Assembly: GCA_030698385.1 (NCBI GenBank) | Contig: JAUYLZ010000033.1 | Location: 9,905 to 73,904 of the forward strand | DNA length: 64,000 nt | Reading direction: 5' to 3' | Source of the DNA: a bacterium | Lineage (GTDB): Bacteria > Patescibacteriota > Patescibacteriia > Patescibacteriales > XYC2-FULL-47-12 | In this document: positions 1 through 64,000 of the stretch, piece after piece | Layout of the letters: each line of letters opens with the position of its first letter | Numbering within the stretch: the stretch's first letter is position 1 | Translations under genes and position numbers: made by a program | The notes under the pieces: generated by a model | The model's database searches: none | What the model was told of the DNA's origin: nothing | The model's input: only the letters and a program-made list of their open reading frames with translations

Positions 1-627
1 ATGAATCGCTACTTCAGTTATTCTATCCTTTGCCGCGTTAAAATCTTCTTCGGATTTCATGCCGACATCTTCTTTGTTCAATCCAGGAATGATATCTGTT
101 TTTTCCGCGGCTGAACTTTCTTCTATTAAAACAGCTTCTTCCTGCTCATCTTTTTTTGGCGGTAAATAACCAAGCTCTTCATCGCTTACCTCAGACTCAA
201 TTATGTCTTTAGTATTCGGAACAATTGAATCATCATTAATAAGATCTTCTTCTATAGCGGCTTCTTTTTCTGGAATGTCTTCTCTTTTAACATACCCTTT
301 TAATTCATCCATATCGCTAAGTTCCAGACCGGCATCGTCTTCAATCCTTTGCTCCAGGCGGTCGCATTGCTTTAATATTTCTTCATTGTCTTTGTACCCT
401 TGCGCGGCTACTCTCGCTCCCTGAATTGTATCATAAGCTTCACTTGTTTGTCCCAACGCTATATACTGCTCCGCGGCTTTGATATAAAGTCTAGCTTTGC
501 CAATACCGGTCTCGCTTTCCCCCTCACCAATGAGCGTTAAGGGCGATTTGGCCTCGGAGCCGTTCAAAACTACGTCCGGTCCGCCAACCTCTTCAATGCC
601 GTCTGGTTGTGCTGAAAATAATTTCAT
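1..627 (-). CDS. hypothetical protein, 5'-complete, 3' end runs off window start (acidic/Glu-rich)
   Basis: Reverse-strand ORF with ATG at 625-627 (MKLFSAQPDGIEEVGG...) continues to the window edge without a stop. Absent from the ORF track because it is truncated. No recognisable motif. Confidence 0.5.
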   Translation of the reverse strand, partial: MKLFSAQPDGIEEVGGPDVVLNGSEAKSPLTLIGEGESETGIGKARLYIKAAEQYIALGQTSEAYDTIQGARVAAQGYKDNEEILKQCDRLEQRIEDDAGLELSDMDELKGYVKREDIPEKEAAIEEDLINDDSIVPNTKDIIESEVSDEELGYLPPKKDEQEEAVLIEESSAAEKTDIIPGLNKEDVGMKSEEDFNAAKDRITEVAIH

Positions 628-692
628 AAAAAAATAGAGTTAAGCAACTCTATTATAACATATTTTTTCATTTATGACGATGTGAAAAAAAC

Positions 693-1274
693 CTAATGCA
701 AACTGTTTATAACCTCAATTTTTTTGGCCATCATCACTTCGGCAATAAAAACGTCGCCGACGTCACGACGGTAATGATAATCACTTTCATCAAGCAATGT
801 CCAGTTGATTTCCCAACCGATCATTTTTTCAAAATCACCGATTGCTTTCTTGCAGTATTTATTTTTGACACTGCCGACAAGCAACAGATCAATTGAGGTA
901 TCAGGCGAGTTTGTAAAACGGCCGGTCAAAATCGCATATTTGATATCACCGAGTTTTCTTAATTTTTCCTTAAAAGCCTCTAGATCCTGCACCTGAATTT
1001 TTACAAAAACATTTTGCAACTCATTATACAAGACAAAATTAGTATTAATCCGATAATGTTTTACATTGACCATTTTTTTGTTCACATCAACCGGTTTGGT
1101 TTCTTCAATAACGCTATCAGTAGACAAAAGCTTGGTTAATTCTTTATTAACACTGCGCACTATTGAACCGGTCTTTTTTGCAATATCGGCAGCGCTAAAA
1201 TCCTCTCCCGGATGCAGGGTTAGATACTTGAGAATTTTGACGCGAACGGCTGAGGAAAAAAGTTGAGTTAACAT
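693..1274 (-). CDS. winged helix-turn-helix transcriptional regulator with C-terminal nucleotidyltransferase-like domain
   Basis: 193 aa. N-terminus VRVKILKYLTLHPGEDFSAADIAKKTGSIVRSVNKEL looks like an ArsR/MarR-like wHTH. C-terminal LLLVGSV stretch resembles minimal nucleotidyltransferase folds. Confidence 0.5.
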   Translation of the reverse strand: MLTQLFSSAVRVKILKYLTLHPGEDFSAADIAKKTGSIVRSVNKELTKLLSTDSVIEETKPVDVNKKMVNVKHYRINTNFVLYNELQNVFVKIQVQDLEAFKEKLRKLGDIKYAILTGRFTNSPDTSIDLLLVGSVKNKYCKKAIGDFEKMIGWEINWTLLDESDYHYRRDVGDVFIAEVMMAKKIEVINSLH

Positions 1275-1459
1275 ACTACAGCTAATTTTTAATAAAAAAT
1301 GAAGATGGTCCTAAAAGTTCTTTAATAATATAATAGCAGATAACCTTAAAAAAAAGCAAGTCTTTTTGTCTACTTTGCGTTTTTATACTATAATATAAGC
1401 AATTAGGAAAAAAGCAAATGGATAGGCAATATCCGAATTTTAATTAATGCCTTTTTATT

Positions 1460-3769
1460 ATGTATTATAAATTAGAAAAGTTAGTCCTGACGCCGACCTC
1501 AGGCAAGCCATCAAGCACGGCTGAAGTTTTCATCAGCAATCCGCAAATTGACCAAGAAGCAATTTTGGGCAAACTTTTTTTCGCCTGCGAAATTGAATCT
1601 GTAAAATCAGATGCTCTAAAAATCATTAACTTCTTCATCTCTGCTCTGCCCAATAATTATTACCAGAGCGAAAAAATTTCTCTGCGTGAAAAAATGGGCA
1701 AAATAAACATCGCTACTTTGTTTGAAAACTCCATTGCCAGAGTAAACGCTGAGTTTGAAAAATTCGCCAAAAAAGAACGCGTCAAAATTGATGGAAAAAA
1801 AGTAAACTTAGTCGCTGGCGTAATCACCAAAAGTGAACTAATCTATAGCACGGTTGGAAGTATGCGCGCTATGCTTATCCACACCGAAGGCAAAAGTGAA
1901 AATGCTGAATCTTTAATAACTGCCGGCGAAGCCAATAAAAAAATTTACAAAATTGCGGTAATTGAAGAAAATGAAACTAGAAAAAAAGTAGATTTCAGTA
2001 AAATTTTTTCCAACGTAACTGAAGGGAAAATACCGCTGGAAGGTTATTTCGTTTTTACCAACGATATTTTGCCTGAGTATATTAGCAATAAGCATTTGAG
2101 CAAAATTATCACCACGCTGCCGCTGCCAAGCGCGGTTGAACAAATCAAATCCCAACTTCACAAAATCAATAACTACGTCACTTTCGTTGGCATTATTATA
2201 AAAAACTCCAGCCAGCCGCAAATAAAACGCTCAATTCCAAAAATGCAACTCCATGTTACTGCCAATAACTCGCTTGAAGAAATGCAATCAACCGAAAACC
2301 GAACATCAAAATATCTTTCTCCTTTTGGCGCTATAAATAAAGACAGAATTATAAACTTTTTTAAAAAAAATACCATCGGCCTGCTAAAGTCAGGCGGTTA
2401 CCCGCGCGAAAACTCAACCATTAGAGACAAAATATTTTTAACCAGAAAAAGCCCTTTTCGAGTAATACTCAGATTTTCCAATTATCTAAAAAATCTGTTC
2501 TCGCTCATAATCAACATTTTTTTCTACCTTATACAAATATCTTTACACCCGGTCTTACTAATCCGAAAAATTTCCCTTTTAACAAAAATTATACTCTCAA
2601 AAATTTTAGGATTTTTTTCTTTTTTGTACTTCTGGTACAAAAAACTGTCGCCGATTAGCAAAACCTGGCTGGTAATCTTTGTAATCTGCGCGTCTTTATT
2701 TACCTACAATATCTACAGTATTACCGGCTCAAAAAATCAACAAATCAACGAAGTCAGCTATCAGGAAAAAGTACAAACTATTCAACAAAAACAAAATCAA
2801 ATTGAAGCCGCCCTGCTCTACAAAGATGAAGAAAAAGCAAAAGCGCTCATTGAAGAAACAGCCGGATTAATTACTGAATTGAATTCCTATGAAAAAATTG
2901 ATGGGCGTTTAATAGAAACACTGCTTAGCAAAAATGCCGAGCAGCTAAAAAAAATCAGCCATGTAATCACCATTGATCCTCAAGAACTAATAGATTTTTC
3001 TAATTTGGAAAAAAATTCTCAACCGCAAAGTATGGCGCTGGTTGACACAATAGTTATAGCCGCCAACCCAAAAACCGGCACTCTCTTTCAGTATAATATC
3101 AAAGATAAAACAGCCAGCAACTTTGCCCTGACAAAAAATATAAACTTTGGCGCTCAGCCTGACAGTGATGAAGCTATTTTTATCTCCGCTCAAGGCGGTG
3201 TCAGAGTAGATAAAACCGGCATTATCCAGACCATTGATGAAAAAATCATAGACAGCCTTAATGAAATAAATGATATTGCCTATTTTAATAGCCGGCTATA
3301 CGTACTATCTGCGGCGAATAATAATATTTTGCGGTTTGCAAAAAATTTCGATACCTACGAAGAATGGGTAAAAGAAAATATAGATCTTAGCAATGCCGCC
3401 AGTGTCGCGATTGATGGCTATATCTATGTATTGAAAAATAATGGCGAAGTATTGAAATTTCTCTCCGGCTATACAAATAAATTTGAATTAAGTAAAATTA
3501 ATCCGCCGCTAACCAGCCCGACAAAAATTAAATTGACCGGTGACAGTGAAGCAGGCCAAATTTATATTCTTGAACCAAGCGCCAATCGAATTGCTGTATT
3601 TAGCAAGGAAGGAAAATTCATAACTCAATATCAGCTAGAAAATCTAACTGATTTAAAAGATTTTTTAGTCATCAAAAATAATGACGCGAAAAGCGTTAAC
3701 GCCAAAGATAAAATTCTGTTGCTGAGCGGTTCTAAAATTTACGAAATTGAAACTAGCGCTATTAAATAA
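1460..3769 (+). CDS. membrane signalling protein: N-terminal degenerate PP2C/SpoIIE-like domain, central TM segments, C-terminal beta-propeller-like repeats
   Basis: 769 aa. N-terminus has PP2C-like motif order (NLVAGVITKSELIYSTVGSMRAMLIH ~ vanvGDSRaylvr; GYFVFTNDIL ~ llLcSDGLwd; TFVGIII ~ DNiTvvvv). The canonical Asp residues are partly replaced. Hydrophobic block at aa ~330-420. C-terminus has repeated YVL/IYVL/IYIL strands. Confidence 0.55.
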   Translation: MYYKLEKLVLTPTSGKPSSTAEVFISNPQIDQEAILGKLFFACEIESVKSDALKIINFFISALPNNYYQSEKISLREKMGKINIATLFENSIARVNAEFEKFAKKERVKIDGKKVNLVAGVITKSELIYSTVGSMRAMLIHTEGKSENAESLITAGEANKKIYKIAVIEENETRKKVDFSKIFSNVTEGKIPLEGYFVFTNDILPEYISNKHLSKIITTLPLPSAVEQIKSQLHKINNYVTFVGIIIKNSSQPQIKRSIPKMQLHVTANNSLEEMQSTENRTSKYLSPFGAINKDRIINFFKKNTIGLLKSGGYPRENSTIRDKIFLTRKSPFRVILRFSNYLKNLFSLIINIFFYLIQISLHPVLLIRKISLLTKIILSKILGFFSFLYFWYKKLSPISKTWLVIFVICASLFTYNIYSITGSKNQQINEVSYQEKVQTIQQKQNQIEAALLYKDEEKAKALIEETAGLITELNSYEKIDGRLIETLLSKNAEQLKKISHVITIDPQELIDFSNLEKNSQPQSMALVDTIVIAANPKTGTLFQYNIKDKTASNFALTKNINFGAQPDSDEAIFISAQGGVRVDKTGIIQTIDEKIIDSLNEINDIAYFNSRLYVLSAANNNILRFAKNFDTYEEWVKENIDLSNAASVAIDGYIYVLKNNGEVLKFLSGYTNKFELSKINPPLTSPTKIKLTGDSEAGQIYILEPSANRIAVFSKEGKFITQYQLENLTDLKDFLVIKNNDAKSVNAKDKILLLSGSKIYEIETSAIK

Positions 3770-3788
3770 TTTATTTTTTATAATTATA

Positions 3789-3815
3789 AAATCCGGCATT
3801 TAAACCGGATTTTGT
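3789..3815 (+). terminator. putative intrinsic terminator for the 1460..3769 gene
   Basis: aatccgg-cattta-ccggatt hairpin followed by ttgtaaa (T-poor tail), 20 bp after the stop codon. Confidence 0.35.
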
Positions 3816-3870
3816 AAACCACTCTCGGCATCCCTGACCGCGGAGAGCGCGCGTTTTTATAAACAAAAAA

Positions 3871-3900
3871 GACCAGCGAATATTTGCTGGTCTTTTTTTT
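3871..3900. terminator. bidirectional intrinsic terminator (serves rplL on - strand)
   Basis: gaccagc-gaatattt-gctggtc hairpin followed by T8 on + strand and ttttttgttt on - strand, 9 bp beyond the rplL stop. Confidence 0.55.
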
Positions 3901-3908
3901 AAATTCAA

Positions 3909-4379
3909 TTACTTCAAAGTAGCTTGTCCGCCGGCGCCATCAATTTTTTTCTTCATCTCTTCAGCTTCTTCCTTTTTCACAGCCGTTTTGATAACTTTTG
4001 GCGCGCCATCAACCAAGTCTTTGGACTCTTTCAAGCCAAGTCCGGTGATTTCTTTCACTACTTTAATTACAGCGATTTTATTTTCGCCAACGCCAGTGAG
4101 TTCTACATCAAACTCTGATTTTTCCTCAACTGCCGCCTCACCGCCGCCGGCGCCCGGCATCGCGCCCATCATCATTGCTGGCGCGGAGGCGGAAACTCCA
4201 AATTTTTCCTCCAGGACTTTGACTAATTCAGACAAATCCAAAACTGACATTTTTTCGATTTCAGACACAATGGACTGAAACTTTTCCGGAACTTCAACTT
4301 TTTTTTCTTCTTTTGTTTCCGCAGTTGGAGCAACCTCAACTTTTCCCTCTGCGGCATTAGTTGTATTTTCTTCTGCCAT
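3909..4379 (-). CDS. rplL: 50S ribosomal protein L7/L12
   Basis: 156 aa. N-terminal dimerisation helix, Ala/Gly-rich hinge ([15 protein letters not shown]), and C-terminal domain [31 protein letters not shown]...KKIDGAGG typical of L12. Confidence 0.95.
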
Positions 4380-4436
4380 ATTTTTTTTAATTAATTATTA
4401 TTAAATTATTATTTTATAAACCTTTAACTCTTAAAC

Positions 4437-4961
4437 TTAACTCTTCTTTTCTCCAACTGCTTTCAGGACATATAAGACATTTTTTAAATTTCCGGCCAAA
4501 GCGTTTACAAATCCTGATATTGGCGCGTTTATTGTGCCGACTACCATGCCATAGAGCTGGTGCTTGGATGGCAACTGTGCCAGCGCTTTTACTTGCGCGG
4601 CATCAATGTACTTTTTTTCCAATACACCGCCGATAATTTCCATGCTTTCGTGTTTTTTGGAAAAATCATTCAAAACTTTTGCCGGCGCGACCTCGTCATC
4701 GTAGCTAAAAATAGCCGCTACCTCGCCAGACATTTCTTTTGCTTTAACGCCGTTAATTTCACTTTCGGAAAAAATACGGTCAAGCAATGTTTTTTTGGCG
4801 ACAATATACTCGCTGCCGGCTTGACGGAACTGCCGACGCAAATCATTGATATCATTGGCGCTAGTGCCAAAAAATTTGGAAAAAAATACAGATTTGGAAC
4901 GAGACAATTTGTCTGTTAAATCTTTTATGATCATCACTTTTTGTTGTTTCGTAATAGGCAT
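4437..4961 (-). CDS. rplJ: 50S ribosomal protein L10
   Basis: 174 aa, immediately upstream of rplL on the same strand. L10-like sequence (KQQKVMIIKDLTDKL...IVAKKTLL). Confidence 0.9.
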   Translation of the reverse strand: MPITKQQKVMIIKDLTDKLSRSKSVFFSKFFGTSANDINDLRRQFRQAGSEYIVAKKTLLDRIFSESEINGVKAKEMSGEVAAIFSYDDEVAPAKVLNDFSKKHESMEIIGGVLEKKYIDAAQVKALAQLPSKHQLYGMVVGTINAPISGFVNALAGNLKNVLYVLKAVGEKKS

Positions 4962-5054
4962 AATTTTGTTAAATTACAAGTTCCAAATAACAAATATCAA
5001 AAAAATTATAAATTTAAAATTTTAATATTTAGAACCTATAATAATATAAAATAA

Positions 5055-5190
5055 AAAAATCTCCGATAAAAACCGCAGATATTAGGATAATTAATTCTGA
5101 AATTTGCAATTTGCATTCAAAAATTAATACTTTTCCTCGACGAGATGTTTAACGCGAATTGCGCCTCGTTGTCTGCGGCTTGCCCCGTAA
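5055..5190 (-). promoter_or_regulatory. possible rplJ (L10) leader structure
   Basis: GC-enriched island inside an AT-rich ~400 bp 5' UTR. Outer inverted repeat ccgcaga/tctgcgg encloses inner hairpins (cgacgag...ctcgttg). Its position matches known L10 autoregulatory leaders. Confidence 0.25.
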
Positions 5191-5378
5191 AATTTAATTA
5201 TTTAGGGGATATTCAGTTATTATAGACATAATAGCATACCTTTAATTTTTGTCAAATGCATTTTTTTGTCAAAATACCACTGCTTACATATTTTATGTTA
5301 ATAACTATTTTTGGTGTAAAAATTTACTTTAATGTTAGCACCTTGACAAAAAAAATAAAAAAATGGCAAAGCAATTTT

Positions 5379-6026
5379 TTATTTTTCTTCATGTATTTTA
5401 GTAAATATTAAGTTACCGTTCCAGGAATTATTTATTAACTTTTTACCAACCCACACTTTATTCTTCTTGTAGCCTGGCCAATAATCAGGATCATTAATTA
5501 ATAAACCAGACACTTCACAATTATTATCAGTTTTATAGCCAAAACACACAACCAGGTGGCCACCTTTCTTTTTTACTTTACCATTTTCGTCAAAATTACC
5601 ACCGCCTAGCCCAGTAGTAACTGATAATATCAATATATAACCATCTTTTATTAATCGCGCTAAACTTTCAAGTGATTTCATTTTTTTTCGAAAAGATTTA
5701 ATATTATAACTCTTTAGTATCCTAACCATAGAATCATGAATCCACCCTCGCTCCTTATCATAAGCATTAATTTGCTGACCTAATCTTATAATATCGCCAA
5801 ATTTAATATGTTTTTCTTCTATGGCATGAATAACCATTTCTAAGCAAGCCGCACCACACCCCTCTTCTCTCCAATACTTTGCTTCCGCTAAATTGAGTAT
5901 TCCCCGCTCTAAATAATTTGATTCTGTAATATCTTGATCATGAAAAAAATCTTTCTCAATAACAATATATTTTTCATTCGAAAATAATTTTTTTTTCTTA
6001 ATTAATTTTTCTAATTTAAATAACAT
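5379..6026 (-). CDS. peptidase C39-like (papain-fold cysteine peptidase) domain protein, standalone
   Basis: 215 aa. CGAACLEMV matches the C39 catalytic Cys motif (CGxAcLxM). GHLVVCFGY...LINDP matches the C39 His/Asp region (HyvVl...i.DP). No transporter domain and no signal peptide. Confidence 0.6.
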   Translation of the reverse strand: MLFKLEKLIKKKKLFSNEKYIVIEKDFFHDQDITESNYLERGILNLAEAKYWREEGCGAACLEMVIHAIEEKHIKFGDIIRLGQQINAYDKERGWIHDSMVRILKSYNIKSFRKKMKSLESLARLIKDGYILILSVTTGLGGGNFDENGKVKKKGGHLVVCFGYKTDNNCEVSGLLINDPDYWPGYKKNKVWVGKKLINNSWNGNLIFTKIHEEK

Positions 6027-6112
6027 TGTAAATTACCCTGCGGCAGAGACCGCAGTGTGAAATTATTATTTCTCTCACTTAATTTCATACTCTGTCAAAA
6101 ATTTGCTTTAAC

Positions 6113-6817
6113 TTAATAAGTACTGCTAATTACCGTACCATTGCACTTATTATTTTTAAATAAATTATCCAGATTCCCCAACTTTTTCCCATTCATTATC
6201 ACAACTTTTAGTTTCAACTTTTCAGCCAATTTTGAAGCAATCGGATCAAAAGGCTTGCTCATGCCCGGCGTCCACTTATCCCCCACTATTTTTCTAAAAT
6301 CAGGCCAGTTAATTTTTTCAATTTTTTTCGCATCTTTAAACTTCTTGGGGTCTTTAGTATAAACATAATCAATATTGGATAAATTTATTACTTTATTAAC
6401 GCCATAAGCATCCGCCAACCTCACTGCCACATAATCGGTTGACCAGCCCGGTTTCCAGCCGCCAGCCACAATAATTTTTTCCTTAAACTTAATTTTTTTG
6501 TCAGCATGCCTGATAATTTCCGGGTGCGACCAGTCATAAAAAATCGTACGTACCAAATGCGCGTTCAGGCGTGAAGAATGAATCCCCAGCCAGTCGCGGT
6601 CCTCGCTTTTGATAGCTAGCACTTTTTGCGCCGCTTGCGCGTACTGGCGCGCGGTTACCCCGCCGCCGGCAACAATAATAAACTTCTTGCCTTTTTTTAT
6701 CTGTTTGACAATGGTTGCTCTGAATTTTTTTAAATATTGCCAGTCGATTCCTGAGTGAGGCACAATGAGCGAACCGCCCAATGAAACTACATACATTTGA
6801 CTATTAACATTTGACAT
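6113..6817 (-). CDS. pyrH: amino-acid-kinase family protein, UMP kinase-like (archaeal-type PyrH)
   Basis: 234 aa. VVSLGGSLI ... FIIVAGGGVTARQY matches UMPK/amino acid kinase N-terminal and glycine-loop motifs. Length fits the short archaeal-type UMPK. Confidence 0.6.
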   Translation of the reverse strand: MSNVNSQMYVVSLGGSLIVPHSGIDWQYLKKFRATIVKQIKKGKKFIIVAGGGVTARQYAQAAQKVLAIKSEDRDWLGIHSSRLNAHLVRTIFYDWSHPEIIRHADKKIKFKEKIIVAGGWKPGWSTDYVAVRLADAYGVNKVINLSNIDYVYTKDPKKFKDAKKIEKINWPDFRKIVGDKWTPGMSKPFDPIASKLAEKLKLKVVIMNGKKLGNLDNLFKNNKCNGTVISSTY

Positions 6818-7247
6818 TTAACTATAATTTATTATTTAAAAGTTTTTTTCTAAATGCTGTAAGTTGATTACCTAGTGCTTCAGCTTTTAATAGAAAGTCG
6901 TTATGAGTATTTAGAGAGATATATTTGCTATCAAGAGCGATATCTAAACATGCTACTACTTCATTTAATGATGTATGCGCTAAATTAAGAAAATGAGCAA
7001 AGTCCTTATCAGTTCCTCTATCAGAACCTTCTGCAATATTTAATATTATTGAATACAATGCTCTCCACATCTGCGAAGATAAGCAATACTTTTCATTAGA
7101 TGGAAAATCTTGATAGATTATTAATTTAACTTCACAACAAAACATTCTCGCATCTTTATAAACTTGAAAATTTCTAAATCGAAATTTTTTTATAAACACA
7201 GAGCTAGTCATAAAAAAAGTTAAATGTTAATAGTCAATAGTCAATTG
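6794..7247 (-). mobile_element. TIR-bounded mini-cassette A carrying a four-helix-bundle gene (IVS-like element)
   Basis: ~29-bp imperfect inverted repeats (24/29 match): catttgactattaacatttgacatttaac (6794-6822) versus the reverse complement of gttaaatgttaatagtcaatagtcaattg (7219-7247). They abut the ORF on both sides. The element sits exactly between the mltG stop (7249) and the pyrH-like start (6817, inside the left repeat). Confidence 0.4.
6822..7211 (-). CDS. four helix bundle protein (TIGR02436-like; '23S rRNA intervening sequence protein' family)
   Basis: 129 aa, helical, with the family hallmark AEG motif (NIAEGSDRGTDKDFAHFLNLAHTSLNEV). Confidence 0.75.
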   Translation of the reverse strand: MTSSVFIKKFRFRNFQVYKDARMFCCEVKLIIYQDFPSNEKYCLSSQMWRALYSIILNIAEGSDRGTDKDFAHFLNLAHTSLNEVVACLDIALDSKYISLNTHNDFLLKAEALGNQLTAFRKKLLNNKL

Positions 7248-7248
7248 T

Positions 7249-8295
7249 TCAACGAAGGTAAAGCGCTTTGTTTTTATTATGTTCATCAAGCGTCTCGGCA
7301 AAATATGACTGTCCGGTCTCTAAATTATTAAGAAAGTATAGATAATTAGTGTCATCAGGATAAATAGCCGCGGTAATCGCGTTCAAACCCGGGTTGGAAA
7401 TTGGCGCCGGCGGCAAACCGCGATATTTATAAGTATTAAACGGCGTATCAGTTTCTAACTCTGCCAAGTTATGCGCCGGCTTTTTGTCCTTTAAATAATA
7501 ACTAAGTGTAGCGTCCGACTGCAAAGCCATGTCAATTCCCAAACGATTCCAAAAAATTCCTGAGACCACTTTCATGTCTTCAGCGCTACGCACCTCACGT
7601 TCTATGATTGAAGCCATGGTGATAATTTCATAAACTGATTTATTTTGTTTGGCGATATCTTCGCGCATTTGTGGAGTTAATTTTTTGGAAAAATTATTCA
7701 ACATCTTTGCGATAATATCACCTGCGTTCGCGTCTTTAAAAACTCTATAAGTATCCGGAAATAAGAATCCTTCTAAAGTAGTCTCTACAGCTCCACCGGG
7801 CGCTTCTTTTAAAAAAGTATAAACATCAGCTGATTCTGTATCCACGCAGTCATTATATTTCGGGCAGTTAACCAGCTTAGAAAAAAGCGCACCTGAAGCA
7901 ATATTATTCGTTTCCAAATAATCGGCAATATCGCTCGCGCGCCAGCCTTCAATTATTTTTACTATCTTTTCATTGCTTAATGCCTCGCCACGCACCAATG
8001 TTTTGGAAATTTCAGCAATTGTCATTTTTTTGTCCAAAACATAATCACCGGCCTGAATATTTGCGCCCCAATTTTTTAACCAAATATACATTTCAAAATT
8101 AAATTTGCTGGCGATTAAATTCTGATCCGCCAAATTTTGTCCAACCACACTGACCCCTTGACCCGGATCAATAGTAAATAAAACTTCTTGAGAGACACTC
8201 TGAACAGATCCGTTAAACGAACTAAAAAAATAAACCATGACAATAACAATAGCAGTAATAGCAACCACGACCGCGATGTAAATTTTTTTTAACAT
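7249..8295 (-). CDS. mltG: endolytic murein transglycosylase MltG (YceG-like)
   Basis: 348 aa. N-terminal TM helix, then YceG-like domain (FTIDPGQGVSVVGQNLADQNLI...; C-terminal ...GQSYFAETLDEHNKNKALY). Confidence 0.85.
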   Translation of the reverse strand: MLKKIYIAVVVAITAIVIVMVYFFSSFNGSVQSVSQEVLFTIDPGQGVSVVGQNLADQNLIASKFNFEMYIWLKNWGANIQAGDYVLDKKMTIAEISKTLVRGEALSNEKIVKIIEGWRASDIADYLETNNIASGALFSKLVNCPKYNDCVDTESADVYTFLKEAPGGAVETTLEGFLFPDTYRVFKDANAGDIIAKMLNNFSKKLTPQMREDIAKQNKSVYEIITMASIIEREVRSAEDMKVVSGIFWNRLGIDMALQSDATLSYYLKDKKPAHNLAELETDTPFNTYKYRGLPPAPISNPGLNAITAAIYPDDTNYLYFLNNLETGQSYFAETLDEHNKNKALYLR

Positions 8296-8297
8296 AT

Positions 8298-9374
8298 TTA
8301 TAGATATTTATCTAAACCTAATTCTTTAATTTTTTCAACAATTTTTTTCACGTCCTGAGCGCTATCCTGATGGCAAACTAGTGTCGCGTCTTGCGTGACG
8401 ACAACAATCATGTCTCGCAATCCGGCGGTTGAGACAATGTTGCTGCTAAAATTATATATCAAATTGTTGCTGCAATCAACTTCTATGATTGTTCCTTTTT
8501 TGATATTTTGTTCGTTTTCGTTTTTTAAGACATCCTTAATTGTTTTCCAATGTCCGATATCAGCGAAGCCGAGATCAGCCGGGATGACGATTAAGTTTTT
8601 TGCTTTTTCCATAATGCCGTAGTCGATTGAGATTGGATCTATTTTGGCGAACTCTTTTTTGATAATCTCATCCGCGTCAGAAGTGCCGATAGCGGCATTT
8701 ATTTTCATAAAAATTTCATACATTTTAGGAAGGAACTGTTGGTACTGAGCTAAAAGCGCATCAACTCGCCAGATGAAGTAACCTGGATTCCAGAGATACT
8801 CCCATTGCTTAATAAGCTCTTCGGCCGTAGCGCGGTCCGGCTTTTCAATAAACCGCTCAACTTTAAAAATCTCATCATTACCAACTGAGAGCAACTGACC
8901 GTTCATTTTTATATATCCATATCCAGTCTCTGCGTAAGTGGGATTAACGCCGACTAATCCGCCATACTCGGGGTTGCGTTCAATAACGTTTCCGGCGAGC
9001 CGAAGAATTCTCAAGTACTCAACCTCATTTTCAATATAGTGATCAGAGTGAACTGTGATTATAATTTCTTTTTGGTTGCTATGATAAAAATGCAACGCCG
9101 TAAAACCAACCGCCGCGGCCGTGTCTTTTTTTTCCGGCTCGCAAAGAATGTTTTTTTCATCTATCTGCGGCAACTGTTCGATAATGCTTGATTTATAATC
9201 AACGCAAGTTGCGATAAAAATATCCTCTTTTCGAAACCCCTTTAACAGACGCTGATATGATTTTTGTAATAGTGTCTGATCATCAACAAAAGGTTGCACC
9301 TGTTTTGGCATACTCTTGCGGGAAACCGGCCAAAGCCTGGTTCCCGACCCTCCAGCTAGGATGATAATTTTCAT
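8298..9374 (-). CDS. mannose-1-phosphate guanylyltransferase (GDP-mannose pyrophosphorylase)
   Basis: 358 aa. ILAGGSGTRLWPVSR nucleotidyl-binding loop plus FIEKP, NPGYFIW and SIDYGIMEKA motifs of the ManC family. Confidence 0.85.
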   Translation of the reverse strand: MKIIILAGGSGTRLWPVSRKSMPKQVQPFVDDQTLLQKSYQRLLKGFRKEDIFIATCVDYKSSIIEQLPQIDEKNILCEPEKKDTAAAVGFTALHFYHSNQKEIIITVHSDHYIENEVEYLRILRLAGNVIERNPEYGGLVGVNPTYAETGYGYIKMNGQLLSVGNDEIFKVERFIEKPDRATAEELIKQWEYLWNPGYFIWRVDALLAQYQQFLPKMYEIFMKINAAIGTSDADEIIKKEFAKIDPISIDYGIMEKAKNLIVIPADLGFADIGHWKTIKDVLKNENEQNIKKGTIIEVDCSNNLIYNFSSNIVSTAGLRDMIVVVTQDATLVCHQDSAQDVKKIVEKIKELGLDKYL

Positions 9375-9560
9375 ACATTTATAATTAATACCTGTAAATA
9401 GTTTAACACCACATAATTTTTATCGCAAGTAAAAATTGTATAGTATTACTGCAAAAAAAATAATTTTTATCCCCTTGATTTTTACTAAATATCATGCTAT
9501 ACTATAAATAATAAAAGATAAAAAAATCTTTTACCAAAAATAAAACAAAAACAAAAAATA

Positions 9561-10418
9561 ATGTCTTATCTAAAAGGAGTTTTTCTTGTCTTTTTGGCGA
9601 GAAAAAAAATAATTAATAGCCAGTTGTCTCTATTTAAATTTATTTTTATAGGGATTTTTTTATACTCAACTTTTCTGCCAAAAACTGTTCAGGCGAGCGC
9701 TGTGATAACTGAAAATATCTTTGCCAGCATAAATAATGAAAGAAAGAAAATAAGTCTCAATGACTTAACAATCAATCCCTTATTAAATCAGGCGGCCGCT
9801 CAGAAAGCTCATGATATTTTATCTCAAGAACGCTTCGCTCATAACTTCCCAGATATGAAATTCTCCGACTGGGTAAAAGAAACTGGTTATGAATATTCAG
9901 TAGTCGGAGAAAATTTGGCTATAAATTTTACTAACAACGACACCTTGTTTAACGCCTGGCTTTCTTCCCCGTCACACAAAAAAAACATTATACATCCTGA
10001 TTTTAATGAAGTTGGTTTGGCAGTAGTTGAAGGCAGTTGGTTTAATAATAATACTTCCGTAGTGGTGGCAATATTCGCAAGTCCAAAAATAGTAACCGCC
10101 TTAGAACAAACTGTTCCAACTACATTAGCAAGCAAACATAGGAGTTACTCTCCCCCGCTGCTGACATCCAACTTAGCTGAAAATTACTATTCTCATATTA
10201 ACTCAAATACTATCGAATTGGAATTTGCCGGCGCCAACCCAATCGTGCTTTCTGAAGTAGAAAAAAATAATACTGCCACAACATTTTATTTTGTTATGGC
10301 AGCCAAGGTCATGTTAATTTTTATGTTCTCAATGCTGATGCTTATGTCTATACTATATTACAGTTATTACTTTTCAAAACTAAACAAAAAAATACAACTG
10401 TTAAATAATCATCCATAA
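9561..10418 (+). CDS. membrane-anchored CAP/SCP (YkwD-like) domain protein
   Basis: 285 aa. N-terminal TM/signal. The SCP-like block (AHDILSQERFAHNF...GENLAINFTNNDTLFNAWLSSPSHKKNIIHPDFNEVGLAVVEG) is followed by a C-terminal hydrophobic anchor. Confidence 0.7.
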   Translation: MSYLKGVFLVFLARKKIINSQLSLFKFIFIGIFLYSTFLPKTVQASAVITENIFASINNERKKISLNDLTINPLLNQAAAQKAHDILSQERFAHNFPDMKFSDWVKETGYEYSVVGENLAINFTNNDTLFNAWLSSPSHKKNIIHPDFNEVGLAVVEGSWFNNNTSVVVAIFASPKIVTALEQTVPTTLASKHRSYSPPLLTSNLAENYYSHINSNTIELEFAGANPIVLSEVEKNNTATTFYFVMAAKVMLIFMFSMLMLMSILYYSYYFSKLNKKIQLLNNHP

Positions 10419-11213
10419 GAGCGCTATCATCACCGCTAACGTTATTCTATAATAAGCGAAAATATTTAATGAATAGTTCTTTACATAAATAATAAAATAC
10501 TTAATTACATAATAACCGACAATATATGAAATGCTAAAACCAAACAATAAAATAAATAGATCGCTCTTATCAGAAATCGCGGCCAGCAAAGCCGGGATTT
10601 TTTTTATATTTGCGCCCAGAATAATCGGCGCTGAAATTAAAAATGAAAAACGAACAGCAGCCTCCCTGTTTAAATTCGCCGCCATTCCTGCTATAATAGT
10701 TACACCGGAACGTGATGTCCCGGGAAAAAAAGCCAATACCTGAGCACAGCCAATGAGCAGAGCTTTTTTCCAATTCATACTCTTTAACTGGATTGATTGC
10801 TTTGAGATCTTTTCAACAACAATAAAAAAAATCGCTATGACAATCAGCATGATAGCAACCACAATGGTTGAGCGTAATTTTTCTTCGATAAAGTCATCAA
10901 ACAAGTACCCCATGATGGCGGCGGGAATTGTAGCCAACACAATATACCAGCCCAATTTGGCGTTTACATCCGGCTCCTTTTTTCCCAGGCTACGCAGCCA
11001 TGACAATGTTATTTCCCGTATATCCCCAAAGAAAAAAATAATAACGGCCAAAAGCGTTCCGGCATGAAGCATGACATCAAACGCCGCGTCGTTAATTGGC
11101 AACGGCGGCAAAATGCTATGCAAAAAAATCAAATGACCCGATGATGAAATTGGTAAAAATTCAGTAAGACCCTGAATAAAACTTAATATAAAAACGCTAA
11201 AATATATAATCAT
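10401..11213 (-). CDS. uppP: undecaprenyl-diphosphatase UppP/BacA
   Basis: 270 aa. QGLTEFLPISSSGHL motif and 8 TM segments typical of BacA. Confidence 0.9.
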   Translation of the reverse strand: MIIYFSVFILSFIQGLTEFLPISSSGHLIFLHSILPPLPINDAAFDVMLHAGTLLAVIIFFFGDIREITLSWLRSLGKKEPDVNAKLGWYIVLATIPAAIMGYLFDDFIEEKLRSTIVVAIMLIVIAIFFIVVEKISKQSIQLKSMNWKKALLIGCAQVLAFFPGTSRSGVTIIAGMAANLNREAAVRFSFLISAPIILGANIKKIPALLAAISDKSDLFILLFGFSISYIVGYYVIKYFIIYVKNYSLNIFAYYRITLAVMIALLWMII

Positions 11214-11224
11214 ATTTTAAATCT

Positions 11225-11662
11225 ATGTATATAATAATTATCTTGCCTCTCACGGCTACTTTTTTAGCTCAGGCTTTAAAATTTTTTATAAAATCAAATC
11301 AGAAAAAGTTTAATCTGCGAAGCGCTTTTTCATATTCTGGCATGCCGTCCGGCCATAGTGCGCTGGTTATTTCACTAGCGGTTATTATGGGGCTTGAAAC
11401 TGGCTGGGATTCGCCGCTGTTTAGTTTTACGGCAATTTATGCTTTTTTAGTTATTCGTGACGCGCTTGGCTTGCGGCGCTTTATTGGGCGTCACAGCACA
11501 ATTATAAATAAATTGGTTAAAGACCTTGGTGATGATGATGTCTTGGAAGAAAATTACCCAAAATTAATTGAAAATATCGGCCACACTATCCCGCAAGTTG
11601 TTGTCGGCGGATTAATTGGAGCAGTTGTCAGCATCGTTGGCTATTACTATTTTAACATTTAA
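11225..11662 (+). CDS. divergent PAP2 family membrane protein (DUF212/YuiD-like)
   Basis: 145 aa. GMPSGHSA motif characteristic of divergent PAP2/acid-phosphatase-related proteins. Divergently transcribed, 11 bp from uppP. Confidence 0.7.
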   Translation: MYIIIILPLTATFLAQALKFFIKSNQKKFNLRSAFSYSGMPSGHSALVISLAVIMGLETGWDSPLFSFTAIYAFLVIRDALGLRRFIGRHSTIINKLVKDLGDDDVLEENYPKLIENIGHTIPQVVVGGLIGAVVSIVGYYYFNI

Positions 11663-11707
11663 ACTTGTGTTTATCAATTAAAAAAAGAGGTTCAATACCT
11701 CTTTTTT

Positions 11708-13306
11708 TTAAATCAACGACCTGCCGGTCATTTCCGGAGGTTTTTTTATATTCATTATTTTGAGAATCGTTGGCGCTACATCCGCCAGAATTCCCTGCGG
11801 TTTTAAAATACTCAAATCCGCGCCACTGATATCCGCTCGGCTTAATTTTTGCCCTTCCAAACTTTTATTTATTATTAACAAAGGAACAGGGTTAGTGCTA
11901 TGTTCTTTGGTGATTGATCCGGTCTGCATATTAAACATCTCCTCGGCGTTTCCATGATCGGCGGTTACAAGCATGGCGCCATCTTTGGCAATAATAATAC
12001 GAGTTAAATCACCAAGAATTTTGTCTAAAAAATTAATACCTTTTATCGTCGCGTCCATATCCCCCGTGTGACCAACCATGTCAGCATTGGCAAAATTAAC
12101 CAAAATAAAATCATATTTATCGTTGCTTAGCGCTTTTTTCAATGCCAAAAAAATTTCTGGCGCTGACATTTTCGGCTCATCGGCATATGACTCAACATTC
12201 ACAGAGGGAATGACTACCCTTTCTTCTCCAAGCATGGCTTCCTCAGCTCCGCCATTAAAAAAATAAGTTACGTGAGCGTATTTCTCAGTTTCGGCAATTC
12301 TTAATTGTTTTAAACCACTATCGGATAGTACTTGGCCCAATGTGTTCTTTATTGTCTCCGGAGGAAATGCGATGTGAACTGGCAGGTTTTTTTCATACTC
12401 TGTCATAGTGACAAAATATAAACTATCAAATTTTTTCATTCGCTCAAACTTATCAAAATCAGGTAAGACAAAAACCTTTGACATCTGACGAGCCCTGTCA
12501 GAGCGAAAATTAAAAAATACGACACTATCTTTATCGTCAATGGTTGCGATTGGCTTGTTGTTATTTGTTATTACTGACGGAACAAACTCTTCATCATAAA
12601 CTTTTTTACTGTAATAGTATTCAATTGCTTCGCCCGGAGTCGCAAAAAACTTATCGCATTTTCCCAAAGCAATGGCATTATATGTTTTTTTGACGCGATC
12701 CCAATGATTATTTCTATCCATTGCGTAAAAACGCCCTGAAAGAGTAGCTATTTTTCCAATTTTGTATTCAACAATTTTTTTCTCTACATCCATAACCAGC
12801 TGACGCCCGCTATTGTAGGGCATATCACGGCCATCTAAAAATAAATGTAAATATACTTGTTTTAATTTATGCTCAGAGGCAAAAGCCAACAGAGCTATTA
12901 AATGTTCAATCGCCGCGTGTATGCCGCCTGTTGATATCAAACCCAGGTAATGCAGCTTTGAATTATTAATCTTTGTATTTTCAATCGCCCCTTTTAAGGC
13001 GGAGTTATCAAAAAAACTATTATCACTGATTGCTTTGTTAATACGAGGCAAATCCTGATAAACTATTCTCCCTGACCCCAAATTCAAATGGCCAACCTCG
13101 CTATTACCCATAGCTCCCCAAGGCACCCCAGCCGCTTCACCAGCGGCGCTTAATATTGTGGCCGGATAGCGCGCTATTAAAGATTCATAATTCGGCAATT
13201 TTGTCTGAGAAATGGCATTACCTGAGTAAAATGGGGCTATCCCCCATCCATCCAAAACAACCAATAATACTGGCTTTGGTCTTTGTTTAAAATTTATATT
13301 TATCAT
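11708..13306 (-). CDS. gpmI: 2,3-bisphosphoglycerate-independent phosphoglycerate mutase
   Basis: 532 aa. LVVLDGWGIAP ... MGNSEVGHLNLGSGR (catalytic Ser) ... ADHGNAE, all iPGM signatures. Confidence 0.9.
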   Translation of the reverse strand: MININFKQRPKPVLLVVLDGWGIAPFYSGNAISQTKLPNYESLIARYPATILSAAGEAAGVPWGAMGNSEVGHLNLGSGRIVYQDLPRINKAISDNSFFDNSALKGAIENTKINNSKLHYLGLISTGGIHAAIEHLIALLAFASEHKLKQVYLHLFLDGRDMPYNSGRQLVMDVEKKIVEYKIGKIATLSGRFYAMDRNNHWDRVKKTYNAIALGKCDKFFATPGEAIEYYYSKKVYDEEFVPSVITNNNKPIATIDDKDSVVFFNFRSDRARQMSKVFVLPDFDKFERMKKFDSLYFVTMTEYEKNLPVHIAFPPETIKNTLGQVLSDSGLKQLRIAETEKYAHVTYFFNGGAEEAMLGEERVVIPSVNVESYADEPKMSAPEIFLALKKALSNDKYDFILVNFANADMVGHTGDMDATIKGINFLDKILGDLTRIIIAKDGAMLVTADHGNAEEMFNMQTGSITKEHSTNPVPLLIINKSLEGQKLSRADISGADLSILKPQGILADVAPTILKIMNIKKPPEMTGRSLI

Positions 13307-13312
13307 TTTTTT

Positions 13313-14899
13313 TTATTTTTTTAATAATGATTTACCAGTCATTTCCGAAGGTTTTTTCATATTCATCAACTGAAGTATGGTGGGGGCAACATCGCCAAGT
13401 ATTCCTTGTTTGCTTAAAACAAATTTTTTTCCTTTTAAATCGCTGTCGTAGAGGATAAATGGTACCGGCATAATTGAGTGTTGAGTGTCAATTTCACCTG
13501 TTTTTTGATTTAACAATCCTTCAGCATTGCCGTGATCAGCCGTAATAATAACGCGATAGTCAGCGCCGGCTTGTGCAATGATTTTACCAATACATAAATC
13601 CGTGATCTCACAGGCCTTAATGGTTGCTTTTAGATTTCCAGTGTGAGCAATCATATCGGGAGCGGCAAAATTAAGCGCGGCAAAATCAAATGACTTTTTT
13701 TTCATCATCTTAATAATCGTACTCGCGACTTTGAATGAACTCATCGCCGGCGCTTCTTCATAATTCTTTTTGTCCGGCGAATTTATGATGACGCGCTTTT
13801 CGCCAGCTACTGTGTCAGCGTAACCACCATTGAGAAAATACGTTACGTGCGCGTATTTCTCGGTCTCGGCTATATACCATTGGCGTAAGTCACGAAACTG
13901 CATAGGTAGTGTTTCTTTAACATCAATACTCGGATAGGCGGTAAAAATACTATCCAAATCCGGCCCAAAATCAGTCATCGCGACATAATTAAGATTATTA
14001 ATGACATTCTTGCGGTGAAATGAACCCGGATTCATTTTTTCAAAATCTTTTTGCACAAACGCCTTAGTAATTTGCCGAGCGCGGTCTGATCTTAGGTTAA
14101 AAAATATTACCGAATCATTATCTTGGATATGAGTTAAACGCTTGCCTTTTTCAAATATCACATAAGGCTCCATAAATTCATCGGTGTTGTTGTGATTGTA
14201 ACTCTGGGTAATAGCGTCAACAACTGACTCAGCTTTGTGCCAAGTGCATTGATCACAGGTCAAAACATCATAAGCCTGTTCGGTTATTGGCCAATTTTTC
14301 TTTCTGTCCATTGCATAATACCGGCCCATGACAGTCGCTATTTTCACGTTTGAACCCAAATAAGGTGTCAGGTCTTTGATTAATTTAAGAGCGGCATGTT
14401 GCGGTGAATCACGGCCATCAGTGAATAAATGTAAATAAACATTTTTTAAATTATTCATTCTAGTCATCTCCAGCAGAGCTTTTAGATGGTCAGGATCGCT
14501 GTGAGCGCTCATTCCGTTTGATAACAGCCCCATGATGTGCAGAGTTGACTTATTTTTTTTGACATGTCTAATTGACTGTAAAAAGGCGGGATTTTTAAAA
14601 AAAGTCCCATCCTTAATGGTCTTCGTTATTCTAATCGTATCCTGATCAACCACGCGGCCGGCGCCAATATTCATGTGGCCTGCTTCTGAATTCCCTTCTT
14701 GCAGATCTGTCAATCCCACGCATTTACCATGCGCGCATAGTTGCGCGTTAGGGTATTCCTTCTGCAAACCGTCCATAACTGGCGTATTAGCCAGCGCAAT
14801 CGCATTGCCTTCGCTAGGCGGCGCAATCCCCCAGCCGTCAATAATTACCAAAACAAGCGGTTTTGTTGTAAACTCTTTTTTTGTTTTTTTTGTGGGCAT
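13313..14899 (-). CDS. gpmI: 2,3-bisphosphoglycerate-independent phosphoglycerate mutase, divergent tandem paralog
   Basis: 528 aa. LVIIDGWGIAP ... EGNSEAGHMNIGAGR ... ADHGNAE. Roughly 40% identical to its neighbour. Confidence 0.85.
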   Translation of the reverse strand: MPTKKTKKEFTTKPLVLVIIDGWGIAPPSEGNAIALANTPVMDGLQKEYPNAQLCAHGKCVGLTDLQEGNSEAGHMNIGAGRVVDQDTIRITKTIKDGTFFKNPAFLQSIRHVKKNKSTLHIMGLLSNGMSAHSDPDHLKALLEMTRMNNLKNVYLHLFTDGRDSPQHAALKLIKDLTPYLGSNVKIATVMGRYYAMDRKKNWPITEQAYDVLTCDQCTWHKAESVVDAITQSYNHNNTDEFMEPYVIFEKGKRLTHIQDNDSVIFFNLRSDRARQITKAFVQKDFEKMNPGSFHRKNVINNLNYVAMTDFGPDLDSIFTAYPSIDVKETLPMQFRDLRQWYIAETEKYAHVTYFLNGGYADTVAGEKRVIINSPDKKNYEEAPAMSSFKVASTIIKMMKKKSFDFAALNFAAPDMIAHTGNLKATIKACEITDLCIGKIIAQAGADYRVIITADHGNAEGLLNQKTGEIDTQHSIMPVPFILYDSDLKGKKFVLSKQGILGDVAPTILQLMNMKKPSEMTGKSLLKK

Positions 14900-14915
14900 A
14901 ACTATTATTGTTACT

Positions 14916-15311
14916 TTAAAATAAAGCTCTATTCTTTAAAAGATAGACTGAACCTGTGGCCCAAACACCATAAAGAATAAATTTTTCAACTATAGCATAT
15001 ACCTCATAAACATGGAACAACCCTACAATATCTATGAATGTTGTCGCTGAAAAAAATATTCCGGGTATAGCTGTTAACCATAAAGCCCATTTTTGACGAA
15101 ATAATAAACCTATACCACATACCACAGCGTATACTACCGACTGAATCATTGATAGCCGCACCAATAACACTTCTGTGCTCACATAACCTGTTGTGAGTTG
15201 GCCCTTTTCAGGTAGTAAAAAAGTTACTATAAGACCTAGTGTTGGAAAAATAGCATACAGCAGTATAATGATAGCAAAAATTTTAACAAATGTAGCGTGC
15301 TTTGTACCCAT
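14916..15311 (-). CDS. hypothetical membrane protein (4 TM)
   Basis: 131 aa hydrophobic ORF with no recognisable motifs. Lies inside a segment bounded by 70-bp direct repeats. Confidence 0.5.
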   Translation of the reverse strand: MGTKHATFVKIFAIIILLYAIFPTLGLIVTFLLPEKGQLTTGYVSTEVLLVRLSMIQSVVYAVVCGIGLLFRQKWALWLTAIPGIFFSATTFIDIVGLFHVYEVYAIVEKFILYGVWATGSVYLLKNRALF

Positions 15312-15349
15312 ATTATTGTAAGTATAATAACTTAGTGTTGGTTATCAAT

Positions 15350-15514
15350 ATCTACGGCAATCGCTTCTTGTTCTCCACCTGCTGCAAATAGTTGCCCTTC
15401 GTTGAGACTTTCTTGTCGCTCTTTTTCTCCAAATCAGCCCGTGCCCAGCCGTCAATAATTACCAAAACAAGCGGTTTTGTTGTAAACTCTTTTTTTGGTT
15501 TTTTGGTGGTCATA
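15350..15514 (-). pseudogene. 5' remnant of an iPGM gene (first ~23 codons)
   Basis: 15444-15513 is ~90% identical to 14830-14899 (the start of the 13313..14899 iPGM gene). It encodes MTTKKPKKEFTTKPLVLVIIDGW, then diverges and stops after ~54 codons. Confidence 0.55.
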
Positions 15515-15521
15515 AGTATAT

Positions 15522-16598
15522 TTACACAGCTTGATAGTGCTTAGATTTTTCAAGCAAAAAATTTTTTAACGTATCAGCGCCGTCTCGCTGTAGCCCAATA
15601 ATTACAATAGACCGCTTCTCTGAACGCTCTGCCGCTGTTTCAATCGCTACGCGGTATAGGCGAAATAATCTATCAACAACGCCTTGGGTAACGTTAACAT
15701 TTTGAATTCTGTTGTAGTATACAAACGTATCGCTGCTCGCTATTACTTTGCTGGAAATAGTGCCCTTTTCACTATCAAAGGTAAATTTAAAATTGTGGTA
15801 CCATATATAGGTATATATAAACACACTAGCCGCGATAATTAACGGCACACCCAAAACCACCGGCAATGCTAATACGGTTGACTGCCACCTTTGACTCTCG
15901 TCAGCAAACAATAAAAACATAAATAATCCCAAAACTGTTACTGCCGTCCGCTCAAACGTCAAAAGAAAAATAATTTTTTGAGACATCGATACCGTATCAC
16001 GAGTTAACATCTTTGTGTTGTTATTCTTTATCTCTTTTGAGGATTGTTTCTGGCTACTCTTAGTGGTATGCTGTACATTTTTTAAACTTTTGCCGGTAAC
16101 CTGCTCATTTAAAAACGCAACGAGTTTATCAGCGTTCTCCCTGTTTAACCCGTCTACGTGAGAATAGAATCCTGACTTCTCGCCGGCAGTTTCGTAATGA
16201 ACATCATACAAACCGAATATACGATCTAAGATATCCTGGTCAACAAAAATATTCTGTATTCTACTGTACTGCACATGTCCTGTCGCACGTGATATAACAC
16301 CTTTGCTAATTTCAGCTTTCTCTGACTCAAAATTGTAATAGTAATACTTGTAGTATAAGTACTGATAGAACCACCCACCGAAAAAAATAAGCACAGATGG
16401 TGTAATAATGACGAAGAAAAGGTAAAAATATAAATCGATGCCTAGCTTCTGACCCGCGTCACCGATAAGATACTCTACAAAAAAAATAAATGGCAAGAGA
16501 ATAAATAATGAACCAGCCAGAGGGTACACTACCCATGAACTCAAAGTTTTCTTAATAATCTTACGCTTGCTTAAGGGTAAATTTTGTGAGTTATACAT
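15522..16598 (-). CDS. YdbT-like membrane protein with two bacterial PH (bPH_2/DUF304) domains
   Basis: 358 aa. Two repeats, each with a hydrophobic hairpin followed by ...ISKGVISRATGHVQYSRIQNIFVDQDILDRIFGLYDV... and ...ISSKVIASSDTFVYYNRIQNVNVTQGVVDRLFRLYRV... (bPH_2 pattern). Confidence 0.65.
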   Translation of the reverse strand: MYNSQNLPLSKRKIIKKTLSSWVVYPLAGSLFILLPFIFFVEYLIGDAGQKLGIDLYFYLFFVIITPSVLIFFGGWFYQYLYYKYYYYNFESEKAEISKGVISRATGHVQYSRIQNIFVDQDILDRIFGLYDVHYETAGEKSGFYSHVDGLNRENADKLVAFLNEQVTGKSLKNVQHTTKSSQKQSSKEIKNNNTKMLTRDTVSMSQKIIFLLTFERTAVTVLGLFMFLLFADESQRWQSTVLALPVVLGVPLIIAASVFIYTYIWYHNFKFTFDSEKGTISSKVIASSDTFVYYNRIQNVNVTQGVVDRLFRLYRVAIETAAERSEKRSIVIIGLQRDGADTLKNFLLEKSKHYQAV

Positions 16599-16626
16599 AG
16601 TAGTCTTTAGTAATTTACAATTTTAT

Positions 16627-17907
16627 CTACCCGTAAACCTCCCGTTCAATCTCCATCAAACGGTTATACTTGCACACCCGCTCACCGCGCGATAATGAGC
16701 CGAATTTTACATAATCAGCTCCCACAGCAACAGCCAAATCGGCAATAAACTCATCGGTTGTCTCTCCACTGCGATGAGAAACAAATATTTTATAATTATT
16801 TTTTTGCGCGAGCTTCACACAGTCTATAGTTTCGCTGAGTGTTCCAATTTGGTTGGGTTTTATCAAGATCGTATTAGCCACTTTCTTTTTTATGCCCATT
16901 TCCAATCTTTTGATATTGGTTGTGAACAAATCATCGCCAACAATCATTATTTCTTTTCCCAATTGCGCGGTCAATTCACGCCAGCCTTCCCAGTCATCCT
17001 GCGATAACCCGTCTTCAATGGAAACAACATTGAACTTTTTTAACCAGTCATTATACAAATCAATAAGCGTAATATTTAAAAAACTTGCTTGATCAAGCTT
17101 AAAAATATATTTTTTTGTATTAATATCATAGAGTTCGGATGAACCCACGTCAATTCCTATGCCAATATCTCTGCCAACTTTGTAGCCGGCCCTGACTGTC
17201 GCGGCCAAAATAAATTCCATCGCCTGAACCGAGGAATAAATATCAGGCGCGTACCCACCCTCGTTTCCCACATCAGTATCAAACCCGTCTTCTTTTAACA
17301 CATCTCCGAGTTCATGAAAAATTTCCGATCCCATTCTTATTTTTTCCGCGATATCTCCTGGTTTTATATTTTTTTGCAAAGGAACTAACATAAATTCCTG
17401 AAAATCCAAATTTGTATCAGCGTGCTTGCCGCCGTTAAAAATATTAAAACACGGTATCGGCAGTTTAGCGTGTCCTTTGTCAAAACCGTAAGTATCCTCT
17501 AGATAAATAAATAATTCTTTTTTTTCAGCAACTGCCGCCGCCCGAGCGCATGACAAAGACACGGCCAAAATCGCGTTCGCGCCCAGCTTTTCTTTGTTTT
17601 CCGTGCCGTCTAATTTTATCAACTCATCATCGATAAATTTCTGTCTTTCAACATCAACATTATTTAATTTCGGCGCAATAATATCGTTAATATTTTTCAC
17701 TGCCTTGGTAACTCCCAAACCTCGGTATCTGTCTTTATCATTGTCACGCAATTCACATGCTTCATGAACTCCGGTTGAAGCGCCGGCGGGAACTGAAGCT
17801 TTGGCGCTGATTCCGTTTTCAAGAGTTACCAAAGATTCAATGGTTGGATTGCCGCGCGAGTCCAAAATTTCGCGGGCGGTTATTGTTTTTATAGTATGAG
17901 AAGACAT
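16627..17907 (-). CDS. eno: enolase
   Basis: 426 aa. ILDSRGNPTIE, SVPAGASTGVHEA and IKPNQIGTLSET enolase signatures. Confidence 0.95.
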   Translation of the reverse strand: MSSHTIKTITAREILDSRGNPTIESLVTLENGISAKASVPAGASTGVHEACELRDNDKDRYRGLGVTKAVKNINDIIAPKLNNVDVERQKFIDDELIKLDGTENKEKLGANAILAVSLSCARAAAVAEKKELFIYLEDTYGFDKGHAKLPIPCFNIFNGGKHADTNLDFQEFMLVPLQKNIKPGDIAEKIRMGSEIFHELGDVLKEDGFDTDVGNEGGYAPDIYSSVQAMEFILAATVRAGYKVGRDIGIGIDVGSSELYDINTKKYIFKLDQASFLNITLIDLYNDWLKKFNVVSIEDGLSQDDWEGWRELTAQLGKEIMIVGDDLFTTNIKRLEMGIKKKVANTILIKPNQIGTLSETIDCVKLAQKNNYKIFVSHRSGETTDEFIADLAVAVGADYVKFGSLSRGERVCKYNRLMEIEREVYG

Positions 17908-17919
17908 AACATAACTTAA

Positions 17920-18327
17920 TTATAAAAAAAATGTAATTGTATACACCACCGCACTTATCGTAGCTAGCAACAACATTACCTTGGAAACAGAAACTATACG
18001 CGATCTCCTGACTTGTAATTGATCTCTTAGAAACCATACTGCAACGATAACAGCAACAACCAACGCACAGAATGCTAATAGTATTAAAAACCAAAAAAAA
18101 GCAGCTATACACCATGTGTCACCCGGACCCGTCACCCGACATCCTAACGAACCGCGTACCGAGTTCTTTATGAAATCGCTTATGAATTCAGGGAACCATA
18201 GGTGTTCAGTAAAAAGTAATACAATGAACACGGGAATAAATGTCAGCGTGACATACATTATAAACAAAATACTGTTCGTAACATAGATTTTCCAGAGTTT
18301 AACTTGTGGCTTGAATTCTTTATCCAC
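17920..18327 (-). CDS. hypothetical membrane protein
   Basis: 135 aa with 3-4 predicted TM helices and no motif. Confidence 0.45.
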   Translation of the reverse strand: MDKEFKPQVKLWKIYVTNSILFIMYVTLTFIPVFIVLLFTEHLWFPEFISDFIKNSVRGSLGCRVTGPGDTWCIAAFFWFLILLAFCALVVAVIVAVWFLRDQLQVRRSRIVSVSKVMLLLATISAVVYTITFFL

Positions 18328-18453
18328 ACAATTCTTATGAGTAAGTAAATAATACTCAATAAATTTTCCCGGCTTTAAAATTATTTATAATGCCCACAGT
18401 ACTAATTTTATTCTATACCCTATGAAAATTGATATCATACCTATAATGGTTAA

Positions 18454-18984
18454 TTACTTCTTAATAATTTTAATAACATCATCTGCGTTATACTGATTAT
18501 TTCCAACTCCGTCCGGGCCGTATGAACCGACCACGACGGCATCAACACAAGTCATGCCGCCATTGCAGGGCAAGTTTGCCTGCGTAACTCTGTAATCAGT
18601 ATCAAAAAAATACGCATTGCCCCATGGATCTGCATTTACTATTACCATATAAGGTCCGCTCCAATTATCATATGTTCCGTCAGTAGCGGCAATACCAACT
18701 TCCGAATCACTCAAACTGTAAGTACAGCCATCCGCGCAGATTTCATTTGCATTGCCGGAATTTACTTCCTCAACCAATTGATGATTTGGCCATACCAATG
18801 TGTCTATGCCAAGTATGCCAATAGCTAAGGCTATTGAAGATATGTCATTTTGTGCCTTGGCTATTTTGGATTGTCTGCGCGCAACATTGTAATTGGTTAC
18901 CGCGATTAATGATATGATAGTAATAATAGATATTACAATCAGTAGTTCTATCAAAGTAAATCCTTTTTTAGATAACTTTGCCAT
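18454..18984 (-). CDS. type IV pilin (prepilin-type N-terminal cleavage/methylation domain)
   Basis: 176 aa. KKGFTLIELLIVISII class III signal peptide and several Cys in the C-terminal domain. Confidence 0.8.
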   Translation of the reverse strand: MAKLSKKGFTLIELLIVISIITIISLIAVTNYNVARRQSKIAKAQNDISSIALAIGILGIDTLVWPNHQLVEEVNSGNANEICADGCTYSLSDSEVGIAATDGTYDNWSGPYMVIVNADPWGNAYFFDTDYRVTQANLPCNGGMTCVDAVVVGSYGPDGVGNNQYNADDVIKIIKK

Positions 18985-18993
18985 ATAGATAAA

Positions 18994-20181
18994 TTAATTT
19001 ACCAAACCTTCCAAGCCGGGCATTTTGTCGCCGGCAAGGTATGCTAACATCGCGCCGCCGCCGGTAGAAATCCAATCTACATAGTCCAACATTTTAGTTT
19101 GCTTCAGCGCTGATACTGTTTCACCGCCGCCGACTACGCCAAAAGCCTTACCGCTCGATACCGACGCGACAACTCTAGCTATGGCTAACGTACCATGTTT
19201 GAAATGATCATTTTCAAACATACCCATTGGACCATTCCAGATGATAGTTTTTGCTTTTTTTAGATAACGGCTGTATAGACGAATTGTCTCGGGACCAATA
19301 TCAAACTGCCAAACACTTTGCTTCAGATCCTTGGCTGAGTAAACTTTTATATCACCGTCTCCTTTTTTACCGGTTGCGGTCACGAAGTCAACCGGCAAAA
19401 TTATTTTTCTAGATAAAATACTCTTGGCCATTTTTTTTGCCTCCTGGCTGACCTTATATTTACCGGTACTGAATTTTTTTGCCGCCAAAAAATCATGACT
19501 AATCATACCGCCAACCAAAATAAAACTCGCTTTTTTCTTCAGGCTCTTGACCACCGGTACCTTGGTTTCAATTTTAGAACCGCCAATAACCAGCACTAGT
19601 GGTTTTTTTGGCCTTAGGGCTTTTTGTAAACTAATAATCTCTTCTTCTAGCAAAAGTCCGGCATATGATGGTAAAAATTTTTTGATAGCGGCAACCGAAG
19701 CGTGTCTGCGATGTGAAACCGCTATGGCATTATTCACGTAAATATCAGCTAGGTTGGCCAACTTTTTTGCGAAATTCTCATCATTTTTTTCCTCACCCTT
19801 GTAAAACCTTAAATTATCCAGAAGTATGATCTGGCCGTCTTTCAAAGCTTTAACGGCATTTTTTGCTCTTAAGCCAATTACATCATCAATATATCTAACT
19901 TTTTTCCCTAGTAACACAGACAACTTAGCGCAAATTGGATTTAATATAAACTTTTTGCTTTTTTTTCCATTCGGCCGGCCCAGGTGCGTAATCAAAACTA
20001 CCTTTGCCCCTTGCGAGGTAAGCAGACGAATTGTTGGCAAACTTTTAACGATTTTGAAATCATCAATCACCTTTTTACCGATAATTGGGACGCTAAAATC
20101 ACATCGGACTAAAATTACTTTGCCACGCAAATTTCTCACGCCTTTAATGGTTTTAATTTTTTTTTTATGAATAAATGACAT
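18994..20181 (-). CDS. pgk: phosphoglycerate kinase
   Basis: 395 aa. VILVRCDFSVP ... VLITHLGRP ... GGGAMLAYLAG, PGK signatures. Confidence 0.95.
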   Translation of the reverse strand: MSFIHKKKIKTIKGVRNLRGKVILVRCDFSVPIIGKKVIDDFKIVKSLPTIRLLTSQGAKVVLITHLGRPNGKKSKKFILNPICAKLSVLLGKKVRYIDDVIGLRAKNAVKALKDGQIILLDNLRFYKGEEKNDENFAKKLANLADIYVNNAIAVSHRRHASVAAIKKFLPSYAGLLLEEEIISLQKALRPKKPLVLVIGGSKIETKVPVVKSLKKKASFILVGGMISHDFLAAKKFSTGKYKVSQEAKKMAKSILSRKIILPVDFVTATGKKGDGDIKVYSAKDLKQSVWQFDIGPETIRLYSRYLKKAKTIIWNGPMGMFENDHFKHGTLAIARVVASVSSGKAFGVVGGGETVSALKQTKMLDYVDWISTGGGAMLAYLAGDKMPGLEGLVN

Positions 20182-20293
20182 TTTTTACTACAAAAATTTT
20201 AATACAAACTTACGTTAATTATACCACAAACTTTTCAGATATAAAAATTAAAACTTTCTTATCAAAGCCATTTTTTTATTCTTTAGCAAATAT

Positions 20294-21409
20294 TTATTTG
20301 TCCAAACCTAGAGTTAAATTAATTCTTCTGTCTTCATTTTGTCGAACTACCAATAGCTCGATATTTTCACCGGCTACCTTAGATAAAATCAGCTTGCTAA
20401 AACTGTTACTTTTATTGATTGAGTCGCCATTTACCTGCAGTACAATATCGCCTTCCTGCAAGCCGGCTAAGGCCGCCGGAGAATTTTTTTCAACAGCGCC
20501 TGAATCATTGCTTTTTGCTAGCAACGCGCCCTGAAGTTCTGTCGCGCCGATATAATCGTATAAATTAAGATAATGAACGCCAAGATACGGCCTGGAGATT
20601 TTTTCTTCTTTTAAAACCGTTGGCAATAGCAGTTTCAGGTAATTAATCGGCGTAACAATGCCGTCTTCGCTATAAAAACCAACTACAGACCCATCCAGTG
20701 AAAACACAAACTCGCCCGCACCAAGCGATGTGTTATTAACCTTGACAACCTGATAAAGCCGTTCACTAGATCTAACCAAGCTATCCGTTGTCTGAAAATT
20801 AGGGTCAGAAATATAAACTACGCTGGCAGTGCGTGAGTTAATGGCAATGACTAGCTGGCCAATTTCATAATCTGCATTTTCTGCGAACTGAACGGCTGTT
20901 AAATCATGGGCTTTTATTTTTACAAACCAGTATTTTGTCGCGGCGTCATAAAGTGTTTTTTCAATATCATAAATTTTTCCGCCGTGATCAACCATGACAA
21001 AATCATCAGTCGCGCTAACATCAATCAATGTGGCAACCCAGCCATCATTTGTCAAAACCAACCCTTCGCCAATTTTTTCGTCTACCAAATAATAACTGCT
21101 AAGATCCAATTGTCCGGCGGCTACTTTAGTTGCCGCTGTTTTTTTGTCATAAACCGCGACAATGCTTCTTTGGCCATCTTGAACTACTTGGCTGATTCTA
21201 TCGTTTTGCTGAACAACGACGTTTTTTGGCTGGCTAATGATTAGACTGCCGCTTTGGTAGTCGCTCCCCAAATTAATATCGCCAAACAATGGCACTCGAA
21301 ACGAAGAATTTAACGAATAAGACTTCATAAAAATACCGCCCAAGACTCCGCCCAGAAGGCTAATAATAATAATTGATATCAATATAAAAATTTTATAATT
21401 TCTAGACAT
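20294..21409 (-). CDS. membrane-anchored PDZ domain protein (HtrA-like architecture, catalytic triad not evident)
   Basis: 371 aa. N-terminal TM. C-terminal PDZ (SPAALAGLQEGDIVLQVNGDSINKSNSFSKLI). No clear GDSGGP/TNxHV protease motifs. Confidence 0.55.
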   Translation of the reverse strand: MSRNYKIFILISIIIISLLGGVLGGIFMKSYSLNSSFRVPLFGDINLGSDYQSGSLIISQPKNVVVQQNDRISQVVQDGQRSIVAVYDKKTAATKVAAGQLDLSSYYLVDEKIGEGLVLTNDGWVATLIDVSATDDFVMVDHGGKIYDIEKTLYDAATKYWFVKIKAHDLTAVQFAENADYEIGQLVIAINSRTASVVYISDPNFQTTDSLVRSSERLYQVVKVNNTSLGAGEFVFSLDGSVVGFYSEDGIVTPINYLKLLLPTVLKEEKISRPYLGVHYLNLYDYIGATELQGALLAKSNDSGAVEKNSPAALAGLQEGDIVLQVNGDSINKSNSFSKLILSKVAGENIELLVVRQNEDRRINLTLGLDK

Positions 21410-21412
21410 ATT

Positions 21413-22168
21413 TTATAACCATTTAGCAGAAAGTAAAATAATAGCGACGCAACTCAAACCAATTGAAAGGTAAGTTTGCAAAACTTTTTTATCCAATCTT
21501 TCTAATAAATACAGCAGTGTTAAATTAAGAATTATATAATAAATAATAGCCAAACTTAATCCGGAAATAAAATGCGTTACTGAAAAAAAAGTTATTGACC
21601 AAAAAAATTCAACCATCACGACACTAACGACAATTGACGCGAAAAAACACAAACGTTGTTCAATTTTATTGATCCAAAAAAACTGGTAAGCGGAAAAAAA
21701 AGTCACAATAATCACGATCAAAGCCAGATACCATGAACGCATATTTAAAAAAATCATCAAACCAAAAATAATTGTACTGAAAAACAAATAACTAACAACG
21801 CTAGAGTAAGACGACGCGCTCTCCAAAGTCAAAGGCTTGTAGCTCGTGATACGCCTCAAAAAGTAGTATAGATATGTGTAGTAATAAAAAAGCCCGGTCG
21901 CGGCTAATACGGCAATACCATGTTGAAGGTAAATGTTATTTAAAAAAATAAAATAAAGTGTTGTAAATATCTCCAGACAAACTACCGGAATTATTAATAA
22001 CAAAAAATTTTTGTCAAAAATCTGATAACTATTAAAATGCAGGACTAATACGCAAGCTGCCGCAACAACAGCTAAGCTATAAAAAAAAGACTGCGGTTTT
22101 AAAATTAAAAATTCCCAAGCAATAAAAGTCGTCAAAGAAATAATAATCGGTATAAATCGTGCGAACAT
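21413..22168 (-). CDS. hypothetical polytopic membrane protein
   Basis: 251 aa with ~8 hydrophobic segments. Confidence 0.45.
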   Translation of the reverse strand: MFARFIPIIISLTTFIAWEFLILKPQSFFYSLAVVAAACVLVLHFNSYQIFDKNFLLLIIPVVCLEIFTTLYFIFLNNIYLQHGIAVLAATGLFYYYTYLYYFLRRITSYKPLTLESASSYSSVVSYLFFSTIIFGLMIFLNMRSWYLALIVIIVTFFSAYQFFWINKIEQRLCFFASIVVSVVMVEFFWSITFFSVTHFISGLSLAIIYYIILNLTLLYLLERLDKKVLQTYLSIGLSCVAIILLSAKWL

Positions 22169-22173
22169 ATTTA

Positions 22174-22602
22174 TTATAGTTCATTTAGCCAGCTGTTTTC
22201 GGCCAAAATTTTTTCAAAGCTTGCTTTTGCCTGTTCTGAAGACAGACCTTGATCAATGCGTTCAAGCAGAATTACCAACTGCGCGTGACCGTCGCGGTAG
22301 GTCTTTGGCACTGTTAAACTAAGCAATGAATTTTTTAATTCAGCAATTTTTTCAACATTTTGATTGTCGATAAAATCTTGGTACTGCGCCATAACTGCTT
22401 TTATTTCAACTAAATATTTGTCCGTCATCTTCTTGGTATCTACGCTGACTGGCGGCGCGGCCTGCTCCGTCTCCAGTTCTAGAGATTTATTATTTGATTC
22501 TAGAAAATCATCTGAAACAGACGTAAACCAAATAAACAAACCGACCATTATCGCGCCAATAACTATAATAATTAAAATTATTAAACTTTTTTCTTTTAAC
22601 AT
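22174..22602 (-). CDS. hypothetical membrane-anchored protein
   Basis: 142 aa. Single N-terminal TM, then a helical soluble domain. Confidence 0.45.
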   Translation of the reverse strand: MLKEKSLIILIIIVIGAIMVGLFIWFTSVSDDFLESNNKSLELETEQAAPPVSVDTKKMTDKYLVEIKAVMAQYQDFIDNQNVEKIAELKNSLLSLTVPKTYRDGHAQLVILLERIDQGLSSEQAKASFEKILAENSWLNEL

Positions 22603-22635
22603 AATAATTATTTAATACAAAAATATTTTAAACTA

Positions 22636-23382
22636 CTACTTTTTATTAAAACCATCAAAGGCGCGCAACACCTCCAGCGGCACCGCAAATATAACAGTAT
22701 TTGACTGATCGGAACTCAAATCATTAATTGACTGCAAGGTGCGCAAATGCAGCGCGCCGGGTGATTCGTTTAAAATACGCGCGGCCTTGGCCATGTTTTC
22801 CGCCGCAGCCACCTCGCCCTCGGCTTTGATGATAACCGCGCGTTTTTCACGCTCGGCCTCGGCCTGCTTGGCGATGGTGCGCTCCATGTCAGCCGGCAAC
22901 GACACGTCTTTGAGCTCGACATTTTCCACCTTTATACCCCACGCGTCCGAGGTCTTATCAACGATATCGCGAATGCGTTCGGAGATTTTTTCGCGCTCGG
23001 CGAGCAGTTCGTCTAAACTGACCGCACCGACAATATTGCGCATGGTGGTCTGCGCCAGCTGTGAAATGGCATAGCGAAAGTTCTCTACCTCAATAATCGC
23101 TTTTCCGGCATCGGAAACTTTATAATAAATTACCGCGTTCACGGTTACCGAGATATTATCTTTGGTAATGGCCTTTTGATCCGGCACGTCCACCGCTTTT
23201 ACGCGCATATCCACCTTTTGCATGGACTGAAACACGGGAATCACCACCCGCCAGCCAGGTTCTTTGATGGCGGTAAACTTACCGAGTGTAAACATCACAC
23301 CGCGTTCGTACTGGTTGACCTGCTTTAAAACAACTACCGCGATAACGATAATTGCAACTACAATTGGTATAATATTTTCCAT
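22636..23382 (-). CDS. SPFH/band 7 (stomatin-like) protein
   Basis: 248 aa. N-terminal TM then SPFH core (YERGVMFTLGKFTAIKEPGWRVVIPVFQSMQKVDMRV ... NISVTVNAVIYYKV) and a coiled-coil tail. Confidence 0.8.
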   Translation of the reverse strand: MENIIPIVVAIIVIAVVVLKQVNQYERGVMFTLGKFTAIKEPGWRVVIPVFQSMQKVDMRVKAVDVPDQKAITKDNISVTVNAVIYYKVSDAGKAIIEVENFRYAISQLAQTTMRNIVGAVSLDELLAEREKISERIRDIVDKTSDAWGIKVENVELKDVSLPADMERTIAKQAEAEREKRAVIIKAEGEVAAAENMAKAARILNESPGALHLRTLQSINDLSSDQSNTVIFAVPLEVLRAFDGFNKK

Positions 23383-23454
23383 ATGGTTAGAATTAGTATT
23401 AAATATTAAGAATAAAAATAAATACCCCAGAACTTAACTTATATTTTATATAAT

Positions 23455-23988
23455 CTAATAAAGTTTTTTATTTTCCAAATGAATTAGAGCTGTTCTAAGC
23501 GCCTGCTTGGTGTACTCTCGCCGCGTCAACTTGCCGCGCGTCAGCCAGCCTATCATGCCTTCGCTGTAACCGATGCGGCTGTTGTCACTCAAGCCCAGCT
23601 CGTGCACCGCTTGATCAACTTCTATGCCGCGTTCGATAATTAATTTTGTAACCTCTATCGGATACTCAAAACAAGAAGATAAACCAATATGAAATTGCGA
23701 ACCATCATAAATGGCGCCGGCGCAAAAATCCATATAGCCAGTCTTGGTCCGCGGCACCTTCATCAAGCCGCTTTCTAAACCTATGCTGTAATCACAATTT
23801 TTAAAGGCGTTACGCGCGCGATTTAATGCGCCTTGAATGGTTTCATCTAGACTGGTCGGCTGATCGGAAACATCTGACGCCGCCGCCACGGAGTCAACCG
23901 CGGCGTTTTTTAAAAAATCATACTCTTGAATAATTTCCTCAACAGCGGCGACTTTCTGCGGATTTTTTGAGCCAACAGTAATTTTCAT
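23455..23988 (-). CDS. inosine/xanthosine triphosphatase YjjX-like (DUF84, Maf/Ham1 superfamily)
   Basis: 177 aa. VGSKNPQKVAAV ... SDQPTSLDETIQGALNRARNA ... ESG ... GWLTRGKLTRREYTKQALRTALI aligns with E. coli YjjX (ATTNPAKI...[22 protein letters not shown]...GVFTAGKLTRAS). Confidence 0.7.
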   Translation of the reverse strand: MKITVGSKNPQKVAAVEEIIQEYDFLKNAAVDSVAAASDVSDQPTSLDETIQGALNRARNAFKNCDYSIGLESGLMKVPRTKTGYMDFCAGAIYDGSQFHIGLSSCFEYPIEVTKLIIERGIEVDQAVHELGLSDNSRIGYSEGMIGWLTRGKLTRREYTKQALRTALIHLENKKLY

Positions 23989-24431
23989 AAATTATCTGAA
24001 TCAATAATAATCGTTGTCGGCCCGTCGTTGATTAAACTGACTGCCATGTGCTCCTGAAATTTACCGGTCTGCACCGGCACCTTCATCGCTTTAACTTGCG
24101 CGATAAACTTTTCGTAGTAATCATTGGCTTTTTCCGGCCGTGCACTTTTGATAAAACTGGGACGATTGCCCTTGGTGCAATCACCATAGAGCGTGAACTG
24201 CGAAACAATCAAGATACTGCCATTCACGTCTTGAACTGACTTGTTCATCTTGCCTTCGCTGTCTGAAAAAATTCTTAAACTAACTACTTTATTCACCAAC
24301 CAGTCAATATCCTTTTGTCCGTCGTTTTCGTGAACTGCCAGAAGAACCAAAAGGCCTTGGTTGATTTTACCGACAATTTTATTTTCAATTTTTACGCTGG
24401 CATTTTTAACGCGCTGAACAACTGTTCTCAT
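23985..24431 (-). CDS. dtd: D-aminoacyl-tRNA deacylase
   Basis: 148 aa. MRTVVQRV...VLLAV...SQFTLYGD...GNRPSF, Dtd signature. Overlaps yjjX-like by 4 bp. Confidence 0.9.
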   Translation of the reverse strand: MRTVVQRVKNASVKIENKIVGKINQGLLVLLAVHENDGQKDIDWLVNKVVSLRIFSDSEGKMNKSVQDVNGSILIVSQFTLYGDCTKGNRPSFIKSARPEKANDYYEKFIAQVKAMKVPVQTGKFQEHMAVSLINDGPTTIIIDSDNL

Positions 24432-24562
24432 GAATTTTAATTCTCAATTTCCATTTGCCAATTTTCATTCAATTGCCAAATATCAATTAATAAATTTTGG
24501 TCACTAAAAATTAGTCATTAAATGAATCCGCCAGCTGGCGGAGAAAATTGATTATTGAAAAT

Positions 24563-24901
24563 TTATACTGAAAAAGCGCCCGCCGCTTCAGCCTCCATTT
24601 CAGCCCATTTGCCGCTATCTTCATCCAGCTTGTACGCTTTGAAGGTATTAGAAAATTCGTCTTCACTATAAATATAATCCACGGCGGTTTCCGAACCGAT
24701 TCGCCGCGAACCAATGGTTTTTTTGTCGAGCAAAATAGGTTTGGTAATATATTCCAGTCTCATCTTGCCCAACGGTCCTTGAAAAATTATAAAATCAATT
24801 TTTGAATTTGGCACATCTTCAACCGTACCCTCGCCTTCTTCGTCAACACCGAACTGATCTTTTACCATGCCGACGATTTGTTGCCATTTTTCCAGCTGCA
24901 T
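24563..24901 (-). CDS. hypothetical protein
   Basis: 112 aa acidic protein between pilT and dtd with no motif. Confidence 0.45.
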   Translation of the reverse strand: MQLEKWQQIVGMVKDQFGVDEEGEGTVEDVPNSKIDFIIFQGPLGKMRLEYITKPILLDKKTIGSRRIGSETAVDYIYSEDEFSNTFKAYKLDEDSGKWAEMEAEAAGAFSV

Positions 24902-24905
24902 AAAT

Positions 24906-25952
24906 TTAATAATAAGCGTTTTTTGTTTCTAAATCACGTTTGCGGTTTTCAGCGATTTTTACGTCTACCAAACCTTCTCTTACTAACTCGTCAATTGAAT
25001 TATTCATTGTTATCATGCCCTCGCTGAGGCTGGTTTGCATAGTTGTTATAATCTGCTCAATTTCATTGCGGCGAATCAGATTAGAAACTGCCCGGTTGTT
25101 TAATAAAATTTCACGAGCGACAATTCTGCCGCCATTCTTGGCCGGCAACAGTTCCTGAGCGATAATCGCGCGCAAATTAGAAGCGAGCTGATTCAATATC
25201 TGCGAATGATTATCTGTCGGAAAAAAATCAACAATGCGCTGAATAGTCTCCGGCGCGGTTGAAGTATGCAGAGTAGACATTAATAAATGTCCGGTTTCAG
25301 CGGCCGTAATCGCCGCCGAAACTGTTTCCAAATCACGCATTTCTCCGACCATAATGACATTCGGATCTTGACGCAATGCCGAGCGCAGGGCCTTGGCAAA
25401 AGAATTTGTGTCAACGCCAAGCTCTCTTTGCTCAATAATACTTCTTTGTTCGGTAAAAAGAAACTCAACCGGATCTTCAATAGTAATAATATGCGCCTTG
25501 CGTTCATTATTGATAATATCAATCATGGCGGCCAGCGTAGAGCTTTTGCCGCAACCGGATGGACCAACAACCAAAATCATGCCGTCACGCAAATGAGTCA
25601 AGTTGTAAATCGTTTCACTGAAACGCAAATTTGTCGGAGACGGCACTTGGCTGGGGATGATGCGCGCGGTCATAGCTATCTTTCCTTCCTGCCTATGAAC
25701 ATTTACGCGGAAACGATGATTCTTGAACTCATAAGCAAAATCAAGCTCTTTTTCTTTTTTGAACTTTTCCTCCAAATCGCTGCCAATTAAATTAAAAATA
25801 GCCACTCTTAATTCTCCACTGCTAAGCGGCTTAATTTCGTCTAATTTTACCAAATCCTCGCCAATACGGACAGCCGGAAAAGAGCCGCCGACCATATGCA
25901 GGTCAGCAGCCATTTTATCAATAGCTAGTTGAAAATAGTCTTTTATATCCAT
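24906..25952 (-). CDS. pilT: type IV pilus retraction ATPase PilT
   Basis: 348 aa. Walker A GPSGCGKSST, then IITIEDPVEF, His box and AIRNLIRE-like motifs of PilT/PilU. Confidence 0.9.
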   Translation of the reverse strand: MDIKDYFQLAIDKMAADLHMVGGSFPAVRIGEDLVKLDEIKPLSSGELRVAIFNLIGSDLEEKFKKEKELDFAYEFKNHRFRVNVHRQEGKIAMTARIIPSQVPSPTNLRFSETIYNLTHLRDGMILVVGPSGCGKSSTLAAMIDIINNERKAHIITIEDPVEFLFTEQRSIIEQRELGVDTNSFAKALRSALRQDPNVIMVGEMRDLETVSAAITAAETGHLLMSTLHTSTAPETIQRIVDFFPTDNHSQILNQLASNLRAIIAQELLPAKNGGRIVAREILLNNRAVSNLIRRNEIEQIITTMQTSLSEGMITMNNSIDELVREGLVDVKIAENRKRDLETKNAYY

Positions 25953-25995
25953 ATCATTAGTATATCACAAGATTTCTTTTTGACTATGTTGACAT

Positions 25996-26379
25996 TTATT
26001 GATATTTCTGATTTTGGTAATAAAGTTTAAAAATATAGACAACTACCATCGCGCCAATAACATCAAATAATAAGTCATAAAAACTAACCCCCCGCCCTAG
26101 AGTAAACCCCTGATGCCACTCGTCGGTAATACCGTAGAAAAAACAAAATAATATTGTGAGATAAGCAATTTTATAATATTTAATTTTAAATTCAGTCAAA
26201 AATAAAATTATCAGATATGACAATATACCAAAAAATAATAGATGCGCGCTTTTGTCCGAAAAATATTCAATTAACGTTTTATCCCTTTGCGGATCAATGT
26301 TTGGCGTGGGAATGCTTGAAGACAAAAAAATCATCAGCATCCAAACGATTACTAAGGTGGATTTTAAGTATTTTTTCAT
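25996..26379 (-). CDS. VanZ-like membrane protein
   Basis: 127 aa, 4 TM, with a GITDEWHQ motif typical of VanZ. Confidence 0.6.
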   Translation of the reverse strand: MKKYLKSTLVIVWMLMIFLSSSIPTPNIDPQRDKTLIEYFSDKSAHLLFFGILSYLIILFLTEFKIKYYKIAYLTILFCFFYGITDEWHQGFTLGRGVSFYDLLFDVIGAMVVVYIFKLYYQNQKYQ

Positions 26380-26489
26380 AATTAAAGAAAACCTCTCTAA
26401 ATACTGCTAATAAAGAGAGGTTTGGTATGCTACTGCTAAAAGTGTGTGGCAATACTGTCTAATTCTTGCAAAAAATTCATAAAAGTACG

Positions 26490-27575
26490 TTACCATATAA
26501 TGATTTTTTTAACAATAAACCAATACCAGTTAAAAATTGGATTGATCAAACGCAATTTAATATCGTCAACTTCTTGGTACCAAATTCGCCCGCTAAACAT
26601 TTTAACAATTACTCTGTCTTGGACTTTGCGTATTTTTTGGCTTTGTTTTCTGGAATTATATAAATAGAGCCAAACGCGCGGCTTGCAAAAATAAAACCAA
26701 ACTCTCGCCTTCTCGCGAAACCAGCCGCTTTTTAGCGAAAATAAAACCAAGCCAAATTCCATAATAACAAAGGCCGGCATTATTAAAATCAAGGTCAGCC
26801 AATGATAATTTTTTATCATCGCGACAATTCGATTCCGGTCCAGCCAATAGTATTTTTTAACTGACCGGGAAAATTCATATTTATGATAAACCACCGCGTT
26901 TGGCGCCAAAACACATTTATAGCCGGACAGCCAAATTCGCCAGCCCAAATCCTGATCTTCATTGTACATCCAGAACTCCTCATCAAAAAGTCCGATGTGT
27001 TCCAATACTTCTTTTTTTAATAAAACCGCCGCGCCGGAGGGATAAGCTATGTCAGTTAATCTATGATTTTTGTCCCGCCATGGCGGTATTAATTGATTAT
27101 TATCTTTAAACTTTTCACGGTAACCTTTGCTAAATCCAAACCCTAGAAAATGCGTTACGTTGCCCAAACTATTAACGACATTAGGTTTATCAGCGAGCAT
27201 TAACCGCGCCTGTACCGCCCCGATTTTTTTATTACTTTTAATCGCGCTGACTAAATTTTTGACGCAATCTTTGTCGGCGACAGTATCCATGTTCAATAGA
27301 AAAATATAATCACAGCCGTTTATCATTGCCTGTTTTATGCCGTCATTATTTCCTTTGGCAAAACCGTCATTATTTAAATTTCGAATAACTTCGGCTGCCG
27401 GGGCATGTTTTTTTATAAAAACAAAAGATTCAGCGCTGGTCTTATTATCAACAATAAAAAGTTGGGTTATGCCATCCCAACTTTGTTTACGCAAGCCAGT
27501 CAAACATTCAGGCAAAAACTTATTTGCGTAATCTTTGTAATTGACAATTACGATACCGACTTTTTCTGGCGCCAT
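26490..27575 (-). CDS. family 2 glycosyltransferase with C-terminal TM domain
   Basis: 361 aa. VGIVIVNYKD ... FIVDN ... DxD-like MDTV ... C-terminal hydrophobic helices. Confidence 0.8.
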   Translation of the reverse strand: MAPEKVGIVIVNYKDYANKFLPECLTGLRKQSWDGITQLFIVDNKTSAESFVFIKKHAPAAEVIRNLNNDGFAKGNNDGIKQAMINGCDYIFLLNMDTVADKDCVKNLVSAIKSNKKIGAVQARLMLADKPNVVNSLGNVTHFLGFGFSKGYREKFKDNNQLIPPWRDKNHRLTDIAYPSGAAVLLKKEVLEHIGLFDEEFWMYNEDQDLGWRIWLSGYKCVLAPNAVVYHKYEFSRSVKKYYWLDRNRIVAMIKNYHWLTLILIMPAFVIMEFGLVLFSLKSGWFREKARVWFYFCKPRVWLYLYNSRKQSQKIRKVQDRVIVKMFSGRIWYQEVDDIKLRLINPIFNWYWFIVKKIIIW

Positions 27576-27627
27576 GGCAATTTATTAAATAAATATTTAT
27601 TCCACCCGATTATTTGCAACCATCTCA

Positions 27628-27969
27628 TTATTCTTTTTTGTTATTAAAAATAGCGAGCGCCTGCACAAGCTTGGTTATTTCGCGCTCTAGGCGCGCCAAG
27701 CGGATTCGCATCCGAAAGATAAAATAAAAAAGCATCACGACCGCGAGATACAGCAAAACTTCAATACCGGAGGCGCTGAAACCAAAATTACCGACCAAGG
27801 CGTCAATTCGGCGCAAAAATAAAATTGCCAGCGCCGCCAACAGCCAAAAAACAAACCAAAAGCTGAATTCGGAACTATTGATTTGTTTTAGTCTTTTTTG
27901 CTGCCAAAGCCGAGCGATAAAAAATAAGACGAAAACTAAGGCAATAAATTGTTGGATGGTTATATTCAT
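27628..27969 (-). CDS. DUF2304-like small membrane protein (GT-associated)
   Basis: 113 aa with 3 TM. Overlaps the upstream GT2 stop by 4 bp, a typical DUF2304 placement. Confidence 0.5.
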   Translation of the reverse strand: MNITIQQFIALVFVLFFIARLWQQKRLKQINSSEFSFWFVFWLLAALAILFLRRIDALVGNFGFSASGIEVLLYLAVVMLFYFIFRMRIRLARLEREITKLVQALAIFNNKKE

Positions 27970-28637
27970 TTTAAAAACTTACCAAAAATTATATCTTTAA
28001 TGATTGCGAAACCGCCGGAAAATTTTTGTCCAAAATCGTAGTAAACTACGGTTATCGGCACTTCTTTGATTTTTAAATTATTTTTGTGGGCATTGTGCAA
28101 TATCTCGGAGCAATGCGCCATTTTGTCCTGTTGCCAATCAATATCCTTCATAGCGCTGGCGCGAAAAGCGCGCAGTCCTGATTGCGGATCGGTTAGTTTT
28201 ATGCCGAAAAAAATCTGGTTAAACAGGCGCGCGACAGGCAAAATAAAATTTTTCTTAAAACTCGGAATGTCTGATTTTTTTTCCAAAAATCTTGAACCAA
28301 AAACTATGTCTGTTTCGCTTTTCAATATCGGCTTAATTAAATCATTAATTTCATTCGCCTGAAACTGCGCATCGGCATCAAAATGAACAATAATATCCGC
28401 TGCTTTCATTATGGCATATTTTGTGCCGGTTTTCAACGCGGCTCCTTGTCCGCGATTGATTAAATGCCGCAAAACTTTCACGCCGCGCTTTGCGGCTATT
28501 TCAACAGTATTATCAGTTGACGCGTCATCAACTATGATTATTTGAAAATTTTCATTAGCAATTAAAATATCATCAATAACGCGCGCTATCGTTTTTTCTT
28601 CATTAAAAGCTGGAATGACAATATAAATTTTCTCCAT
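27966..28637 (-). CDS. family 2 glycosyltransferase, polyprenyl-phosphate sugar synthase (DPM1-like)
   Basis: 223 aa. IVIPAFNEEKTIARVIDDIL ... IIVDDASTDNT ... DADAQF. Confidence 0.85.
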   Translation of the reverse strand: MEKIYIVIPAFNEEKTIARVIDDILIANENFQIIIVDDASTDNTVEIAAKRGVKVLRHLINRGQGAALKTGTKYAIMKAADIIVHFDADAQFQANEINDLIKPILKSETDIVFGSRFLEKKSDIPSFKKNFILPVARLFNQIFFGIKLTDPQSGLRAFRASAMKDIDWQQDKMAHCSEILHNAHKNNLKIKEVPITVVYYDFGQKFSGGFAIIKDIIFGKFLK

Positions 28638-28727
28638 TTTTTTTATAATTATACAACTGTCTCAACTATATAAATTAAGTCCTTGAAGCAATTTAGTCAA
28701 GGACTTATTTATTTTATCTTAAAATAA

Positions 28728-29024
28728 TTAATGTATAGTTTCAGCGCTGTTATTTTTTATCCCGATCTTTTCTTTATCTTCATTTAACTCTTTTAATAAC
28801 AATTCAGCCGCTTTTTCATAACCTTCTAACTTTGCTGTTTCAATTATGTTGGGATCTTTATTCAAAACTTTTCTAATAATAACACTATTCGCGGCCAAAA
28901 AACTTATTTTATCAATCTCATCTTCAAAACCAAGTATTTCTAATAATTTTGCCTGCACGGCCATTTCATGCCCCCGGTCTGTTTTTATATCTTTTCTTTG
29001 TTGCGGAAAATTTATTTGTTCCAT
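28728..29024 (-). CDS. hypothetical protein
   Basis: 98 aa helical, no motif. Confidence 0.4.
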   Translation of the reverse strand: MEQINFPQQRKDIKTDRGHEMAVQAKLLEILGFEDEIDKISFLAANSVIIRKVLNKDPNIIETAKLEGYEKAAELLLKELNEDKEKIGIKNNSAETIH

Positions 29025-29035
29025 ATTTTTATATT

Positions 29036-30016
29036 TTATAATTTAATCAAGCCATTCTGCGCGCCGCGCTTGCTAATCACTGACGCGGTATTTCTAATGC
29101 CCAGCCCGATCGCTTTTTTTATATTACCGTCGTAGAGTATAAGCCCTGAGATAAAAGATGAGCCGAACGCGTCGCCAACGCCGGTTGTATCAAGTCTTTT
29201 TGAGTCAATAATGTTTGAGTGATAAAAATTTTTGCCGTCATACGCGTCAGCGCCGGAGCGGCCGCGCGTGATCACAACTATTTTTGGGCCGTAACTGCTG
29301 ATAACACGCAGCAGATTTTTTATATTATTTAAAAAAGTGGCGTTGTGCTTGCGGCGCGACATTATTTTACGATCATTAACAACCAGCTCGGTCGCTTCAT
29401 CCTGATTCATAATTATGGTATGCGTATGCTCCAAATATTTTCTAACCAGCGCTGAGCCTTCATGCAACTGAACCGAACCGGGGTTCCAAGCAATTTTAAA
29501 GTTTTGACCGGGATGAAAAATTTTTTTCAAATTTCCCCGCCAGTCGCCGCTCAGCGAGCACACATAGACAAAGTTGGTTTCAAGCTTTTTTAAAACCGCT
29601 GAAGAAATAATCAGGCTGTCATTCGCGCCGCGAAAAGTAAATATCGTATGCTCATTATCAGGATATAAAACCAAAGAAACCGAAAAACCGCTAATTTTTA
29701 GTTTATCATACTGAATATAAGCGGTATCAACGCCTTCCTCCTGAAAATGCTCAATAATTTTTTGGGCGCGCTGGCCATTGCCCACACAAGCGATCGCTGC
29801 TGTTTTCAGACCTAGTCTTGAGGCTGAAACAGCCACATTTGAAGCCCCGCCGCCAAAATTAAACTCAGCTTCATTGACAACAATCTTTGCGCCATATTCA
29901 AAAGCCAGCAGCTGCTGGCGCAATATATCGCTTTTATTATCTATTACCTGGCCTTCTCTGACGCAAAAAGTAATATCCTCCACTGCTCCGCCAATTGTGA
30001 TAATGTCATGTTTCAT
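29036..30016 (-). CDS. PfkB-family carbohydrate kinase (ribokinase-like)
   Basis: 326 aa. N-terminal DIITIGGAVEDI, C-terminal DTTGVGDAFGSSFISG (PfkB signature 2). Confidence 0.8.
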   Translation of the reverse strand: MKHDIITIGGAVEDITFCVREGQVIDNKSDILRQQLLAFEYGAKIVVNEAEFNFGGGASNVAVSASRLGLKTAAIACVGNGQRAQKIIEHFQEEGVDTAYIQYDKLKISGFSVSLVLYPDNEHTIFTFRGANDSLIISSAVLKKLETNFVYVCSLSGDWRGNLKKIFHPGQNFKIAWNPGSVQLHEGSALVRKYLEHTHTIIMNQDEATELVVNDRKIMSRRKHNATFLNNIKNLLRVISSYGPKIVVITRGRSGADAYDGKNFYHSNIIDSKRLDTTGVGDAFGSSFISGLILYDGNIKKAIGLGIRNTASVISKRGAQNGLIKL

Positions 30017-30134
30017 AACTTTTTTTTTAAAAAAATTATTATATTTTTATTATAACAAAATTAGCAAAAAAATAAAGGTGAAGCGCTATCACCTTTATTT
30101 GCTAATTTTTAAAAATAATTTTGCAACCATCTCA

Positions 30135-31052
30135 TTATACCTTTAAATATTTTCCAACAGCCAAAAGTGAGGCGACAATATTTATAATGGCCGCTATCAA
30201 AAATTGAATGCCAAAAATCTTAATGAAATTATCCTGAAAGTATCCAACCAATTGCAAGTTCCCTGCCTCGAAAAAAGCCCCCAAGTACGGCTGCAATAAA
30301 TGCACAAATGGATAAAATATTAGAATTATTCCCAAAACACCGCCAAACGCGTATAATATTGCCTCAGCTAAAAATGGCGCGCGAATGAACCAATTGCTCG
30401 CGCCCACCAGCTTCATAATTCGAATTTCTTTTTGATGCGTGTAAATGGCAATGCGAATAGCGTTAAAAACAACCAGAATTGTAATCGCGCCAAAAATAAT
30501 GCTGATCAAAATCGCAACCTGCTGAGCCTTGTAGGTAATATTTTGCATGCTGGTTAAAAGGCTTTTGTGATCGTCAAAATCTCGGCTCTCAATAATATTA
30601 TTTTTGCTCAAATTATCCAGCGAAGCAATCACTTTTTCATAATCAGGCAATTTTCGCGCGCTTACTACCAAGCTTGGATTAAGCGGATTGTTGCCCAGTT
30701 CTCGCAGTGATTCTATAATCTCAGAATCGTCTTTGTGCTTGAACTGAAAAGCCTCCAGCGCCTGCGCTTTGGAAATATATTCAACACCGGTAACCTCTGG
30801 CAAAAGCGTCAATTCATTTTTTAATACGCCGATGTCTTCTTCATTCGCATCCGTGGCTAGGTAAAGACTGAGATCGATTTTACTTTCTACCGATGCAATG
30901 GCGGCTTGTGAGACTACGCCGACGATGATTAAAAAGTTTATGGAAAAAAGCGACAAAATTAAAATAGTAATCGTGATCAGCGACAGCCAAAAGTTCCGGA
31001 AAAAATCCTGAAAGGCGAACTTTACTATTCTGATGAATGAGAGGATGACCAT
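30135..31052 (-). CDS. ftsX: cell division permease FtsX
   Basis: 305 aa. TM1, large extracytoplasmic loop, then 3 TM with the FtsX-like C-terminal pattern. Confidence 0.8.
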   Translation of the reverse strand: MVILSFIRIVKFAFQDFFRNFWLSLITITILILSLFSINFLIIVGVVSQAAIASVESKIDLSLYLATDANEEDIGVLKNELTLLPEVTGVEYISKAQALEAFQFKHKDDSEIIESLRELGNNPLNPSLVVSARKLPDYEKVIASLDNLSKNNIIESRDFDDHKSLLTSMQNITYKAQQVAILISIIFGAITILVVFNAIRIAIYTHQKEIRIMKLVGASNWFIRAPFLAEAILYAFGGVLGIILIFYPFVHLLQPYLGAFFEAGNLQLVGYFQDNFIKIFGIQFLIAAIINIVASLLAVGKYLKV

Positions 31053-31135
31053 GGGAAAATTTTTAATTTCTAATTGACCTAATTTCTAAAAAATTCTAAT
31101 GTCTCAATGTCTAATATTAATATCTTCTTTTTGTT

Positions 31136-32542
31136 TTAAATTTCTTTTATTGAACTTATTATTCTTTGATAAACATTAATTAGTTGACTTTGATCACTTT
31201 CAACTGCCGAAAATCTAAGCGTTAAAATAAATTTGTTGTTAGAAACTAGACCAACAGTCAGAATTTGAGTATTCAACATAGCCTCATTAACAAGACTTTC
31301 ATCGTCATAAAAAATTAATTTGTGTAACTTTATTCCGTCGTCACTCCTAACAACGCTTTTATCTTTAAATGGTAAAGCAAATTCGTAATCTAAATTTTCA
31401 TCTAAATTATCAAAATTAAAATTTTGCCAATTTTCTTGGACTAAAACCTCCATTAACACTCCTTTAACTAACTCACTAGCATTACTCACAAAATTCTCTG
31501 ACTTAATGTCTGCTATTTTTGAAAACTGATTAACCGAATTTAAAATCCATTCTTTCGGATACTGAAACTCAAATCCATACTCCCCATTCCGATAGGTTTG
31601 CCAATCACTTGTATCAATGTCAGCTGTGTCGTTACTGTCTATAAATTTGAAAGTTAAAATAATTTTATCAACTAAACCTCTATCTTCTCCAGCTTGTAAA
31701 TAGCTGGAATATCTAACGAGCTTGCCGTCTATGACCACGGCAATATCATCAGAATGAACTGCTGTGCATGTGTATTTAAAAAACTTTGCTGAATTATTAT
31801 TTATAACAACATCACTAACATTTTCAATACAACTTTCAATTTCACTTATATAATCGTCTGTGTTATTAAACTCTGGAATTACTTTTATACTTAGAGTTGG
31901 TGGAGGAACAAAATCCCCTATTAACTGTTTAGCTCTGTTAGGTGAATAATATGCCTCTTTTTGTTTTACCCAATCTTTTGGCATACTTACTTCAAATCCA
32001 TACTCCTCATTCCGATATGTTTCCCAGTCCTTCGTTGAAACTTCGGACTGCAAGCCCAAGTCATTAATTTCTGTGCCTAATAATTCAAAACTCTCGGCCA
32101 TAGCGTTGATGATGTCACGGTACTGGAACGCGCCGCGCAGAATGTATTGTAAATCGTCTTGCGTGCTAACTACTTTGAGATAACCGTCATAACGCAACTC
32201 CGCCGTAATGTCAACGGCCAAAAGCTCAACCGGATAATCTCTTCCCTTGTTCAAAGCTTCTTCACTCATGGTAAAGCCAAAAAAATACTTAACCGGCGTC
32301 TGCTCGGCGCTCACATCGCGCTGCCACCACCATCCTTGCGGCAACTTCATACTGAAGCCCTCGCTCTCGCGCGCGAGCGTCTGCCATTTGGCTAAATCAC
32401 CAACGGGGACTTGGGCAACTTGCTCGTTCTGTGCGGCAATTCCCCTGTCTTTAGCGACTGGAATTTCCCCCGCCTTCAAACAACCGGATAAAATAAACGC
32501 GGCGGCAAGGATTAAAATGGATGTTTTAAAAAATTGAGACAT
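31136..32542 (-). CDS. lipoprotein of unknown function (paralog of 32562..33506, carries extra repeat modules)
   Basis: 468 aa. Lipobox LSGC. Shares ~120 aa N-terminal domain with its neighbour (PVGDLAKWQTL-RESE, YPVELL, YDGYL, QYRDIINAM). Internal repeats DWQTYRNGEYGFEFQYPKEW / DWETYRNEEYGFEVSMPKDW. Confidence 0.6.
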   Translation of the reverse strand: MSQFFKTSILILAAAFILSGCLKAGEIPVAKDRGIAAQNEQVAQVPVGDLAKWQTLARESEGFSMKLPQGWWWQRDVSAEQTPVKYFFGFTMSEEALNKGRDYPVELLAVDITAELRYDGYLKVVSTQDDLQYILRGAFQYRDIINAMAESFELLGTEINDLGLQSEVSTKDWETYRNEEYGFEVSMPKDWVKQKEAYYSPNRAKQLIGDFVPPPTLSIKVIPEFNNTDDYISEIESCIENVSDVVINNNSAKFFKYTCTAVHSDDIAVVIDGKLVRYSSYLQAGEDRGLVDKIILTFKFIDSNDTADIDTSDWQTYRNGEYGFEFQYPKEWILNSVNQFSKIADIKSENFVSNASELVKGVLMEVLVQENWQNFNFDNLDENLDYEFALPFKDKSVVRSDDGIKLHKLIFYDDESLVNEAMLNTQILTVGLVSNNKFILTLRFSAVESDQSQLINVYQRIISSIKEI

Positions 32543-32561
32543 TGGAATTTTTGATTAATTG

Positions 32562-33506
32562 TTAATTTTCTATGAACTTAAAACTTGAGGCAATGCCGTC
32601 TTGAAAATAAGTGTCCGTCCAGTTGTCTATGACAATTGAAATTAAATTGCCGCCGTCTATTACCTGCAACCAATACCAGTCGCCATAATTCACTGTTGTC
32701 AACAGCGCTTTTTTACCGCCAAGAGTAATTTCTCTTTTGGCAATACGGTCGGCGGCCAAACCGCCTTCATTATTTGGACCGCGGCCGCGCTTGTCATAGT
32801 TGTACAAAATTTCGGCCACATCCGTTGATTGGGTTGTCTCAATTTTCAAAAAATCCGGCGACACGAAACATGATATTTCGCCGCAGAACTCCAGATAAAA
32901 AACAGCGCCATCTTTTTTGTCTTCATAAATTTTTACCTGAGACGGGTATTTGAATTCAAAGCCATACTGATCATTCCGGTAAACCGGCCAACTTGTTATA
33001 TCCACGTTTTCATCAAGAAATTTAAAACTATCAATCATGGCGTTAATGATATCGCGATACTGGCGGCCGCCGCGCAAGACATACCGCGCGTCATCTCTGA
33101 TCATAAATGTTCGCAGATAGCCATCATAGCCCCATTCAGATCCGTCAGTGGTTATTAAAAATTCAACCGGATAATTCGCGCCTTTTCCCAAAGTCTCCTG
33201 GCTGGGCGCCAGTCCGAGAAAAAATGAAGTTTCCGGCGTTTCACCATCCCAGTCTCTTTGCCAGTACCAGCTTTGCGGATACTTAATGACAAAATTTTCA
33301 CTTTCTCGCTTCAGCGTCTGCCACTTGGCCAAATCACCAATGGGTACTTGCTCTGTATCTTTTTGTTTCGGCGTTATAAAACTCTCACCGGTATTAACTT
33401 TTTTCTGGCAACCGGATAATAATACTATTATTACCAAAATTAAAAAAATTATTCCTAGTTTCCTAGCCATTAATTTTTTGTAAAAAATCTGAAAATTAAA
33501 AATCAT
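32562..33506 (-). CDS. lipoprotein of unknown function (paralog of 31136..32542)
   Basis: 314 aa. Lipobox LSGC. Same conserved domain plus one WPVYRNDQYGFEFKYP module. Confidence 0.6.
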   Translation of the reverse strand: MIFNFQIFYKKLMARKLGIIFLILVIIVLLSGCQKKVNTGESFITPKQKDTEQVPIGDLAKWQTLKRESENFVIKYPQSWYWQRDWDGETPETSFFLGLAPSQETLGKGANYPVEFLITTDGSEWGYDGYLRTFMIRDDARYVLRGGRQYRDIINAMIDSFKFLDENVDITSWPVYRNDQYGFEFKYPSQVKIYEDKKDGAVFYLEFCGEISCFVSPDFLKIETTQSTDVAEILYNYDKRGRGPNNEGGLAADRIAKREITLGGKKALLTTVNYGDWYWLQVIDGGNLISIVIDNWTDTYFQDGIASSFKFIEN

Positions 33507-33516
33507 AAACCTAAAA

Positions 33517-34203
33517 TTAAAGCAGATACTTCCCTTTCTTCTGATCAGAAATCACCCGCCCGCCGTCAATGGTAATGACGCGGCGGCGCAGGCTATTCAC
33601 GACTTCTTTGTTGTGCGTAACCAAAATTATCGTGGTTCCCAATCGATTAATTCGCTCCAGCAGTGAAATAATATCAGCGGCATTAATTGAATCCAAATTT
33701 CCGGTCGGTTCATCAGCGAGCAGAATTTTTGGCCGGTGCACGAGCGAGCGCGCGATGACTACGCGCTGTTGCTCGCCGCCGGAAACTTCAGACGGGTAAC
33801 GGTGCATCTTGTGTTCCAATCCGACCAGTTTGAAAACCTGCGGTACAATCGCTTTTATCTGCGATGGCACATGTCCGCAAACCTGCATGGCGAAAGAAAC
33901 ATTTTCAAACAAGGTTTTCTTCGGCAACAGTTTAAAATCCTGAAAAACAACGCCGATCTGGCGCCGCAAATAAGGTATTTCGCGCTGTTTAATATGCGTT
34001 ATGTCCCAGTCGCCGAGAATTATCTTTCCTTGGCTGATGCGCTCCTCTCCGATCAGAGCTTTCACCATAGTGGTCTTGCCGGTGCCTGACTGTCCGACAA
34101 TAGAAACAAACTCTCCCGGTCCAATAAACAGACTGAGATTATTCAGCGCCTTGATGTTCGGCGGATATATTTTTGTTACATTTTCAAAAGTAATCATGTT
34201 CAA
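33517..34203 (-). CDS. ftsE: cell division ATP-binding protein FtsE
   Basis: 228 aa. Walker A GQSGTGKTT, ABC signature SGGEQQRVVIARSL, Walker B ILLADEPTGNLD. Confidence 0.9.
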   Translation of the reverse strand: MNMITFENVTKIYPPNIKALNNLSLFIGPGEFVSIVGQSGTGKTTMVKALIGEERISQGKIILGDWDITHIKQREIPYLRRQIGVVFQDFKLLPKKTLFENVSFAMQVCGHVPSQIKAIVPQVFKLVGLEHKMHRYPSEVSGGEQQRVVIARSLVHRPKILLADEPTGNLDSINAADIISLLERINRLGTTIILVTHNKEVVNSLRRRVITIDGGRVISDQKKGKYLL

Positions 34204-34282
34204 GAGATTTTGTACGGATTTAATTATGTTTGCGAACCATTAATACGAATCGTTTTAAGTATCTAAATGTTCGTGCAGCTAT

Positions 34283-34325
34283 GCGCCTGCCTGCCGCCTG
34301 CCTGCCGGTAGGCAGGGCAGGCAGG
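34283..34325. repeat. GC-rich palindrome (cctgcctgcc tandem plus inverted copy)
   Basis: gcctgcctgccgcctgcctgccggtaggcagggcaggcagg forms a ~15-bp G+C hairpin, anomalous against the AT-rich background. No T-tract follows on either strand. Confidence 0.5.
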
Positions 34326-34459
34326 AATGCCGCGAATGCACTTAACGTTAATTTATACATTTTCAAACATTTCTTTAAAATTTACTAATTATAAAAAATT
34401 TATCATTGTATATAGCGCTAGAAGTGTATTCCAAAGCAAGAAGCCAGCAACCGGAATCA

Positions 34460-34771
34460 TTAAAATAATGGCCTTGATACGAAATCGAATATATAGTAAA
34501 TGGTCGCAGAATAAATTAAAAAAATTACTATTGTTAACATGGCCTTATTTCTAGTTGGAATATTTTTATTCAAGACGGTGGTAATAGATAAAGATGCTAT
34601 TAATGGAACAACTATAAAAACCACAAAGAATATTGATAATGCTTCAAAGTCCTTAAATGAATTTAACTCTGAAATTTCTCTACCATTTTTTAAAATAGTA
34701 AGAATTGATATTATAATAGTAAAGACAAAAATAGTTAGAAAAACAAATAATAATCTTTTTAATTTATTCAT
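34460..34771 (-). CDS. hypothetical membrane protein
   Basis: ORF track gives 34460..34867. Start moved to the internal Met (MNKLKRLL...) to avoid a 70-bp overlap with the upstream dacA-like gene. 3 TM. Confidence 0.4.
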   Translation of the reverse strand: MNKLKRLLFVFLTIFVFTIIISILTILKNGREISELNSFKDFEALSIFFVVFIVVPLIASLSITTVLNKNIPTRNKAMLTIVIFLIYSATIYYIFDFVSRPLF

Positions 34772-34796
34772 AATTAAACGCTTAAATTTTGCATAA

Positions 34797-36371
34797 CTAC
34801 CGACGCATTGCGTAACGCAATAAATCGGCAACTTCATTAAAGCTCTGATCTCTGGTTCGCGCGCCAAATAGCACGGCTACTAAATTTCTGTCTGCAAATT
34901 TTGCCTTGGTCATCAGGCAATAGCCGGCTTCGTCCAAATAGCCGGTTTTGCCGCCGGTTATATAAAAATCATCAGCTAGCAATCTGTTTGTATTTCGGAT
35001 GTTAAATTTCTTTTTCTCTTTAATTGTTTCAAAGGCGTATTCTTTCAGTGTCGTCACCTCAAGCAGTCTAATATCTTTAAGAACCTCTTTGCTTATTATA
35101 ACATAATTTGACACTGTTGACACATTTTGTGGAGCTAAACCGGTTGGTTCAATAAAGACGGTGCTGGTCGCTCCCCAGGAATGGACTTTTTCATTCATTT
35201 TGTTGATAAAATCACCACGCTCTAGCCCGCTAACTCTGACCAATGTCTCAACCGTATTATTTGTTGAGGCCATTAAAGAGGTGTAGAAAAGATCTTTTAT
35301 CTTTAGTTCATCATTATCAGCGATGCGTAAACGCGCCGCTTCATACTTATCCACATGAGCATGAGTTATTTCTTCGTCAATATTTTTGTAAGCCACTATT
35401 TTTTCAAAATCCGGATTAGTGTCTAAAAAAACACTCGCTGATATCAGCTTGGTCAAACTGGCCAAAGGCAATGCTTGGTCAATATTTTTTTCGTAAATTA
35501 TCTCATCAGTATCTACATCTTTTACAACGGCCGCTACCGATGCCACCTCCGGTAATAAGCCGATTTGATCTATTTTTATACCCATTATTCGTCCGGAGTC
35601 TTGCGTTATTTGCAAAGGCTCTATTGAAACATTGATAATGCCGGCGCCAAGCGGAGCTAGTTTTTCAAAAGCGACTTTGTCCAGGTCTATTACTCTGCCG
35701 GGATGCAACGCGCGATCCGGCCCGTAGTCATTGACTTCCACATCGACAAATTTTGAATTGTCATAATTCCAAACGCGCAAGATAGATCCCTTGGGAAAAT
35801 CAGGCGAAGCGGCAAAATTACCGCTTTTATAACCATACCAACTGGCATTGCCGCTGCCCATAATCTCGGGGTTGGAAAAAACAGCGATGCGCGCAAAGGG
35901 CAGATGGATGTAAGCTCGAACCATGTTCTCACCGACATAATCGCGGGTCGGCAATGGCCGCCAGGCGTTAAAACCTTTGTCAAAAAAATACACTTGTTTC
36001 ATGTCTGTGCTGGCGCCACCATACTTCATCTGAATAATAAAAGGTATGTTATTGTCGTAGGCTGATTTGTTGCGAAATTCAAACTGATAAATTTCACTGA
36101 CTCTATCCATTGACCATGGCTCGTCAATTGGTTCATGCAACTCTGCGACATCAACGCCGGTTGCCTCGTTGAGAATCCCCGGAGTTAGTGAAAGTTTTAG
36201 CGCGCCATCAAAAGCGTTTACCGTATAACCTTTGGAAATTGTCGGCTCATCCAAATTAATAAAAAAAGACTTATTTTGCGCGACTGCTTCGGTTTGCGCG
36301 TTTACGGCGTTAAAAGTAAAAAAAATAAGACCTGAGATTATTAATACTTGCCAGAATTGATTTTTTTTCAT
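34797..36371 (-). CDS. secreted D-alanyl-D-alanine carboxypeptidase (peptidase S11, PBP5-like) fused to an N-terminal RlpA-like DPBB domain
   Basis: 524 aa. Signal peptide. DPBB-like block GNASWYGYKSGNFAASPDFPKGSILRVWNYDNSKFVDVEVNDYGPD. S11 motifs SLTK (SxxK), STN (SxN), KTG. Confidence 0.75.
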   Translation of the reverse strand: MKKNQFWQVLIISGLIFFTFNAVNAQTEAVAQNKSFFINLDEPTISKGYTVNAFDGALKLSLTPGILNEATGVDVAELHEPIDEPWSMDRVSEIYQFEFRNKSAYDNNIPFIIQMKYGGASTDMKQVYFFDKGFNAWRPLPTRDYVGENMVRAYIHLPFARIAVFSNPEIMGSGNASWYGYKSGNFAASPDFPKGSILRVWNYDNSKFVDVEVNDYGPDRALHPGRVIDLDKVAFEKLAPLGAGIINVSIEPLQITQDSGRIMGIKIDQIGLLPEVASVAAVVKDVDTDEIIYEKNIDQALPLASLTKLISASVFLDTNPDFEKIVAYKNIDEEITHAHVDKYEAARLRIADNDELKIKDLFYTSLMASTNNTVETLVRVSGLERGDFINKMNEKVHSWGATSTVFIEPTGLAPQNVSTVSNYVIISKEVLKDIRLLEVTTLKEYAFETIKEKKKFNIRNTNRLLADDFYITGGKTGYLDEAGYCLMTKAKFADRNLVAVLFGARTRDQSFNEVADLLRYAMRR

Positions 36372-36497
36372 AGTATGATAGTTAGTTAACTGATTAGGTA
36401 TAATGATAATATTTTAGTACTGCAATGCTAATACTCTAAAACGGGTATAGTATAATGATAGTATGTGACCTTCCCCCGTCTGACACAGCCTGAGCGA

Positions 36498-36568
36498 GCG
36501 AGATTAGTACAGTGGTAGTATATCGGCTTCCCAAGCCGAGGACGCCAGTTCGATCCTGGTATCTCGCT
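36498..36568 (+). tRNA. tRNA-Gly (anticodon CCC)
   Basis: Hand-folded cloverleaf: acceptor GCGAGAT/ATCTCGC, D-arm GTAC-AGTGGTA-GTAT, anticodon arm TCGGC-TTCCCAA-GCCGA, T-arm GCCAG-TTCGATC-CTGGT, discriminator T. No encoded CCA. Confidence 0.75.
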
Positions 36569-36699
36569 CAGTCCGGCGATGGCGGGCAGGCAAGGTTGAG
36601 GCACGAGTCCGATTCCCGTTACCCGCTCTGGTAATTTCAGATTTCAAATTTCAGAATGAAAAATATGTTATTTTGAAATTTGAAATTTACGTTTAAAAC

Positions 36700-36775
36700 G
36701 CCGAAATAGCTCAGCTGGTAGAGCAATGCTTTCGTAAAGCAGAGGTCGGGAGTTCGAATCTCCCTTTCGGCTCCA
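36700..36775 (+). tRNA. tRNA-Thr (anticodon CGU)
   Basis: Acceptor GCCGAAA/TTTCGGC, D-arm GCTC-AGCTGGTA-GAGC, anticodon loop TTCGTAA, T-arm GGGAG-TTCGAAT-CTCCC, CCA encoded. Confidence 0.85.
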
Positions 36776-36779
36776 TTAT

Positions 36780-38552
36780 TTAATTCTGTATTAAGATCAA
36801 AACTTTCGCGTTAGTCTTCATTTCTGTCAAATACTGATCCAAATTGTAATTTGTATACATGGAAATCTTCTTCAGCCAATACTCGACGCCGGCGCGCTGA
36901 GTTTTTTTATCATAGAGCTTCACGACATAATACGCGCCCTCTTCCCGAATAATATCGCTAACCTCGTTTATATCCAAATCCGCGGCGACTGCCTGTAACT
37001 GCCCGCTCATATTGTTAAATTTAACAAAACCAATATCACCGCCGCGCTGCGCCTGTTCGTCCTCGCTGTATTTTTCCGCCATCTCTTCAAACTCAACATT
37101 ACCTCTGCTCAACAACTTCAATACTTTTTTCAGCCGCAAGGCAACTGACTTATGAATATCATCATCCTGGATAAAGCTGACGTTAATTTTATCTTTTAAC
37201 ACATGATAGTAAATTACTTTTTCCAAAAATAACTCCTTGGTCAAACCATAGTCATTGTATATTACATCGGTGTAATCTTCCGGCACTTCATAAGCGCTCT
37301 CATAATAATTATATTTATCAATTAAATCTTGATCCGAAACTGTAATATCGTATTTGTCAGCTAATGTGTCCAGAAGTCTTTTTTCAATCATTGCGTCCAC
37401 AATCAAATCTTTAGCCAAAAACTCACCGGCATTTTCATCTGTAGCTTGGTAATACTTTGACAACAAACGAAAATCATCCAAATATGAGGAGTAATAAATT
37501 GGTTTCCAATCCACTAAAATCGCCGGAAACGGCAGCTTGCTGATCAAAATTCTCCTCAACGCTCCGGCATCTTTTGAATAATAAACAACATACCCAAGAG
37601 CAACCAGAATTAAGATCAAAATAATTAACAGCAAAAATAAAGAAGCGACAATTTTTTTAAAATTATTTTTTAGATAAAAAACTATCTTTTGTCTTTTTTC
37701 TCTTCGCCTGATTTTTTGCCGTTCTCTTTGTTTTTGTCTTTCCTCTTTTTTCTGCTTCAATGCTTCCGCTCGGAGCCTTTTCTCCTCCTTCAGCCTGATC
37801 TGATTTTCCGCTATGTGTTTTTTTTGTGTCTCTTGATCTTGCCTTCTTTTCAGCTCGTCTGCTGCTTGTTTTTTCTTTAACTCACCCGCTTTTTGCGCCA
37901 GCAACATTGATCTTTCTTCTTTGATTTTTTGGTAATTTTTTTGCGCGTTTAACTTCATTTCTAAAGACAGTTGCCTTTTTTTCTCTAAATTTTTTCTTTT
38001 TTCATCTTTTCTCTTCTGTCTGGCCGCGATATGTTCAACTTTTAGACGCGCCTTGGCCGCGAGTTTGCGCTGTTTATCAGCGCTTAAATATTTTTCGTTT
38101 TCAGACGATTGAAAAAGCACGTTTTCACTTTTTACATTATCAAGTGATCGCAAGCCGGCAATTTTTTTTTCCTGACGCAATTTTTTATTTAGACTTCTTT
38201 TTTCAACTCCCCGCGACCAGCGTTCTTTTCTTTTCTGAATCTTTTCCGCGTTGTAAATAGAACCAAACCATGAACTCAAACCTTTGTTTTCCGGGTCGCT
38301 AATTGCTTCGTTCAAGCTCTCGGCAATTTCTGATTTTTCATCTTTTTCATCTTTTTTGTACTTTTTGCTGGTTATTATATTGTTAATTTTTTTACCATCA
38401 GACAATTCTTTTGGCTTTTTTCTTTGCTTAGGCGCTTTTATTTCGTTTGTCTGCCCGGCAATAAAAGAATCTAGCGTTTCATCCGCGCTATTTGTTTGAT
38501 CAGTGCTTTTCTGCTTTTTGATAACTTTTACGCCATCAACACTTCTTAGCAT
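36780..38552 (-). CDS. PrsA/SurA-like parvulin peptidyl-prolyl isomerase with long basic N-terminal cytoplasmic tail and one TM
   Basis: 590 aa. aa ~1-290 are extremely K/R/E-rich (KRKERWSRGVEKR...RQKIRRREKRQK), then a TM (IVASLFLLLIILILILVALGYVVYY). C-terminal PpiC-type rotamase block (GNVEFEEMAEKYSEDEQAQRGGDIGFVKFNNMSGQLQ...EGAYYVVKL). Confidence 0.65.
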   Translation of the reverse strand: MLRSVDGVKVIKKQKSTDQTNSADETLDSFIAGQTNEIKAPKQRKKPKELSDGKKINNIITSKKYKKDEKDEKSEIAESLNEAISDPENKGLSSWFGSIYNAEKIQKRKERWSRGVEKRSLNKKLRQEKKIAGLRSLDNVKSENVLFQSSENEKYLSADKQRKLAAKARLKVEHIAARQKRKDEKRKNLEKKRQLSLEMKLNAQKNYQKIKEERSMLLAQKAGELKKKQAADELKRRQDQETQKKHIAENQIRLKEEKRLRAEALKQKKEERQKQRERQKIRRREKRQKIVFYLKNNFKKIVASLFLLLIILILILVALGYVVYYSKDAGALRRILISKLPFPAILVDWKPIYYSSYLDDFRLLSKYYQATDENAGEFLAKDLIVDAMIEKRLLDTLADKYDITVSDQDLIDKYNYYESAYEVPEDYTDVIYNDYGLTKELFLEKVIYYHVLKDKINVSFIQDDDIHKSVALRLKKVLKLLSRGNVEFEEMAEKYSEDEQAQRGGDIGFVKFNNMSGQLQAVAADLDINEVSDIIREEGAYYVVKLYDKKTQRAGVEYWLKKISMYTNYNLDQYLTEMKTNAKVLILIQN

Positions 38553-38576
38553 AAACTATTTTTTAACTATAGACAT

Positions 38577-38743
38577 CACATTCCAAGAATTGATTTAGAA
38601 CGCCGGAAAAATTGTGGTAGGCGCAGTTTTGGAGCGTAGAAAATTTTGAGCCGTAGTCCCGCGTCTGCGGGATGAAAAATTTTCTAGCGAAAAACAAGCC
38701 AGCCGCGATTTTAACAAGTTATTGAGTCCATTCTTGGAATGTG
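38577..38743. repeat. ORF-less nested inverted-repeat element (long imperfect rod-like hairpin)
   Basis: Outer 14-bp perfect inverted repeat cacattccaagaat (38577-38590) / attcttggaatgtg (38730-38743). Inner 11-bp inverted repeat tagaaaatttt/aaaattttcta. Central cccgc-gtct-gcggg hairpin. Confidence 0.45.
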
Positions 38744-38752
38744 AGGTCTATA

Positions 38753-39238
38753 CTATGATTCATTATTTTTTTCCCCAAAAAAATACTGCCACCACTGCCG
38801 CGGATTTGACAACTCTGCCTTGGGCAATTCTTTATCCAAACCATCAATTACATAAATTGACTTATTTTCTTCATTAGTTCTTTCTGCCAGTTCATCTTTT
38901 ATGACAACGACACTTTCCCCCGGCTTTTTCAAGTCTAAATTAAGCCTGGCTTGTGACTCAATAAAACCTTCACTGCCCAGATAATCGATAATATTTTCAA
39001 GTTCTTTATTTTTTTTGCTCAATTTATCCGACTCTTCTTGCAGCTGTGCTATTTCCTGATTCAGTAAATACCGTTGCTTTACCTTCTTTGCCAATGGATA
39101 ACCAATTAAAATAACCAAAATAAGCCCAATCACTGGGAATAATTTTGATTTGGAAAAAAATGATTTGATTGGATTTTCCTCTCTAACGATGCGTGATCTC
39201 ATGGGTTCATTATACAAAAAAACGGCGGTATTTACCAC
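38753..39238 (-). CDS. ftsB: FtsB/DivIC-like septum formation initiator
   Basis: 161 aa. Single TM, then coiled coil LLNQEIAQLQEESDKLSKKNKELENIIDYL and ESQARLNLDLKKPGE motif of the FtsB/DivIC family. Confidence 0.6.
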   Translation of the reverse strand: MVNTAVFLYNEPMRSRIVREENPIKSFFSKSKLFPVIGLILVILIGYPLAKKVKQRYLLNQEIAQLQEESDKLSKKNKELENIIDYLGSEGFIESQARLNLDLKKPGESVVVIKDELAERTNEENKSIYVIDGLDKELPKAELSNPRQWWQYFFGEKNNES

Positions 39239-39263
39239 CTAAGTGTTTTTTACTTATTCTTAG

Positions 39264-39683
39264 CTATTTATTTAAATATTTATCAACAGCCTTATTTACC
39301 AGCAGGTCCGCCGCTTTGTTAAACTCCCGTCTGACATGAAAAAATGTCACTTTTTTAAACTGCTGTGATAAATTGTATATTTTGAAAAATAATGGCGCTA
39401 ATTCCTTATTTTTTACTTTATATTCAAGTTTTAATTGTTTGACAACAAGTTCGGAATCCAAATAAAAAACCAACTCCTCGGCGTCCAGTTTTTTTGCCTC
39501 TTCCATGGCGCGTAAAACAGCTCTGTACTCGGCTTGATTATTCGTCGTCTCACCAATGTATTCAGCAATTTCATTAATCACCTTTTTCTTATCATCAGCG
39601 ATAACCACGCCAATGCCGGCCGGGCCGGGATTACCGCGCGCGCCGCCATCGGTGTGGATGATTAATTTTTTATGTGAAGTCAT
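39264..39683 (-). CDS. rnhA: ribonuclease HI
   Basis: 139 aa. IHTDGGARGNPGPAGIG ... NNQAEYRAVLRAMEEA ... DSELVVKQ, RNase H catalytic DEDD pattern. Confidence 0.85.
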   Translation of the reverse strand: MTSHKKLIIHTDGGARGNPGPAGIGVVIADDKKKVINEIAEYIGETTNNQAEYRAVLRAMEEAKKLDAEELVFYLDSELVVKQLKLEYKVKNKELAPLFFKIYNLSQQFKKVTFFHVRREFNKAADLLVNKAVDKYLNK

Positions 39684-39700
39684 TGTGTTGTATTAATAAT

Positions 39701-40230
39701 TCAAATCTACAAAATAATGCAAATCTACAAATTTATGCAAATATTGCAAAAAATAATTTATGCAAATTACGCCTTTTTATAGTATAAACCGTTTAGAATC
39801 CTCTTAGGAACTAAACGCGGTTGCCTAAAATTTACTAAAATTCCTAAATGTAAATTTAAAGTTACTAAATATCTCTTTACCTGATAATAATCTTCTTTAG
39901 TTAAGGAATCTCTGGCTTTGAATTCAACTATTATCTTATTTTCAATTATAAAATCTACTATACACCTAACATCTCCTTTCCCATATTGATGGTCGTTGAA
40001 GCGATATTCTCTGATATACTTAAATTTCTTTTGTTGCAATAGCTTTTCAAAATAATCTCCGTATTGTTTTTCGTTACGAAAGCGACCTAAATCCTTATGC
40101 GCCTTAAAGAATAAACCAACTATTTCATAAGATAATTCTTTGTGTATGCATTTATCTTCTGCCATAATATAATTTGCATATGAAATTTTGTAGTATTTGC
40201 ATGTTAATTTGTAGTATTTGCATTATATTT
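39701..40230 (-). mobile_element. TIR-bounded mini-cassette B carrying a GxxExxY gene
   Basis: Left flank 39701-39776 and the reverse complement of right flank 40171-40230 share ~60 bp of imperfect inverted repeats. These are built from atgcaaat and ctacaaa units (each side has ttgtagtatttgcat / atgcaaatctacaaa twice). The right repeat overlaps the last ~9 codons of recJ. Confidence 0.35.
39767..40165 (-). CDS. GxxExxY protein (TIGR04256-like, PD-(D/E)XK fold)
   Basis: 132 aa. LSYEIVGLFFKAHKDLGRFRNEKQYGDYF ... GDVRCIVDFIIENKIIVEFKA ... YQVKRYLVTLNLHLGILVNFRQPRL matches the GxxExxY family consensus. Confidence 0.75.
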   Translation of the reverse strand: MAEDKCIHKELSYEIVGLFFKAHKDLGRFRNEKQYGDYFEKLLQQKKFKYIREYRFNDHQYGKGDVRCIVDFIIENKIIVEFKARDSLTKEDYYQVKRYLVTLNLHLGILVNFRQPRLVPKRILNGLYYKKA

Positions 40231-42003
40231 TAAATCAATAACTTTCAACTGCACCTCCCGCCGGCCATTCCATTCATTAATATCAAGATAGTAAACTAAA
40301 TCAATAAACTGGCCGATTTTTAAATTCAGCCATTCCGCCGGCGCGCTAAACGCTATGGCGTTAAAAAGTTTTTTGTCCTCTGAGCACAATCTCAGTTTCA
40401 AATGCTGATTGTCGTTGCCCATCGTCTGCATATGCGCGACCAACAACTTTTTGGTTATAAACTTGGGCTGTTGGTTGCCCATGCCAAACGGCCTCAGCTT
40501 CCGCAGAGCGTTGTACAAATCCTCGTCGATATTTTTAAAATCAACTTCCAGATCAATTTCCAGAGTCGGTTCAAGTTCCGTGTTTTTCAATTTTTTCGCG
40601 GCGATTTTTTGGCATTTTTTCAAAAAAGGCAAAAGAGAATCTTTGTCCTTGACCGTAAAACCGCAGGCTTGTTTGTGTCCGCCGTAGGTTGATAAAAATT
40701 CAGCGCACTCCTCAAGCATTGCCGTAATGTCAAACTCCGGGATGCTCCGGCCGGAACCGGTCGCTTCCCCGTCTTTATCAGTAATCGCCAAAGATGGCCG
40801 GTAGTACTTTTCGGTTAGTTTGCCAGCCACAAGCCCCATCACGCCAGCCGACCACGGAGCCGTTTGATCAGTTTCTTTTTCCTGAAGACGGACAAGCGCT
40901 TGTCCGTTTTCTTTCGCGCTAACACTTAATAACTTTGGCCAAACGGCGAATAAAATTTTGTCCTCTTGCTTTATTTCCGCATCCGCCTGTTCAAAAATAT
41001 CCAGCGTAATCTCCTGGCGTTCTTTGTTTTTGCCGTCCAGTTCTTTGGCTACTTTTACAGCTTCAGCTTTATCCTCGGTAACCAAGAGTTGGTAGGCGTT
41101 ATTAGCGTGATCCAACCGGCCCATAGCATTTATTCTTGGCGCCAGCTGAAACCCAACCTGCCAAGTATCAATTTCTTTGCTATTGCCGTTTTTGTCAGTA
41201 TCGGACTGTGAAACTTTGATTAATTGTTTGAGGCCAACGCGCTGTGTTTTATTTAAAACAACCAAGCCGTATTTTACCAAAACGCGGTTCTCGTCAAGCA
41301 GTGGCATCAGATCGGCAATAGTGCCAATGGCGACTAAATCCAATAGCCATTTTTCAAAAACCTCGGCTGCTTTTTTCTGGCTTTTTTTTAATAATGCTTG
41401 CGCGAGCTTAAACGCCACGCCGCAACCGGCCAAACCGTCAAAAGGATAGGTCTCACCCGGCACCTTTGGATTGATAATGAGGCAATCGGGTAGCTCATCA
41501 GGGGCTTCATGGTGATCGGTAACGATGATATCTGTGCCTAAATTTTTACCGAAATTAATCTCGCCGACGCTGCGGATTCCCGTGTCAACGGTAATGACCA
41601 GTTTAGTTCCATTTTCAGCTAAGTATTTTAGCGCTTCATTATTGAGGCCGTATCCTTCGCTTTTGCGGTCCGGAATATACACGCTGATTAAATTTTTGCC
41701 AGGCTGCAAAAATTCCAATGTCTTGAAAAGCAGCGCGGTGGAGGTAACGCCGTCAGCGTCATAGTCGCCATAGACGGTGATTTTTTCATTTTGTTCAATA
41801 GCCTTAAAAATCCTCTCAACCACTGCTGGCATGTTTTTGAAAAGAAATGGATCGTGCAACCGCTCGGTATAGTTCGGGTTTAAAAAATTATTCACCTGAT
41901 CAGGCGTAACGCCGCGCCGGCTCAACAACCGCAAAACCACCGGATTTATATCTTTTACATCTAAAATTAAAATTTTTTTATTTTCAACCAACCGCCACTT
42001 CAT
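40204..42003 (-). CDS. recJ: single-stranded-DNA-specific exonuclease RecJ
   Basis: 599 aa. DHH motifs (VYGDYDADGVTSTALL, DHH at ...VTDHHEAPD), DHHA1 (GGHKQACGF), and C-terminal OB region. Confidence 0.9.
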   Translation of the reverse strand: MKWRLVENKKILILDVKDINPVVLRLLSRRGVTPDQVNNFLNPNYTERLHDPFLFKNMPAVVERIFKAIEQNEKITVYGDYDADGVTSTALLFKTLEFLQPGKNLISVYIPDRKSEGYGLNNEALKYLAENGTKLVITVDTGIRSVGEINFGKNLGTDIIVTDHHEAPDELPDCLIINPKVPGETYPFDGLAGCGVAFKLAQALLKKSQKKAAEVFEKWLLDLVAIGTIADLMPLLDENRVLVKYGLVVLNKTQRVGLKQLIKVSQSDTDKNGNSKEIDTWQVGFQLAPRINAMGRLDHANNAYQLLVTEDKAEAVKVAKELDGKNKERQEITLDIFEQADAEIKQEDKILFAVWPKLLSVSAKENGQALVRLQEKETDQTAPWSAGVMGLVAGKLTEKYYRPSLAITDKDGEATGSGRSIPEFDITAMLEECAEFLSTYGGHKQACGFTVKDKDSLLPFLKKCQKIAAKKLKNTELEPTLEIDLEVDFKNIDEDLYNALRKLRPFGMGNQQPKFITKKLLVAHMQTMGNDNQHLKLRLCSEDKKLFNAIAFSAPAEWLNLKIGQFIDLVYYLDINEWNGRREVQLKVIDLKYNANTTN

Positions 42004-42079
42004 ATACTTGACTTTTTTAATTAATAATGATAATATATCACTAGTTTTTTAACAATTTGAAATATAATAAAAAGGAGAA

Positions 42080-42511
42080 ATGCTCATGATCTTTGCCTTG
42101 GTAGTTTCTATAATAGTTTCTACAATATTAATTTTCCTTATCATTCTTACACTTCTTCGTGGAAAGACAATGGAAAATAGCGAACTATGTTTTATTTTTA
42201 TTCTTTTTATGATGTTTTTGACTATGTCTCATGTGTGCTGGGTAAAATATTTTCAAGGGATACCCAGCGACGAGCGACAATTATTCTCTTCACAGGTATA
42301 CACGGTTTTGTGGATCTGTCAGCCGGATCCAAGTGAACAATTATATATTGTTAAACTGGATGATAATCGAGTTTATCAATTCTCCAAACTGCCATCCTCA
42401 CGGGTATTTCGTTATGACCGTGGTAAAGAAAATCCCTTCATAACATTGCCCAATGATGATCTGATAATTGCGCCCGCCCTGATACCATCAGCAACTGGCG
42501 CAAGTGAATAA
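42080..42511 (+). CDS. hypothetical membrane protein
   Basis: 143 aa. Strong RBS aaaggag 8 bp upstream. Two TM then a soluble domain. Followed by an intrinsic terminator. Confidence 0.5.
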   Translation: MLMIFALVVSIIVSTILIFLIILTLLRGKTMENSELCFIFILFMMFLTMSHVCWVKYFQGIPSDERQLFSSQVYTVLWICQPDPSEQLYIVKLDDNRVYQFSKLPSSRVFRYDRGKENPFITLPNDDLIIAPALIPSATGASE

Positions 42512-42535
42512 AAATTATCTGCCAAAATTTAGCTT

Positions 42536-42573
42536 AAAGCCCTCTGCAAATTTAATGAGGGCTTTTTATTTTT
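42536..42573 (+). terminator. intrinsic terminator
   Basis: aaagccctc-tgcaaatttaat-gagggcttt followed by ttatttttaa. Confidence 0.6.
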
Positions 42574-42574
42574 A

Positions 42575-42674
42575 ATACAATAACATTGGCAAAACGGTAA
42601 AAGCAAGCATTGCCAAAATCATAATAATCATAACCGCACGAGTTATTATTTTTTTAATAGTTTTCTTCTTCATA
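42575..42674 (-). CDS. possible small hydrophobic peptide (33 aa)
   Basis: MKKKTIKKIITRAVMIIMILAMLAFTVLPMLLY. Starts where the murJ start codon would lie relative to the duplicated cassette flank. No RBS check possible, could be spurious. Confidence 0.2.
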
Positions 42675-42894
42675 TAATCCTACTAATTACGAATTAACTA
42701 CAAATTTACCAATCGCTTCTACTGAAGCTTTGATAAATTTACTAAACGCATAAATTTTACTCCATTAGATCTAATTATATATGGCGCTTGTCTTTTAAAT
42801 ATTAATTCTTTTATTTTAAAATTATTAGCGACAGCTCTTTCGTAATATTTCTCTTGGAATTATTAGTATATTCTAAATAATTAGTAATTAGTAG
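42670..42894 (-). pseudogene. decayed copy of the GxxExxY cassette (two internal deletions), TIRs intact
   Basis: 42670-42760 is ~97% identical to 47765-47849 and 42762-42856 is ~93% identical to 48015-48110. Terminal repeats ctactaattacgaatt (42670-42685) and aattagtaattagtag (42879-42894) are preserved. ~165 bp and ~105 bp of the ORF are missing. Confidence 0.6.
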
Positions 42895-42910
42895 GAGTTA
42901 GAGTATCAGG

Positions 42911-44695
42911 CTATCGTTTAAGTACGCTTAAGAAGGCCTCGGGAGGAATCTCCACGCCGCCCTTGCCCAAAGAGGCCATCTTCTTTTTGCCTTTCTTTTG
43001 TTTTTCCAATAACTTACGCTTGCGCGAAACATCGCCGCCGTAAAGTTTGGCGGTAACGTCTTTGCGCAAAGCCGAAATACGTTCCGCCGCGATGATTGAC
43101 CCGCCGATAGCGGCCTGGATTTTGAGCATGAACTGCTGGCGCGGCAAGGTATTTTTCAATGAATTAACAATTTCTTTGCCGCGCTTTTGCGCTTCGTCTT
43201 TGTAAACAATTGTGGACAGCGCCTCAACCGCTTCTTCAGCGACTAAAATATCCATCCGCACAACTTCGGCCGCGCGATAATCCAGATACTCATAATTAAT
43301 CGAGGCGTAACCGCTAGTCGCGCTTTTTATTTTATCGTAAAAATCAGTTAAAATTGTAGACATTGGCATTTCGTAATGCAGAACTGCCCGGTCATCATCA
43401 ATATATTCGGTCGTTCTATAAATGCCTCTTTTTTCTTGGACTAAATTCATAATTGAACCCATGTAGATCTTTGGCGTTATCACATCAAGCGTTACCCACG
43501 GCTCCTTAATCTCGGCAATCTGCGATGGATCAGGCAGGTCATAAGCCGAACGAATAATGGAATCTTTGCCGTCAGTTTTTTTTAACTGATAAGCAACCGA
43601 AGGAGTGGTTACAATTAATTCAAGATCAAATTCTCGGTGCAGACGCTCCTGAAAAATTTCCAAATGCAAAAGCCCCAAAAAACCGCAACGAAAGCCAAAA
43701 CCAAGCGCTTGCGACTGCTCGGGCTCATATATCAAAGCTGAATCAGTCAATTTCAGCTTGCCAATCGCCTCGCGCAGATCATCATACTCATTCCCTTCTT
43801 TGGCAAAAACTCCGGCAAAAACCATTGGCTTCACTACCTTGTAACCGGGCAGAGCTTTTACTTCTCCGGCCGCGGAAGTTTTCTTGGTAATAGTGTCGCC
43901 AACCTTGCACTCCTCAACCGACTTGAGTCCAGTAACGATATAGCCGATTTCTCCGGTGTCTAAACTTCCGGTCGAAAAATAGTCCGGCTTGAAAAATCCG
44001 ACATCCAAAGCCTCGCTTTCAGCCTCCGTTTCAATTAACTTTATTTTATCGCCTTTTTTGATACTGCCATCAACAACGCGCGCATAAGCAACAACCCCTT
44101 TGTACTCATCATAAACCGAATCAAAAATCATGGCGCGCAAGTTATTTTCTTTTTCCCCTCTCGGCGGCTGGACGCGATCAATGACTGCCTGCAAAATTTG
44201 TTCCACTCCCGCTCCGGTTTTTCCGGAGGCTTCAATAACGTCTTCAGCTTTGCAGCCGATCAACTTCACGATACTTGCTTTGGTGCCGCTGACATCTGCC
44301 GCTGGCAGATCAATTTTGTTCACCACCGGAATTATTTCCAAATTCTGTTCAAGCGCCAAATATAAGTTTGCCAAAGTCTGCGCCTGAATGCCTTGCGTTG
44401 AGTCAACTAACAAAATCGCCCCTTCAACAGCGGCGAGCGAACGTGATACTTCATAGGAAAAATCAACATGTCCGGGCGTGTCAATTAAATTCAAATGATA
44501 ACCCAAATAATTCATATTTACCGGCGCGAGCTTAATCGTAATGCCCCGCTCCCGTTCCAGCTCCATTTTGTCCAAAAATTGAGCTTTCATATTTCGTTTG
44601 TCAACGGTGTGGGTAATTTCAAGCATGCGGTCAGCGAGCGTTGACTTACCGTGGTCGATATGAGCGATAATACAGAAATTACGAATGTTGTTCAT
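42911..44695 (-). CDS. lepA: translation elongation factor 4 (LepA)
   Basis: 594 aa. NFCIIAHIDHGKSTLADR G1 motif, DTPGHVDF, NKIDL, and the LepA-specific C-terminal domain. Confidence 0.95.
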   Translation of the reverse strand: MNNIRNFCIIAHIDHGKSTLADRMLEITHTVDKRNMKAQFLDKMELERERGITIKLAPVNMNYLGYHLNLIDTPGHVDFSYEVSRSLAAVEGAILLVDSTQGIQAQTLANLYLALEQNLEIIPVVNKIDLPAADVSGTKASIVKLIGCKAEDVIEASGKTGAGVEQILQAVIDRVQPPRGEKENNLRAMIFDSVYDEYKGVVAYARVVDGSIKKGDKIKLIETEAESEALDVGFFKPDYFSTGSLDTGEIGYIVTGLKSVEECKVGDTITKKTSAAGEVKALPGYKVVKPMVFAGVFAKEGNEYDDLREAIGKLKLTDSALIYEPEQSQALGFGFRCGFLGLLHLEIFQERLHREFDLELIVTTPSVAYQLKKTDGKDSIIRSAYDLPDPSQIAEIKEPWVTLDVITPKIYMGSIMNLVQEKRGIYRTTEYIDDDRAVLHYEMPMSTILTDFYDKIKSATSGYASINYEYLDYRAAEVVRMDILVAEEAVEALSTIVYKDEAQKRGKEIVNSLKNTLPRQQFMLKIQAAIGGSIIAAERISALRKDVTAKLYGGDVSRKRKLLEKQKKGKKKMASLGKGGVEIPPEAFLSVLKR

Positions 44696-44863
44696 AACGG
44701 TAAAACACTAAAAAATAAAATTTAAATCAGTACCAAAACAATTCCGCTGTCAGCGGTACTTGCGCCAACAGCGGGGAAAGAGAGAATATAAATAATAATT
44801 ACTTTAACGCTTCCCAAATTCGATCTTCATCAAAACCCCACTCCAACATCTTCTTGAATATTT

Positions 44864-45169
44864 TTATATTAATGAATTGTCGTTGCACAAATGCGCCGGA
44901 ATGCCAAAGTAAGTAAAAACGGCATCGCGGATAGATGCAGACATTTCTTTCACGCTAGCTCCGCCGGTAATCACGCCGTCAAGATTGACCGATTCCGCCG
45001 TCCAAGAGCCATCCGGATACTGCTCAATTTTAAATTCAATGCGACCGCCTAATGTTTGAATTGCTTTCTTCATTGACTGAACGCGCGGGTCGGCATCCTC
45101 GTTAAAATGATAACCCCAGCGTCGCAACATCGCGGCGGTTAGGTAAATTGTTTTATTTAAAATACTCAT
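44864..45169 (-). CDS. HicB-like/UPF0150 (DUF1902) family protein, no HicA partner found
   Basis: 101 aa. EQYPDGSWTAESVNLDGVITGGASVKEMSASIRDAVFTYF resembles the HicB N-terminal RNase H-like fold domain. Confidence 0.45.
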   Translation of the reverse strand: MSILNKTIYLTAAMLRRWGYHFNEDADPRVQSMKKAIQTLGGRIEFKIEQYPDGSWTAESVNLDGVITGGASVKEMSASIRDAVFTYFGIPAHLCNDNSLI

Positions 45170-45304
45170 GCTTATATCTTAAAAAATTTAAGCGGAATTG
45201 TCAAATTTTAACCTATTTTAACCTATTTCTAAAAAACAAAAACGAGGCCATGCCGACCCCGCTTTTTTATAAACATATCCGCCAAATTAATTTTCCCTAA
45301 AAAA

Positions 45305-45604
45305 TTACTTATGAATAAGCTGAATTATGTGCAGTGATATAATTGAAAAGCCAAATGCCACGCGAATCGCGCGCAACGCCTGCTTGCGCCAGCGGTCTTC
45401 TTTATTAATCTCAATTTTGGTAATACCTTCCACCACCAAAAAAAACGCGGCGGCAAAAGCAAAAACATCAATCGTTACCGGATCAAGGTAACTGCATCTG
45501 GCGGCCAGCTTACCTTGGCCGAATAATTGAACGCTGACTGCTCCGCCAATGGCCAGCGCTGAAATAGAAACGGTTAAAATTCTGGCGATATTGATATTTT
45601 TCAT
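45305..45604 (-). CDS. hypothetical membrane protein
   Basis: 99 aa, 3 TM. Confidence 0.4.
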   Translation of the reverse strand: MKNINIARILTVSISALAIGGAVSVQLFGQGKLAARCSYLDPVTIDVFAFAAAFFLVVEGITKIEINKEDRWRKQALRAIRVAFGFSIISLHIIQLIHK

Positions 45605-45639
45605 ATTTTTTAAAATATAAGTATTTTTTTTAAAAAAAA

Positions 45640-46029
45640 TTATTTACTAAAATCCAAAGCGCCGGAATTGATGCAATACCTCTGTCCGGTCGGTTTTGGC
45701 CCGTCCGGAAAAACGTGGCCCAAATGTCCGCCGCAACGCGCACACGTCACCTCCATGCGCGTCATGCCGCCCGAGGCGTCTTCACGCAACTCAACGGCGC
45801 CAGAGTGCGCCACTTCGTAAAAACTAGGCCAGCCGGTGCCACTGTCAAATTTGGCGTTGGAAGAAAACAGTTCGGCGCCGCAACCGGCGCAGACATATCT
45901 GCCTTTATCGTGATTATCATGGTACTTGCCGGTAAAAGCCGCTTCCGTCCCCTCTTCGCGCAAAATTTTATATTGCTCCGGCGTTAATTTTTTTTTCCAC
46001 TCTTGGTTAGTTTTATTTATCGTAATCAT
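45640..46029 (-). CDS. msrB: peptide-methionine (R)-S-oxide reductase MsrB
   Basis: 129 aa. Two CxxC zinc motifs ([21 protein letters not shown]) and RYCINSA-like catalytic region. Confidence 0.9.
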
Positions 46030-46087
46030 GTTAATTTTTACTTCTTAACTTAAAAACTTCGTACTTCATACTTCTTACTTCTTACTT

Positions 46088-47758
46088 CTAAATTCCTCTC
46101 GCTTCGCTGACATCGTCTGTTTCAATTTTTTCACGCTTAAACTTTGAACGAATGCTACGGATGAAATTCAATAATTCTTCAGACTTTAACAGCCAGCAAA
46201 CTATTATAAAAATTATTATGCCAAAACTACCGGCTAAAAATCCTTGCGTCAACACACCCCAGAACTTCGTCATATTAACCAATGGTTCAATTAAAAACTT
46301 AACCGCTTGAATGCTAATGCCGGCGGCAATGCTGGCCAAAGAAATTTTTAATGTTGACATCAGAATGCGCACTTCATCAAGATTGCCAAACTCTGCCTTG
46401 AGCAATATCCACAACAAAGCGAAATTTATAATCATACTGATAGAAAATGCCAGCGCCAAACCGGCAACGCCCAGAGGCTGACAGATATTTGCCGCTCCGC
46501 AAGCTATGATGCTTGGTAAATACAAACTTAAACCCAAATTAACCACTACCGCGAATAGCCCGACATAAAAAGGCGTTTTGCTGTTTTTTTGCACATAAAA
46601 CATACGAACAAGCAATGGAATAATTGCCTGCGCGAACAGACTTAAGCAAAAATAAGTCAAGGTATTAATTGTCAAAATCGTATCCTGCCAGTCAAACGCG
46701 CCCGCGCCAAGAATGACACGAATGATTTGCGCGCGCAAAGTCAGTATCAAAACCGTAGCTGGTAAAATGAAAAAAATGATTTGACGCAATACTTTGGAAA
46801 AATTCTTAATCAGCACGCCCCGGTCATCAGCCAAAGCCGACAAAGTTGGAAAAGCGGCAATCGCGAACGAGATGCCGAAGATGCCGACCGGAAATGATTG
46901 TAAATTATTAGCGAAATTAAATACTGCCAAACTGCCGGCCGCCAGTGTTGAAGCAATTATAGTTATCACAACTAAATTAACCTGCATCACCGCCAGACTC
47001 AACGTGCGCGGAACCATCATTATGGCAATCTGACGAATATACTTATTGCGCCAATTAAAAACCGGCTGCCAGCGCCAGCCCAATGAAAAAACGGTCGGCA
47101 CTTGAATCAGTAAATGCATCAGCGCGCCAAAAACAACTCCGTAAGCCAAACCATACACTCCCCAAATCGGCGTAAAGTATAGAGCGCCAATGATAATCCC
47201 TATGTTGTAAATAATCGGCGCCAGCGAATACACGAAGAATCGCTTAAAAGACTGCAACACTCCGCCAAAGACCGAACTTAAGCCCAGAAACAGCGGCGAC
47301 AAAAACATTATCCGAGTCAGGTTCACGGTGATCAATTGAGCATCAGCGTCAAACCCCGGCGCCAACAATTTCGTAAGTGGTTCGGCAAATATTACCAAAA
47401 CCAGTGACGTAACAATTAATAAACTGCCAAGAATGTTTAAAGCAATGTTGGCCACTAGCCAGGCTTCGTTATTTTCTTTGTCAGTAATTTTTTTAATTAT
47501 TGACCGGTGATTAATCAAAGCCGCAAAAACCGGAATGAATCCGGCTGAAAGCGCGCCCAATACCAAAAGATTATAAATAAGATCCGGAACGCGAAAGGCC
47601 GCGTAGTACATATCAAGAGTCGAACCGGCGCCGAATTCGGAGGCCAAAATTCTATCGCGAAATATACCTAAAAAACGGCTGGCTAGCGATGCCGCCGCGA
47701 CAATAACCGCCGCAACCGTTATAGAGTTTATTTTTGAAGTAAATAACTTGCTTATCAT
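46088..47758 (-). CDS. murJ: lipid II flippase MurJ (MviN)
   Basis: 556 aa, 14 TM. N-terminal SRFLGIFRDRILASEFGAGSTLDMYYAAFRVPDLIYNLL MurJ motif. Confidence 0.85.
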   Translation of the reverse strand: MISKLFTSKINSITVAAVIVAAASLASRFLGIFRDRILASEFGAGSTLDMYYAAFRVPDLIYNLLVLGALSAGFIPVFAALINHRSIIKKITDKENNEAWLVANIALNILGSLLIVTSLVLVIFAEPLTKLLAPGFDADAQLITVNLTRIMFLSPLFLGLSSVFGGVLQSFKRFFVYSLAPIIYNIGIIIGALYFTPIWGVYGLAYGVVFGALMHLLIQVPTVFSLGWRWQPVFNWRNKYIRQIAIMMVPRTLSLAVMQVNLVVITIIASTLAAGSLAVFNFANNLQSFPVGIFGISFAIAAFPTLSALADDRGVLIKNFSKVLRQIIFFILPATVLILTLRAQIIRVILGAGAFDWQDTILTINTLTYFCLSLFAQAIIPLLVRMFYVQKNSKTPFYVGLFAVVVNLGLSLYLPSIIACGAANICQPLGVAGLALAFSISMIINFALLWILLKAEFGNLDEVRILMSTLKISLASIAAGISIQAVKFLIEPLVNMTKFWGVLTQGFLAGSFGIIIFIIVCWLLKSEELLNFIRSIRSKFKREKIETDDVSEARGI

Positions 47759-47764
47759 CTAATC

Positions 47765-48252
47765 CTACTAATTACGAATTAACTACAAATTTACCAATCG
47801 CTTCTACAGAAACTTTGATAAATTTACTAAACGCATAAATTTTACTCCATGTGGCGTAAAGTTTGCTAAAATAGCAAGCTTTAAATTAGTGGCCTTAAGA
47901 TACGCATTTACCTGATCTATGTTTTGCTTATTGAAGTAATTACCTTTTTTTAGTTCAAGTATCACCTTGCCGGCAACCAAAAAATCAAGATAATACCTGC
48001 CAATAATTTTACCATTAGATCTGATTATGTATGGTACTTGTCTTTTAAATATTAATTCTTTTACTTTAAAATTATTAGCGACAGCTCTTTCGTAATATTT
48101 CTCTTGGTATCCATATCCCAATTCGTTAAAGACAGAATATAATACGCCAACAATTTTATAACTCAAATCTGGATAGACCAAATCCTCCCTAATAACTCGA
48201 CGAGAATACATAGATAGTTATTAGTATATTCGAAATAATTAGTAATTAGTAG
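47765..48252 (-). mobile_element. TIR-bounded mini-cassette D carrying an intact GxxExxY gene
   Basis: 16-bp terminal inverted repeats ctactaattacgaatt (47765-47780) and aattagtaattagtag (48237-48252; 15/16 match). The right repeat abuts the rseP stop codon (48253) and the left repeat starts 6 bp after the murJ start codon (47758). Confidence 0.45.
47804..48211 (-). CDS. GxxExxY protein (TIGR04256-like, PD-(D/E)XK fold)
   Basis: 135 aa. LSYKIVGVLYSVFNELGYGYQEKYYE ... GRYYLDFLVAGKVILELKK ... VNAYLKATNLKLAILANF family consensus. Confidence 0.8.
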   Translation of the reverse strand: MYSRRVIREDLVYPDLSYKIVGVLYSVFNELGYGYQEKYYERAVANNFKVKELIFKRQVPYIIRSNGKIIGRYYLDFLVAGKVILELKKGNYFNKQNIDQVNAYLKATNLKLAILANFTPHGVKFMRLVNLSKFL

Positions 48253-49422
48253 TTAGCTGAAGAACTTAGTAATGTCGCGATAAGTAACTAAAATGACGAG
48301 AAATATGAGCAAGGCAAAACCGGCGTTATGAATAAAAGCTTCGACTTTTTCCGGCACGGCCCGGCCCCGAATTTTTTCAATGATTAAAAATAAAACCCGC
48401 CCGCCGTCCAAAGCCGGAAACGGCAAATAGTTTAGTATTGCCAAGTTGACAGATAATATCGCCGTGAACTGCAATAAATAGACAAATCCCAACTGAGCCA
48501 TCTGACCAGTAATGGTTGCAATGCCGACCGGTCCGGACAAACTCTGGCTAACCCCGACGCCGGTAAAAATATCTCTAAACAACCCATAAAAAGCGGCGAT
48601 GATAAACCAGATCAAAAATACCGTGGATTTAATTCCCTCCCAAATCGCTCGGTACCAAGGAAAACTTACTAAACCGGTCTCCGCGATGGCAACGCCAATG
48701 CCAACCTCATCGCTCTCTCCCAAAACCTTGGGTGTTATCGCCAAATCAAACTCTTCACGGCCGCGTCTTAATTGATAATCAAGCTCTTGCCCCGCCTTGT
48801 CAGCTAAAAAAGCCTGTAACTGTGTATAGTTGCTAAACTGCTGGTTATTAATGCTCAAAATCACATCGCCAAACTGAACGCCAGCATTGGCCGCGGCTGA
48901 ATCTGGCAGTACCTGCATTATCTGAATGTTACGATCGCGCACTATCGCGGCCGGACTGACGCCATCCAAGTCCTGAGGCAGTCCCAACATATAACCAAGT
49001 GAAATAAAGAGAGCGGCAATGATTATATTCATAGTTACTCCGGCTGACAAAATAATACAGCGCTTCCAGATTTTTTGGTGACCAAAGCTATCGGTTTCGT
49101 CTTTGCTGTCTCCTTGTTCTCCTTTTATTTTTACAAAACCGCCCAATGGCAGCCAATTTATGGAATACACCGTGCCGTCAGCGTCATCAACTTCTCTGCT
49201 GCCCCAAACCACCTTCCACTTTCTTGATTTCTTTGGCGCCTCACTTTCATCAGCGCCGGCTTTATTAATCGGACGATAAATACCAATCGCGCGCGGCGGA
49301 AAGCCCCAGCCAAACTCCGGACAACTAACGCCGAATTTTCGCGCGGTCCAAAAATGGCCTATTTCATGAGCGAAGACAAGAATGGATAAAATTACGATAA
49401 ATATAATAATAGTGGTAAACAT
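48253..49422 (-). CDS. rseP: RIP metalloprotease RseP (site-2 protease, M50) with PDZ domain
   Basis: 389 aa. HEIGHFWTARKFGV HExxH in TM1, PDZ (AANAGVQFGDVILSINNQQF), LDG motif ALDGGR. Confidence 0.85.
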   Translation of the reverse strand: MFTTIIIFIVILSILVFAHEIGHFWTARKFGVSCPEFGWGFPPRAIGIYRPINKAGADESEAPKKSRKWKVVWGSREVDDADGTVYSINWLPLGGFVKIKGEQGDSKDETDSFGHQKIWKRCIILSAGVTMNIIIAALFISLGYMLGLPQDLDGVSPAAIVRDRNIQIMQVLPDSAAANAGVQFGDVILSINNQQFSNYTQLQAFLADKAGQELDYQLRRGREEFDLAITPKVLGESDEVGIGVAIAETGLVSFPWYRAIWEGIKSTVFLIWFIIAAFYGLFRDIFTGVGVSQSLSGPVGIATITGQMAQLGFVYLLQFTAILSVNLAILNYLPFPALDGGRVLFLIIEKIRGRAVPEKVEAFIHNAGFALLIFLVILVTYRDITKFFS

Positions 49423-49617
49423 AATTTTTTATTTTTTATTTATAAACTCATTTTGATACTATACTATAAAGGTAACCTTTTTACAATTAGTTGTTAAAAT
49501 AATCGTTAATTCTTTAAAAAAATTATAACCTTTCTGATTCATTGACAAAAATTAAATATTTTGCTATTATCTACAATATTTGCACCTTAGAAAATATATA
49601 TATAAAAGGAGATAAAA

Positions 49618-50106
49618 ATGAAGAAAAAAACTGGATTGGCTTTGGCGGACTTACTGATAATTATACTCCTCATAGTCATACTTGGTTTAAGTTTGTTCTT
49701 AAGTTTGTTTCTTAATTTGAAAGATGCGCGAAAAAATAATGAAGAAAATGAAAAAATGGCTCTGCAGTGGTTACAAAAAGAAACTAAACGCAAAGAAAAT
49801 AAGCTGGCGGGAAAACCAGAAGCGGAAGAGTTTGAAATCTTGCCTAAAACCACGCCGCTAATTAAAACAGATACAGATATTGAAATTGTTGACCCAATCT
49901 CGGATGGCGATGGACTAAATGCCTATCATCAAAACATTCTTTTTTTCCCGGCCACCGGCAATGTTTTTCGCGCCAGCTTGCGAGCATATATGGATAAAAA
50001 TTATCAATCAGAGACATGCTACCTAAAAGTTATTACTGCCTTCCCCGATCATGACAAATGGAATAACGGAACTACCGTAGTTATTGAACAAGTTAGAACT
50101 GACTAA
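49618..50106 (+). CDS. hypothetical membrane-anchored exported protein
   Basis: 162 aa. RBS aaaggagat. N-terminal TM. No motif. Confidence 0.5.
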   Translation: MKKKTGLALADLLIIILLIVILGLSLFLSLFLNLKDARKNNEENEKMALQWLQKETKRKENKLAGKPEAEEFEILPKTTPLIKTDTDIEIVDPISDGDGLNAYHQNILFFPATGNVFRASLRAYMDKNYQSETCYLKVITAFPDHDKWNNGTTVVIEQVRTD

Positions 50107-50124
50107 ATAAAAAGGAGAGAGAGA

Positions 50125-50454
50125 ATGAAGACAGAACAGGTAAAAAATATTATACTTTGTATTCTTATTGCACTTTTTTTTGGCCAGACCATACTATCTT
50201 TTTCAGTAAGTGGTGGAGTTGCTAAAAATCAACCAGAGCAAGTTGTTATACCACATTATCATGGTAATGACATCTATGTTTTTCCCACCACTAACCCAGA
50301 ATCGTTGGCGGCCAGCATTTCCGACTTTATTAACAAAAATAAAGTTGAGAGTGAGTATGTCTTTGAGGTACTGGCCATAACCAGCACTCAAGGTTATAAA
50401 AAATCTCTTGTTTGCTTCCGAAAAACGCCGATACTGTGGCCGAAAGAAAACTAA
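50125..50454 (+). CDS. hypothetical secreted protein
   Basis: 109 aa. RBS aaaggagagag. Signal-peptide-like N-terminus. Confidence 0.5.
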   Translation: MKTEQVKNIILCILIALFFGQTILSFSVSGGVAKNQPEQVVIPHYHGNDIYVFPTTNPESLAASISDFINKNKVESEYVFEVLAITSTQGYKKSLVCFRKTPILWPKEN

Positions 50455-50546
50455 CAAATGAACACTTCAAATCCATTCCAAAACACCGGAATGGATTTTT
50501 TTATACATTAGTAAATCTGCATTCTGAAATTTACAATCTAAAATCA

Positions 50547-51101
50547 TTAAATTGTCATAATATCTTTTTCCTTTTTGTCTCTAATCGCTTCAAGCTCTTC
50601 ATTGCGCTTTTTTATCTCTTCTTCCATTTCTTTTAAAAATCTGAATTTATCGTCTTCGGCTATTTCTTTGTCGCTTTCCGCCTGCTCAATGGTTTTTTTA
50701 ATATCATCGCGTGTCTGGCGAATTTTGATGTGTGCTTGCTCCAGTTTTTCATTTAATTTTTTCACCCGATTTATTCTATCCTCCTCAGTCGGCTTGGGGA
50801 TGCTGATTCTTACTTGTTCGCCTTCATTGACAGGGTTAAGGCCAAGATCAGCGTCCACAATTCCCTTTTCAATATCTTTGAGCGTGCCCTTGTCCCACGG
50901 TTTTACAACCATGCAATTGGCGTCAACGACAGAAATATTGGCTAATTGCTGCAGTGACACCTTGCTGCCGTAGGACTCAACCTGCACGCTGTCAAGCATT
51001 GCCGGATTAGCGCGTCCGGTTTGGATTGAGCTGATATCGCGCCGAAAAAATTCAATTATGTTTTTTAAATCCTCCTCATGTAACGAAATGTAATTATTCA
51101 T
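50547..51101 (-). CDS. frr: ribosome recycling factor
   Basis: 184 aa. SSIQTGRANPAMLDSVQVESYG ... QLANISVVDA ... charged C-terminal helix. Confidence 0.95.
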   Translation of the reverse strand: MNNYISLHEEDLKNIIEFFRRDISSIQTGRANPAMLDSVQVESYGSKVSLQQLANISVVDANCMVVKPWDKGTLKDIEKGIVDADLGLNPVNEGEQVRISIPKPTEEDRINRVKKLNEKLEQAHIKIRQTRDDIKKTIEQAESDKEIAEDDKFRFLKEMEEEIKKRNEELEAIRDKKEKDIMTI

Positions 51102-51114
51102 ATGTTTTTTTTAA

Positions 51115-52269
51115 TTATTTTTTTTCTTCTAATAAAAATACTCCTAAATAGACAATATTTGAATTATGTGAATCTAAAACCAGCGCTGAACCCTTGCGCT
51201 CGCTAGGGAGAACTTTTGACTCCCAGGTGCGGCCGCCGTTCCGGCTGACGCCCAAAGTGGTATCAGTCACATAGTAAATAACGTTCGTATCAAAAACAGC
51301 CATGGCTATTTTATTAATCGGCGTCCGCTGTGAAGGCGGGATTAGCGCGACATTATCCCAGCTTTCGCCCAGGTCAGCGCTTTTCAAAATACCGGCATCA
51401 GTCGCGACAATAATGGTTCGCCCGTCGATTTGAGCGATAGCCATGTCGCGAATGCGCACCGCCTGCGGGTTTATTTCAAAAAAATCATCTCGATAGTGCT
51501 TCCAGCTGGCGCCACCGTCAAGCGAACGATAAATAGCGTCCCCTTCGGTCGATACCCACAAATTTTTGGTATTGCGCGGATTTACCAAAATGCGGTTTAC
51601 AACCGTGCTACCCATGCCGCTGCGGCTCGTCCGGTTGGCGGGTATATCAAAACGGTATTTGGCAATCCATGACTTGCCTGAATCCTTACTCTCCAGAAGC
51701 TCACTGCGTGAAGTTCCGGCGTAGACTATAGCGGAATTAGTCGGATCAACGGTGATGGTATTAATCTTTGTTGCCGGATCATTATCATTATAAGTCTGGT
51801 GCCAGGTTCGCGCGCAGTCTACCGATTTGTAGATCTTGTTGGTCGAAGCCACAAAAATAACGCACTTATTTTCATGACTGACAACAATGTCATTGATAGT
51901 GATTTTTTTCAGACTGGTCGCCGTCGTCCAGCTCTGCGCTCCGTCGTAGGTATAGATCAAACCGCCTTGATTAATACCGGCATAAAAAGCATTGTCGTCG
52001 TTTGGGTCAATGGCCAGAACCGTAATATTGCCGGAGGTAAAAGTCGGAATATTCGGACTAACCGTATTTATCAAAGACACCTGCTTCCAGGTATTGCCGA
52101 AATCAACGCTTTTGTATATGCCGCCATTTGTCAGCGTCACATTGCTCTGCGCGCTGGGAGACTTAAAACTCACTCCGCAGCCGGAGGCTAATACGGAGAT
52201 TATAAATAAAAATATAAAAATTTTTACTCCTTGAAATTTTTTCATAATAGTTCTGATCGCGTGAAGCAA
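51115..52269 (-). CDS. BNR/Asp-box repeat lipoprotein (Ycf48-like beta-propeller)
   Basis: 384 aa. Lipobox LASGC. At least six S-x-D-x-G-x-T/S-W repeats (SVDFGNTW, SVDCARTW, SKDSGKSW, SLDGGASW, SADLGESW, SRNGGRTW). Confidence 0.65.
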   Translation of the reverse strand: MLHAIRTIMKKFQGVKIFIFLFIISVLASGCGVSFKSPSAQSNVTLTNGGIYKSVDFGNTWKQVSLINTVSPNIPTFTSGNITVLAIDPNDDNAFYAGINQGGLIYTYDGAQSWTTATSLKKITINDIVVSHENKCVIFVASTNKIYKSVDCARTWHQTYNDNDPATKINTITVDPTNSAIVYAGTSRSELLESKDSGKSWIAKYRFDIPANRTSRSGMGSTVVNRILVNPRNTKNLWVSTEGDAIYRSLDGGASWKHYRDDFFEINPQAVRIRDMAIAQIDGRTIIVATDAGILKSADLGESWDNVALIPPSQRTPINKIAMAVFDTNVIYYVTDTTLGVSRNGGRTWESKVLPSERKGSALVLDSHNSNIVYLGVFLLEEKK

Positions 52270-52303
52270 TCCTAAATAAATTATTTTTTTGTAATAATGA
52301 TAA

Positions 52304-53314
52304 CTACTGGTAGTATAATTGTTCCAAAGCCAACTTTGGATTGACCGAAGCGTCTAAATACAACCTTGTTTTTTCCAAATTTTTATTGAATTCTATCAGT
52401 TCAGCAATTGTGATTGAAGTTTCTTTTATTTTTTCCAATAAATGCTGGTTGGCTGCCAAGTGTTCCTGCCCATAAGCAATGATTAATAAATCACGGATGA
52501 CGCTTTGCCAAAGATCAATAATTTCCTCGGCTTTTTTGCGCTCATCTTTTTTGCTTGTCTTGGCGAGCAAACTTGAACAAATTTTAATTTTGCCTTTCAA
52601 GTCGGCTGAAAATAAATTCAGAAGCTCCGCGGTCGTCGCGCGGATTTCTGCCAAGTAGCCCCTGTCTTCAAAAATCTTCGCCGCCCTGGCCGGACGGCTT
52701 AATGACAGATTGGCGAAATCACGGGCATCAGTGCGTGAAGCGCTAAAACAGTCAACCAAATAATCATTTATATCATTAACAGCAACTGATCGAAATGTCA
52801 GCACCTGCGCTCTGGAAACTATGGTCGTCGGCAGTTTTTCAAGCTCAGTCGCCAAAAGAATAATAATTATATTTTTCTTTGACTCCTCCAGCGTCTTTAG
52901 CAACGCGTTGGCCGCCTGATCGCTGAGTTTGTCCGCTTCTTTGATAATGCCAATTTTATAGATACCGACAAATGTGCCCAGACGCATAATATTGATAAAT
53001 TCCCTAACCTGATCAATACTGATGTTTTTTTTGTCCTCTTGTCTTTGCAAATAATGCACGTCGCTATGAATTTCCTTATAAACTTGGCGGCAACTAACGC
53101 ACTCCTGACAGGGCAACTTGCCGCTTTTTTTTAAATTATCACAAAGTAAAGTAGCGCCAAAATGTTTCGTAACCGTTGACTTCCCTACCTCAGCCAAACC
53201 CGTAAAGATATAACAATGGGCCAGCTTATCATTCACAATGCTGGCTTGCAAAAATTCAATAATATGCTGATTGCCAAAAAAAGGCCAATCAAACTGATAT
53301 TGGCTTACTTCCAT
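52304..53314 (-). CDS. holB: DNA polymerase III delta-prime subunit (clamp loader AAA+)
   Basis: 336 aa. HCYIFTGLAEVGKST P-loop variant, CxxC zinc module (CQECVSCRQV), sensor motifs. Short length fits delta-prime rather than tau. Confidence 0.7.
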   Translation of the reverse strand: MEVSQYQFDWPFFGNQHIIEFLQASIVNDKLAHCYIFTGLAEVGKSTVTKHFGATLLCDNLKKSGKLPCQECVSCRQVYKEIHSDVHYLQRQEDKKNISIDQVREFINIMRLGTFVGIYKIGIIKEADKLSDQAANALLKTLEESKKNIIIILLATELEKLPTTIVSRAQVLTFRSVAVNDINDYLVDCFSASRTDARDFANLSLSRPARAAKIFEDRGYLAEIRATTAELLNLFSADLKGKIKICSSLLAKTSKKDERKKAEEIIDLWQSVIRDLLIIAYGQEHLAANQHLLEKIKETSITIAELIEFNKNLEKTRLYLDASVNPKLALEQLYYQ

Positions 53315-53459
53315 ATCTAAACTATACCAGAATTTTTTATTGAAATCAAATATATTTAAAAATTTGCAGATTAGCTATATTACGTTATACTATAAGTATT
53401 ATACTAAGTGTTTAACACTTAAAATCGATCTTTTAGAATTAAAGGAGAAAATAAAAATC

Positions 53460-54386
53460 ATGAAAAAAAAATTATGGATTGCGCTGACAATGACAAGGTT
53501 CTTTGCCATAAACTTGTTAGGTCTGCTCGGATTACTATGGTTTGCGGCGGGACTTGGTAATTTTGAAATTACCCTTCCCTTCATTGGCGCAGTTCCGCCA
53601 ATGAGCTGGCCGGCGATTTTTTGCAATATTGCTTTGTTCTTTATCATAATGTTTGGCATCACTGGCGGCTATCATCGGTATTTTTCTCATCGCACTTACA
53701 AAACCTGGCGCTGGTTCCAAGCAGTGCTAGCGCTCTTAGGTAGTCTGGCGGCGCAATGGGGTCCTATTTTATGGACGTACCATCATCGCCTGCACCATAA
53801 ATATTCAGATAAAGAGCTTGACTTGCATTCACCTGTACAAAAAGGCTTCTGGTGGGCGCATCTACTGTGGATATTCTTCCAAATAAAATTGCCGGAAAAA
53901 ATATACTATGCAAATGCAACTACACTACAACGAATATGGTACTGGATTGTTCCGCCAGCGAATGTCTACCCTAAAGAAGTTAAAGATTGGACACGGTTCT
54001 GGGAACTGCGTCTCCTGGATAGATGGTGGATTGTTCCACCGATACTGCTGGGAGTTGCGATGTATTATTTTTTAGGTCTCGCTGGCCTATTTGCGTTCTT
54101 TACCTGCATTGTATGCACGTGGCATGCGACCTTTACTATTAATTCGGTAACCCATATCTTTGGGTCGCGCCGCTTTGACACTAAAGATAATAGCCGCAAT
54201 GTCTGGTGGCTATGGCTATTTACCATGGGAGAGAACTGGCATAACAATCACCACGATAATCCTACAGCGGAACCTCAGGGAATGTATTGGTGGGAGATAG
54301 ACTTAACTCACTACATTATAGTGTTTCTTTCATGGATAAAATTTGTCCAAGAAATAAAAACACGCAAGACATTACAAAAAATATAA
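53460..54386 (+). CDS. membrane fatty acid desaturase (acyl-lipid/acyl-CoA delta-9-like, three His boxes)
   Basis: Start taken at ATG 53460 with RBS aaaggag at 53441-47 (track ORF begins at a TTG at 53340). His boxes HRYFSH, HHRLHH, HNNHH with 4 TM in the desaturase arrangement. Confidence 0.8.
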   Translation: MKKKLWIALTMTRFFAINLLGLLGLLWFAAGLGNFEITLPFIGAVPPMSWPAIFCNIALFFIIMFGITGGYHRYFSHRTYKTWRWFQAVLALLGSLAAQWGPILWTYHHRLHHKYSDKELDLHSPVQKGFWWAHLLWIFFQIKLPEKIYYANATTLQRIWYWIVPPANVYPKEVKDWTRFWELRLLDRWWIVPPILLGVAMYYFLGLAGLFAFFTCIVCTWHATFTINSVTHIFGSRRFDTKDNSRNVWWLWLFTMGENWHNNHHDNPTAEPQGMYWWEIDLTHYIIVFLSWIKFVQEIKTRKTLQKI

Positions 54387-54403
54387 CTAAAAAACATAGA
54401 TCT

Positions 54404-54441
54404 TTAACTCCGTTTGCCTCGCCGGTAACCGGAGTTTTTTT
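54404..54441 (+). terminator. intrinsic terminator after desaturase
   Basis: aactccg...ccggtaaccgg...cggagtt hairpin followed by T7. Confidence 0.5.
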
Positions 54442-54559
54442 ATAGCTTGAAAATATTGTAAAAATAATATATGGTTACTATACGTTCTTTTAAAACAAGA
54501 TAGTTTTTAAACTATTTTTAGATATATTTTTGAGATCAAAAAAAGATTGGAGAAAAAAA

Positions 54560-56038
54560 ATGACACAAAATAAGCAATTAAGGTTTAGAATGATTATCCC
54601 GGCTTTTCCGCGCAATAACATTTATACGCGAATTGCTAAAAAAACAACTTCTTTGGGGCCTGTCTTAGTGGCTTCCGCTGTAAAAAAATTTTTGCCCAAT
54701 TGGGCGGTAGAAATTATTGATGAAAATAATTATCATCATGGACCATTGGCTGCGGACAACAAACCGGATCATACAATTCTGCAACAAGAAGACCCTGCTG
54801 ATGTAGTCGGTTTTTATTGTGGACTAACATCGACCATGCTCCGTGTCTGGGAGTTAGCCCAATTCTATAAACAATCAGGGGCAATTACCCTCGCCGGCAG
54901 CTGGCATGTTAAAGCCCTACCGGAAGAATCTTTAGAAAAAAATATTGATGTTGTGGTAATCGGCGATGGTGAAAAAGCAATTATTGACATTCTCACAAAG
55001 TTTGAAAATCAAAAAGACATACCGAGTATTATTACTGCCGAAAATATTAATCTTGCCTGTGACCTGCCATTTCCTGATTTTGGAATTTTAAGATTCGCTA
55101 GAATGAAATTGTATCCGCTGGGCATGATTCGCGGCTGTTCAAAAAAATGTGAATTCTGTCTGGTAAAAGACAAACCACGCTGGGGAACGCCGGAATACTT
55201 ATATGATTTGATGAAATGGCTGGTAGAAACTAGGCGTGCAAATAAATTTTTCCTAGTGGATGATCGTCTGGAAGAAAATCGCGAAGGCTATCTAAAATTC
55301 TTTGGGCTAGTTGCGCAAAAATATGGCCATAGCAAAGAACTCACTGCTCAAGCCAGATTGGAGGCTATTGAAGATAGTGAGTTGATAACGGCAATGGTAA
55401 ACGCTGGTGTAAAAAATGTTTGTCATGGAGTTGAATCCCCTATCCAAGCAGAACTTAATGCCATGCAAAAAGGCCTAAAAGTACAAAAAATGCTTGGTTA
55501 CCTGAAAGCCTGGCGAAAACTTTTTTTTGTGCACGCTATGTTTATGTGGGGTTACCCTCTAAAAACCGGCGTCCAAATTTCCTACTCGGAAAGAATTAAA
55601 ACTTTTAAAAGCTTTATCCGCAAAGGAAAGCCAGATACCATTCAGATATTACGGACGGTTCCTTTGCCTGGGTCGGAACTAAGAGAACGGCTAGAAGCAG
55701 AGAATAGGTTATTTCCGCTCAACGAGGTCAACTGGGATAAGTATGACGGCAATTTTGTCTGTTTTCTGCCCGGTCCCAATGATTTATCTTTAATTGAGAT
55801 TCAAAAAGGGCCGACTAAACTAATGCGATGGTTTTATTACTCTTTGGCCTGGGTGGTTTTTCCTTGGCGGACGATAATGATGCCGTTTGATTACATCTTT
55901 AGAGGCTGGTCACAGTGGTACCGCGGCTGGCGCAATGATCTTGCAAAAATAGGCGCTAATATCCTTCTTTTCAAGGAAAGACAGTCTGAAAAAAAGTTTA
56001 TCAAATTTTTACGTAATAAAAAAAAACAAAACACATAA
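54560..56038 (+). CDS. B12-binding domain-containing radical SAM protein
   Basis: Internal ATG at 54560 preferred (MTQNKQ...). N-terminal cobalamin-binding-like Rossmann region. CxxxCxxC cluster motif GCSKKCEFC. ~490 aa, typical of class B radical SAM enzymes. Confidence 0.75.
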   Translation: MTQNKQLRFRMIIPAFPRNNIYTRIAKKTTSLGPVLVASAVKKFLPNWAVEIIDENNYHHGPLAADNKPDHTILQQEDPADVVGFYCGLTSTMLRVWELAQFYKQSGAITLAGSWHVKALPEESLEKNIDVVVIGDGEKAIIDILTKFENQKDIPSIITAENINLACDLPFPDFGILRFARMKLYPLGMIRGCSKKCEFCLVKDKPRWGTPEYLYDLMKWLVETRRANKFFLVDDRLEENREGYLKFFGLVAQKYGHSKELTAQARLEAIEDSELITAMVNAGVKNVCHGVESPIQAELNAMQKGLKVQKMLGYLKAWRKLFFVHAMFMWGYPLKTGVQISYSERIKTFKSFIRKGKPDTIQILRTVPLPGSELRERLEAENRLFPLNEVNWDKYDGNFVCFLPGPNDLSLIEIQKGPTKLMRWFYYSLAWVVFPWRTIMMPFDYIFRGWSQWYRGWRNDLAKIGANILLFKERQSEKKFIKFLRNKKKQNT

Positions 56039-56135
56039 TAGCATACACGCCTCGGAATAAATATTCCGAGGCTATATTTTTTTTAAATAATTAATTGGCT
56101 TGCTTTTTTTCACCAAGTATCTTATAATATCACTC

Positions 56136-57509
56136 ATGAACTACACCTCATTAAAATTAAAAAAATATATTTTAATTCTTGGAGATATTGCGGTTCTTTA
56201 CTTGTCGCTATATCTCACGCTGATAGTTCGCTACGCGGAGTTGCCGACGGCCAACCTTTGGCAAGAACACTTCTGGCCGTTCACCGTTATTTTTTTTGTA
56301 TGGCTGATTATTTTTTATTTAAATAATCTATATGATTTAACTCTGGCGATTAATAACGTCAAATTTTACGGGCTTTCAGCGAACGCTCTTTTTTTTAATT
56401 TTTTAATCGGTTCCGCGTTTTTTTACCTCATCCCGCAGATTGGCATCACGCCAAAAAGAAATCTTTTTATTGATATTATAATCACCGCGATTATTTTTAT
56501 TCTCTGGAGACTAGTTTATAATGTGATATTAAAAACGTATCTGCCGAAAAGCAATGTCGCCATCATCGGGCTTAACGATCAGGTGCGCGAAATTATCAAG
56601 CATTTTCACAACTACCCTCATCTTGGATTCAAAATTGCCTGTTTGCTTTATGATAAAGAGGTCTATGAACAAGGCTTGTATAATATAAAAATTTGCAAAA
56701 ATGTTGATAATATAAAAGCAGAAATAAAAAATAATAATATTTCTATTGTTGTTCTCGCTGAAGATTTGCAAAAATCACAAGAACTTAGATCACAGCTATT
56801 TTCAGCCATTCACCTGGGAGTGAACTTCACCAGCTTAAATCATTTTTACGAAAAAATTATGGGAAAAATTCCCGTACAGGCGATTAACCAGATGTGGTTT
56901 TTGGAAAATTTAAACGAGGGCAGCAAGTTCTGGTTTGATTATTTTAAGCGTCTCTACGACGTTATTTTAGCTTTTGCCATTCTAATTATAACTATTCCCT
57001 TCTGGCCGATAATCGGTCTGATAATTACTTTGGAAAGCCGCGGCTCCATGTTTTACTCACAAAAAAGAGTCGGCATAAACAACAAAATTATTCATCTGAC
57101 AAAATTCCGCACTATGATTGAAACCGGAAATACCCGCCGACCGACAGTACCCAACGACTCGCGCGTAACACGCCTTGGCGGCTATCTGCGCCGCATGCGC
57201 ATTGATGAAATACCGCAGGTCATAAATATCATCAAAGGCGACATGAGCTTCATCGGCCCGCGCCCGGAACGACCGGAACTTGTGGTAAACTTACAAAAAG
57301 AAATTCCTTTTTATAACGAGCGCACGCTGGTTCTGCCCGGCGTTACCGGCTGGGACCAGGTCTGCGGCGAATATCATTCGCCCTCCACTGAAGATACAAT
57401 AAAAAAACTCCAGTATGATTTGTTTTATATAAAAAACAGATCTGTATTTTTAGACCTGTTGATTATTTTAAAGACATTAAGAACGGTTGTTTTGGGAAAG
57501 GGGCGATAA
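56136..57509 (+). CDS. polyprenyl-phosphate glycosyl-1-phosphate transferase (WbaP/bacterial sugar transferase family)
   Basis: Start at ATG 56136 (MNYTSLK...). 4-5 N-terminal TM. C-terminal sugar transferase domain (KRLYDVILAF ... YSQKRVGINNKIIHLTKFRTM ... DEIPQVINIIKGDMSFIGPRPERPE). Confidence 0.8.
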   Translation: MNYTSLKLKKYILILGDIAVLYLSLYLTLIVRYAELPTANLWQEHFWPFTVIFFVWLIIFYLNNLYDLTLAINNVKFYGLSANALFFNFLIGSAFFYLIPQIGITPKRNLFIDIIITAIIFILWRLVYNVILKTYLPKSNVAIIGLNDQVREIIKHFHNYPHLGFKIACLLYDKEVYEQGLYNIKICKNVDNIKAEIKNNNISIVVLAEDLQKSQELRSQLFSAIHLGVNFTSLNHFYEKIMGKIPVQAINQMWFLENLNEGSKFWFDYFKRLYDVILAFAILIITIPFWPIIGLIITLESRGSMFYSQKRVGINNKIIHLTKFRTMIETGNTRRPTVPNDSRVTRLGGYLRRMRIDEIPQVINIIKGDMSFIGPRPERPELVVNLQKEIPFYNERTLVLPGVTGWDQVCGEYHSPSTEDTIKKLQYDLFYIKNRSVFLDLLIILKTLRTVVLGKGR

Positions 57510-57513
57510 AAAT

Positions 57514-58731
57514 TTATTTAATTGAGTTAAATAAATATATAAATAAATTTTTATCTGCCTTGCTAAATTTGATTCTGCGCCGTGCCATGACTTTTCCAGC
57601 AGTAACCATAGCTTTATCAAGTTGATAGCTCATCTCGTTTTTACCCGCTTCCAGCCAAGAAAATGAAGGTATGTATTTTGGCAAATAACCGGCGCCAAAA
57701 ATGTTACTGGAAAAACCCACAGTTGTGCCGGTATTAAACATGGTATTGATTCCGCTTTTAGAATGATCGCCCATGAATAAGCCGACAAAAGTTAACCCGG
57801 TGTTAATTTTATTTTTACCGTCAAAAATAATATCAACATTGCTGTAATTATTCTTTAAATCACTATTATTGGTATTTGCGCCCAAATTGCACCAAGAGCC
57901 GATATAGGCGTGGCCCAAAAAACCATCGTGCTGCTTGTTGCTATAGTCTAAAATGATGCTTTCCTCAACTTCACCGCCGACTTTGCAAACCGAACCAATG
58001 GAGGTGCCTTCATAAATTTTAGCGCCGACTTTTATTTTAGACTGTGGACCAATATAGACTGGGCCAATGATGACGCTGTTAGGCATGACTTCCGTCTTTT
58101 CCTCAATAACCACTGGACCGTCTTCAGCGTTAATCACTGCACCCGGCATTATTTTACTGCCTTGTCCTATAAAAATATTTTTTTTATTTATTAAATACGC
58201 GCCAGGATAAACTTGGCCGGCAATTTTCCCCAATGAAAAACTTTTCGCGTCGCTAATTATTTGTTCGCTGTTGCCGTTAACTAAATCCCAAATATAGTTT
58301 GCTAATTTTACTTTAACTTGAATTTTTTTAAGTTTATTTTCTTGTAAACTAAAATAATTATCTGTATTATTAATAAGCGCTAAATTTTCTTTGGTTAAAT
58401 ATGCCGCCACTAACTCTTGTCTTACATAAAATACGGCATCAGTTTTCGTCTTAGTAACTGTCTGCAGAAAATTTTTATCTGCAACTACTCTTCCATTGAT
58501 AAAAAGCGTAGCCTCGGAATTTTTTTTCTGAATAAATAATTTGAAATTCTGCTTTTTTGCCATCGGTTGCAGATATTTTCGGCAATGATAACAATAGCTG
58601 GCCCGAGGCTGGTATTTAATAATTTTTTGAGCCAAAGTAAAAATACCGCAACGCATTTCCCAGACGGGTCGTGAAAGCGTCAAAGGATAAAAATTATTCG
58701 CTTTTTTATCTTCAAAGATACAAATTTGCAT
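57514..58731 (-). CDS. GlmU-like sugar nucleotidyltransferase/acyltransferase with left-handed beta-helix (hexapeptide repeats)
   Basis: 405 aa. N-terminus IFEDKKANNFYPLTLSRPVWEMRCG resembles sugar-nucleotidyltransferase starts. Long C-terminal run of [LIV]-G-x-x-x-x hexapeptides (IGQGSKIMPGAVINAEDGPVVIEEKTEVMPNSVIIGPVYIGPQSKIKVGAKI...). Confidence 0.55.
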   Translation of the reverse strand: MQICIFEDKKANNFYPLTLSRPVWEMRCGIFTLAQKIIKYQPRASYCYHCRKYLQPMAKKQNFKLFIQKKNSEATLFINGRVVADKNFLQTVTKTKTDAVFYVRQELVAAYLTKENLALINNTDNYFSLQENKLKKIQVKVKLANYIWDLVNGNSEQIISDAKSFSLGKIAGQVYPGAYLINKKNIFIGQGSKIMPGAVINAEDGPVVIEEKTEVMPNSVIIGPVYIGPQSKIKVGAKIYEGTSIGSVCKVGGEVEESIILDYSNKQHDGFLGHAYIGSWCNLGANTNNSDLKNNYSNVDIIFDGKNKINTGLTFVGLFMGDHSKSGINTMFNTGTTVGFSSNIFGAGYLPKYIPSFSWLEAGKNEMSYQLDKAMVTAGKVMARRRIKFSKADKNLFIYLFNSIK

Positions 58732-58828
58732 TATTTTAAAATATCTAATAATTAAATATGGGGTCTGCTCTAACGAACTAAAATAAAAATTATTTTCGTT
58801 TTTATTTTTTTATATTTTGCAATAGTAT

Positions 58829-59542
58829 TTAATATTTTAATAAGCGTGTTAACAAAAATTCTGCTACTTCCAAATCATACGGCACGTTGATGTCTATTGA
58901 CCTGTTCGCCGGCATTATATATGCCCGGGAAGTCTTGCCAAATGAATCACCTTGCATAATAAGCGATGTTTTAGTTAGATAAACTGCGCAATTGCGTTTA
59001 TATGCTTTTACGCCTTTCTGCCTTGATAAAGACTGGCGGCCTTCGTCAGTAAAAAGAGGTTTAATCAAATTGTTTTTTGTAATAAGTTTTATTTTAGACG
59101 GATCAAAATCAACTAACTCTACCATGCTCATAACTGAATCGGCATTTGAATCAACTGCAATTTTAATACATTCATCAATATCTTCAGCTGATCTTAGGGG
59201 AGAAGTTGGTTGTAAAGTCATAACATAATCATACGAGGCTTTTTGATTTTCCTTAAGCCACCGCAAAGCATGCTGAACTACCGGCATATGAGGCGTATCA
59301 TGCTGCGCCAGCGCTGCCGGACGCATAAATGGCACCTTGCCGCCGTAAATCTTTGCGACTTCAGCAATTTCGTCATCATCCGTTGAAACAATACAGTTCG
59401 TCAAAAGAGCGCTGGCTTGAGCCACCTGTAAAGTATAAGCAATCATTGGCCTTCCTCCTAACAAAACTATATTTTTCTTCGGGATGCTGGTAGAGCCGCC
59501 GCGAGCCGTTATTAAACCTAAAATTTTTTTATTTTTATACAT
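58829..59542 (-). CDS. CMP-sugar synthetase (acylneuraminate/nonulosonate cytidylyltransferase family)
   Basis: 237 aa. LITARGGSTSIPKKNI N-terminal signature of the NeuA/KdsB cytidylyltransferase family. Overlaps the neighbour by 1 bp. Confidence 0.8.
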   Translation of the reverse strand: MYKNKKILGLITARGGSTSIPKKNIVLLGGRPMIAYTLQVAQASALLTNCIVSTDDDEIAEVAKIYGGKVPFMRPAALAQHDTPHMPVVQHALRWLKENQKASYDYVMTLQPTSPLRSAEDIDECIKIAVDSNADSVMSMVELVDFDPSKIKLITKNNLIKPLFTDEGRQSLSRQKGVKAYKRNCAVYLTKTSLIMQGDSFGKTSRAYIMPANRSIDINVPYDLEVAEFLLTRLLKY

Positions 59543-59543
59543 A

Positions 59544-61055
59544 TTATTTAGTGCAGTCGCTGGAACTGCGAATTAATATGGCGTAACTGTCAATTGTTTG
59601 ATCAAGCTGATAACAACTATAATCAAGATCATGCAACCCCGCCTCTTTACTTAAATATACCGCGGGCGAGATCAACATGTCATATTCACCGCGCTCAATT
59701 GCTGTTCTAATTTCTCTGCCGAGACTTAGCTTTTCATTTATCCTAATATATTGATAAAAATTTTCATTCGGATATAAGTATGCAAGTTCAGATGCGTTAT
59801 AAAAAACGACGCTAGTTGATGGTTTGATGGTTTTTAAATACTGACCGAGAGGAGTTATTTTATCCGGTCTATACCCCCACTCTTCATTACCGAGATGAAT
59901 AAACTGAACTGCCAGCAATAACCCAACGGCGACAACAGCTAAATCTTTCCGCCAATTTAAAAATTTAACTATGTAAAGCACGGCTGCCGGTAGAAAAATA
60001 AAAAGCAAGACATGGGCCGGAAAAAAATAACGATACCAGCCTGGTGTACGCAGATAAGCGCCGATTGTCAACAAAGAAAAACAGAACACAATGATCTCAA
60101 CGCTATAAATTTTTTCTTTCTTTTTAAATTTAATGATTAAAAAAAACAAAAAAACCGTGAGAAGCGCGCTAAAATGAACCGGCGTTGACTCCATAAAAAA
60201 TCTAAAAAAGTTAGAGGATAACAAATTTAATATTTCCTCAGCCGGCAGTTGATAAGGATTGCTGTAAAAAGAATACATTTCTGCCCAGTTAATGGCGCCG
60301 CTAAATTGCGTCTTCACCCAGATAACTAACGGCGCTATAAAACCGATTGCTCCGCTTAAAAAAGTGTAGGGCAATTTTTTCCAAAAATGAATTTTAAAAA
60401 TAACGGATACTAATACTGCCGCGGCAATTATTAAAAAAGACGGCTTTGTGGCGGCAGCCAAACCAAAGCCCAGCCCGGCTAGAAAAGCGTAAATTTGACG
60501 CTGATTGGCGCCAAACTTTCTGTCCATTTCTTCAGTCAGGTGCATAAAAAACATGCCAAAGGTAAAATAAAACAGTCCCGGCACCTCACCAATAACTGAC
60601 TTTCCGTTGCCGTAAAGCGGGGCAAAGGTGGTAAGTAACAGTGTAGCAGCCAGCGCTAAATAGCCGCCATAAAGCCTTTGGACCAGTAGATAAAAACTTA
60701 AAGTAAAACCAATAATAAAAAGCGCCATTATGACGCGAGCTCCAAATATACTCTGTCCGAAAAATTTAACCAGAAAAGCCTGCGGCAAAAGCAGTGGATA
60801 GCCAACTGTAACCAGTGATAAGTCGCTGTAACTGTCAGGACTAAGCTGAACGCCAAATACTCCGTTATCGGCCAGCGTCCGCCCGGCATGTAAGAATATT
60901 CCTTCATCAAACCAAACTGCAGGCTTACTGGTTAAATTGTAAAAACTGGCGGATAGAACAATAGCCGCCGCGAAAATACCAAGTAAGATTTTTACCTGAT
61001 TTGTTTTCAGCGTTAAATTTTTAAATTTATATCTATGCATAATAAGCCTTATCAC
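59544..61055 (-). CDS. GT-C fold glycosyltransferase (ArnT/PMT-like, GT83/GT39 family)
   Basis: 503 aa, ~11 TM. N-terminal PAVWFDEGIFLHAGRTL (DE motif in first periplasmic loop) typical of ArnT/PMT glycosyltransferases. Confidence 0.7.
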   Translation of the reverse strand: MIRLIMHRYKFKNLTLKTNQVKILLGIFAAAIVLSASFYNLTSKPAVWFDEGIFLHAGRTLADNGVFGVQLSPDSYSDLSLVTVGYPLLLPQAFLVKFFGQSIFGARVIMALFIIGFTLSFYLLVQRLYGGYLALAATLLLTTFAPLYGNGKSVIGEVPGLFYFTFGMFFMHLTEEMDRKFGANQRQIYAFLAGLGFGLAAATKPSFLIIAAAVLVSVIFKIHFWKKLPYTFLSGAIGFIAPLVIWVKTQFSGAINWAEMYSFYSNPYQLPAEEILNLLSSNFFRFFMESTPVHFSALLTVFLFFLIIKFKKKEKIYSVEIIVFCFSLLTIGAYLRTPGWYRYFFPAHVLLFIFLPAAVLYIVKFLNWRKDLAVVAVGLLLAVQFIHLGNEEWGYRPDKITPLGQYLKTIKPSTSVVFYNASELAYLYPNENFYQYIRINEKLSLGREIRTAIERGEYDMLISPAVYLSKEAGLHDLDYSCYQLDQTIDSYAILIRSSSDCTK

Positions 61056-61065
61056 TACTTATTTT

Positions 61066-62142
61066 TTAGTAAGCCCTGTCCTGATCTCCTCCCCCCTTAG
61101 TAGTATACCATTTCTTTGAATCTACTCTTGGTTTATTGTTAACCTTAAAAACAAAGTTTATAAAATTTTTACCCTTTAGATCCAAAGGGTTAAAGCGATT
61201 CGGCAAATATTTATAATAATTTTTATTGCAATTAACAAATCCCAGCTTCTGCAGACTATTTAAATGATAATCTCCGGAAAAAAAATAATCTATAAAATAA
61301 ATATTTTGATTTTTAAAATAATTAATTAAACTCTCTAAAAAAAATTTTTCGGTCTCGTCAAAAGAAATAAAATCTATAATGCGTGCGACTGGAAATTCAC
61401 CCCCCCCTTCTCTTCTTATTACAGCAAATGACTTAATCAAATTTTCAGATGTAAGTATGAATATCTCATAATTAATCAAAGGATGTTTAAAGTACCGCCA
61501 ATTTAAATAAGCTTCTGAACGCTCAACGCTTAAAGGGTATTTTTTTAACATATTTTCGCTGTTAAAAAAAACGTTTAATCTGTTATCAAAACTGTCTATT
61601 TTTTTAAAATTGTCAGAATATTTATTTTCATAGTCTAAATTTTCGAGTGCTTCACTGTTTGTAATTTTCAGATCTTTCAAACCGTCAAATTTTTTTATAC
61701 TGGAAACATTATAAATAAACACGTAGCGATTTAAATTAAATCCCCTCCACCCTCGGCCAGTAAATAGCTTCATGGCATCTTCATTTAAACCATGGTCGCA
61801 GGCTAGCGGACTAATCTTTTCAGCTTCACGCAGCAATAAATAACCTAAACCAAAATTTCTTAAATCTTTTTTTACGATTAAATTTGCTAAGCTAGTGCAA
61901 TTTATTTTAGCATTAAAATAATTAAATTTTAATACGGTCATGCCAAAAACTCCAATTAAAGAGCCCCCTCCACTAAAAACTCCTAAAATTGAAAAATTAT
62001 TGTTTGCCAACGGAAATTCGCCAAACTGCCAATGAATGTATTTGGGGTCAGTCAATATATGTGATGGTCCATAGTTATCACGATTAAAATCAAGTAATTT
62101 TTCTTCTTCACTTTTTTGTAAAAATCTTATTTTGATGTCCAT
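61066..62142 (-). CDS. two-lobed GNAT-fold (FemAB/Acetyltransf_6-like) acyl/aminoacyl transferase, putative
   Basis: 358 aa. N-lobe LANLIVKKDLRNFGLGYLLLREAEK resembles GNAT motif A. A second GNAT-like lobe is in the C-terminal half. Overlaps the carrier-protein gene by 16 bp. Confidence 0.4.
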   Translation of the reverse strand: MDIKIRFLQKSEEEKLLDFNRDNYGPSHILTDPKYIHWQFGEFPLANNNFSILGVFSGGGSLIGVFGMTVLKFNYFNAKINCTSLANLIVKKDLRNFGLGYLLLREAEKISPLACDHGLNEDAMKLFTGRGWRGFNLNRYVFIYNVSSIKKFDGLKDLKITNSEALENLDYENKYSDNFKKIDSFDNRLNVFFNSENMLKKYPLSVERSEAYLNWRYFKHPLINYEIFILTSENLIKSFAVIRREGGGEFPVARIIDFISFDETEKFFLESLINYFKNQNIYFIDYFFSGDYHLNSLQKLGFVNCNKNYYKYLPNRFNPLDLKGKNFINFVFKVNNKPRVDSKKWYTTKGGGDQDRAY

Positions 62143-62381
62143 TGAATTATTTTTTTTGATATATTATCTATTGAATTAAAGTTTTCCGGAGTTAAGCTTA
62201 ATATATCAATTTCAATTTTAAATTTTTTTTCAATATAATCTATCAAACTAAACATCGTTAAAGAGCTCACTATCCCCTCTTTTACAAGATCACGCTCATC
62301 ATCTTCTATTGTAAAACTGGTCGCTTTAATTAAATAATCTCTCAAATTTTTTTTTATTTCTATCAAATCTATATTACTCAT
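62127..62381 (-). CDS. DltC-like aminoacyl/acyl carrier protein
   Basis: 84 aa. KEGIVSSLTMFSLIDYIEKKFKIEIDILSLTPENFNSIDNISKKII aligns with D-alanyl carrier protein DltC ([28 protein letters not shown]...IIAKV). The phosphopantetheine Ser lies in the SSL position. Confidence 0.6.
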   Translation of the reverse strand: MSNIDLIEIKKNLRDYLIKATSFTIEDDERDLVKEGIVSSLTMFSLIDYIEKKFKIEIDILSLTPENFNSIDNISKKIIQWTSK

Positions 62382-63903
62382 AATTTTTTTTTAATGTTTC
62401 TCTGTCAATTTTACCTGTACTTGTTTTAGGTAACAATGACAGAAAATGAAATTTACTTGGAATCATATAATATGGTAAAATTTTAGCAAGATCTGCGGAA
62501 ACCTGTTCAGATGATAAACTCTCTTTAGATGCGATAAAAGCTGTTAAATCTACTGCATTATTAAGTTCTCTAAAAATAATTGTTGTTTCAGTTACATAAT
62601 CTAATGAATAAATCGCTTTTTCAATTTCGCCAACTTCAATACGATACCCCATTCTCTTAAATTGATCATCTTTACGACCGATAAAACTGTAATTGCCATT
62701 TTCATCAAGATAAACTAAATCACCGGTTTTATATACGATATCTTTATATTTACTATTGAATGGATTTTGAATAAAAACTTCCCTAGTCTTTTTTTCATTG
62801 CACCAGTAACCCGGACTAAGGCAGGCGCCCCTGATAAAAAGCTCGCCGCTTGATTTTCTTTCCGCCTTTCGTCCATCTGCATCTAAAGCAAAAATTTCCG
62901 CGTTCGCGCACGATTTGCCGATTGGAACTGATTTATCTACTTCTTTCGGAACTTCCTTAATTCTATAAAAACTGCATTGAACCGTAGCCTCGGTGGGCCC
63001 ATACATATTAATAAATTCTTTATCCGGAAAAATCTTCATCCAATCTCTTAAATACTTAACCGGAAAAACTTCACCATTGAAACATATACTTCTGACTTTT
63101 TTTAATCTGCTTGGATCTATACTGCCTGCTTGAAAAAGATAAGAAAGCAATGACGGCACTGAATTCCAGATTGTAATTTCTGTCTTTTCTATGTAGTCCA
63201 CCAACGCTCCCGGAAAAACCGATAATTTTTCGGGAATTAAAACCAATGTTGCCCCGCTTTTTATTGATGAATAAATATCAAAAGTTGATAAGTCAAAATG
63301 AAAAGGAGGATGCGCCGATAATTTGTCTGCAGCCGTTATTTTTAGTTCTGATACCGACCATTCAGCCGCATCAATTACATTACGATGCGTAATCATTACT
63401 CCTTTGGGCGTGCCGGTCGAACCTGAGGTGTAAAAAATATATGCTAAATCGGAATCAATAGACTGATAATTTGGGTTTAAATTGCTTTGACTAGTTATTT
63501 GAGCATTGACCGCATCACTATCAAGAGAATATAACTCAATATCTTTTGCCGTCATTTTTTTTATTTTGTCTTCTGTTTCATCTTCATATAAAACAATTTT
63601 TGGCTTGGCATCATTGACAATTTTCTCTAATCTCTCATAAGGAGAATTCGCATCCAGAGGCACATATATGGCATCGGCTTTTAAAATGCCAAAAATAGTT
63701 GCTAAGGATTTAATTGATTTATGCAGACAAAAACAAACTCTGTCTCCATGTTTTATATCCAAATGTTTTAGATAATTAGCTATTTGATTAGCCAAGCTGT
63801 TCAAATCAGAATAATTAATAATTTCTTCATTAAAAATGGCCGCGATTTTATGCGGTTGTTTGATTGCCTGTTCATCCAGATATTGTTGAAGTAAATATAT
63901 CAT
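62374..63903 (-). CDS. DltA-like amino acid adenylation enzyme (AMP-binding, ANL superfamily)
   Basis: 509 aa. AMP-binding signature IFYTSGSTGTPKGVMITHRNV, YGPTE, GELFIRG, and C-terminal PKTSTGKIDR lysine motif. Length and organisation match DltA. Confidence 0.8.
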   Translation of the reverse strand: MIYLLQQYLDEQAIKQPHKIAAIFNEEIINYSDLNSLANQIANYLKHLDIKHGDRVCFCLHKSIKSLATIFGILKADAIYVPLDANSPYERLEKIVNDAKPKIVLYEDETEDKIKKMTAKDIELYSLDSDAVNAQITSQSNLNPNYQSIDSDLAYIFYTSGSTGTPKGVMITHRNVIDAAEWSVSELKITAADKLSAHPPFHFDLSTFDIYSSIKSGATLVLIPEKLSVFPGALVDYIEKTEITIWNSVPSLLSYLFQAGSIDPSRLKKVRSICFNGEVFPVKYLRDWMKIFPDKEFINMYGPTEATVQCSFYRIKEVPKEVDKSVPIGKSCANAEIFALDADGRKAERKSSGELFIRGACLSPGYWCNEKKTREVFIQNPFNSKYKDIVYKTGDLVYLDENGNYSFIGRKDDQFKRMGYRIEVGEIEKAIYSLDYVTETTIIFRELNNAVDLTAFIASKESLSSEQVSADLAKILPYYMIPSKFHFLSLLPKTSTGKIDRETLKKNYE

Positions 63904-64000
63904 GTAACTTATTAATCAAGTAATTAAACACATAGCTATCGCTATCTCACTTGTGTGCGCTATTGATATAAGACATTTTTGCTTTTCGCCTTTATAATAA

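Follow-up and report, generated by a model that had tools for sequence, protein, structure and literature searches.

What is the short piece of DNA that separates lepA from a small downstream open reading frame (ORF) in this genome, and why does it match a second gene junction 5 kb away? The DNA analyzed here, called the window in the following, is a 64-kb part of a metagenome-assembled genome (MAG; proteins MDP3900314.1 and MDP3900309.1). The first-pass annotation had read the piece as a second, shortened copy of a cassette with terminal inverted repeats, and had argued from it that the cassette is, or was, a mobile or homing element. On the evidence presented below, we consider it probable that positions 42678-42894, named remnant B, are a non-autonomous, internally deleted derivative of a selfish cassette of approximately 0.5 kb, of which the intact copy, cassette A, is found 5 kb away. 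The features of the two elements and of their neighbours are the following:

47763..48252, minus strand: cassette A, intact, 490 nt, between the rseP stop codon (48253-48255) and the murJ ATG (47758).
47804..48211, minus strand: GxxExxY gene of cassette A, 135 aa, TIGR04256 and PF13366.
47765..47798, minus strand: 3' arm of cassette A, four TACNAAT units read on the plus strand.
48218..48252, minus strand: 5' arm of cassette A, three TACNAAT units and one degenerate unit read on the minus strand.
42911..44695, minus strand: lepA (EF4), the upstream neighbour of B, TIGR01393 with 876 bits.
42678..42896, minus strand: remnant B as listed, non-coding, the element itself being 42678-42894, between the lepA stop codon (42911-42913) and the ATG of the 33-aa ORF (42673).
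42680..42713, minus strand: 3' arm of B in gene orientation, four TACNAAT units, on the plus strand CTACTAAT TACGAAT TAAC TACAAAT T TACCAAT.
42719..42765, minus strand: relic of the 3' end of the ORF in B, the last approximately 14 codons (VKFMRLVNLSKLQ) with the stop codon at 42719-42721.
42762..42859, minus strand: relic of ORF codons approximately 35-67 in B (QEKYYERAV...RSNG), 91% aa identity to A.
42860..42894, minus strand: 5' arm of B in gene orientation, on the minus strand CTACTAAT TACTAAT TATTTAGAATA TACTAAT.
42572..42673, minus strand: conserved hydrophobic 33-aa ORF (MKKKTIKKIITRAVMIIMILAMLAFTVLPMLLY) directly downstream of B, with homologues in the related loci L087, L089, L091, L094, and L095.

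The gene order, all on the minus strand, is rseP, cassette A, murJ, msrB, two small ORFs, lepA, remnant B, the 33-aa ORF, and a terminator, and beyond that terminator follow recJ, a third GxxExxY gene, and rnhA. The 33-aa ORF sets the downstream edge of the B insertion site. There is no rRNA in the 64-kb window, and both A and B lie between protein-coding genes.

A repeat search of the window returned three collinear blocks shared by remnant B and cassette A at 94-97% identity, bearing out the earlier description of a shortened cassette copy downstream of lepA. Positions 42670-42765 correspond to 47755-47850 (96 nt, 97%), 42762-42860 to 48012-48110 (99 nt, 94%), and 42860-42894 to 48218-48252 (35 nt, 97%). 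The matching blocks given in the first-pass annotation are therefore real, with positions that were a few bases off. The annotation had also asked whether the similarity might be confined to low-complexity AT sequence; since the blastn E-values for the three blocks hold with the low-complexity filter off (3e-42, 1e-40, and 3e-11), chance similarity of AT-rich DNA is excluded.

From arm tip to arm tip A measures 490 nt (47763-48252) and B 217 nt (42678-42894). The 273 nt missing from B are accounted for by two deletions of 165 and 108 nt, in agreement with the two deletions and approximately 270 bp noted beforehand. Deletion 1 removed 165 nt, or 55 codons (residues 68-122); it is flanked by the imperfect direct repeats ATTTTACTCCAT and ATTTTAC-CAT, and its junction falls inside CCAT at 42762-42765. 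Deletion 2, with its junction at approximately 42857-42860, removed 108 nt consisting of the ATG, codons 1-34, and approximately 6 nt of the leader. What is left of the GxxExxY protein in B is residues 35-67 and 121-134, still in frame as QEKYYERAVANNFKIKELIFKRQAPYIIRSNG joined to VKFMRLVNLSKLQ and a stop codon. Because the start and the catalytic residues are lost (there is no usable start, and D76, E86, and K88 are gone), the ORF in B is a pseudogene fragment of the GxxExxY family. In total B differs from A at 9 positions in addition to the two clean deletions: 2 of 80 nt in the non-coding ends, one of these outside the element, and 7 of 139 nt in the ORF remnants. A trend towards better conserved ends is thus present in the comparison of A with B and is not significant (Fisher p = 0.26). 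The conserved ends of B could reflect retention for a function, beyond youth alone.

The ends themselves were described beforehand as perfectly retained terminal inverted repeats. Both ends of B are indeed intact, and a 16-bp terminal repeat, CTACTAATTAC(G/T)AATTA, is identical in A and B; it is the nature of the ends that had to be revised: the heptamer TACNAAT is repeated 3-4 times in each arm of A and B, the arrays being ordered and mutually inverted, and this arrangement recurs among the GxxExxY loci examined. The arm tips CTACTAATTAC...GTAATTAGTAG are present at both ends of A and of B, and the inverted repeat of B reaches further, to TCC...GGA. The 3' arm of B is identical to that of A, and the 5' arms differ at one position (42874, T versus G). 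The arm-tip 11-mer CTACTAATTAC has exactly four exact occurrences in the window, all at the four element ends; with one mismatch tolerated, the expectation is still no more than approximately one match, and the observed count was reached in 0 of 100 shuffles. Likewise, four TACNAAT arrays of at least three units were observed in the window versus 0.02 expected, and they occur only at the ends of A and B. Two candidates for further arrays were rejected, 5094-5119 as part of the L10 leader and 50520-50546 as a single weak match.

For a wider view of the arrays, 80 GxxExxY loci were fetched from other genomes, mostly from the Candidate Phyla Radiation (CPR), the loci being chosen for carrying the gene. 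Of the 74 loci whose flanks are complete, 61% have a flanking inverted repeat that exceeds the 95th percentile for permuted pairs of flanks. The motif scan of the fetched loci gave 51 convergent array pairs, 44 of which enclose a sense GxxExxY ORF of approximately 125-135 aa at an inner distance of 372-632 nt, and on the sense strand the upstream array is in every case TACNAAT and the downstream one ATTNGTA. The remaining 7 enclose no ORF and have inner distances from -2 to 50 nt. No pair of intermediate inner distance was found in the 560 kb of fetched loci, and B, with an inner distance of 148 nt, is therefore a rare intermediate between the ORF-less and the filled pairs. Units within the arrays are spaced by 7-11 nt with a mode of 8, and 47% of the arms have a C just before their outermost unit. 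The two arms of a pair are ordered mirror copies of each other: spacers are identical in 33% of the cases in register versus 5% out of register (p = 6e-13). In two MAGs, one of Scalindua (L056) and one of Bacteroidota (L064), GxxExxY genes likewise have a TACGAAT-type motif on their flanks, and conservation of the heptamer across phyla suggests recognition by a protein rather than mere pairing. When a metagenome scan was carried out with a 22-nt arm, one match only was obtained, at a contig end (L086, which ends inside an array).

No GxxExxY cassettes were found on phages by tblastn, and the plasmid matches were four, all distant (30-34% identity). The Treponema plasmid copy has one 11-12-bp inverted repeat (CACGGATTCG), and the copy on a plasmid from Fusobacteria has a 22-nt direct repeat.

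The window contains two further cassettes, one of them with an ORF from another family:

39690..40228, minus strand: third cassette, with a GxxExxY gene at 39767-40165 (132 aa), between recJ and rnhA.
6793..7248, minus strand: PF05635 cassette, with an ORF at 6822-7211 (23S rRNA-IVS protein, four-helix bundle).

The protein from the third cassette is 30% identical to that of A. Its arms are inverted arrays of TGCAAAT/CTACAAA units, the 5' arm overlapping the recJ stop codon. This cassette is orthologous to one in the relative L095 (66% aa identity, both located between recJ and rnhA). Both arms of the L095 cassette are TTCAAAT arrays and those of the window are TGCAAAT/CTACAAA, so the two arms change together. 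The PF05635 cassette has inverted TTGACTA/TTAACAT arrays and is placed between mltG/yceG and a pyrH-like kinase gene; in locus L081 the YceG and AA_kinase genes are only 5 nt apart. L081 has a PF05635 cassette of its own, which the syntenic L085 lacks. No Rfam families, promoters, or terminators were found inside the cassettes.

The sites of the cassettes are empty in some relatives. The LepA protein from the window is 79-82% identical to LepA of Falkowbacteria-like CPR genomes. Among the related loci compared here, LepA identity is highest in L087/L093 (82%), followed by L089 (80%), L091 (80%), and L095 (77%). Five related assemblies keep the order RRF-rseP-murJ-...-lepA-small ORF-...-recJ-rnhA-divIC, and in L087/L093 the operon reads RRF-rseP-murJ-lepA-33-aa ORF-recJ-rnhA. 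The junction between rseP and murJ, which holds cassette A in the window, is empty in L087/L093 (19 nt) and in L095 (4 nt), and contains an ORF-less palindrome in each of L089 and L091. The junction between lepA and the small ORF, occupied by B in the window, is empty in L087/L093 (9 nt, TAAcacataactATG) and in L095 (28 nt); in L089 it holds 125 nt with a different inverted-repeat element, and in L091 two other genes lie between. At recJ/rnhA, the site of the third cassette, the genes overlap and the junction is empty in L087/L093 and L091, L095 carries the orthologous GxxExxY cassette mentioned above, and L089 has a lone array of ATTCGT units. There is no TACNAAT array in the 15.8 kb of L087. 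Insertion polymorphism, that is, occupied versus empty orthologous sites, is thus present for A, B, and the third cassette, and since the junctions are empty in the closest relative, all three GxxExxY cassettes of the window are insertions. In addition, L089 and L091 carry ORF-less palindromes between the small ORF and recJ, and the one in L089 has the A/B termini (CCTACTAATTAC...GTAATTAGTAG). The proteins most similar to that of A (69% aa identity) are encoded at an unrelated locus, between a hypothetical gene and a DUF5663 gene near ftsK, with outer termini identical to those of A and B, CTACTAATTAC and ATTCGTAATTAGTAG. Judged from these sequence comparisons, the cassettes appear to be gained and lost at gene junctions and to persist as full, partly deleted, and ORF-less forms, and the empty sites in syntenic relatives support the first-pass annotation in regarding the cassette as mobile and its second copy as decayed.

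The insertion sites follow a rule. Both neighbours were called for 47 cassettes, the genes of the related loci being identified with a simple ORF heuristic. Of these cassettes, 43 point the same way as both neighbours, and not one runs antisense to the two of them. The outer unit is located at a median distance of approximately 5 nt from the upstream stop and approximately 6-7 nt from the downstream start, and all four cassettes of the window obey the same rule. The rule could originate from selection or from a replication-strand bias and not from the mechanism of insertion. No target-site duplication is visible: A is flanked by GCTAA and GATTAG, and B by CTCTAAC and TTATATG, and comparison of the occupied B site with the empty site TAAcacataactATG suggests a duplication of at most 1-2 nt. 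TAGGA, the tip of the 3' arm, lies 6 nt ahead of the downstream ATG and was considered as a source of a Shine-Dalgarno sequence, an idea that was dropped because an SD-like motif precedes only 5 of the 47 long ORFs in the window and none is found at the empty junctions of the relatives.

Turning to the protein encoded by cassette A, it is assigned to TIGR04256 with 94.6 bits (cut-off 35) and to PF13366 (PDDEXK_3) with 94.1 bits. When 33 homologues are aligned, no variation is seen at E37, Y40, D76, E86, K88, Q100, and Y104, and the catalytic core of the PD-(D/E)XK fold is found as E37, D76, E86-x-K88, and Q100xxxY104. The pattern E...D...ExK...QxxxY is the mark of RecB-family nucleases, and the product of A is predicted from its sequence to be a RecB/Cas4-like PD-(D/E)XK nuclease. 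An exact look-up of the protein gave no entry, and a sequence search against the PDB gave no relative. In a survey of PD-(D/E)XK proteins PF13366 is entered as “unknown”. No transposase of the DDE or HUH type and no serine or tyrosine recombinase was found in A, the gene for the 135-aa nuclease being its sole ORF; the neighbours of A and B in the window are housekeeping genes, and no other transposase adjoins the cassettes. It counts against mobility that a 135-aa nuclease is not known to have strand-transfer activity.

How was B copied? The 5' and 3' arms of A match each other over the outer 16-17 nt only and differ further in, and B possesses the two arms of A to the last base, together with 6 nt beyond the 3' arm. 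Because both arms and their internal differences are common to A and B, the whole unit was copied and not the ORF alone. Copies of this kind are seldom seen: two are visible in the 64 kb, A and B, and among 57 cassettes these form the only extended near-identical pair within one genome, so the activity of the cassette must be either rare or old. Both parts of the cassette are maintained by selection. The ORFs of the orthologous L081/L085 cassettes gave dN 0.07, dS 0.52, and dN/dS 0.13, and their arms and leaders are approximately 97% identical (our own count from the alignments), which shows purifying selection on both the protein and the arms.

Conservation of the arms raises the question whether B is there for its paired ends. 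According to this explanation the stem acts as a site for RNase III processing or for stabilization of RNA in the transcript from lepA to the small ORF, and the ORF is dispensable. RNA folding places the terminal stem in the MFE structure as well as in the centroid structure (z of -4.1 for B, -2.7 for A). Mismatches in the arms, however, are not skewed towards G:U tolerance, with 56 compatible ones in the sense and 52 in the antisense direction, and without this asymmetry pairing of the arms in RNA is not demonstrably selected. The ORF-less palindromes between the small ORF and recJ in L089 and L091 have diverged in sequence with complementarity kept at 84% and 97%, but the closest relatives have no element at all between lepA and the small ORF. 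In the same way, the arms are far better conserved than synonymous sites, and the A/B differences described above are fewer in the ends than in the ORF relics, although a stem does not need a fixed heptamer that recurs across phyla, as TACGAAT does in the Scalindua and Bacteroidota loci, and an Rfam match is missing. [quoted passage not shown] We regard retention of B as a hairpin as rather unlikely to be the main explanation; it is compatible with a mobile origin of B.

A second alternative takes up the suggestion of homing. Classical homing to B finds no support: the flanks at rseP/murJ and at lepA/33-aa ORF are unrelated, so the spread was not driven by homology, and the whole unit was copied with both complete arms. 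A modified version would be that the nuclease cuts an ORF-less palindrome and that repair from a filled copy by way of arm homology adds the ORF, B being an incomplete product. The division into 7 ORF-less and 44 filled pairs, with no intermediates in the 560 kb, speaks for this version. In L034 one arm of an ORF-less palindrome is 95% identical over 41 nt to a filled cassette 0.7 kb away, L089 and L091 have their palindromes exactly at the rseP/murJ site that is filled by A in the window, and the microhomology at deletion 1 fits aborted repair synthesis. For B itself, however, insertion of an ORF into a resident palindrome is disfavoured, since A and B share complete arms as well as the 6 nt beyond the 3' arm, and since there is no palindrome at lepA/small ORF in L087/L093 or L095. 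All in all we find this explanation improbable, and more so than the hairpin.

Segmental duplication, or ectopic gene conversion between intergenic regions with no element-specific mobility, could be imagined for two copies 5 kb apart on the same strand, but the similarity ends at the arm tips with unrelated flanks, the cassette architecture is found again at dozens of other, unrelated junctions, most of them in CPR genomes, and the relatives have empty sites, which makes this very unlikely. Finally, a collapsed or chimeric repeat in the MAG is scarcely credible despite the fact that metagenome assemblies break at such arrays (contig L086 ending inside one), because 9 differing positions and two clean deletions set B apart from A, and a mis-join would not preserve the exact gene order of the five related assemblies in the flanks of B (lepA, the 33-aa ORF, and recJ).

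We therefore return to B as a deleted copy of a mobile cassette, for which the following course of events may be proposed. The cassette consists of a 5' arm of 3-5 TACNAAT heptamers, a gene for a GxxExxY nuclease of approximately 130 aa, and an ordered inverted 3' arm, and would move as one unit from arm tip to arm tip. Its landing site would be the gap of a few bases that separates the stop codon of a gene from the start codon of the following one, and, being inserted in operon orientation, it would be transcribed by read-through. It is possible, with doubt prevailing over confidence, that the nuclease mobilizes the unit through the heptamer arms at the DNA level, in which case B would be mobile only with the protein from A. 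At the RNA level, by analogy with the 23S rRNA IVS, the arms of the transcript might pair into a stem that makes an insertion between cistrons harmless. B would stem either from a copying event that was aborted or from slippage between short direct repeats at a later time; the microhomology at deletion 1 fits both equally well, and part of the decay may have taken place at the time of copying.

GxxExxY (PF13366/TIGR04256) and the four-helix-bundle proteins (PF05635) are large, widespread families without known function. The present locus shows such genes as the cargo of discrete heptamer-array cassettes, it shows the cassettes coming and going at the junctions of an otherwise conserved operon, and it shows the relics left behind, both internally deleted and ORF-less palindromic ones. 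We found neither a description of such a cassette element nor a paper about the GxxExxY family in the open-access literature, and the cassette architecture is widespread and apparently undescribed. Going further, we suggest tentatively, with doubt again prevailing, that the GxxExxY cassettes and their PF05635 counterparts form an unrecognized class of very small autonomous mobile elements of approximately 0.45-0.55 kb, built of inverted heptamer arrays around a single gene for a RecB/Cas4-like nuclease or a four-helix bundle, that insert in the sense direction exactly at stop-start junctions, and that the 23S rRNA IVS as well as the large families of GxxExxY and four-helix-bundle paralogues in CPR, Bacteroidota, cyanobacteria, and others arose by the same mechanism. 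This provides a testable hypothesis for the origin of the rRNA intervening sequences and for the role of their ORFs. For the annotation of CPR genomes it would mean that many short “hypothetical” genes and intergenic hairpins are parasites or their remains, and MAG assemblies may break at heptamer arrays, L086 being one case.

Among the known systems, MITEs and deleted Ds or P elements resemble B in having both ends kept, an interior lost with microhomology at the junction, and a locus apart from the autonomous copy. MITEs and TIR transposons differ from A and B, which have no target-site duplication or known transposase, are seen in two copies, and end in heptamer arrays.

Free-standing homing endonuclease genes are known, with I-Ssp6803I as a PD-(D/E)XK example. 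They share with the cassette a small nuclease gene, presence or absence at a fixed junction, and a selfish distribution; in contrast to them, A and B have unrelated flanks and the cassette brings its own inverted ends.

REPtrons (RAYT-REPIN) likewise have one small gene between inverted short repeats, with ORF-less inverted doublets elsewhere, and they are intergenic and placed mostly between co-directional genes (PMC3733652). Moreover, many cassette units read (C)TAC, which is GTAG on the other strand. The REPtrons, however, depend on an HUH/Y1 transposase and GC-rich hairpins, whereas the cassette has a PF13366 nuclease, AT-rich heptamer arrays, and a low copy number; the analogy is one of layout.

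Intergenic heptamer direct repeats include the STRR of cyanobacteria. TAACTGA direct repeats of the same unit length occur between genes in Beggiatoaceae, cyanobacteria, and Bacteroidetes, and they resemble the cassette arrays in being tandem 7-nt units in intercistronic spacers a few nt before starts, in varying by 7-nt steps, and in being suspected of mobility (PMC4679880). These are direct arrays for which no gene has been described, whereas the cassette has inverted pairs around a nuclease gene.

The closest described thing to the cassette is the intervening sequence of 23S rRNA. The IVS of Coxiella is 428 nt long with one decaying S23p (PF05635) ORF, which three heptamers in tandem (GACAGAT x3) immediately precede; RNase III cleaves its terminal stem of 28 bp, and transposition has been proposed as its origin (PMC4990558). 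The IVSs of Coxiella burnetii and Leptospira thus share with the cassette a size of approximately 0.4-0.5 kb, one small sense ORF, complementary termini, tandem heptamers, a decay-prone ORF with persisting ends, and a suspected mobile origin. They differ in that the IVS is found in an rRNA helix and its ORF encodes a four-helix bundle, whereas A and B are found at stop-start junctions of protein-coding operons and their ORF encodes a PD-(D/E)XK nuclease. The PF05635 gene of the window (6822-7211) has exactly the cassette architecture.

Besides the intact cassette A and the deleted remnant B, the window carries a third GxxExxY cassette, and a small ORF is located downstream from lepA:

39690-40228, minus strand: third GxxExxY cassette, between recJ and rnhA
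42572-42673, minus strand: hydrophobic 33-aa ORF (MKKKTIKK...), apparently unannotated, 3' of lepA

The 5' array of the third cassette extends into the end of recJ, covering its final codons and stop codon. An ortholog of this cassette is present in L095 (10990-11500), a relative sharing the lepA operon order of the window, and in both arms the TTCAAAT units of the L095 cassette correspond to TGCAAAT units in the window. The 33-aa ORF is followed by a terminator hairpin (approximately 42533-42566), and it is kept, after lepA or before recJ, in five of the loci fetched from other genomes or contigs (L087, L089, L091, L094, and L095). Because of this conservation, the ORF probably encodes a real small membrane protein.

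Two observations concern the cassette boundaries and the arrays. In L085 (5890-5960) the 20-nt segment TTCGTGTAATTACTACTAAT, which spans the stop codon of the upstream gene and the arm tip, is present in three tandem copies at the cassette's 5' edge, and the segment is single copy in L081, which carries the orthologous cassette. The JGI metagenome contig L086 terminates within a TACNAAT array (2840-2886) that shares the arm tip CCCTACTAATTACGAATTAACTACGAAT with the TACNAAT arrays of the window, which suggests that such arrays can break short-read assemblies.

Gene junctions also harbor other structures. A 185-nt element without an ORF (38568-38752), with terminal inverted repeats of approximately 25 nt (TATAGACCTCACATTCCAAGAAT...) unrelated to the heptamer arrays, lies directly 3' of a divIC-like gene (38753-39238) and just ahead of the start codon that follows; it may represent a different type of element residing at gene junctions. 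A hairpin of ATTTCAR heptamers (36634-36695), with three units per arm and an 11-nt loop, is located in the spacer between two tRNA genes (36498-36568 and 36700-36772) and resembles either a heptamer palindrome that lacks an ORF and belongs to another family, or a processing stem. In L089 (3990-4010 and 8800-8900; 11564-11786) a heptamer array contains a small, GC-rich palindrome, CTGCCTACCGGCAGGCAGG, and the junctions between lepA and the small ORF and between rnhA and divIC hold separate inverted-repeat elements, TTGTCATCTCGACG...CGTTTCGAAATGACAA. There seem to be additional types of junction element.

Across the whole window, a Shine-Dalgarno-like motif precedes the first ATG in only 5 of the 47 long ORFs, and translation initiation in this lineage is therefore apparently largely independent of SD pairing. 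GC skew is negative across almost the whole window, and the minus strand carries most of the long ORFs. A 76-nt direct repeat with 95% identity (14830-14905 and 15444-15519, copies 614 nt apart) is probably an end common to tandem paralogous genes.

Distant GxxExxY genes are found in cultured bacteria, which are possible experimental entry points. The gene on Treponema saccharophilum pTS1 (L096) is bounded by a single inverted repeat of 11-12 bp, CACGGATTCG / CGAATCCGTG (1450-1475 and 1895-1920), and that on a Fusobacteria plasmid (L097) by the 22-nt direct repeat CAGATTTAATCCGTGTACCTAT (1450-1480 and 1905-1935).

A cassette carrying another gene is also present in the window:

6793-7248, minus strand: PF05635 cassette, inverted arrays of TTGACTA/TTAACAT units around the PF05635 gene
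6822-7211, minus strand: PF05635 gene (23S rRNA-IVS protein, four-helix bundle), inside the cassette

The insertion site lies between mltG/yceG (7249-8295) and the gene for a pyrH-like kinase; in L081 the YceG and AA_kinase genes are separated by 5 nt. Compared with the GxxExxY cassettes, the architecture is the same but the cargo is different.

Follow-up and report, generated by a model that had tools for sequence, protein, structure and literature searches.

A hairpin-bounded GxxExxY nuclease cassette between rseP and murJ: a candidate member of a family of selfish, IVS-like elements in Patescibacteria operons

How can a small nuclease gene come to lie between rseP and murJ so closely fitted that its flanks touch the stop codon of one host gene and supply the Shine-Dalgarno (SD) sequence of the other, and what kind of element carries it? 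This question is raised by one locus, here called cassette A, in a window of 64,000 nucleotides, the whole stretch of DNA that was analysed, from an uncultured bacterium. We lean towards placing cassette A in a large family of cassettes that are selfish and bounded by hairpins, resembling both rRNA intervening sequences (IVSs) and REPtrons, which sit at operon junctions of CPR/Patescibacteria and are co-transcribed with their hosts. Such cassettes probably occur in other phyla as well. The initial annotation of this DNA held the element to be undescribed, and indeed we found no earlier account of the architecture in the literature on GxxExxY, PDDEXK_3, IVS proteins or CPR palindromic repeats.

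Cassette A and its companions in the window

The genes rseP (RIP metalloprotease; 48253–49422; TIGR00054, 4e-74), the cassette ORF (47804–48211) and murJ (lipid II flippase; 46088–47758; TIGR01695, 4e-96) are read in this order from the minus strand, and cassette A takes up the entire gap between the two host genes, both essential, which upholds the flush insertion in operon orientation proposed in the initial annotation. Terminal inverted repeats of 16 bp had been reported there with a match of 15/16; direct reading of 47765–47780 (ctactaattacgaatt) against the reverse complement of 48237–48252 (aattagtaattagtag) gives the same count, and a repeat search lengthens the pair to 17 nt with 16 matches, between 48236–48252 (CTACTAATTACTAATTA) and 47765–47781 (TAATTCGTAATTAGTAG). 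These cores belong to longer arms, located in the sense direction at 48212–48255 (5' arm) and 47759–47803 (3' arm). The 5' arm is formed by the heptamer units TACTAAT, TACTAAT, TCGAAT and TACTAAT; it adjoins the rseP stop codon (48253–48255) with 0 nt between them, instead of the 1 bp first given, and the pairing continues through the stop. The other repeat had been placed 6 bp after the murJ ATG, which is right in plus-strand coordinates and means, when read in the sense direction, 6 nt upstream of the ATG (47756–47758). Just 5' of this ATG, the 3' arm has GTAGGATTAG at its outer end, which gives murJ its AGGA Shine-Dalgarno. Since gapped alignment and RNA folds find the arms complementary over both spacers and on into the stop codon of rseP and the SD/ATG of murJ, the cassette extends over about 47759–48255; it is discrete and repeat-bounded as originally described, but wider than the limits 47765–48252.

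The repeat is beyond chance. Allowing at most 2 mismatches, the window contains the 16-mer 4 times where 0.16 occurrences are expected, a count that none of 100 shuffles reached. Moreover, the GC content of cassette A is 30% compared with 43–46% in the flanking genes, and an independent assembly of the same organism breaks within the cassette. On its sense strand, scanning gave no terminator-like hairpin and a single weak promoter match (9 of 12). A search of Rfam brought up no ribozyme, intron or known RNA either within the cassettes or close to them, and no rRNA in the window; the flanks of cassette A are rseP and murJ, so the element does not lie in an rRNA helix as an IVS does.

The 135-aa protein encoded by cassette A matches PF13366 (94.1 bits, cut-off 22; 9e-27) and TIGR04256 (94.6 bits, cut-off 35; 5e-27). 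It carries the motif G34-x-x-E37-x-x-Y40 and the catalytic residues D76, E86 and K88; E37, D76, E86 and K88 are invariant across 41 aligned homologues and, judging from this alignment, the catalytic residues are under purifying selection. An AlphaFold2 model (pLDDT 92.3) predicts a restriction-endonuclease-like alpha/beta fold, for which Foldseek ranks Cas4 (SSO0001), lambda exonuclease and Hjc highest among PDB entries (E-values 1e-4 to 8e-3). Profiles, motif residues and model thus agree with the PD-(D/E)XK nuclease fold initially assigned to this gene. The only Pfam and NCBIfam matches in cassette A are PDDEXK_3 and GxxExxY, with no recognised transposase (DDE, HUH, serine/tyrosine recombinase), and profile and structure searches found no IS200/IS605-type tyrosine (HUH) transposase. 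A PDB sequence search returned nothing meaningful and hence no solved structure by sequence, neither PADLOC nor PHROGs placed cassette A among defence or phage genes, and exact-sequence look-up of the protein in the contig collection matched no contig. The ORF has no Shine-Dalgarno 5' of its ATG. GxxExxY/PDDEXK_3 is a very large family, often with many paralogues in one genome, and we know of no member with a known nuclease activity or substrate. Its function is given as unknown (PMC3424549).

At a distance of 5 kb lies copy B (42670–42900, minus strand), a gene-less deletion derivative of cassette A with 225 bp within the repeat pair, formed by three segments 93–97% identical to A and lacking A positions 47851–48004 and 48108–48217. 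Its place is between the lepA stop (42911–42913) and the ATG (42672–42674) of a 33-codon ORF. The inverted-repeat pair of A is found here at 42680–42696 and 42878–42894, extendable to about 24 nt; a search for the 16-bp repeat elsewhere, suggested in the initial annotation, therefore succeeds in the same window, at 42680/42894. Copy B still holds fragments of the ORF, which makes it a decayed full cassette and not a hairpin that was never invaded. Because both the repeat pair and the homologous segments recur, comparison of A with B shows that the element was duplicated within this genome. Terminal inverted repeats in more than one genomic copy, the mark of TIR transposons and MITEs, are thus present in A and B.

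Two further cassettes in the window are also on the minus strand. Cassette C (39684–40235), between recJ and rnhA, contains a GxxExxY gene of 132 aa (39767–40165; PF13366 2.8e-20; 30% identical to A) within inverted arrays of TGCAAAT/CTACAAAT units, and its 5' arm overlaps the final recJ codons (recJ stop at 40204–40206). Cassette D (6794–7247), between mltG and a pyrH-like gene, has 29-nt inverted arms of TTGACTA-type units (7219–7247 and 6794–6822), the 5' arm beginning 1 nt past the mltG stop and the 3' arm including the ATG of the pyrH-like gene. Its gene (6822–7211) matches the profile of the "23S rRNA IVS protein", PF05635 (23S_rRNA_IVP, four-helix-bundle/Avd-like), in the same flush inverted-repeat layout as cassette A. 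The rRNA-IVS-like construction first suggested for cassette A gains from this architecture and from the heptamers of the Coxiella IVS (PMC4990558). We could not confirm the further claim that 23S rRNA IVSs are a known source of GxxExxY proteins: the documented IVS family is PF05635/S23p, and a survey of CPR rRNA insertions reports LAGLIDADG, GIY-YIG and 23S_rRNA_IVP, the terms "PDDEXK" and "PF13366" being absent from its text and one supplementary file (PMC11270868).

Arms and junctions across the family

The architecture is a property of the family. Among 66 non-redundant homologues, 82% reach an inverted-repeat score of at least 12, compared with 7.8% of 219 control ORFs (Mann-Whitney p = 3e-20), and the top-scoring controls turned out to be PF05635 genes or host genes adjacent to a cassette. 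About 18% of the homologues are without a detectable arm pair; the cassette at locus L034, for example, retains only the 5' arm. The arms consist of 2–4 tandem units of 7–8 nt, (C)TAC[G/A/T]AAT. In most cassettes the 5' arm starts 0–5 nt past the upstream stop. The median distance from the end of the 3' arm to the downstream ATG is 5 nt, and the gaps from the ORF to its neighbours have medians of 44 and 45 nt. The cassette has the orientation of the upstream gene in 56/59 cases and that of the downstream gene in 47/59; among adjacent pairs of control genes, 185/240 are co-oriented. The downstream gene has an SD-like motif ahead of it in 23/45 cassettes, within the arm in 19 of these, versus 68/367 control genes, and the cassette's own ORF has one in only 6/67; the G-rich outer end of the 3' arm is often the SD of the downstream gene.

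Relatives of the cassette are found in many unrelated operons. One of them, P0002, whose protein is 69% identical to that of A, has a perfect 36-nt inverted repeat with CTACTAATTACGAAT in common, in an unrelated gene context. No conserved target sequence was seen at the cassette sites, and no rRNA signature in 95 fetched loci sequences. INPHARED phages gave no homologue, and two scans of viral contigs for arm sequences gave single matches only, at about the chance level, with no GxxExxY/IVP gene near.

The rseP-murJ junction itself varies among relatives, which are deeply diverged lineages and not strains, the closest RseP relatives being about 62% identical. The junction of L101 is empty, with 8 nt from the rseP stop to the murJ ATG, that of L099 has a 125-nt gene-less hairpin, and that of L090 is occupied by a 270-nt element without ORF, the 3' arm of which agrees with the window's at 28/34 positions, compared with 65% for the flanking RseP protein. 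An empty site of the kind that the initial annotation proposed to look for thus exists, in L101, and occupied and empty alleles occur at one site across these deeply diverged lineages, as with homing genes. Occupancy in three such lineages could reflect old vertical inheritance instead of repeated homing. A scan of genome contigs with RseP gave only two loci, both distant (52% and 40% identity); there proS and not murJ comes after rseP, and they could not serve as empty sites. An extra gene of 400 bp in L007 has no inverted repeat.

Solo hairpins built of cassette units are present in L024, L027, L034, L099 and other loci, with loops that are short and dissimilar to each other. In L034, three copies of the cognate ORF-less hairpin, resembling the arms of the local cassette, lie in a ribosomal-protein operon. 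A gene flanked by inverted repeats that exist also as multi-copy gene-less palindromes is the arrangement of a REPtron. The selfish or mobile character suspected from the start is therefore backed by copy B, by the different context of P0002, by the empty junction in L101 and by the gene-less ones in L099 and L090.

A proposed mechanism and its alternatives

The following steps would account for these features. Without a convincing promoter or terminator, the cassette would be transcribed by read-through from the host operon. The arms would then pair in the transcript as a stem of 17 to 36 or more bp, looping the insert out and bringing the upstream stop beside the downstream start, so that the host operon may tolerate the insertion. 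RNA folds are consistent with this pairing: the termini pair in both MFE and centroid structures of A, B, L099, L090 and L001, with z-scores of -2.8 to -7.2, and the predicted stem is flush with host sequence, as in IVSs. By analogy with rRNA intervening sequences, the stem may be a substrate of RNase III; alternatively, terminating ribosomes may melt it and make the downstream gene's SD accessible. The nuclease would serve the spreading or maintenance of the element itself, most likely by recognising heptamer arrays, as DNA hairpin or duplex, in cognate gene-less hairpins, in a way comparable to RAYT transposases with REP or homing endonucleases with ORF-less introns. The non-autonomous or decayed forms would be the ORF-less hairpins and the deletion derivatives, copy B among them.

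In a different explanation, the cassettes are conventional DNA transposons with MITE derivatives, the arms are protein-binding ends with several heptamer sites (as in Tn7 and Mu), the GxxExxY protein acts as transposase or excision nuclease and the RNA stem is a mere by-product. If an RNA stem were under selection, an excess of G.U among arm mismatches would be expected, and on the sense strand there are 35 G.U against 51 A.C. Moreover, the constant unit positions agree between the two arms in 570/575 cases and the spacers between units vary freely, even though the proteins of these elements are only 50–69% identical, a pattern that fits recognition of DNA by a protein at least as well as it fits pairing. 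A purely RNA-stem reading is thus not favoured over recognition at the DNA or protein level. The intact ends of the deleted, non-autonomous copy B and the multiple ORF-less derivatives are also what a transposon would leave, and PD-(D/E)XK nucleases do act in transposition, TnsA of Tn7 being one of them. Nevertheless, we think that a conventional transposon is rather unlikely. No consistent target-site duplication is seen at A, B or about 50 relatives, a possible TA being the most that their flanks show. No gene for a DDE, HUH or serine/tyrosine recombinase lies alongside the cassette, and we know of no 135-aa PD-(D/E)XK protein that acts alone as a transposase. Random transposition would not be expected to give co-orientation with the upstream gene in nearly all cassettes, nor the nucleotide-flush fit to stop and start, barring very strong later selection.

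The nuclease gene might instead be a free-standing gene of homing-endonuclease type that invaded pre-existing hairpins: it would cut the ORF-less allele and be copied into it during repair, and the hairpins would be host or independently selfish REP-like elements. The existence of the rseP-murJ junction with the ORF, with ORF-less hairpins and empty speaks for it, as do the exact filling of the loop by the ORF, with a stop-to-arm gap of 0 nt in 21/50 cassettes, and the likeness of the L034 hairpins to the local arms; homing endonucleases of the PD-(D/E)XK type exist, such as I-Ssp6803I. However, copy B derives from a full cassette, given its ORF fragments, and the short and dissimilar loops of the solo hairpins offer no obvious conserved homing site, for which reasons we regard this origin as quite improbable. 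We give still less credence to a domesticated, host-beneficial module, inherited vertically, in which the hairpin is an operon-internal signal for mRNA processing, stability or coupling and the nuclease has a repair, defence or toxin-like role. The arms at rseP-murJ are better conserved than RseP, the catalytic residues are under apparent purifying selection and the 3' arm provides the SD of essential downstream genes, all of which a host function would explain. Against it, the empty 8-nt junction of L101 indicates that the module is dispensable there, a decayed copy is present in the same genome, the cassettes lie in many unrelated operons with low GC, they are interchangeable with PF05635 cassettes of like architecture, and no defence-system model was matched beyond the weak similarity to Cas4.

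The family of selfish, hairpin-bounded cassettes is the reading that we favour, and it allows a broader and more tentative proposal, which we put forward as possible and consider somewhat doubtful as a whole. GxxExxY and S23p/IVP (PF05635) genes might be cargo of a single class of "operon intervening sequences", inserted between any co-transcribed genes or in rRNA helices, the latter being the special case noticed first; the insertions would be made harmless by arm pairing, with the insert looped or cut out and the 3' arm passing the ribosome downstream, and would be spread by a nuclease recognising its own heptamer arrays. Both families, functionally unexplained, occur here within one kind of heptamer-array hairpin. 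How rRNA intervening sequences arose and how they move is still an open question (PMC4990558). If the single-class proposal were true, it would account for how rRNA IVSs arose, a question open since 1990, and would give a biological role to two very large families of "function unknown". The model also offers a self-insulating selfish cassette fitted to the nucleotide between the stop and start of essential operons and a candidate nuclease-substrate pair, the GxxExxY protein and its own TAC-N-AAT arrays. It would explain why such genes appear "inside" cas, ribosomal-protein and cell-envelope operons and pass for functional partners. For annotation of CPR genomes this matters, since these elements make up much of the scarce intergenic DNA in streamlined genomes and break assemblies.

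Comparison with known systems

MITEs and small TIR transposons share with the cassettes the terminal inverted repeats, internally deleted copies such as copy B, multi-copy intergenic occurrence and folding into RNA hairpins, but the cassettes have no target-site duplication or recognised transposase and are strongly constrained in orientation and position. TIGR-Tas arrays are probably set apart by their longer repeat units and Nop-domain protein. The homing endonuclease genes known from group I introns and from rRNA insertions of CPR bacteria follow a similar strategy: a selfish nuclease gene resides in a self-insulating element within a transcription unit that is essential, and one site can carry the ORF, lack it or bear a degenerate version, depending on the lineage (PMC11270868). 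Unlike them, the cassettes have no ribozyme (no Rfam match) and no LAGLIDADG, GIY-YIG or HNH domain, and they target neither a conserved coding sequence nor a conserved rRNA sequence. Genes of the IVS family have also been reported between genes of protein-coding operons, namely 23S_rRNA_IVP genes inside cas operons, e.g., between cmr3 and cmr2, which were read as a functional association with CRISPR-Cas; that paper describes no flanking inverted repeats or link with GxxExxY, in contrast to the cassettes presented here (PMC3936711).

The REP/RAYT systems (REPtrons/TIRtrons) likewise place a gene between inverted short repeats that exist also as gene-less intergenic hairpins, favour co-directional or convergent gene gaps near the upstream stop and are presumably expressed by read-through (PMC3733652). 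Many cassette arms end in CTAC...GTAG, recalling the GTAG-tagged REPs. The differences are that the cassette protein is a PD-(D/E)XK nuclease and not a Y1/HUH IS200-type transposase, that the arms are arrays of 7–8-nt units and not one GC-rich palindrome, and that the cassette occupies the whole junction and supplies the SD.

The 23S rRNA IVSs of Salmonella, Leptospira, Coxiella and others, some of which encode S23p/PF05635, resemble the cassettes in being small inserts whose inverted repeats pair flush with host sequence, with an optional small ORF in the loop, ORF-less variants and a sporadic distribution. The IVS of Coxiella has, in addition, tandem heptamers beside its ORF and a GC content lower than that of its host, and is excised by RNase III (PMC4990558). 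Such excision is demonstrated for IVSs and is proposed here for the cassettes by analogy. Cassette A differs in that its ORF encodes a PF13366 PD-(D/E)XK protein instead of the four-helix-bundle S23p/PF05635, which is encoded by cassette D. Unlike an rRNA helix, the host site of the cassettes is an mRNA operon junction, from stop to start codon, where the 3' arm also bears the SD of the downstream gene.

Anatomy of cassette A and its nuclease

The repeats quoted in the initial annotation are found in the sequence where it placed them, and its selfish-cassette reading of cassette A, with an IVS-like architecture, is well supported, the cassettes being more general than it could see. The 135-aa ORF of cassette A (47804–48211, minus strand; PF13366 PDDEXK_3, 9.4e-27; TIGR04256 GxxExxY, 4.9e-27) is located between rseP (48253–49422, minus; TIGR00054, 4e-74) and murJ (46088–47758, minus; TIGR01695, 4e-96). 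A repeat search gave arms of 17 nt at 47765–47781 and 48236–48252, complementary at 16/17, with the right arm directly against the rseP stop codon and the left arm separated by 6 nt from the start codon (ATG) of murJ. The cassette is real, its extent being somewhat bigger than first noted, about 47759–48255. Gapped alignment extends the complementarity across both entire spacers (41 and 45 nt), and both this alignment and the RNA folds pair the end of rseP (its final codon and its stop) with the SD/AUG region of murJ. The 16-mer of the arms has four matches in the window with at most two mismatches, against 0.16 expected by chance. The contig of an independent Logan assembly from this organism (SRR13727534, locus L089) ends 175 nt into cassette A, which fits a repeated sequence that broke the short-read assembly.

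The database title of the protein is 'MAG: GxxExxY protein [bacterium]', and the protein family is listed as of unknown function (PMC3424549); neither PADLOC nor PHROG gave it an assignment. Residues G34-x-x-E37-x-x-Y40, D76, E86 and K88 vary little or not at all across 41 aligned homologues. A sequence search retrieved no solved structure, and the AlphaFold2 model (pLDDT 92.3) has a compact PD-(D/E)XK fold. The closest solved structures to this model are Cas4 SSO0001, lambda exonuclease, the Hjc resolvase and tRNA-splicing endonucleases, with E-values of 1e-4 to 1e-2 and TM of about 0.45–0.54.

Related cassettes in the window and beyond

The remaining two 16-mer matches, at 42680–42695 (+) and 42879–42894 (−), enclose a 225-bp element, copy B, between the lepA stop codon (42911–42913) and the ATG of a 33-codon ORF. 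Three segments of copy B match cassette A at 97%, 93% and 97% identity, most of the ORF is gone through two internal deletions, remnants of residues 35–67 and 121–134 are still found on translation, and the arms carry the same single mismatch as those of cassette A. The cassette was therefore copied into a second operon junction, where it later decayed. The adjoining putative gene (42573–42674, minus; MKKKTIKKIITRAVMIIMILAMLAFTVLPMLLY) is hydrophobic, begins directly after copy B, takes the AGGA of copy B as its SD and is adjoined by a hairpin and then a T-run at about 42540–42575.

Cassette C (39684–40235, minus) carries between recJ and rnhA a divergent GxxExxY paralogue (39767–40165; PF13366, 2.8e-20), 30% identical to that of cassette A; inverted arrays of TGCAAAT/CTACAAAT units lie on its two sides. 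The 5' arm of the cassette overlaps, or provides, the final six codons of recJ (NANTTN*), so that the insertion may have replaced the original RecJ C-terminus. When flanking complementarity was scored for every ORF in the window, the best was the gene of cassette D (6794–7247, minus), a PF05635 '23S rRNA-intervening sequence protein' gene (6822–7211; 3.3e-28), also Avd-like. The inverted arms of this cassette, 29 nt long and with TTGACTA-type units, start 1 nt past the mltG stop codon and take in the start codon (ATG) of the pyrH-like gene that follows. Cassette D is an IVS-family gene outside rRNA that is built like the GxxExxY cassettes, and it brings to four (A, copy B, C and D) the cassettes sharing one architecture within 64 kb. 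Ordinary features of the window unrelated to the cassettes are an Rfam L10_leader 5' of rplJ (5044–5196, minus; 54.7 bits) and the genes for tRNA-Gly(CCC) and tRNA-Thr(CGT) at 36498–36775.

Relatives of the cassette A protein at 50–69% identity occur in Patescibacteria, including Falkowbacteria, Kuenenbacteria and Uhrbacteria. The gene of the nearest, P0002 (69%), has unrelated neighbours, and around it runs an inverted repeat of 36 nt, perfectly matched, that has CTACTAATTACGAAT in common with the arms of the window. At the same locus (L001 2863–3363), 700 bp upstream of the GxxExxY cassette, a PF05635 gene (2920–3291) is bracketed by a separate inverted repeat, 43 nt long and with CTAATT-type units; both cassette types are present in one genome. 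The survey was extended to 80 metagenomic loci besides that of P0002. An ungapped flank-complementarity score of at least 12 was reached by 82% of 66 non-redundant GxxExxY genes and by 7.8% of 219 other ORFs in the same loci (Mann–Whitney p = 3e-20); the high-scoring controls were PF05635 genes or host genes adjoining cassettes (rpsG, rpsH, mreB, an M48 peptidase and a thioredoxin-reductase-like gene). The flanking inverted-repeat architecture is a property of the GxxExxY family. Outside CPR, a Treponema plasmid has a 16-nt inverted repeat around its GxxExxY gene, and the flanks of the homologues on a Fusobacteria plasmid and a Persicobacter plasmid showed no comparable repeat. On a high-GC, non-CPR Gemmatirosa plasmid, a 32-nt hairpin (L098 1911–1983; 91% complementary, three CGCGGAT units) lies just 3' of the GxxExxY gene, suggesting that GC-rich versions of the unit arrays exist.

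Arm composition, operon fit and gene-less forms

The arms of GxxExxY cassettes are arrays of 1–4 units of 7–8 nt with the consensus (C)TAC[G/A/T]AAT, and their outer ends are typically CC.../...GG. Between the two arms, the constant unit positions agree at 570/575 sites and the variable position in 78% of cases (33% expected), and the inter-unit spacers are frequently non-complementary. The fit to the operon is flush: in most cassettes the 5' arm starts 0–5 nt past the upstream stop, the ORF stop adjoins the 3' arm with 0 nt between in 21 of 50, and the median distance from the 3' arm end to the downstream ATG is 5 nt. In 23/45 cassettes the downstream gene has an SD-like motif before it (19 within the arm), compared with 68/367 control genes, a rough figure as control starts are longest-ORF calls; the cassette's own ORF has one in only 6/67. 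Cassettes share the orientation of the upstream gene in 56 and of the downstream gene in 47 of 59 cases, control adjacent pairs being co-oriented in 185 of 240.

Solo hairpins with cassette-arm units are multi-copy in the surveyed genomes (seen in loci L034, L027, L024 and L099). In L034, three near-identical ones with TACGAAT/TACAAAT units (467–519, 1284–1353 and 2477–2529) occupy consecutive junctions of one ribosomal-protein operon. The GxxExxY gene of that locus (2998–3390) has a 5' arm only; compared by eye, this arm matches the hairpins' 5' half at about 82% identity.

The presence/absence variation that the initial annotation wanted at the rseP–murJ junction was found among deep lineages, not strains, the best RseP matches of the host being about 62% identical. 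Four roughly equidistant lineages (RseP identity 61–66%) keep the synteny and display occupied, gene-less and empty states. The window has the full cassette with its ORF; L090/L091/L092 have a 270-bp ORF-less element with the 5' end TAATCCTACAAA, whose 3' arm is identical to that of the window at 28/34 positions and has the same terminal TAGTAATTAGTAG before murJ; L099/L100 have a 125-nt hairpin, ACTCCTACAAATTACAAAT...CTTCGTAGGAGT (fold z = −4.6); and in L101 the junction is empty (rseP TAA, 8 nt, murJ ATG). The interior of the ORF-less element (L090 4138–4270) holds GC-rich hairpins (CCCGCCCGAC... / ...GGCGGGCGGG), cassette A being AT-rich; it may represent a second element nested in the first, or else a structured RNA, and its fold z-score is −7.2.

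Possible mechanism and relation to known systems

The anatomy, duplication, decay series, flush fit, orientation bias and conserved catalytic residues are established; the RNA-processing and homing mechanisms are plausible proposals. The cassette would be transcribed by read-through, as suggested by its co-orientation and by scans of cassette A, which gave no terminator-like hairpin and only one, weak, promoter-like match. The arms would then pair in the transcript (the ends of A, B, L099, L090 and L001 are paired in both the MFE and the centroid structures), looping out the insert and leaving the stop codon of the upstream gene next to the SD and ATG of the downstream one. RNase III might cut this stem, whose length is 17 to 36 bp or more, as it cuts those of rRNA IVSs (PMC4990558); alternatively, ribosomes terminating at the stem base could open it, preserving expression of the downstream essential gene. 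Finally, the nuclease may recognise the heptamer arrays and drive copying or maintenance, on the model of RAYT/REP (PMC3733652) or of homing endonucleases with ORF-less introns (PMC11270868). Arm mismatches have no bias of G.U over A.C (35 vs 51, p = 0.1) and the units are conserved as sequence, beyond mere pairing, so that DNA recognition by a protein is no less likely than selection on an RNA stem.

The initial annotation took GxxExxY proteins to be known from 23S IVSs, which we could not confirm: the documented IVS family is PF05635, and neither the text nor one supplementary file of a CPR rRNA-insertion survey (PMC11270868) contains 'PDDEXK' or 'PF13366'. PF05635 genes within cas operons have been interpreted as a functional link (PMC3936711); the inverted-repeat cassette architecture suggests that they are selfish insertions instead. 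We regard it as a tentative idea, and a rather doubtful one, that rRNA IVSs, PF05635 genes and PF13366 genes form one class of self-insulating operon cassettes. In the full-text literature searched, which leaves out most subscription journals, we found no earlier account of GxxExxY cassettes that lie at operon junctions and are bounded by inverted repeats.

The closest analogues of cassette A are rRNA IVSs, REPtrons, MITEs and homing endonuclease genes. Like the cassettes, rRNA IVSs have a stem, a loop ORF, heptamers and ORF-less variants, but they differ from cassette A in host site and cargo protein. REPtrons also place a gene between inverted repeats and are accompanied by many solo palindromes, although their enzyme belongs to another family. 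Terminal repeats and deleted copies are shared with MITEs, whereas the cassettes have no transposase and no target-site duplication is visible at their flanks. Cassette A lacks a defining feature of each of these systems, which sets it apart as a variant rather than a member.

Follow-up and report, generated by a model that had tools for sequence, protein, structure and literature searches.

A predicted membrane fatty acyl desaturase and a B12-binding-like radical SAM (rSAM) enzyme, encoded next to each other, are probably two independent accessory genes that share one variable slot of a Falkowbacteria-like CPR genome. The window, that is, the whole stretch of 64,000 nucleotides that was analysed, had been the subject of an original prediction in which the two genes formed a lipid-remodelling pair. 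It was found that the genes are predicted to be separate transcription units and that they have been gained and lost independently in relatives, and we therefore interpret them as two accessory genes and not as such a pair. The annotations are ordinary overall, and the main point of note, a modest one, is the presence of a desaturase in a CPR genome. The features on which this interpretation is based are listed in Table 1.

Table 1. Features of the variable slot and its borders (positions in the 64-kb window).
Feature	Position	Strand	Basis
holB (DNA polymerase III delta'), left border of the slot	52304 to 53314	-	PF13177, E 1.3e-43
Promoter-like site 5' of the desaturase, TTAACA-16-TAGAAT, 10/12	53412 to 53439	+	Consensus match only
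Predicted SCD-type (delta-9 class) membrane di-iron acyl desaturase, 308 aa	53460 to 54386	+	PF00487, SCD1 PDB match, homolog names
His box 1, HRYFSH, residues 72-77	53673 to 53690	+	Motif scan
His box 2, HRLHH, residues 109-113 (H-HRLHH at 108-113)	53784 to 53798	+	Motif scan, SCD1 alignment
NSVTH, residues 228-232, corresponding to the metal-binding Asn and ninth His of SCD1, TM4	54141 to 54155	+	Alignment to SCD1 'NSAAH'
His box 3, HNNHH, residues 261-265, inside GENWHNNHH	54240 to 54254	+	Motif scan, SCD1 alignment
Terminator-like hairpin and U7 after the desaturase	54406 to 54443 (hairpin 54406-54436)	+	-16 kcal/mol, z -4.24, 0/200 shuffles as stable
Promoter-like site 5' of the rSAM gene, TTGAAA-17-TATGGT, 9/12	54447 to 54475	+	Consensus match only
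B12-binding-like domain and radical SAM enzyme, uncharacterised family, 492 aa	54560 to 56038	+	Pfam, PDB profile, AF2/Foldseek
N-terminal Rossmann-like (B12-binding-type) domain, residues ~6-160	54575 to 55039	+	PF02310; AF2 strands/helices
CX3CX2C radical SAM cluster motif (C193, C197, C200)	55136 to 55159	+	Conserved without exception in 24 family members
Aromatic, basic C-terminal helical domain, residues ~371-492	55670 to 56035	+	Conservation, composition, AF2
Terminator-like hairpin (10 bp, 6 GC pairs) and U-run after the rSAM gene	56049 to 56085 (hairpin 56049-56072)	+	-17.4 kcal/mol, z -5.76
Polyprenyl glycosylphosphotransferase (Bac_transf), right border of the slot	56100 to 57509	+	TIGR03025, 340 bits, cutoff 295.55

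A delta-9-class desaturase in a CPR genome

The desaturase gene begins with the ATG at 53460, which is preceded by AAAGGAG, and its product is identical to the NCBI record P0001. The protein passed the gathering threshold of the FA_desaturase profile PF00487 (76.7 bits relative to a cutoff of 29.7), its best match in the PDB was SCD1 (4YMK/4ZYO, E 4.6e-20), and homologs at 45 to 50% identity, which number in the thousands, are named stearoyl-CoA or acyl-CoA desaturase. All eight box histidines and the NxxxH pair are present. The distance from the first histidine of box 1 to box 2 is 37 residues, the same as in SCD1, and the NX3H-to-box 3 spacing matches that of SCD1 as well. Kyte-Doolittle analysis, which is a crude method, gave four hydrophobic segments (residues 14-32, 52-70, 195-213, and 207-225, the last two of which overlap), the number expected from the four TM helices that flank the cytosolic di-iron domain in this class.

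The HX4H / HX2HH / HX2HH boxes and the NX3H motif are common to the window desaturase, SCD1 (4YMK, 4ZYO), DesC-type bacterial and cyanobacterial delta-9 desaturases, and the KEGG 'stearoyl-CoA desaturase (delta-9)' entry, and the likeness to SCD1 and DesC extends to the 'GE(G/N)WHN(Y/N)HH' signature and to the number of hydrophobic segments, which is four. In contrast to SCD1 and DesC, the window protein is short (308 aa), is without a fused cytochrome b5 or reductase domain, and resides in a CPR genome. The score against the NCBIfam DesA family NF049918 was 56.1 bits, far below the cutoff of 400, and so the protein lies outside the DesA family as NCBIfam defines it.

The original prediction had read the three His boxes as those of an O2-dependent acyl desaturase, which was confirmed by the boxes, the PF00487 score, and the SCD1 match. 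It had also asked which type of desaturase this is, and both the nearest solved structure (SCD1, 4YMK/4ZYO) and the names of the homologs indicate the delta-9 class, not the sphingolipid or carotenoid type. As judged from its sequence, the protein belongs to the delta-9 (SCD/DesC) class of O2-dependent acyl desaturases and has the canonical three His boxes. Its fold, its ligands, and its family can be regarded as established, whereas we infer what its substrate, regiochemistry, and electron donor are and what it does for the cell. In the predicted reaction, O2 and two electrons from a donor would be consumed to form a cis double bond in a saturated acyl chain, and family resemblance suggests that this bond is most likely at the delta-9 position; the acyl chain might be CoA-linked or already part of a membrane lipid. 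Motifs of the electron donors ferredoxin, cytochrome b5, flavodoxin, and rubredoxin were absent from the ORFs of the 64-kb window.

The LepA protein encoded in the window was 79 to 80% identical to that of named Candidatus Falkowbacteria, which assigns the window to a Falkowbacteria-like CPR genome and bears out the earlier suggestion of a CPR-like genome. CPR bacteria generally lack the ability to synthesise fatty acids, and many have an anaerobic lifestyle. The cell would presumably fluidise acyl chains not of its own making by means of the desaturase. A literature search on desaturases or B12-rSAM enzymes in CPR/Patescibacteria found no relevant report, the one Patescibacteria match being about carotenoid desaturases.

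Variable slot between holB and a glycosylphosphotransferase gene

The two genes are bordered by holB, which is syntenic in the related loci L084, L086-L089, and L092-L097, and by a polyprenyl glycosylphosphotransferase gene, the product of which is 61 to 67% identical in syntenic relatives. The slot between these borders was compared in a small sample of 11 distinct contigs. Both the desaturase and the rSAM gene were found in the window and in L084, the rSAM gene only in L087 and L094, and the desaturase only on one contig (L089/L090). The slot was empty in five cases (L086, which is on the same contig as L095, and L088, L092, L093, and L097), and in L096 it contained an NMO/FabK-like gene. 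All four presence/absence states of the desaturase and rSAM genes therefore occur at the syntenic slot, and in the Falkowbacteria-like clade both genes, where present, occupy this single slot. In the comparison of the window with L084, identity was 75% for LepA, 51% for the rSAM protein, and 41% for the desaturase, with the gene order and orientation of the pair kept.

These relatives also bear on the possibility that the desaturase is not a part of CPR biology, having either been inserted recently from a foreign source or come from a proteobacterium-like organism through faulty assembly or binning. The window desaturase is a long-branch sequence with no homolog more than 50% identical among 5.8 billion proteins. 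A foreign origin would be consistent with best homologs that are only 48 to 50% identical, with the diderm identity of those homologs that are named or placed (Steroidobacteraceae, Myxococcota, and a contig that carries RND/OEP efflux genes), and with an NJ tree in which the window desaturase and the other two CPR desaturases (L084 and L089) formed an exclusive clade in just 8% of bootstraps. However, the gene lies between a CPR-type holB and the rSAM gene on one contig, desaturases occupy the holB slot in two more Falkowbacteria-like lineages, and the length of the window branch (0.45) points to long residence instead of recent arrival. The GC content of 0.428 and GC3 of 0.447 match those of the neighbouring genes, and because of this agreement recent HGT is not our preferred account of the gene. 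Therefore, we consider a foreign or artefactual origin to be highly improbable. The window desaturase, an O2-dependent, delta-9-type enzyme, is well preserved and has been resident long enough for its composition to become host-like, and desaturases are present in no fewer than three Falkowbacteria-like lineages; this suggests that some CPR edit acquired acyl chains and meet oxygen.

The organisation of the slot is also relevant to transcription. A terminator-like hairpin follows each of the two genes, and a promoter-like site precedes each (Table 1). In L084, the only other genome with the pair, a 13-bp hairpin with T7 and then a 10/12 promoter match were found between the desaturase and rSAM genes. 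The region contained 16 promoter-like sites compared to 10.3 +/- 3.7 in shuffled sequences, and because such sites are barely commoner than in shuffles, the promoters are weak evidence. As far as consensus matches and folding go, the earlier statement that the rSAM gene has its own terminator and promoter is borne out, with hairpin z values of -4.2 and -5.8 and with the weaker promoters. The desaturase and rSAM genes are thus predicted to be separate transcription units, with the rSAM gene monocistronic.

Radical SAM protein and its relatives

The longest rSAM ORF runs from the TTG at 54530 (502 aa) to the stop at 56038. The likely start is the ATG at 54560, which has GGAG 8 nt upstream and agrees with the 492-aa NCBI protein P0121. 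The Radical_SAM profile PF04055 scored 32.2 bits relative to a cutoff of 29.5. The B12-binding profile PF02310 scored 32.1 bits on the window protein, which is exactly the cutoff, and 43 bits on the L087 protein, and it was present in all but 3 of the 120 homologs listed. The AF2 model contained a beta/alpha domain, with strands and helices over residues 7-149, and the letters of the cluster motif are C193-SKK-C197-EF-C200. As candidate ligands of an auxiliary Fe-S cluster, only three further Cys residues are near-invariant (C87, C288, and C401), and they are spread over three domains, a pattern that speaks neither for nor against such a cluster. In the C-terminal domain (pI 9.8, W+F+Y 18%, pLDDT ~90) the residues W392, Y395, W450, W453, and W457 are invariant in 24 family members; this domain resembles no named domain and is without a counterpart in the solved class-B enzymes. 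The whole-protein pI was ~9.3 in all 24 family members tested.

These properties give the protein the predicted domain architecture of a class-B radical SAM enzyme, in which a CX3CX2C partial TIM barrel comes after an N-terminal Rossmann B12-binding-like domain, as in MgmA/QCMT (9CCB), TsrM (6WTE), TokK (7KDX), CysS (9N1B), and OxsB (5UL2-5UL4). The PDB profile matches to these solved enzymes had E values of 5e-15 to 7e-6, and the Foldseek E values were ~1e-14, but identity was only 12 to 18% and TM-scores were 0.35 to 0.44. The best sequence match was MgmA/QCMT 9CCB, an MCR glutamine C-methylase (E 5e-15, ~18% identity). In Foldseek, AprD4, TsrM, MgmA, MiaB, and OxsB ranked about equal, such that AprD4 (non-cobalamin, and joint top) and the methylthiotransferase MiaB scored as well as the cobalamin enzymes.

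A search of NCBIfam gave 11 hits, all far under the curated cutoffs, the best of which was 51.7 bits relative to 360. The protein shares its domain pair with HpnJ, HpnR, TIGR04072 (ladderane-type 'lipid biosynthesis B12-binding/radical SAM'), and BchE, with weak profile similarity: the scores for TIGR04072, HpnJ, HpnR, and BchE were 52, 48, 43, and 22 bits, relative to cutoffs of 360, 578, 481, and 650, respectively. There are no hopanoid, ladderane, or chlorophyll genes near the window rSAM gene. The protein is a member of none of the named B12/rSAM families tried (TIGR04072, HpnJ, HpnR, BchE, MgmA TIGR04014, and TIGR04013). The JGI label 'YgiQ (UPF0313)' on rSAM homologs was dropped, as no YgiQ model was among the NCBIfam hits, and it is probably a name given to COG1032 members in general. 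Rfam revealed no cobalamin riboswitch near either gene, nor a riboswitch of any other kind.

Because the protein is outside the named families and its nearest solved relative is ~18% identical, we infer cobalamin use and methylation, as well as the reaction and substrate in general, whereas the cluster motif and fold are established. Analogy with MgmA, TokK, and CysS would make cobalamin-dependent C-methylation the single likeliest reaction. Enzymes with a B12 domain and a radical SAM domain do not always methylate, as exemplified by ring contraction by OxsB, cyclisation by BchE, and other chemistries, and AprD4 and ArsL carry a related domain yet bind no cobalamin (PMC12931638). Thus, of the proposal of a class-B, C-methylating cobalamin enzyme, the CX3CX2C and B12-binding-type domains stood, and cobalamin and methylation are kept as analogies. 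The enzyme most likely cleaves SAM reductively at the CX3CX2C cluster, which would initiate radical chemistry on an anionic or hydrophobic substrate.

Neighbours of the radical SAM family

The rSAM family, of which GTDB representatives contain at least 480 species-level loci, is spread over Patescibacteria, Omnitrophota, Planctomycetota, Elusimicrobiota, and Desulfobacterota. Among the best 80 of these loci, a desaturase within 10 kb of the rSAM gene was found in none, and the most widely common neighbour family was found at 14 loci at most. A Pfam census of 150 +/-2 neighbours of rSAM loci yielded 197 families, none of which had more than 5 members and none of which was lipid-related. In the CPR subclade of the family, the conserved neighbours are housekeeping genes, namely holA, S20, ruvA, fpg, and a Mur-ligase-like gene. 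Most family members belong to largely anaerobic lineages, and for such lineages an O2-dependent partner of the rSAM enzyme would make no sense.

These results bear on the proposal that the two genes form a lipid-remodelling module, in which the desaturase would desaturate and the B12-rSAM enzyme would C-methylate scavenged acyl chains. The identical order and orientation of the genes in the window and in the diverged L084 are consistent with such a module, as are the identity of the top (sub-threshold) NCBIfam hit, which is the lipid-biosynthesis family TIGR04072, the additional HpnJ hit, an aromatic and basic C-terminal domain compatible with work at a membrane interface, and the weakly lipid-flavoured NMO/FabK-like cargo of L096. 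However, the TIGR04072 and HpnJ scores are a small fraction of their cutoffs, the two genes are separated by a predicted terminator and promoter in the window as well as in L084, and each gene is found without the other at the holB slot. Moreover, none of the best 80 loci had a desaturase within 10 kb of the rSAM gene, no lipid family recurred among the rSAM neighbours, and the largely anaerobic lifestyle of most rSAM lineages is ill-suited to an O2-dependent partner. The original prediction had itself named co-conservation of the rSAM gene with unrelated neighbours as evidence against the pair, and the housekeeping neighbours of the CPR copies are of this kind. We therefore do not support the pair, and regard a lipid-remodelling module as distinctly unlikely. 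The adjacency of two independent accessory genes would instead be due to their common location in a hotspot of gene turnover and not to a common pathway, and by itself it is no basis for annotating the window rSAM protein as a lipid methylase.

A different context was found for the rSAM family outside the CPR. In 51 non-CPR loci, which are not phylogenetically independent samples, cold-shock-domain (CSD) genes were 8.9-fold denser within 1.5 kb of the rSAM gene than farther out in the flanks (12 near genes, every one on the same strand, at 8 loci, compared to 4 farther out; binomial p 1.6e-5), and RRM_1 genes numbered 5 near the rSAM gene and 0 far from it (p 6.5e-4). DEAD-box helicases were present within ~2 kb in 5 loci, an enrichment that was not significant (p 0.14). 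At least one of CSD, RRM, or DEAD was within 1.5 kb of the rSAM gene in 13 of the 51 loci (Omnitrophota, Planctomycetota, and Desulfuromonas).

It might be that the rSAM family is part of a low-temperature or RNA-chaperone regulon and functions in RNA or ribosome modification or in O2-independent cold adaptation, in which case the proximity of the desaturase, a classic cold-inducible gene, would represent a shared stress theme and not a pathway. The CSD and RRM_1 enrichment, the nearby DEAD-box helicases, the basic pI in 24 of 24 members, and the location of CPR rSAM copies among ribosomal and replication genes would fit this explanation. On the other hand, neither the 64-kb window nor the CPR relatives contained a CSD, RRM, or DEAD gene, the DEAD-box value was not significant and the loci are related by descent, a neighbourhood is not regulation, a basic pI suits membranes as well as RNA, and small CPR genomes give mostly housekeeping neighbours anyway. 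We consider this explanation doubtful. A more specific version, which we consider unlikely, is that the family is an O2-independent cold-adaptation enzyme (for example, a radical methylase of membrane acyl chains or an rRNA/tRNA modifier) that is co-regulated with csp, RRM, and DEAD genes in Omnitrophota and Planctomycetota, and that in some Falkowbacteria-like CPR it would form, beside the desaturase, a small homeoviscous or cold island that remodels scavenged lipids. The cold-shock/RRM neighbourhood is a lead, not a function, and as such it provides the first testable context for a widespread rSAM family without an assigned function.

Two genes of known kinds and their predicted transcription units

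The interval 53460-56038 contains two genes, both on the plus strand, encoding a desaturase and a radical SAM (rSAM) enzyme (see the table). Both are present where the original prediction placed them, their identities were essentially right, and they are further members of known enzyme kinds.

The desaturase, which has the same sequence as an NCBI MAG protein, scored 76.7 bits against Pfam FA_desaturase (cutoff 29.7) and has hydrophobic segments at residues 14-32, 52-70, 195-213, and 207-225. Its only solved-structure matches were the mammalian stearoyl-CoA desaturases 4YMK (E 4.6e-20) and 4ZYO, and the metal ligands of SCD1 align with its His boxes and NX3H pair, with a box spacing that we take to be the same in SCD1 numbering. 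Scores were obtained for more than 6,700 homologs; the top ones share only 48-50% identity, and the best, where named, are stearoyl-CoA or acyl-CoA (delta-9) desaturases. The motifs, the Pfam score, the SCD1 alignment, and the homolog names bear out the proposal of an O2-dependent acyl desaturase with three canonical His boxes, and on sequence grounds the enzyme is assigned to the delta-9 (SCD/DesC) class. A sphingolipid or carotenoid class was rejected, and so was membership in the NCBIfam DesA family, at 56 bits (cutoff 400). No electron-donor motifs (ferredoxin, cytochrome b5, flavodoxin, or rubredoxin) were found in the 64-kb window.

The longest rSAM ORF opens at TTG 54530, and the start is likely ATG 54560. 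The protein scored 32.2 bits against Pfam Radical_SAM (cutoff 29.5) and 32.1 bits, precisely the cutoff, against B12-binding. The CX3CX2C cysteines C193, C197, and C200 were invariant in the 24 family members compared, and the domains in the table come from an AlphaFold2 model built from the 24-member family alignment (mean pLDDT 82.6, pTM 0.72). The C-terminal domain is basic (pI 9.8) with many conserved Trp, Tyr, and Phe residues, and a pI near 9.3 was found in all 24 family members tested.

Membership of the rSAM in a named family was rejected, the top NCBIfam scores being far under the cutoffs: 51.7 bits (cutoff 360) for TIGR04072 (ladderane-type lipid B12/rSAM), 49.3 (251) for TIGR04013, 47.6 (578) for HpnJ, 43.4 (481) for BchE, and 29.7 (360) for MgmA. 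The suggestion of a lipid-tail methylase found no specific support. The nearest solved relative in a profile search was 9CCB (E 5e-15), followed by OxsB, CysS, and TokK; in the literature, 9CCB is MgmA/QCMT, an MCR glutamine C-methyltransferase that depends on cobalamin; Foldseek gave near-equal matches to AprD4, TsrM, MgmA, MiaB, and OxsB (E about 1e-14, TM 0.35-0.44, identity 12-18%). We infer that the rSAM is most likely a class-B methylase, a qualified assignment because B12-rSAM enzymes catalyze other reactions as well as methylation, and the related Rossmann-like domains of AprD4 and ArsL bind no cobalamin (2026 review, PMC12931638).

The hairpin after the desaturase gene is followed by U7 (-16 kcal/mol, z -4.2) and the 10-bp hairpin after the rSAM gene by a U-run (-17.4 kcal/mol, z -5.8); in each case 0 of 200 shuffles were as stable. 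Promoter-like hexamer pairs lie upstream of both genes, and because they are barely commoner than in shuffles they carry little weight. An Rfam search of 53200-56200 gave no match, and specifically no cobalamin riboswitch. In L084, a Logan contig of a relative, a 13-bp hairpin and T7 followed by a promoter-like site (10/12) separate the two genes.

Features of the window and of two relatives' contigs
Feature	Position	Strand	Details
L10 leader (Rfam)	5044-5196	minus	54.7 bits
iPGM genes	11708-13306; 13313-14899	minus	
Enolase	16627-17907		
PGK	18994-20181		
Putative lipoproteins	31136-32542; 32562-33506	minus	
tRNA genes (Rfam)	36498-36568; 36700-36772	plus	
LepA	42911-44695	minus	
Desaturase ORF	53460-54386	plus	308 aa; ATG start after AAAGGAG
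Desaturase motif HRYFSH	residue 72		
Desaturase motif HRLHH	residue 109		
Desaturase motif NSVTH	residue 228		
Desaturase motif HNNHH	residue 261		within GENWHNNHH
Hairpin	54406-54436		
rSAM ORF	54560-56038	plus	ATG with GGAG 8 nt upstream; 492 aa; NCBI protein P0121
rSAM N-terminal beta/alpha domain	residues 7-149		AlphaFold2 model
rSAM partial TIM barrel	residues about 185-365		AlphaFold2 model
rSAM helical C-terminal domain	residues about 373-491		AlphaFold2 model
Hairpin	56049-56072		
Glycan cluster	56100-63903		
Glycan-cluster protein	61066-62142		358 aa
Carrier protein	62127-62381		84 aa
Adenylation enzyme	62374-63903		
NMO/FabK-like gene (L096)	1931-3331	minus	PF03060
Other radical SAM gene (L086)	1082-2188		368 aa; PF04055 only

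A variable slot between holB and Bac_transf

At least 10 genes, from MsrB-MurJ-RseP-RRF-BNR-holB to Bac_transf, are collinear between contig L084 and the window (identities of 75% for LepA, 67% for MurJ, and 62% for Bac_transf), and L084 has the same arrangement of holB(-), desaturase(+), rSAM(+), and Bac_transf(+). Among the other collinear contigs of relatives, L087 (the LepA of which, protein P0249, is named Candidatus Falkowbacteria RIFOXYC2_FULL_47_12) and L094 have the rSAM only; L089 and L090, which are the same sequence recovered in two samples, have the desaturase only; in L086 (the same contig as L095), L088, L092, L093, and L097, holB is followed directly by Bac_transf; and L096 has an NMO/FabK-like gene on the opposite strand. 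All four presence/absence states (both, rSAM only, desaturase only, and neither) thus occur at one locus, and the desaturase and rSAM genes are gained or lost independently. The slot (window 53315-56099) is a gene-turnover hotspot between two conserved genes in Falkowbacteria-like genomes.

Contig L086, in which the slot is empty, has another, shorter radical SAM gene two genes past Bac_transf, adjoining a PIG-L deacetylase gene; it had no homology to the window rSAM (tblastn, E 1e-6 threshold).

The desaturase gene is not a recent arrival, because its GC (0.428) and GC3 (0.447) match those of the adjoining holB and BNR genes. The window and L084 desaturases are only 41% identical, each being nearer (48-52%) to desaturases from elsewhere, and those of L084 and L089 are 67% identical; as a scale for this divergence, holB and BNR of the window and L084 genomes likewise share only 35-39% identity. 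An NJ tree paired the L084 and L089 desaturases at 100% bootstrap and placed the window desaturase on a long branch (0.45); an exclusive clade of the three appeared in only 8% of replicates. The tree fits both one old acquisition with fast divergence and two separate acquisitions, either of which may be the origin of the gene. One of the nearer desaturases from elsewhere, protein P0003, is encoded on a contig with RND/OEP efflux genes, which marks its host as a diderm. The Falkowbacteria-like CPR genome of the window and at least two sister lineages carry a well-preserved, O2-dependent desaturase of predicted delta-9 type.

Neighborhoods of the rSAM family

A profile of the rSAM family was scanned against one genome per GTDB species, and at least 480 loci had a relative. 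The best 80 of these were from Patescibacteria, Omnitrophota, Planctomycetota, Elusimicrobiota, Ratteibacteria, and Desulfobacterota, and none had a desaturase within 10 kb of the rSAM (tblastn, window desaturase as query). Together with the independent slot states, this leaves the proposed functional coupling of the two enzymes unsupported, and the decisive comparison, that of the slot in collinear relatives, likewise showed no linkage of the rSAM gene to its neighbor.

When the 1,079 flanking ORFs were clustered de novo, no neighbor family was common to more than 14 of the 80 loci. A Nealsonbacteria-like subclade keeps the order holA-S20-rSAM-ruvA-Mur-ligase-like, and tsaE, fpg, uvrB, rtcB, and a 5'-3' exonuclease gene lie close by; this looks like synteny by descent, because the neighbors are housekeeping genes. 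In non-CPR loci, the first and second neighbors on either side of the rSAM (150 genes, +/-1 and +/-2) matched 197 Pfam families of at most 5 members each, none of them lipid-related.

In the non-CPR loci (n = 51), cold-shock-type RNA chaperone genes, with Pfam identities confirmed, adjoin the rSAM above chance. Twelve cold-shock-domain genes, all co-oriented and often in tandem, lie within 1.5 kb of the rSAM in 8 loci, compared to 4 in the remaining 471 kb of flanking sequence (8.9-fold density, binomial p 1.6e-5), and of the RRM_1 genes all 5 were near and none far (p 6.5e-4). Five loci have DEAD-box helicases at a distance of up to about 2 kb, an enrichment that was not significant (p 0.14). 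At least one of these three families was within 1.5 kb in 13 of the 51 loci (L031, L035, L037, L038, L041, L043, L048, L055, L060, L069, L076, L079, and L080), from Omnitrophota, Planctomycetota, and a Desulfuromonas. Cold-shock-domain, RRM_1, and DEAD-box genes are all absent from the window and its CPR relatives. The neighborhoods hint at a low-temperature or RNA-metabolism setting for the rSAM family. Because desaturases too are typical of the cold response, the adjacency in the window could reflect a shared cold theme, a reading that we consider improbable. This very widespread rSAM family, which matches no named family, now has a genomic context that can be tested.

Host genome and surrounding genes

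The window LepA is 79-80% identical to Candidatus Falkowbacteria proteins and 73% to "Patescibacteria group" proteins, and the remaining content reads like that of a CPR bacterium, so that the CPR premise was right. The gene set, identified by eye from translations plus profile matches, includes ribosomal proteins L10 and L7/L12, enolase, PGK, two iPGM, PilT, a pseudopilin, FtsE, FtsX, RecJ, MurJ, RseP, RRF, holB, and a cell-surface glycan cluster. Within the 64 kb of the window, out of a contig of 126 kb, neither fab nor pls genes were seen; fatty-acid synthesis is presumed to be absent, as it generally is in CPR bacteria.

The iPGM genes, identified by eye, are adjacent head-to-tail paralogs near the enolase and PGK genes. 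Between the FtsX and FtsE genes are two adjacent putative lipoproteins, apparent tandem paralogs that share the N-terminal module PVGDLAKWQTL-RESE-F--K-PQ-W-WQRD ... YRDIINAM. Rfam matched an L10 leader ahead of the L10-L7/L12 genes and two tRNA genes; across the 64 kb, no further RNA family attained its gathering score.

The glycan cluster downstream of the rSAM encodes the initiating transferase Bac_transf, an alternative GlmU (TIGR03991, 437 bits), a PseF-like cytidylyltransferase, a PMT_2/ArnT-like membrane glycosyltransferase, a protein with no family match (61066-62142), a carrier protein with weak ACP/DltC matches, and a DltA-like amino-acid adenylation enzyme (TIGR01733, 379 bits). This looks like a Dlt-like system for aminoacylation of a surface polymer. 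The GC falls to 0.30-0.34 at the distal end of the cluster.
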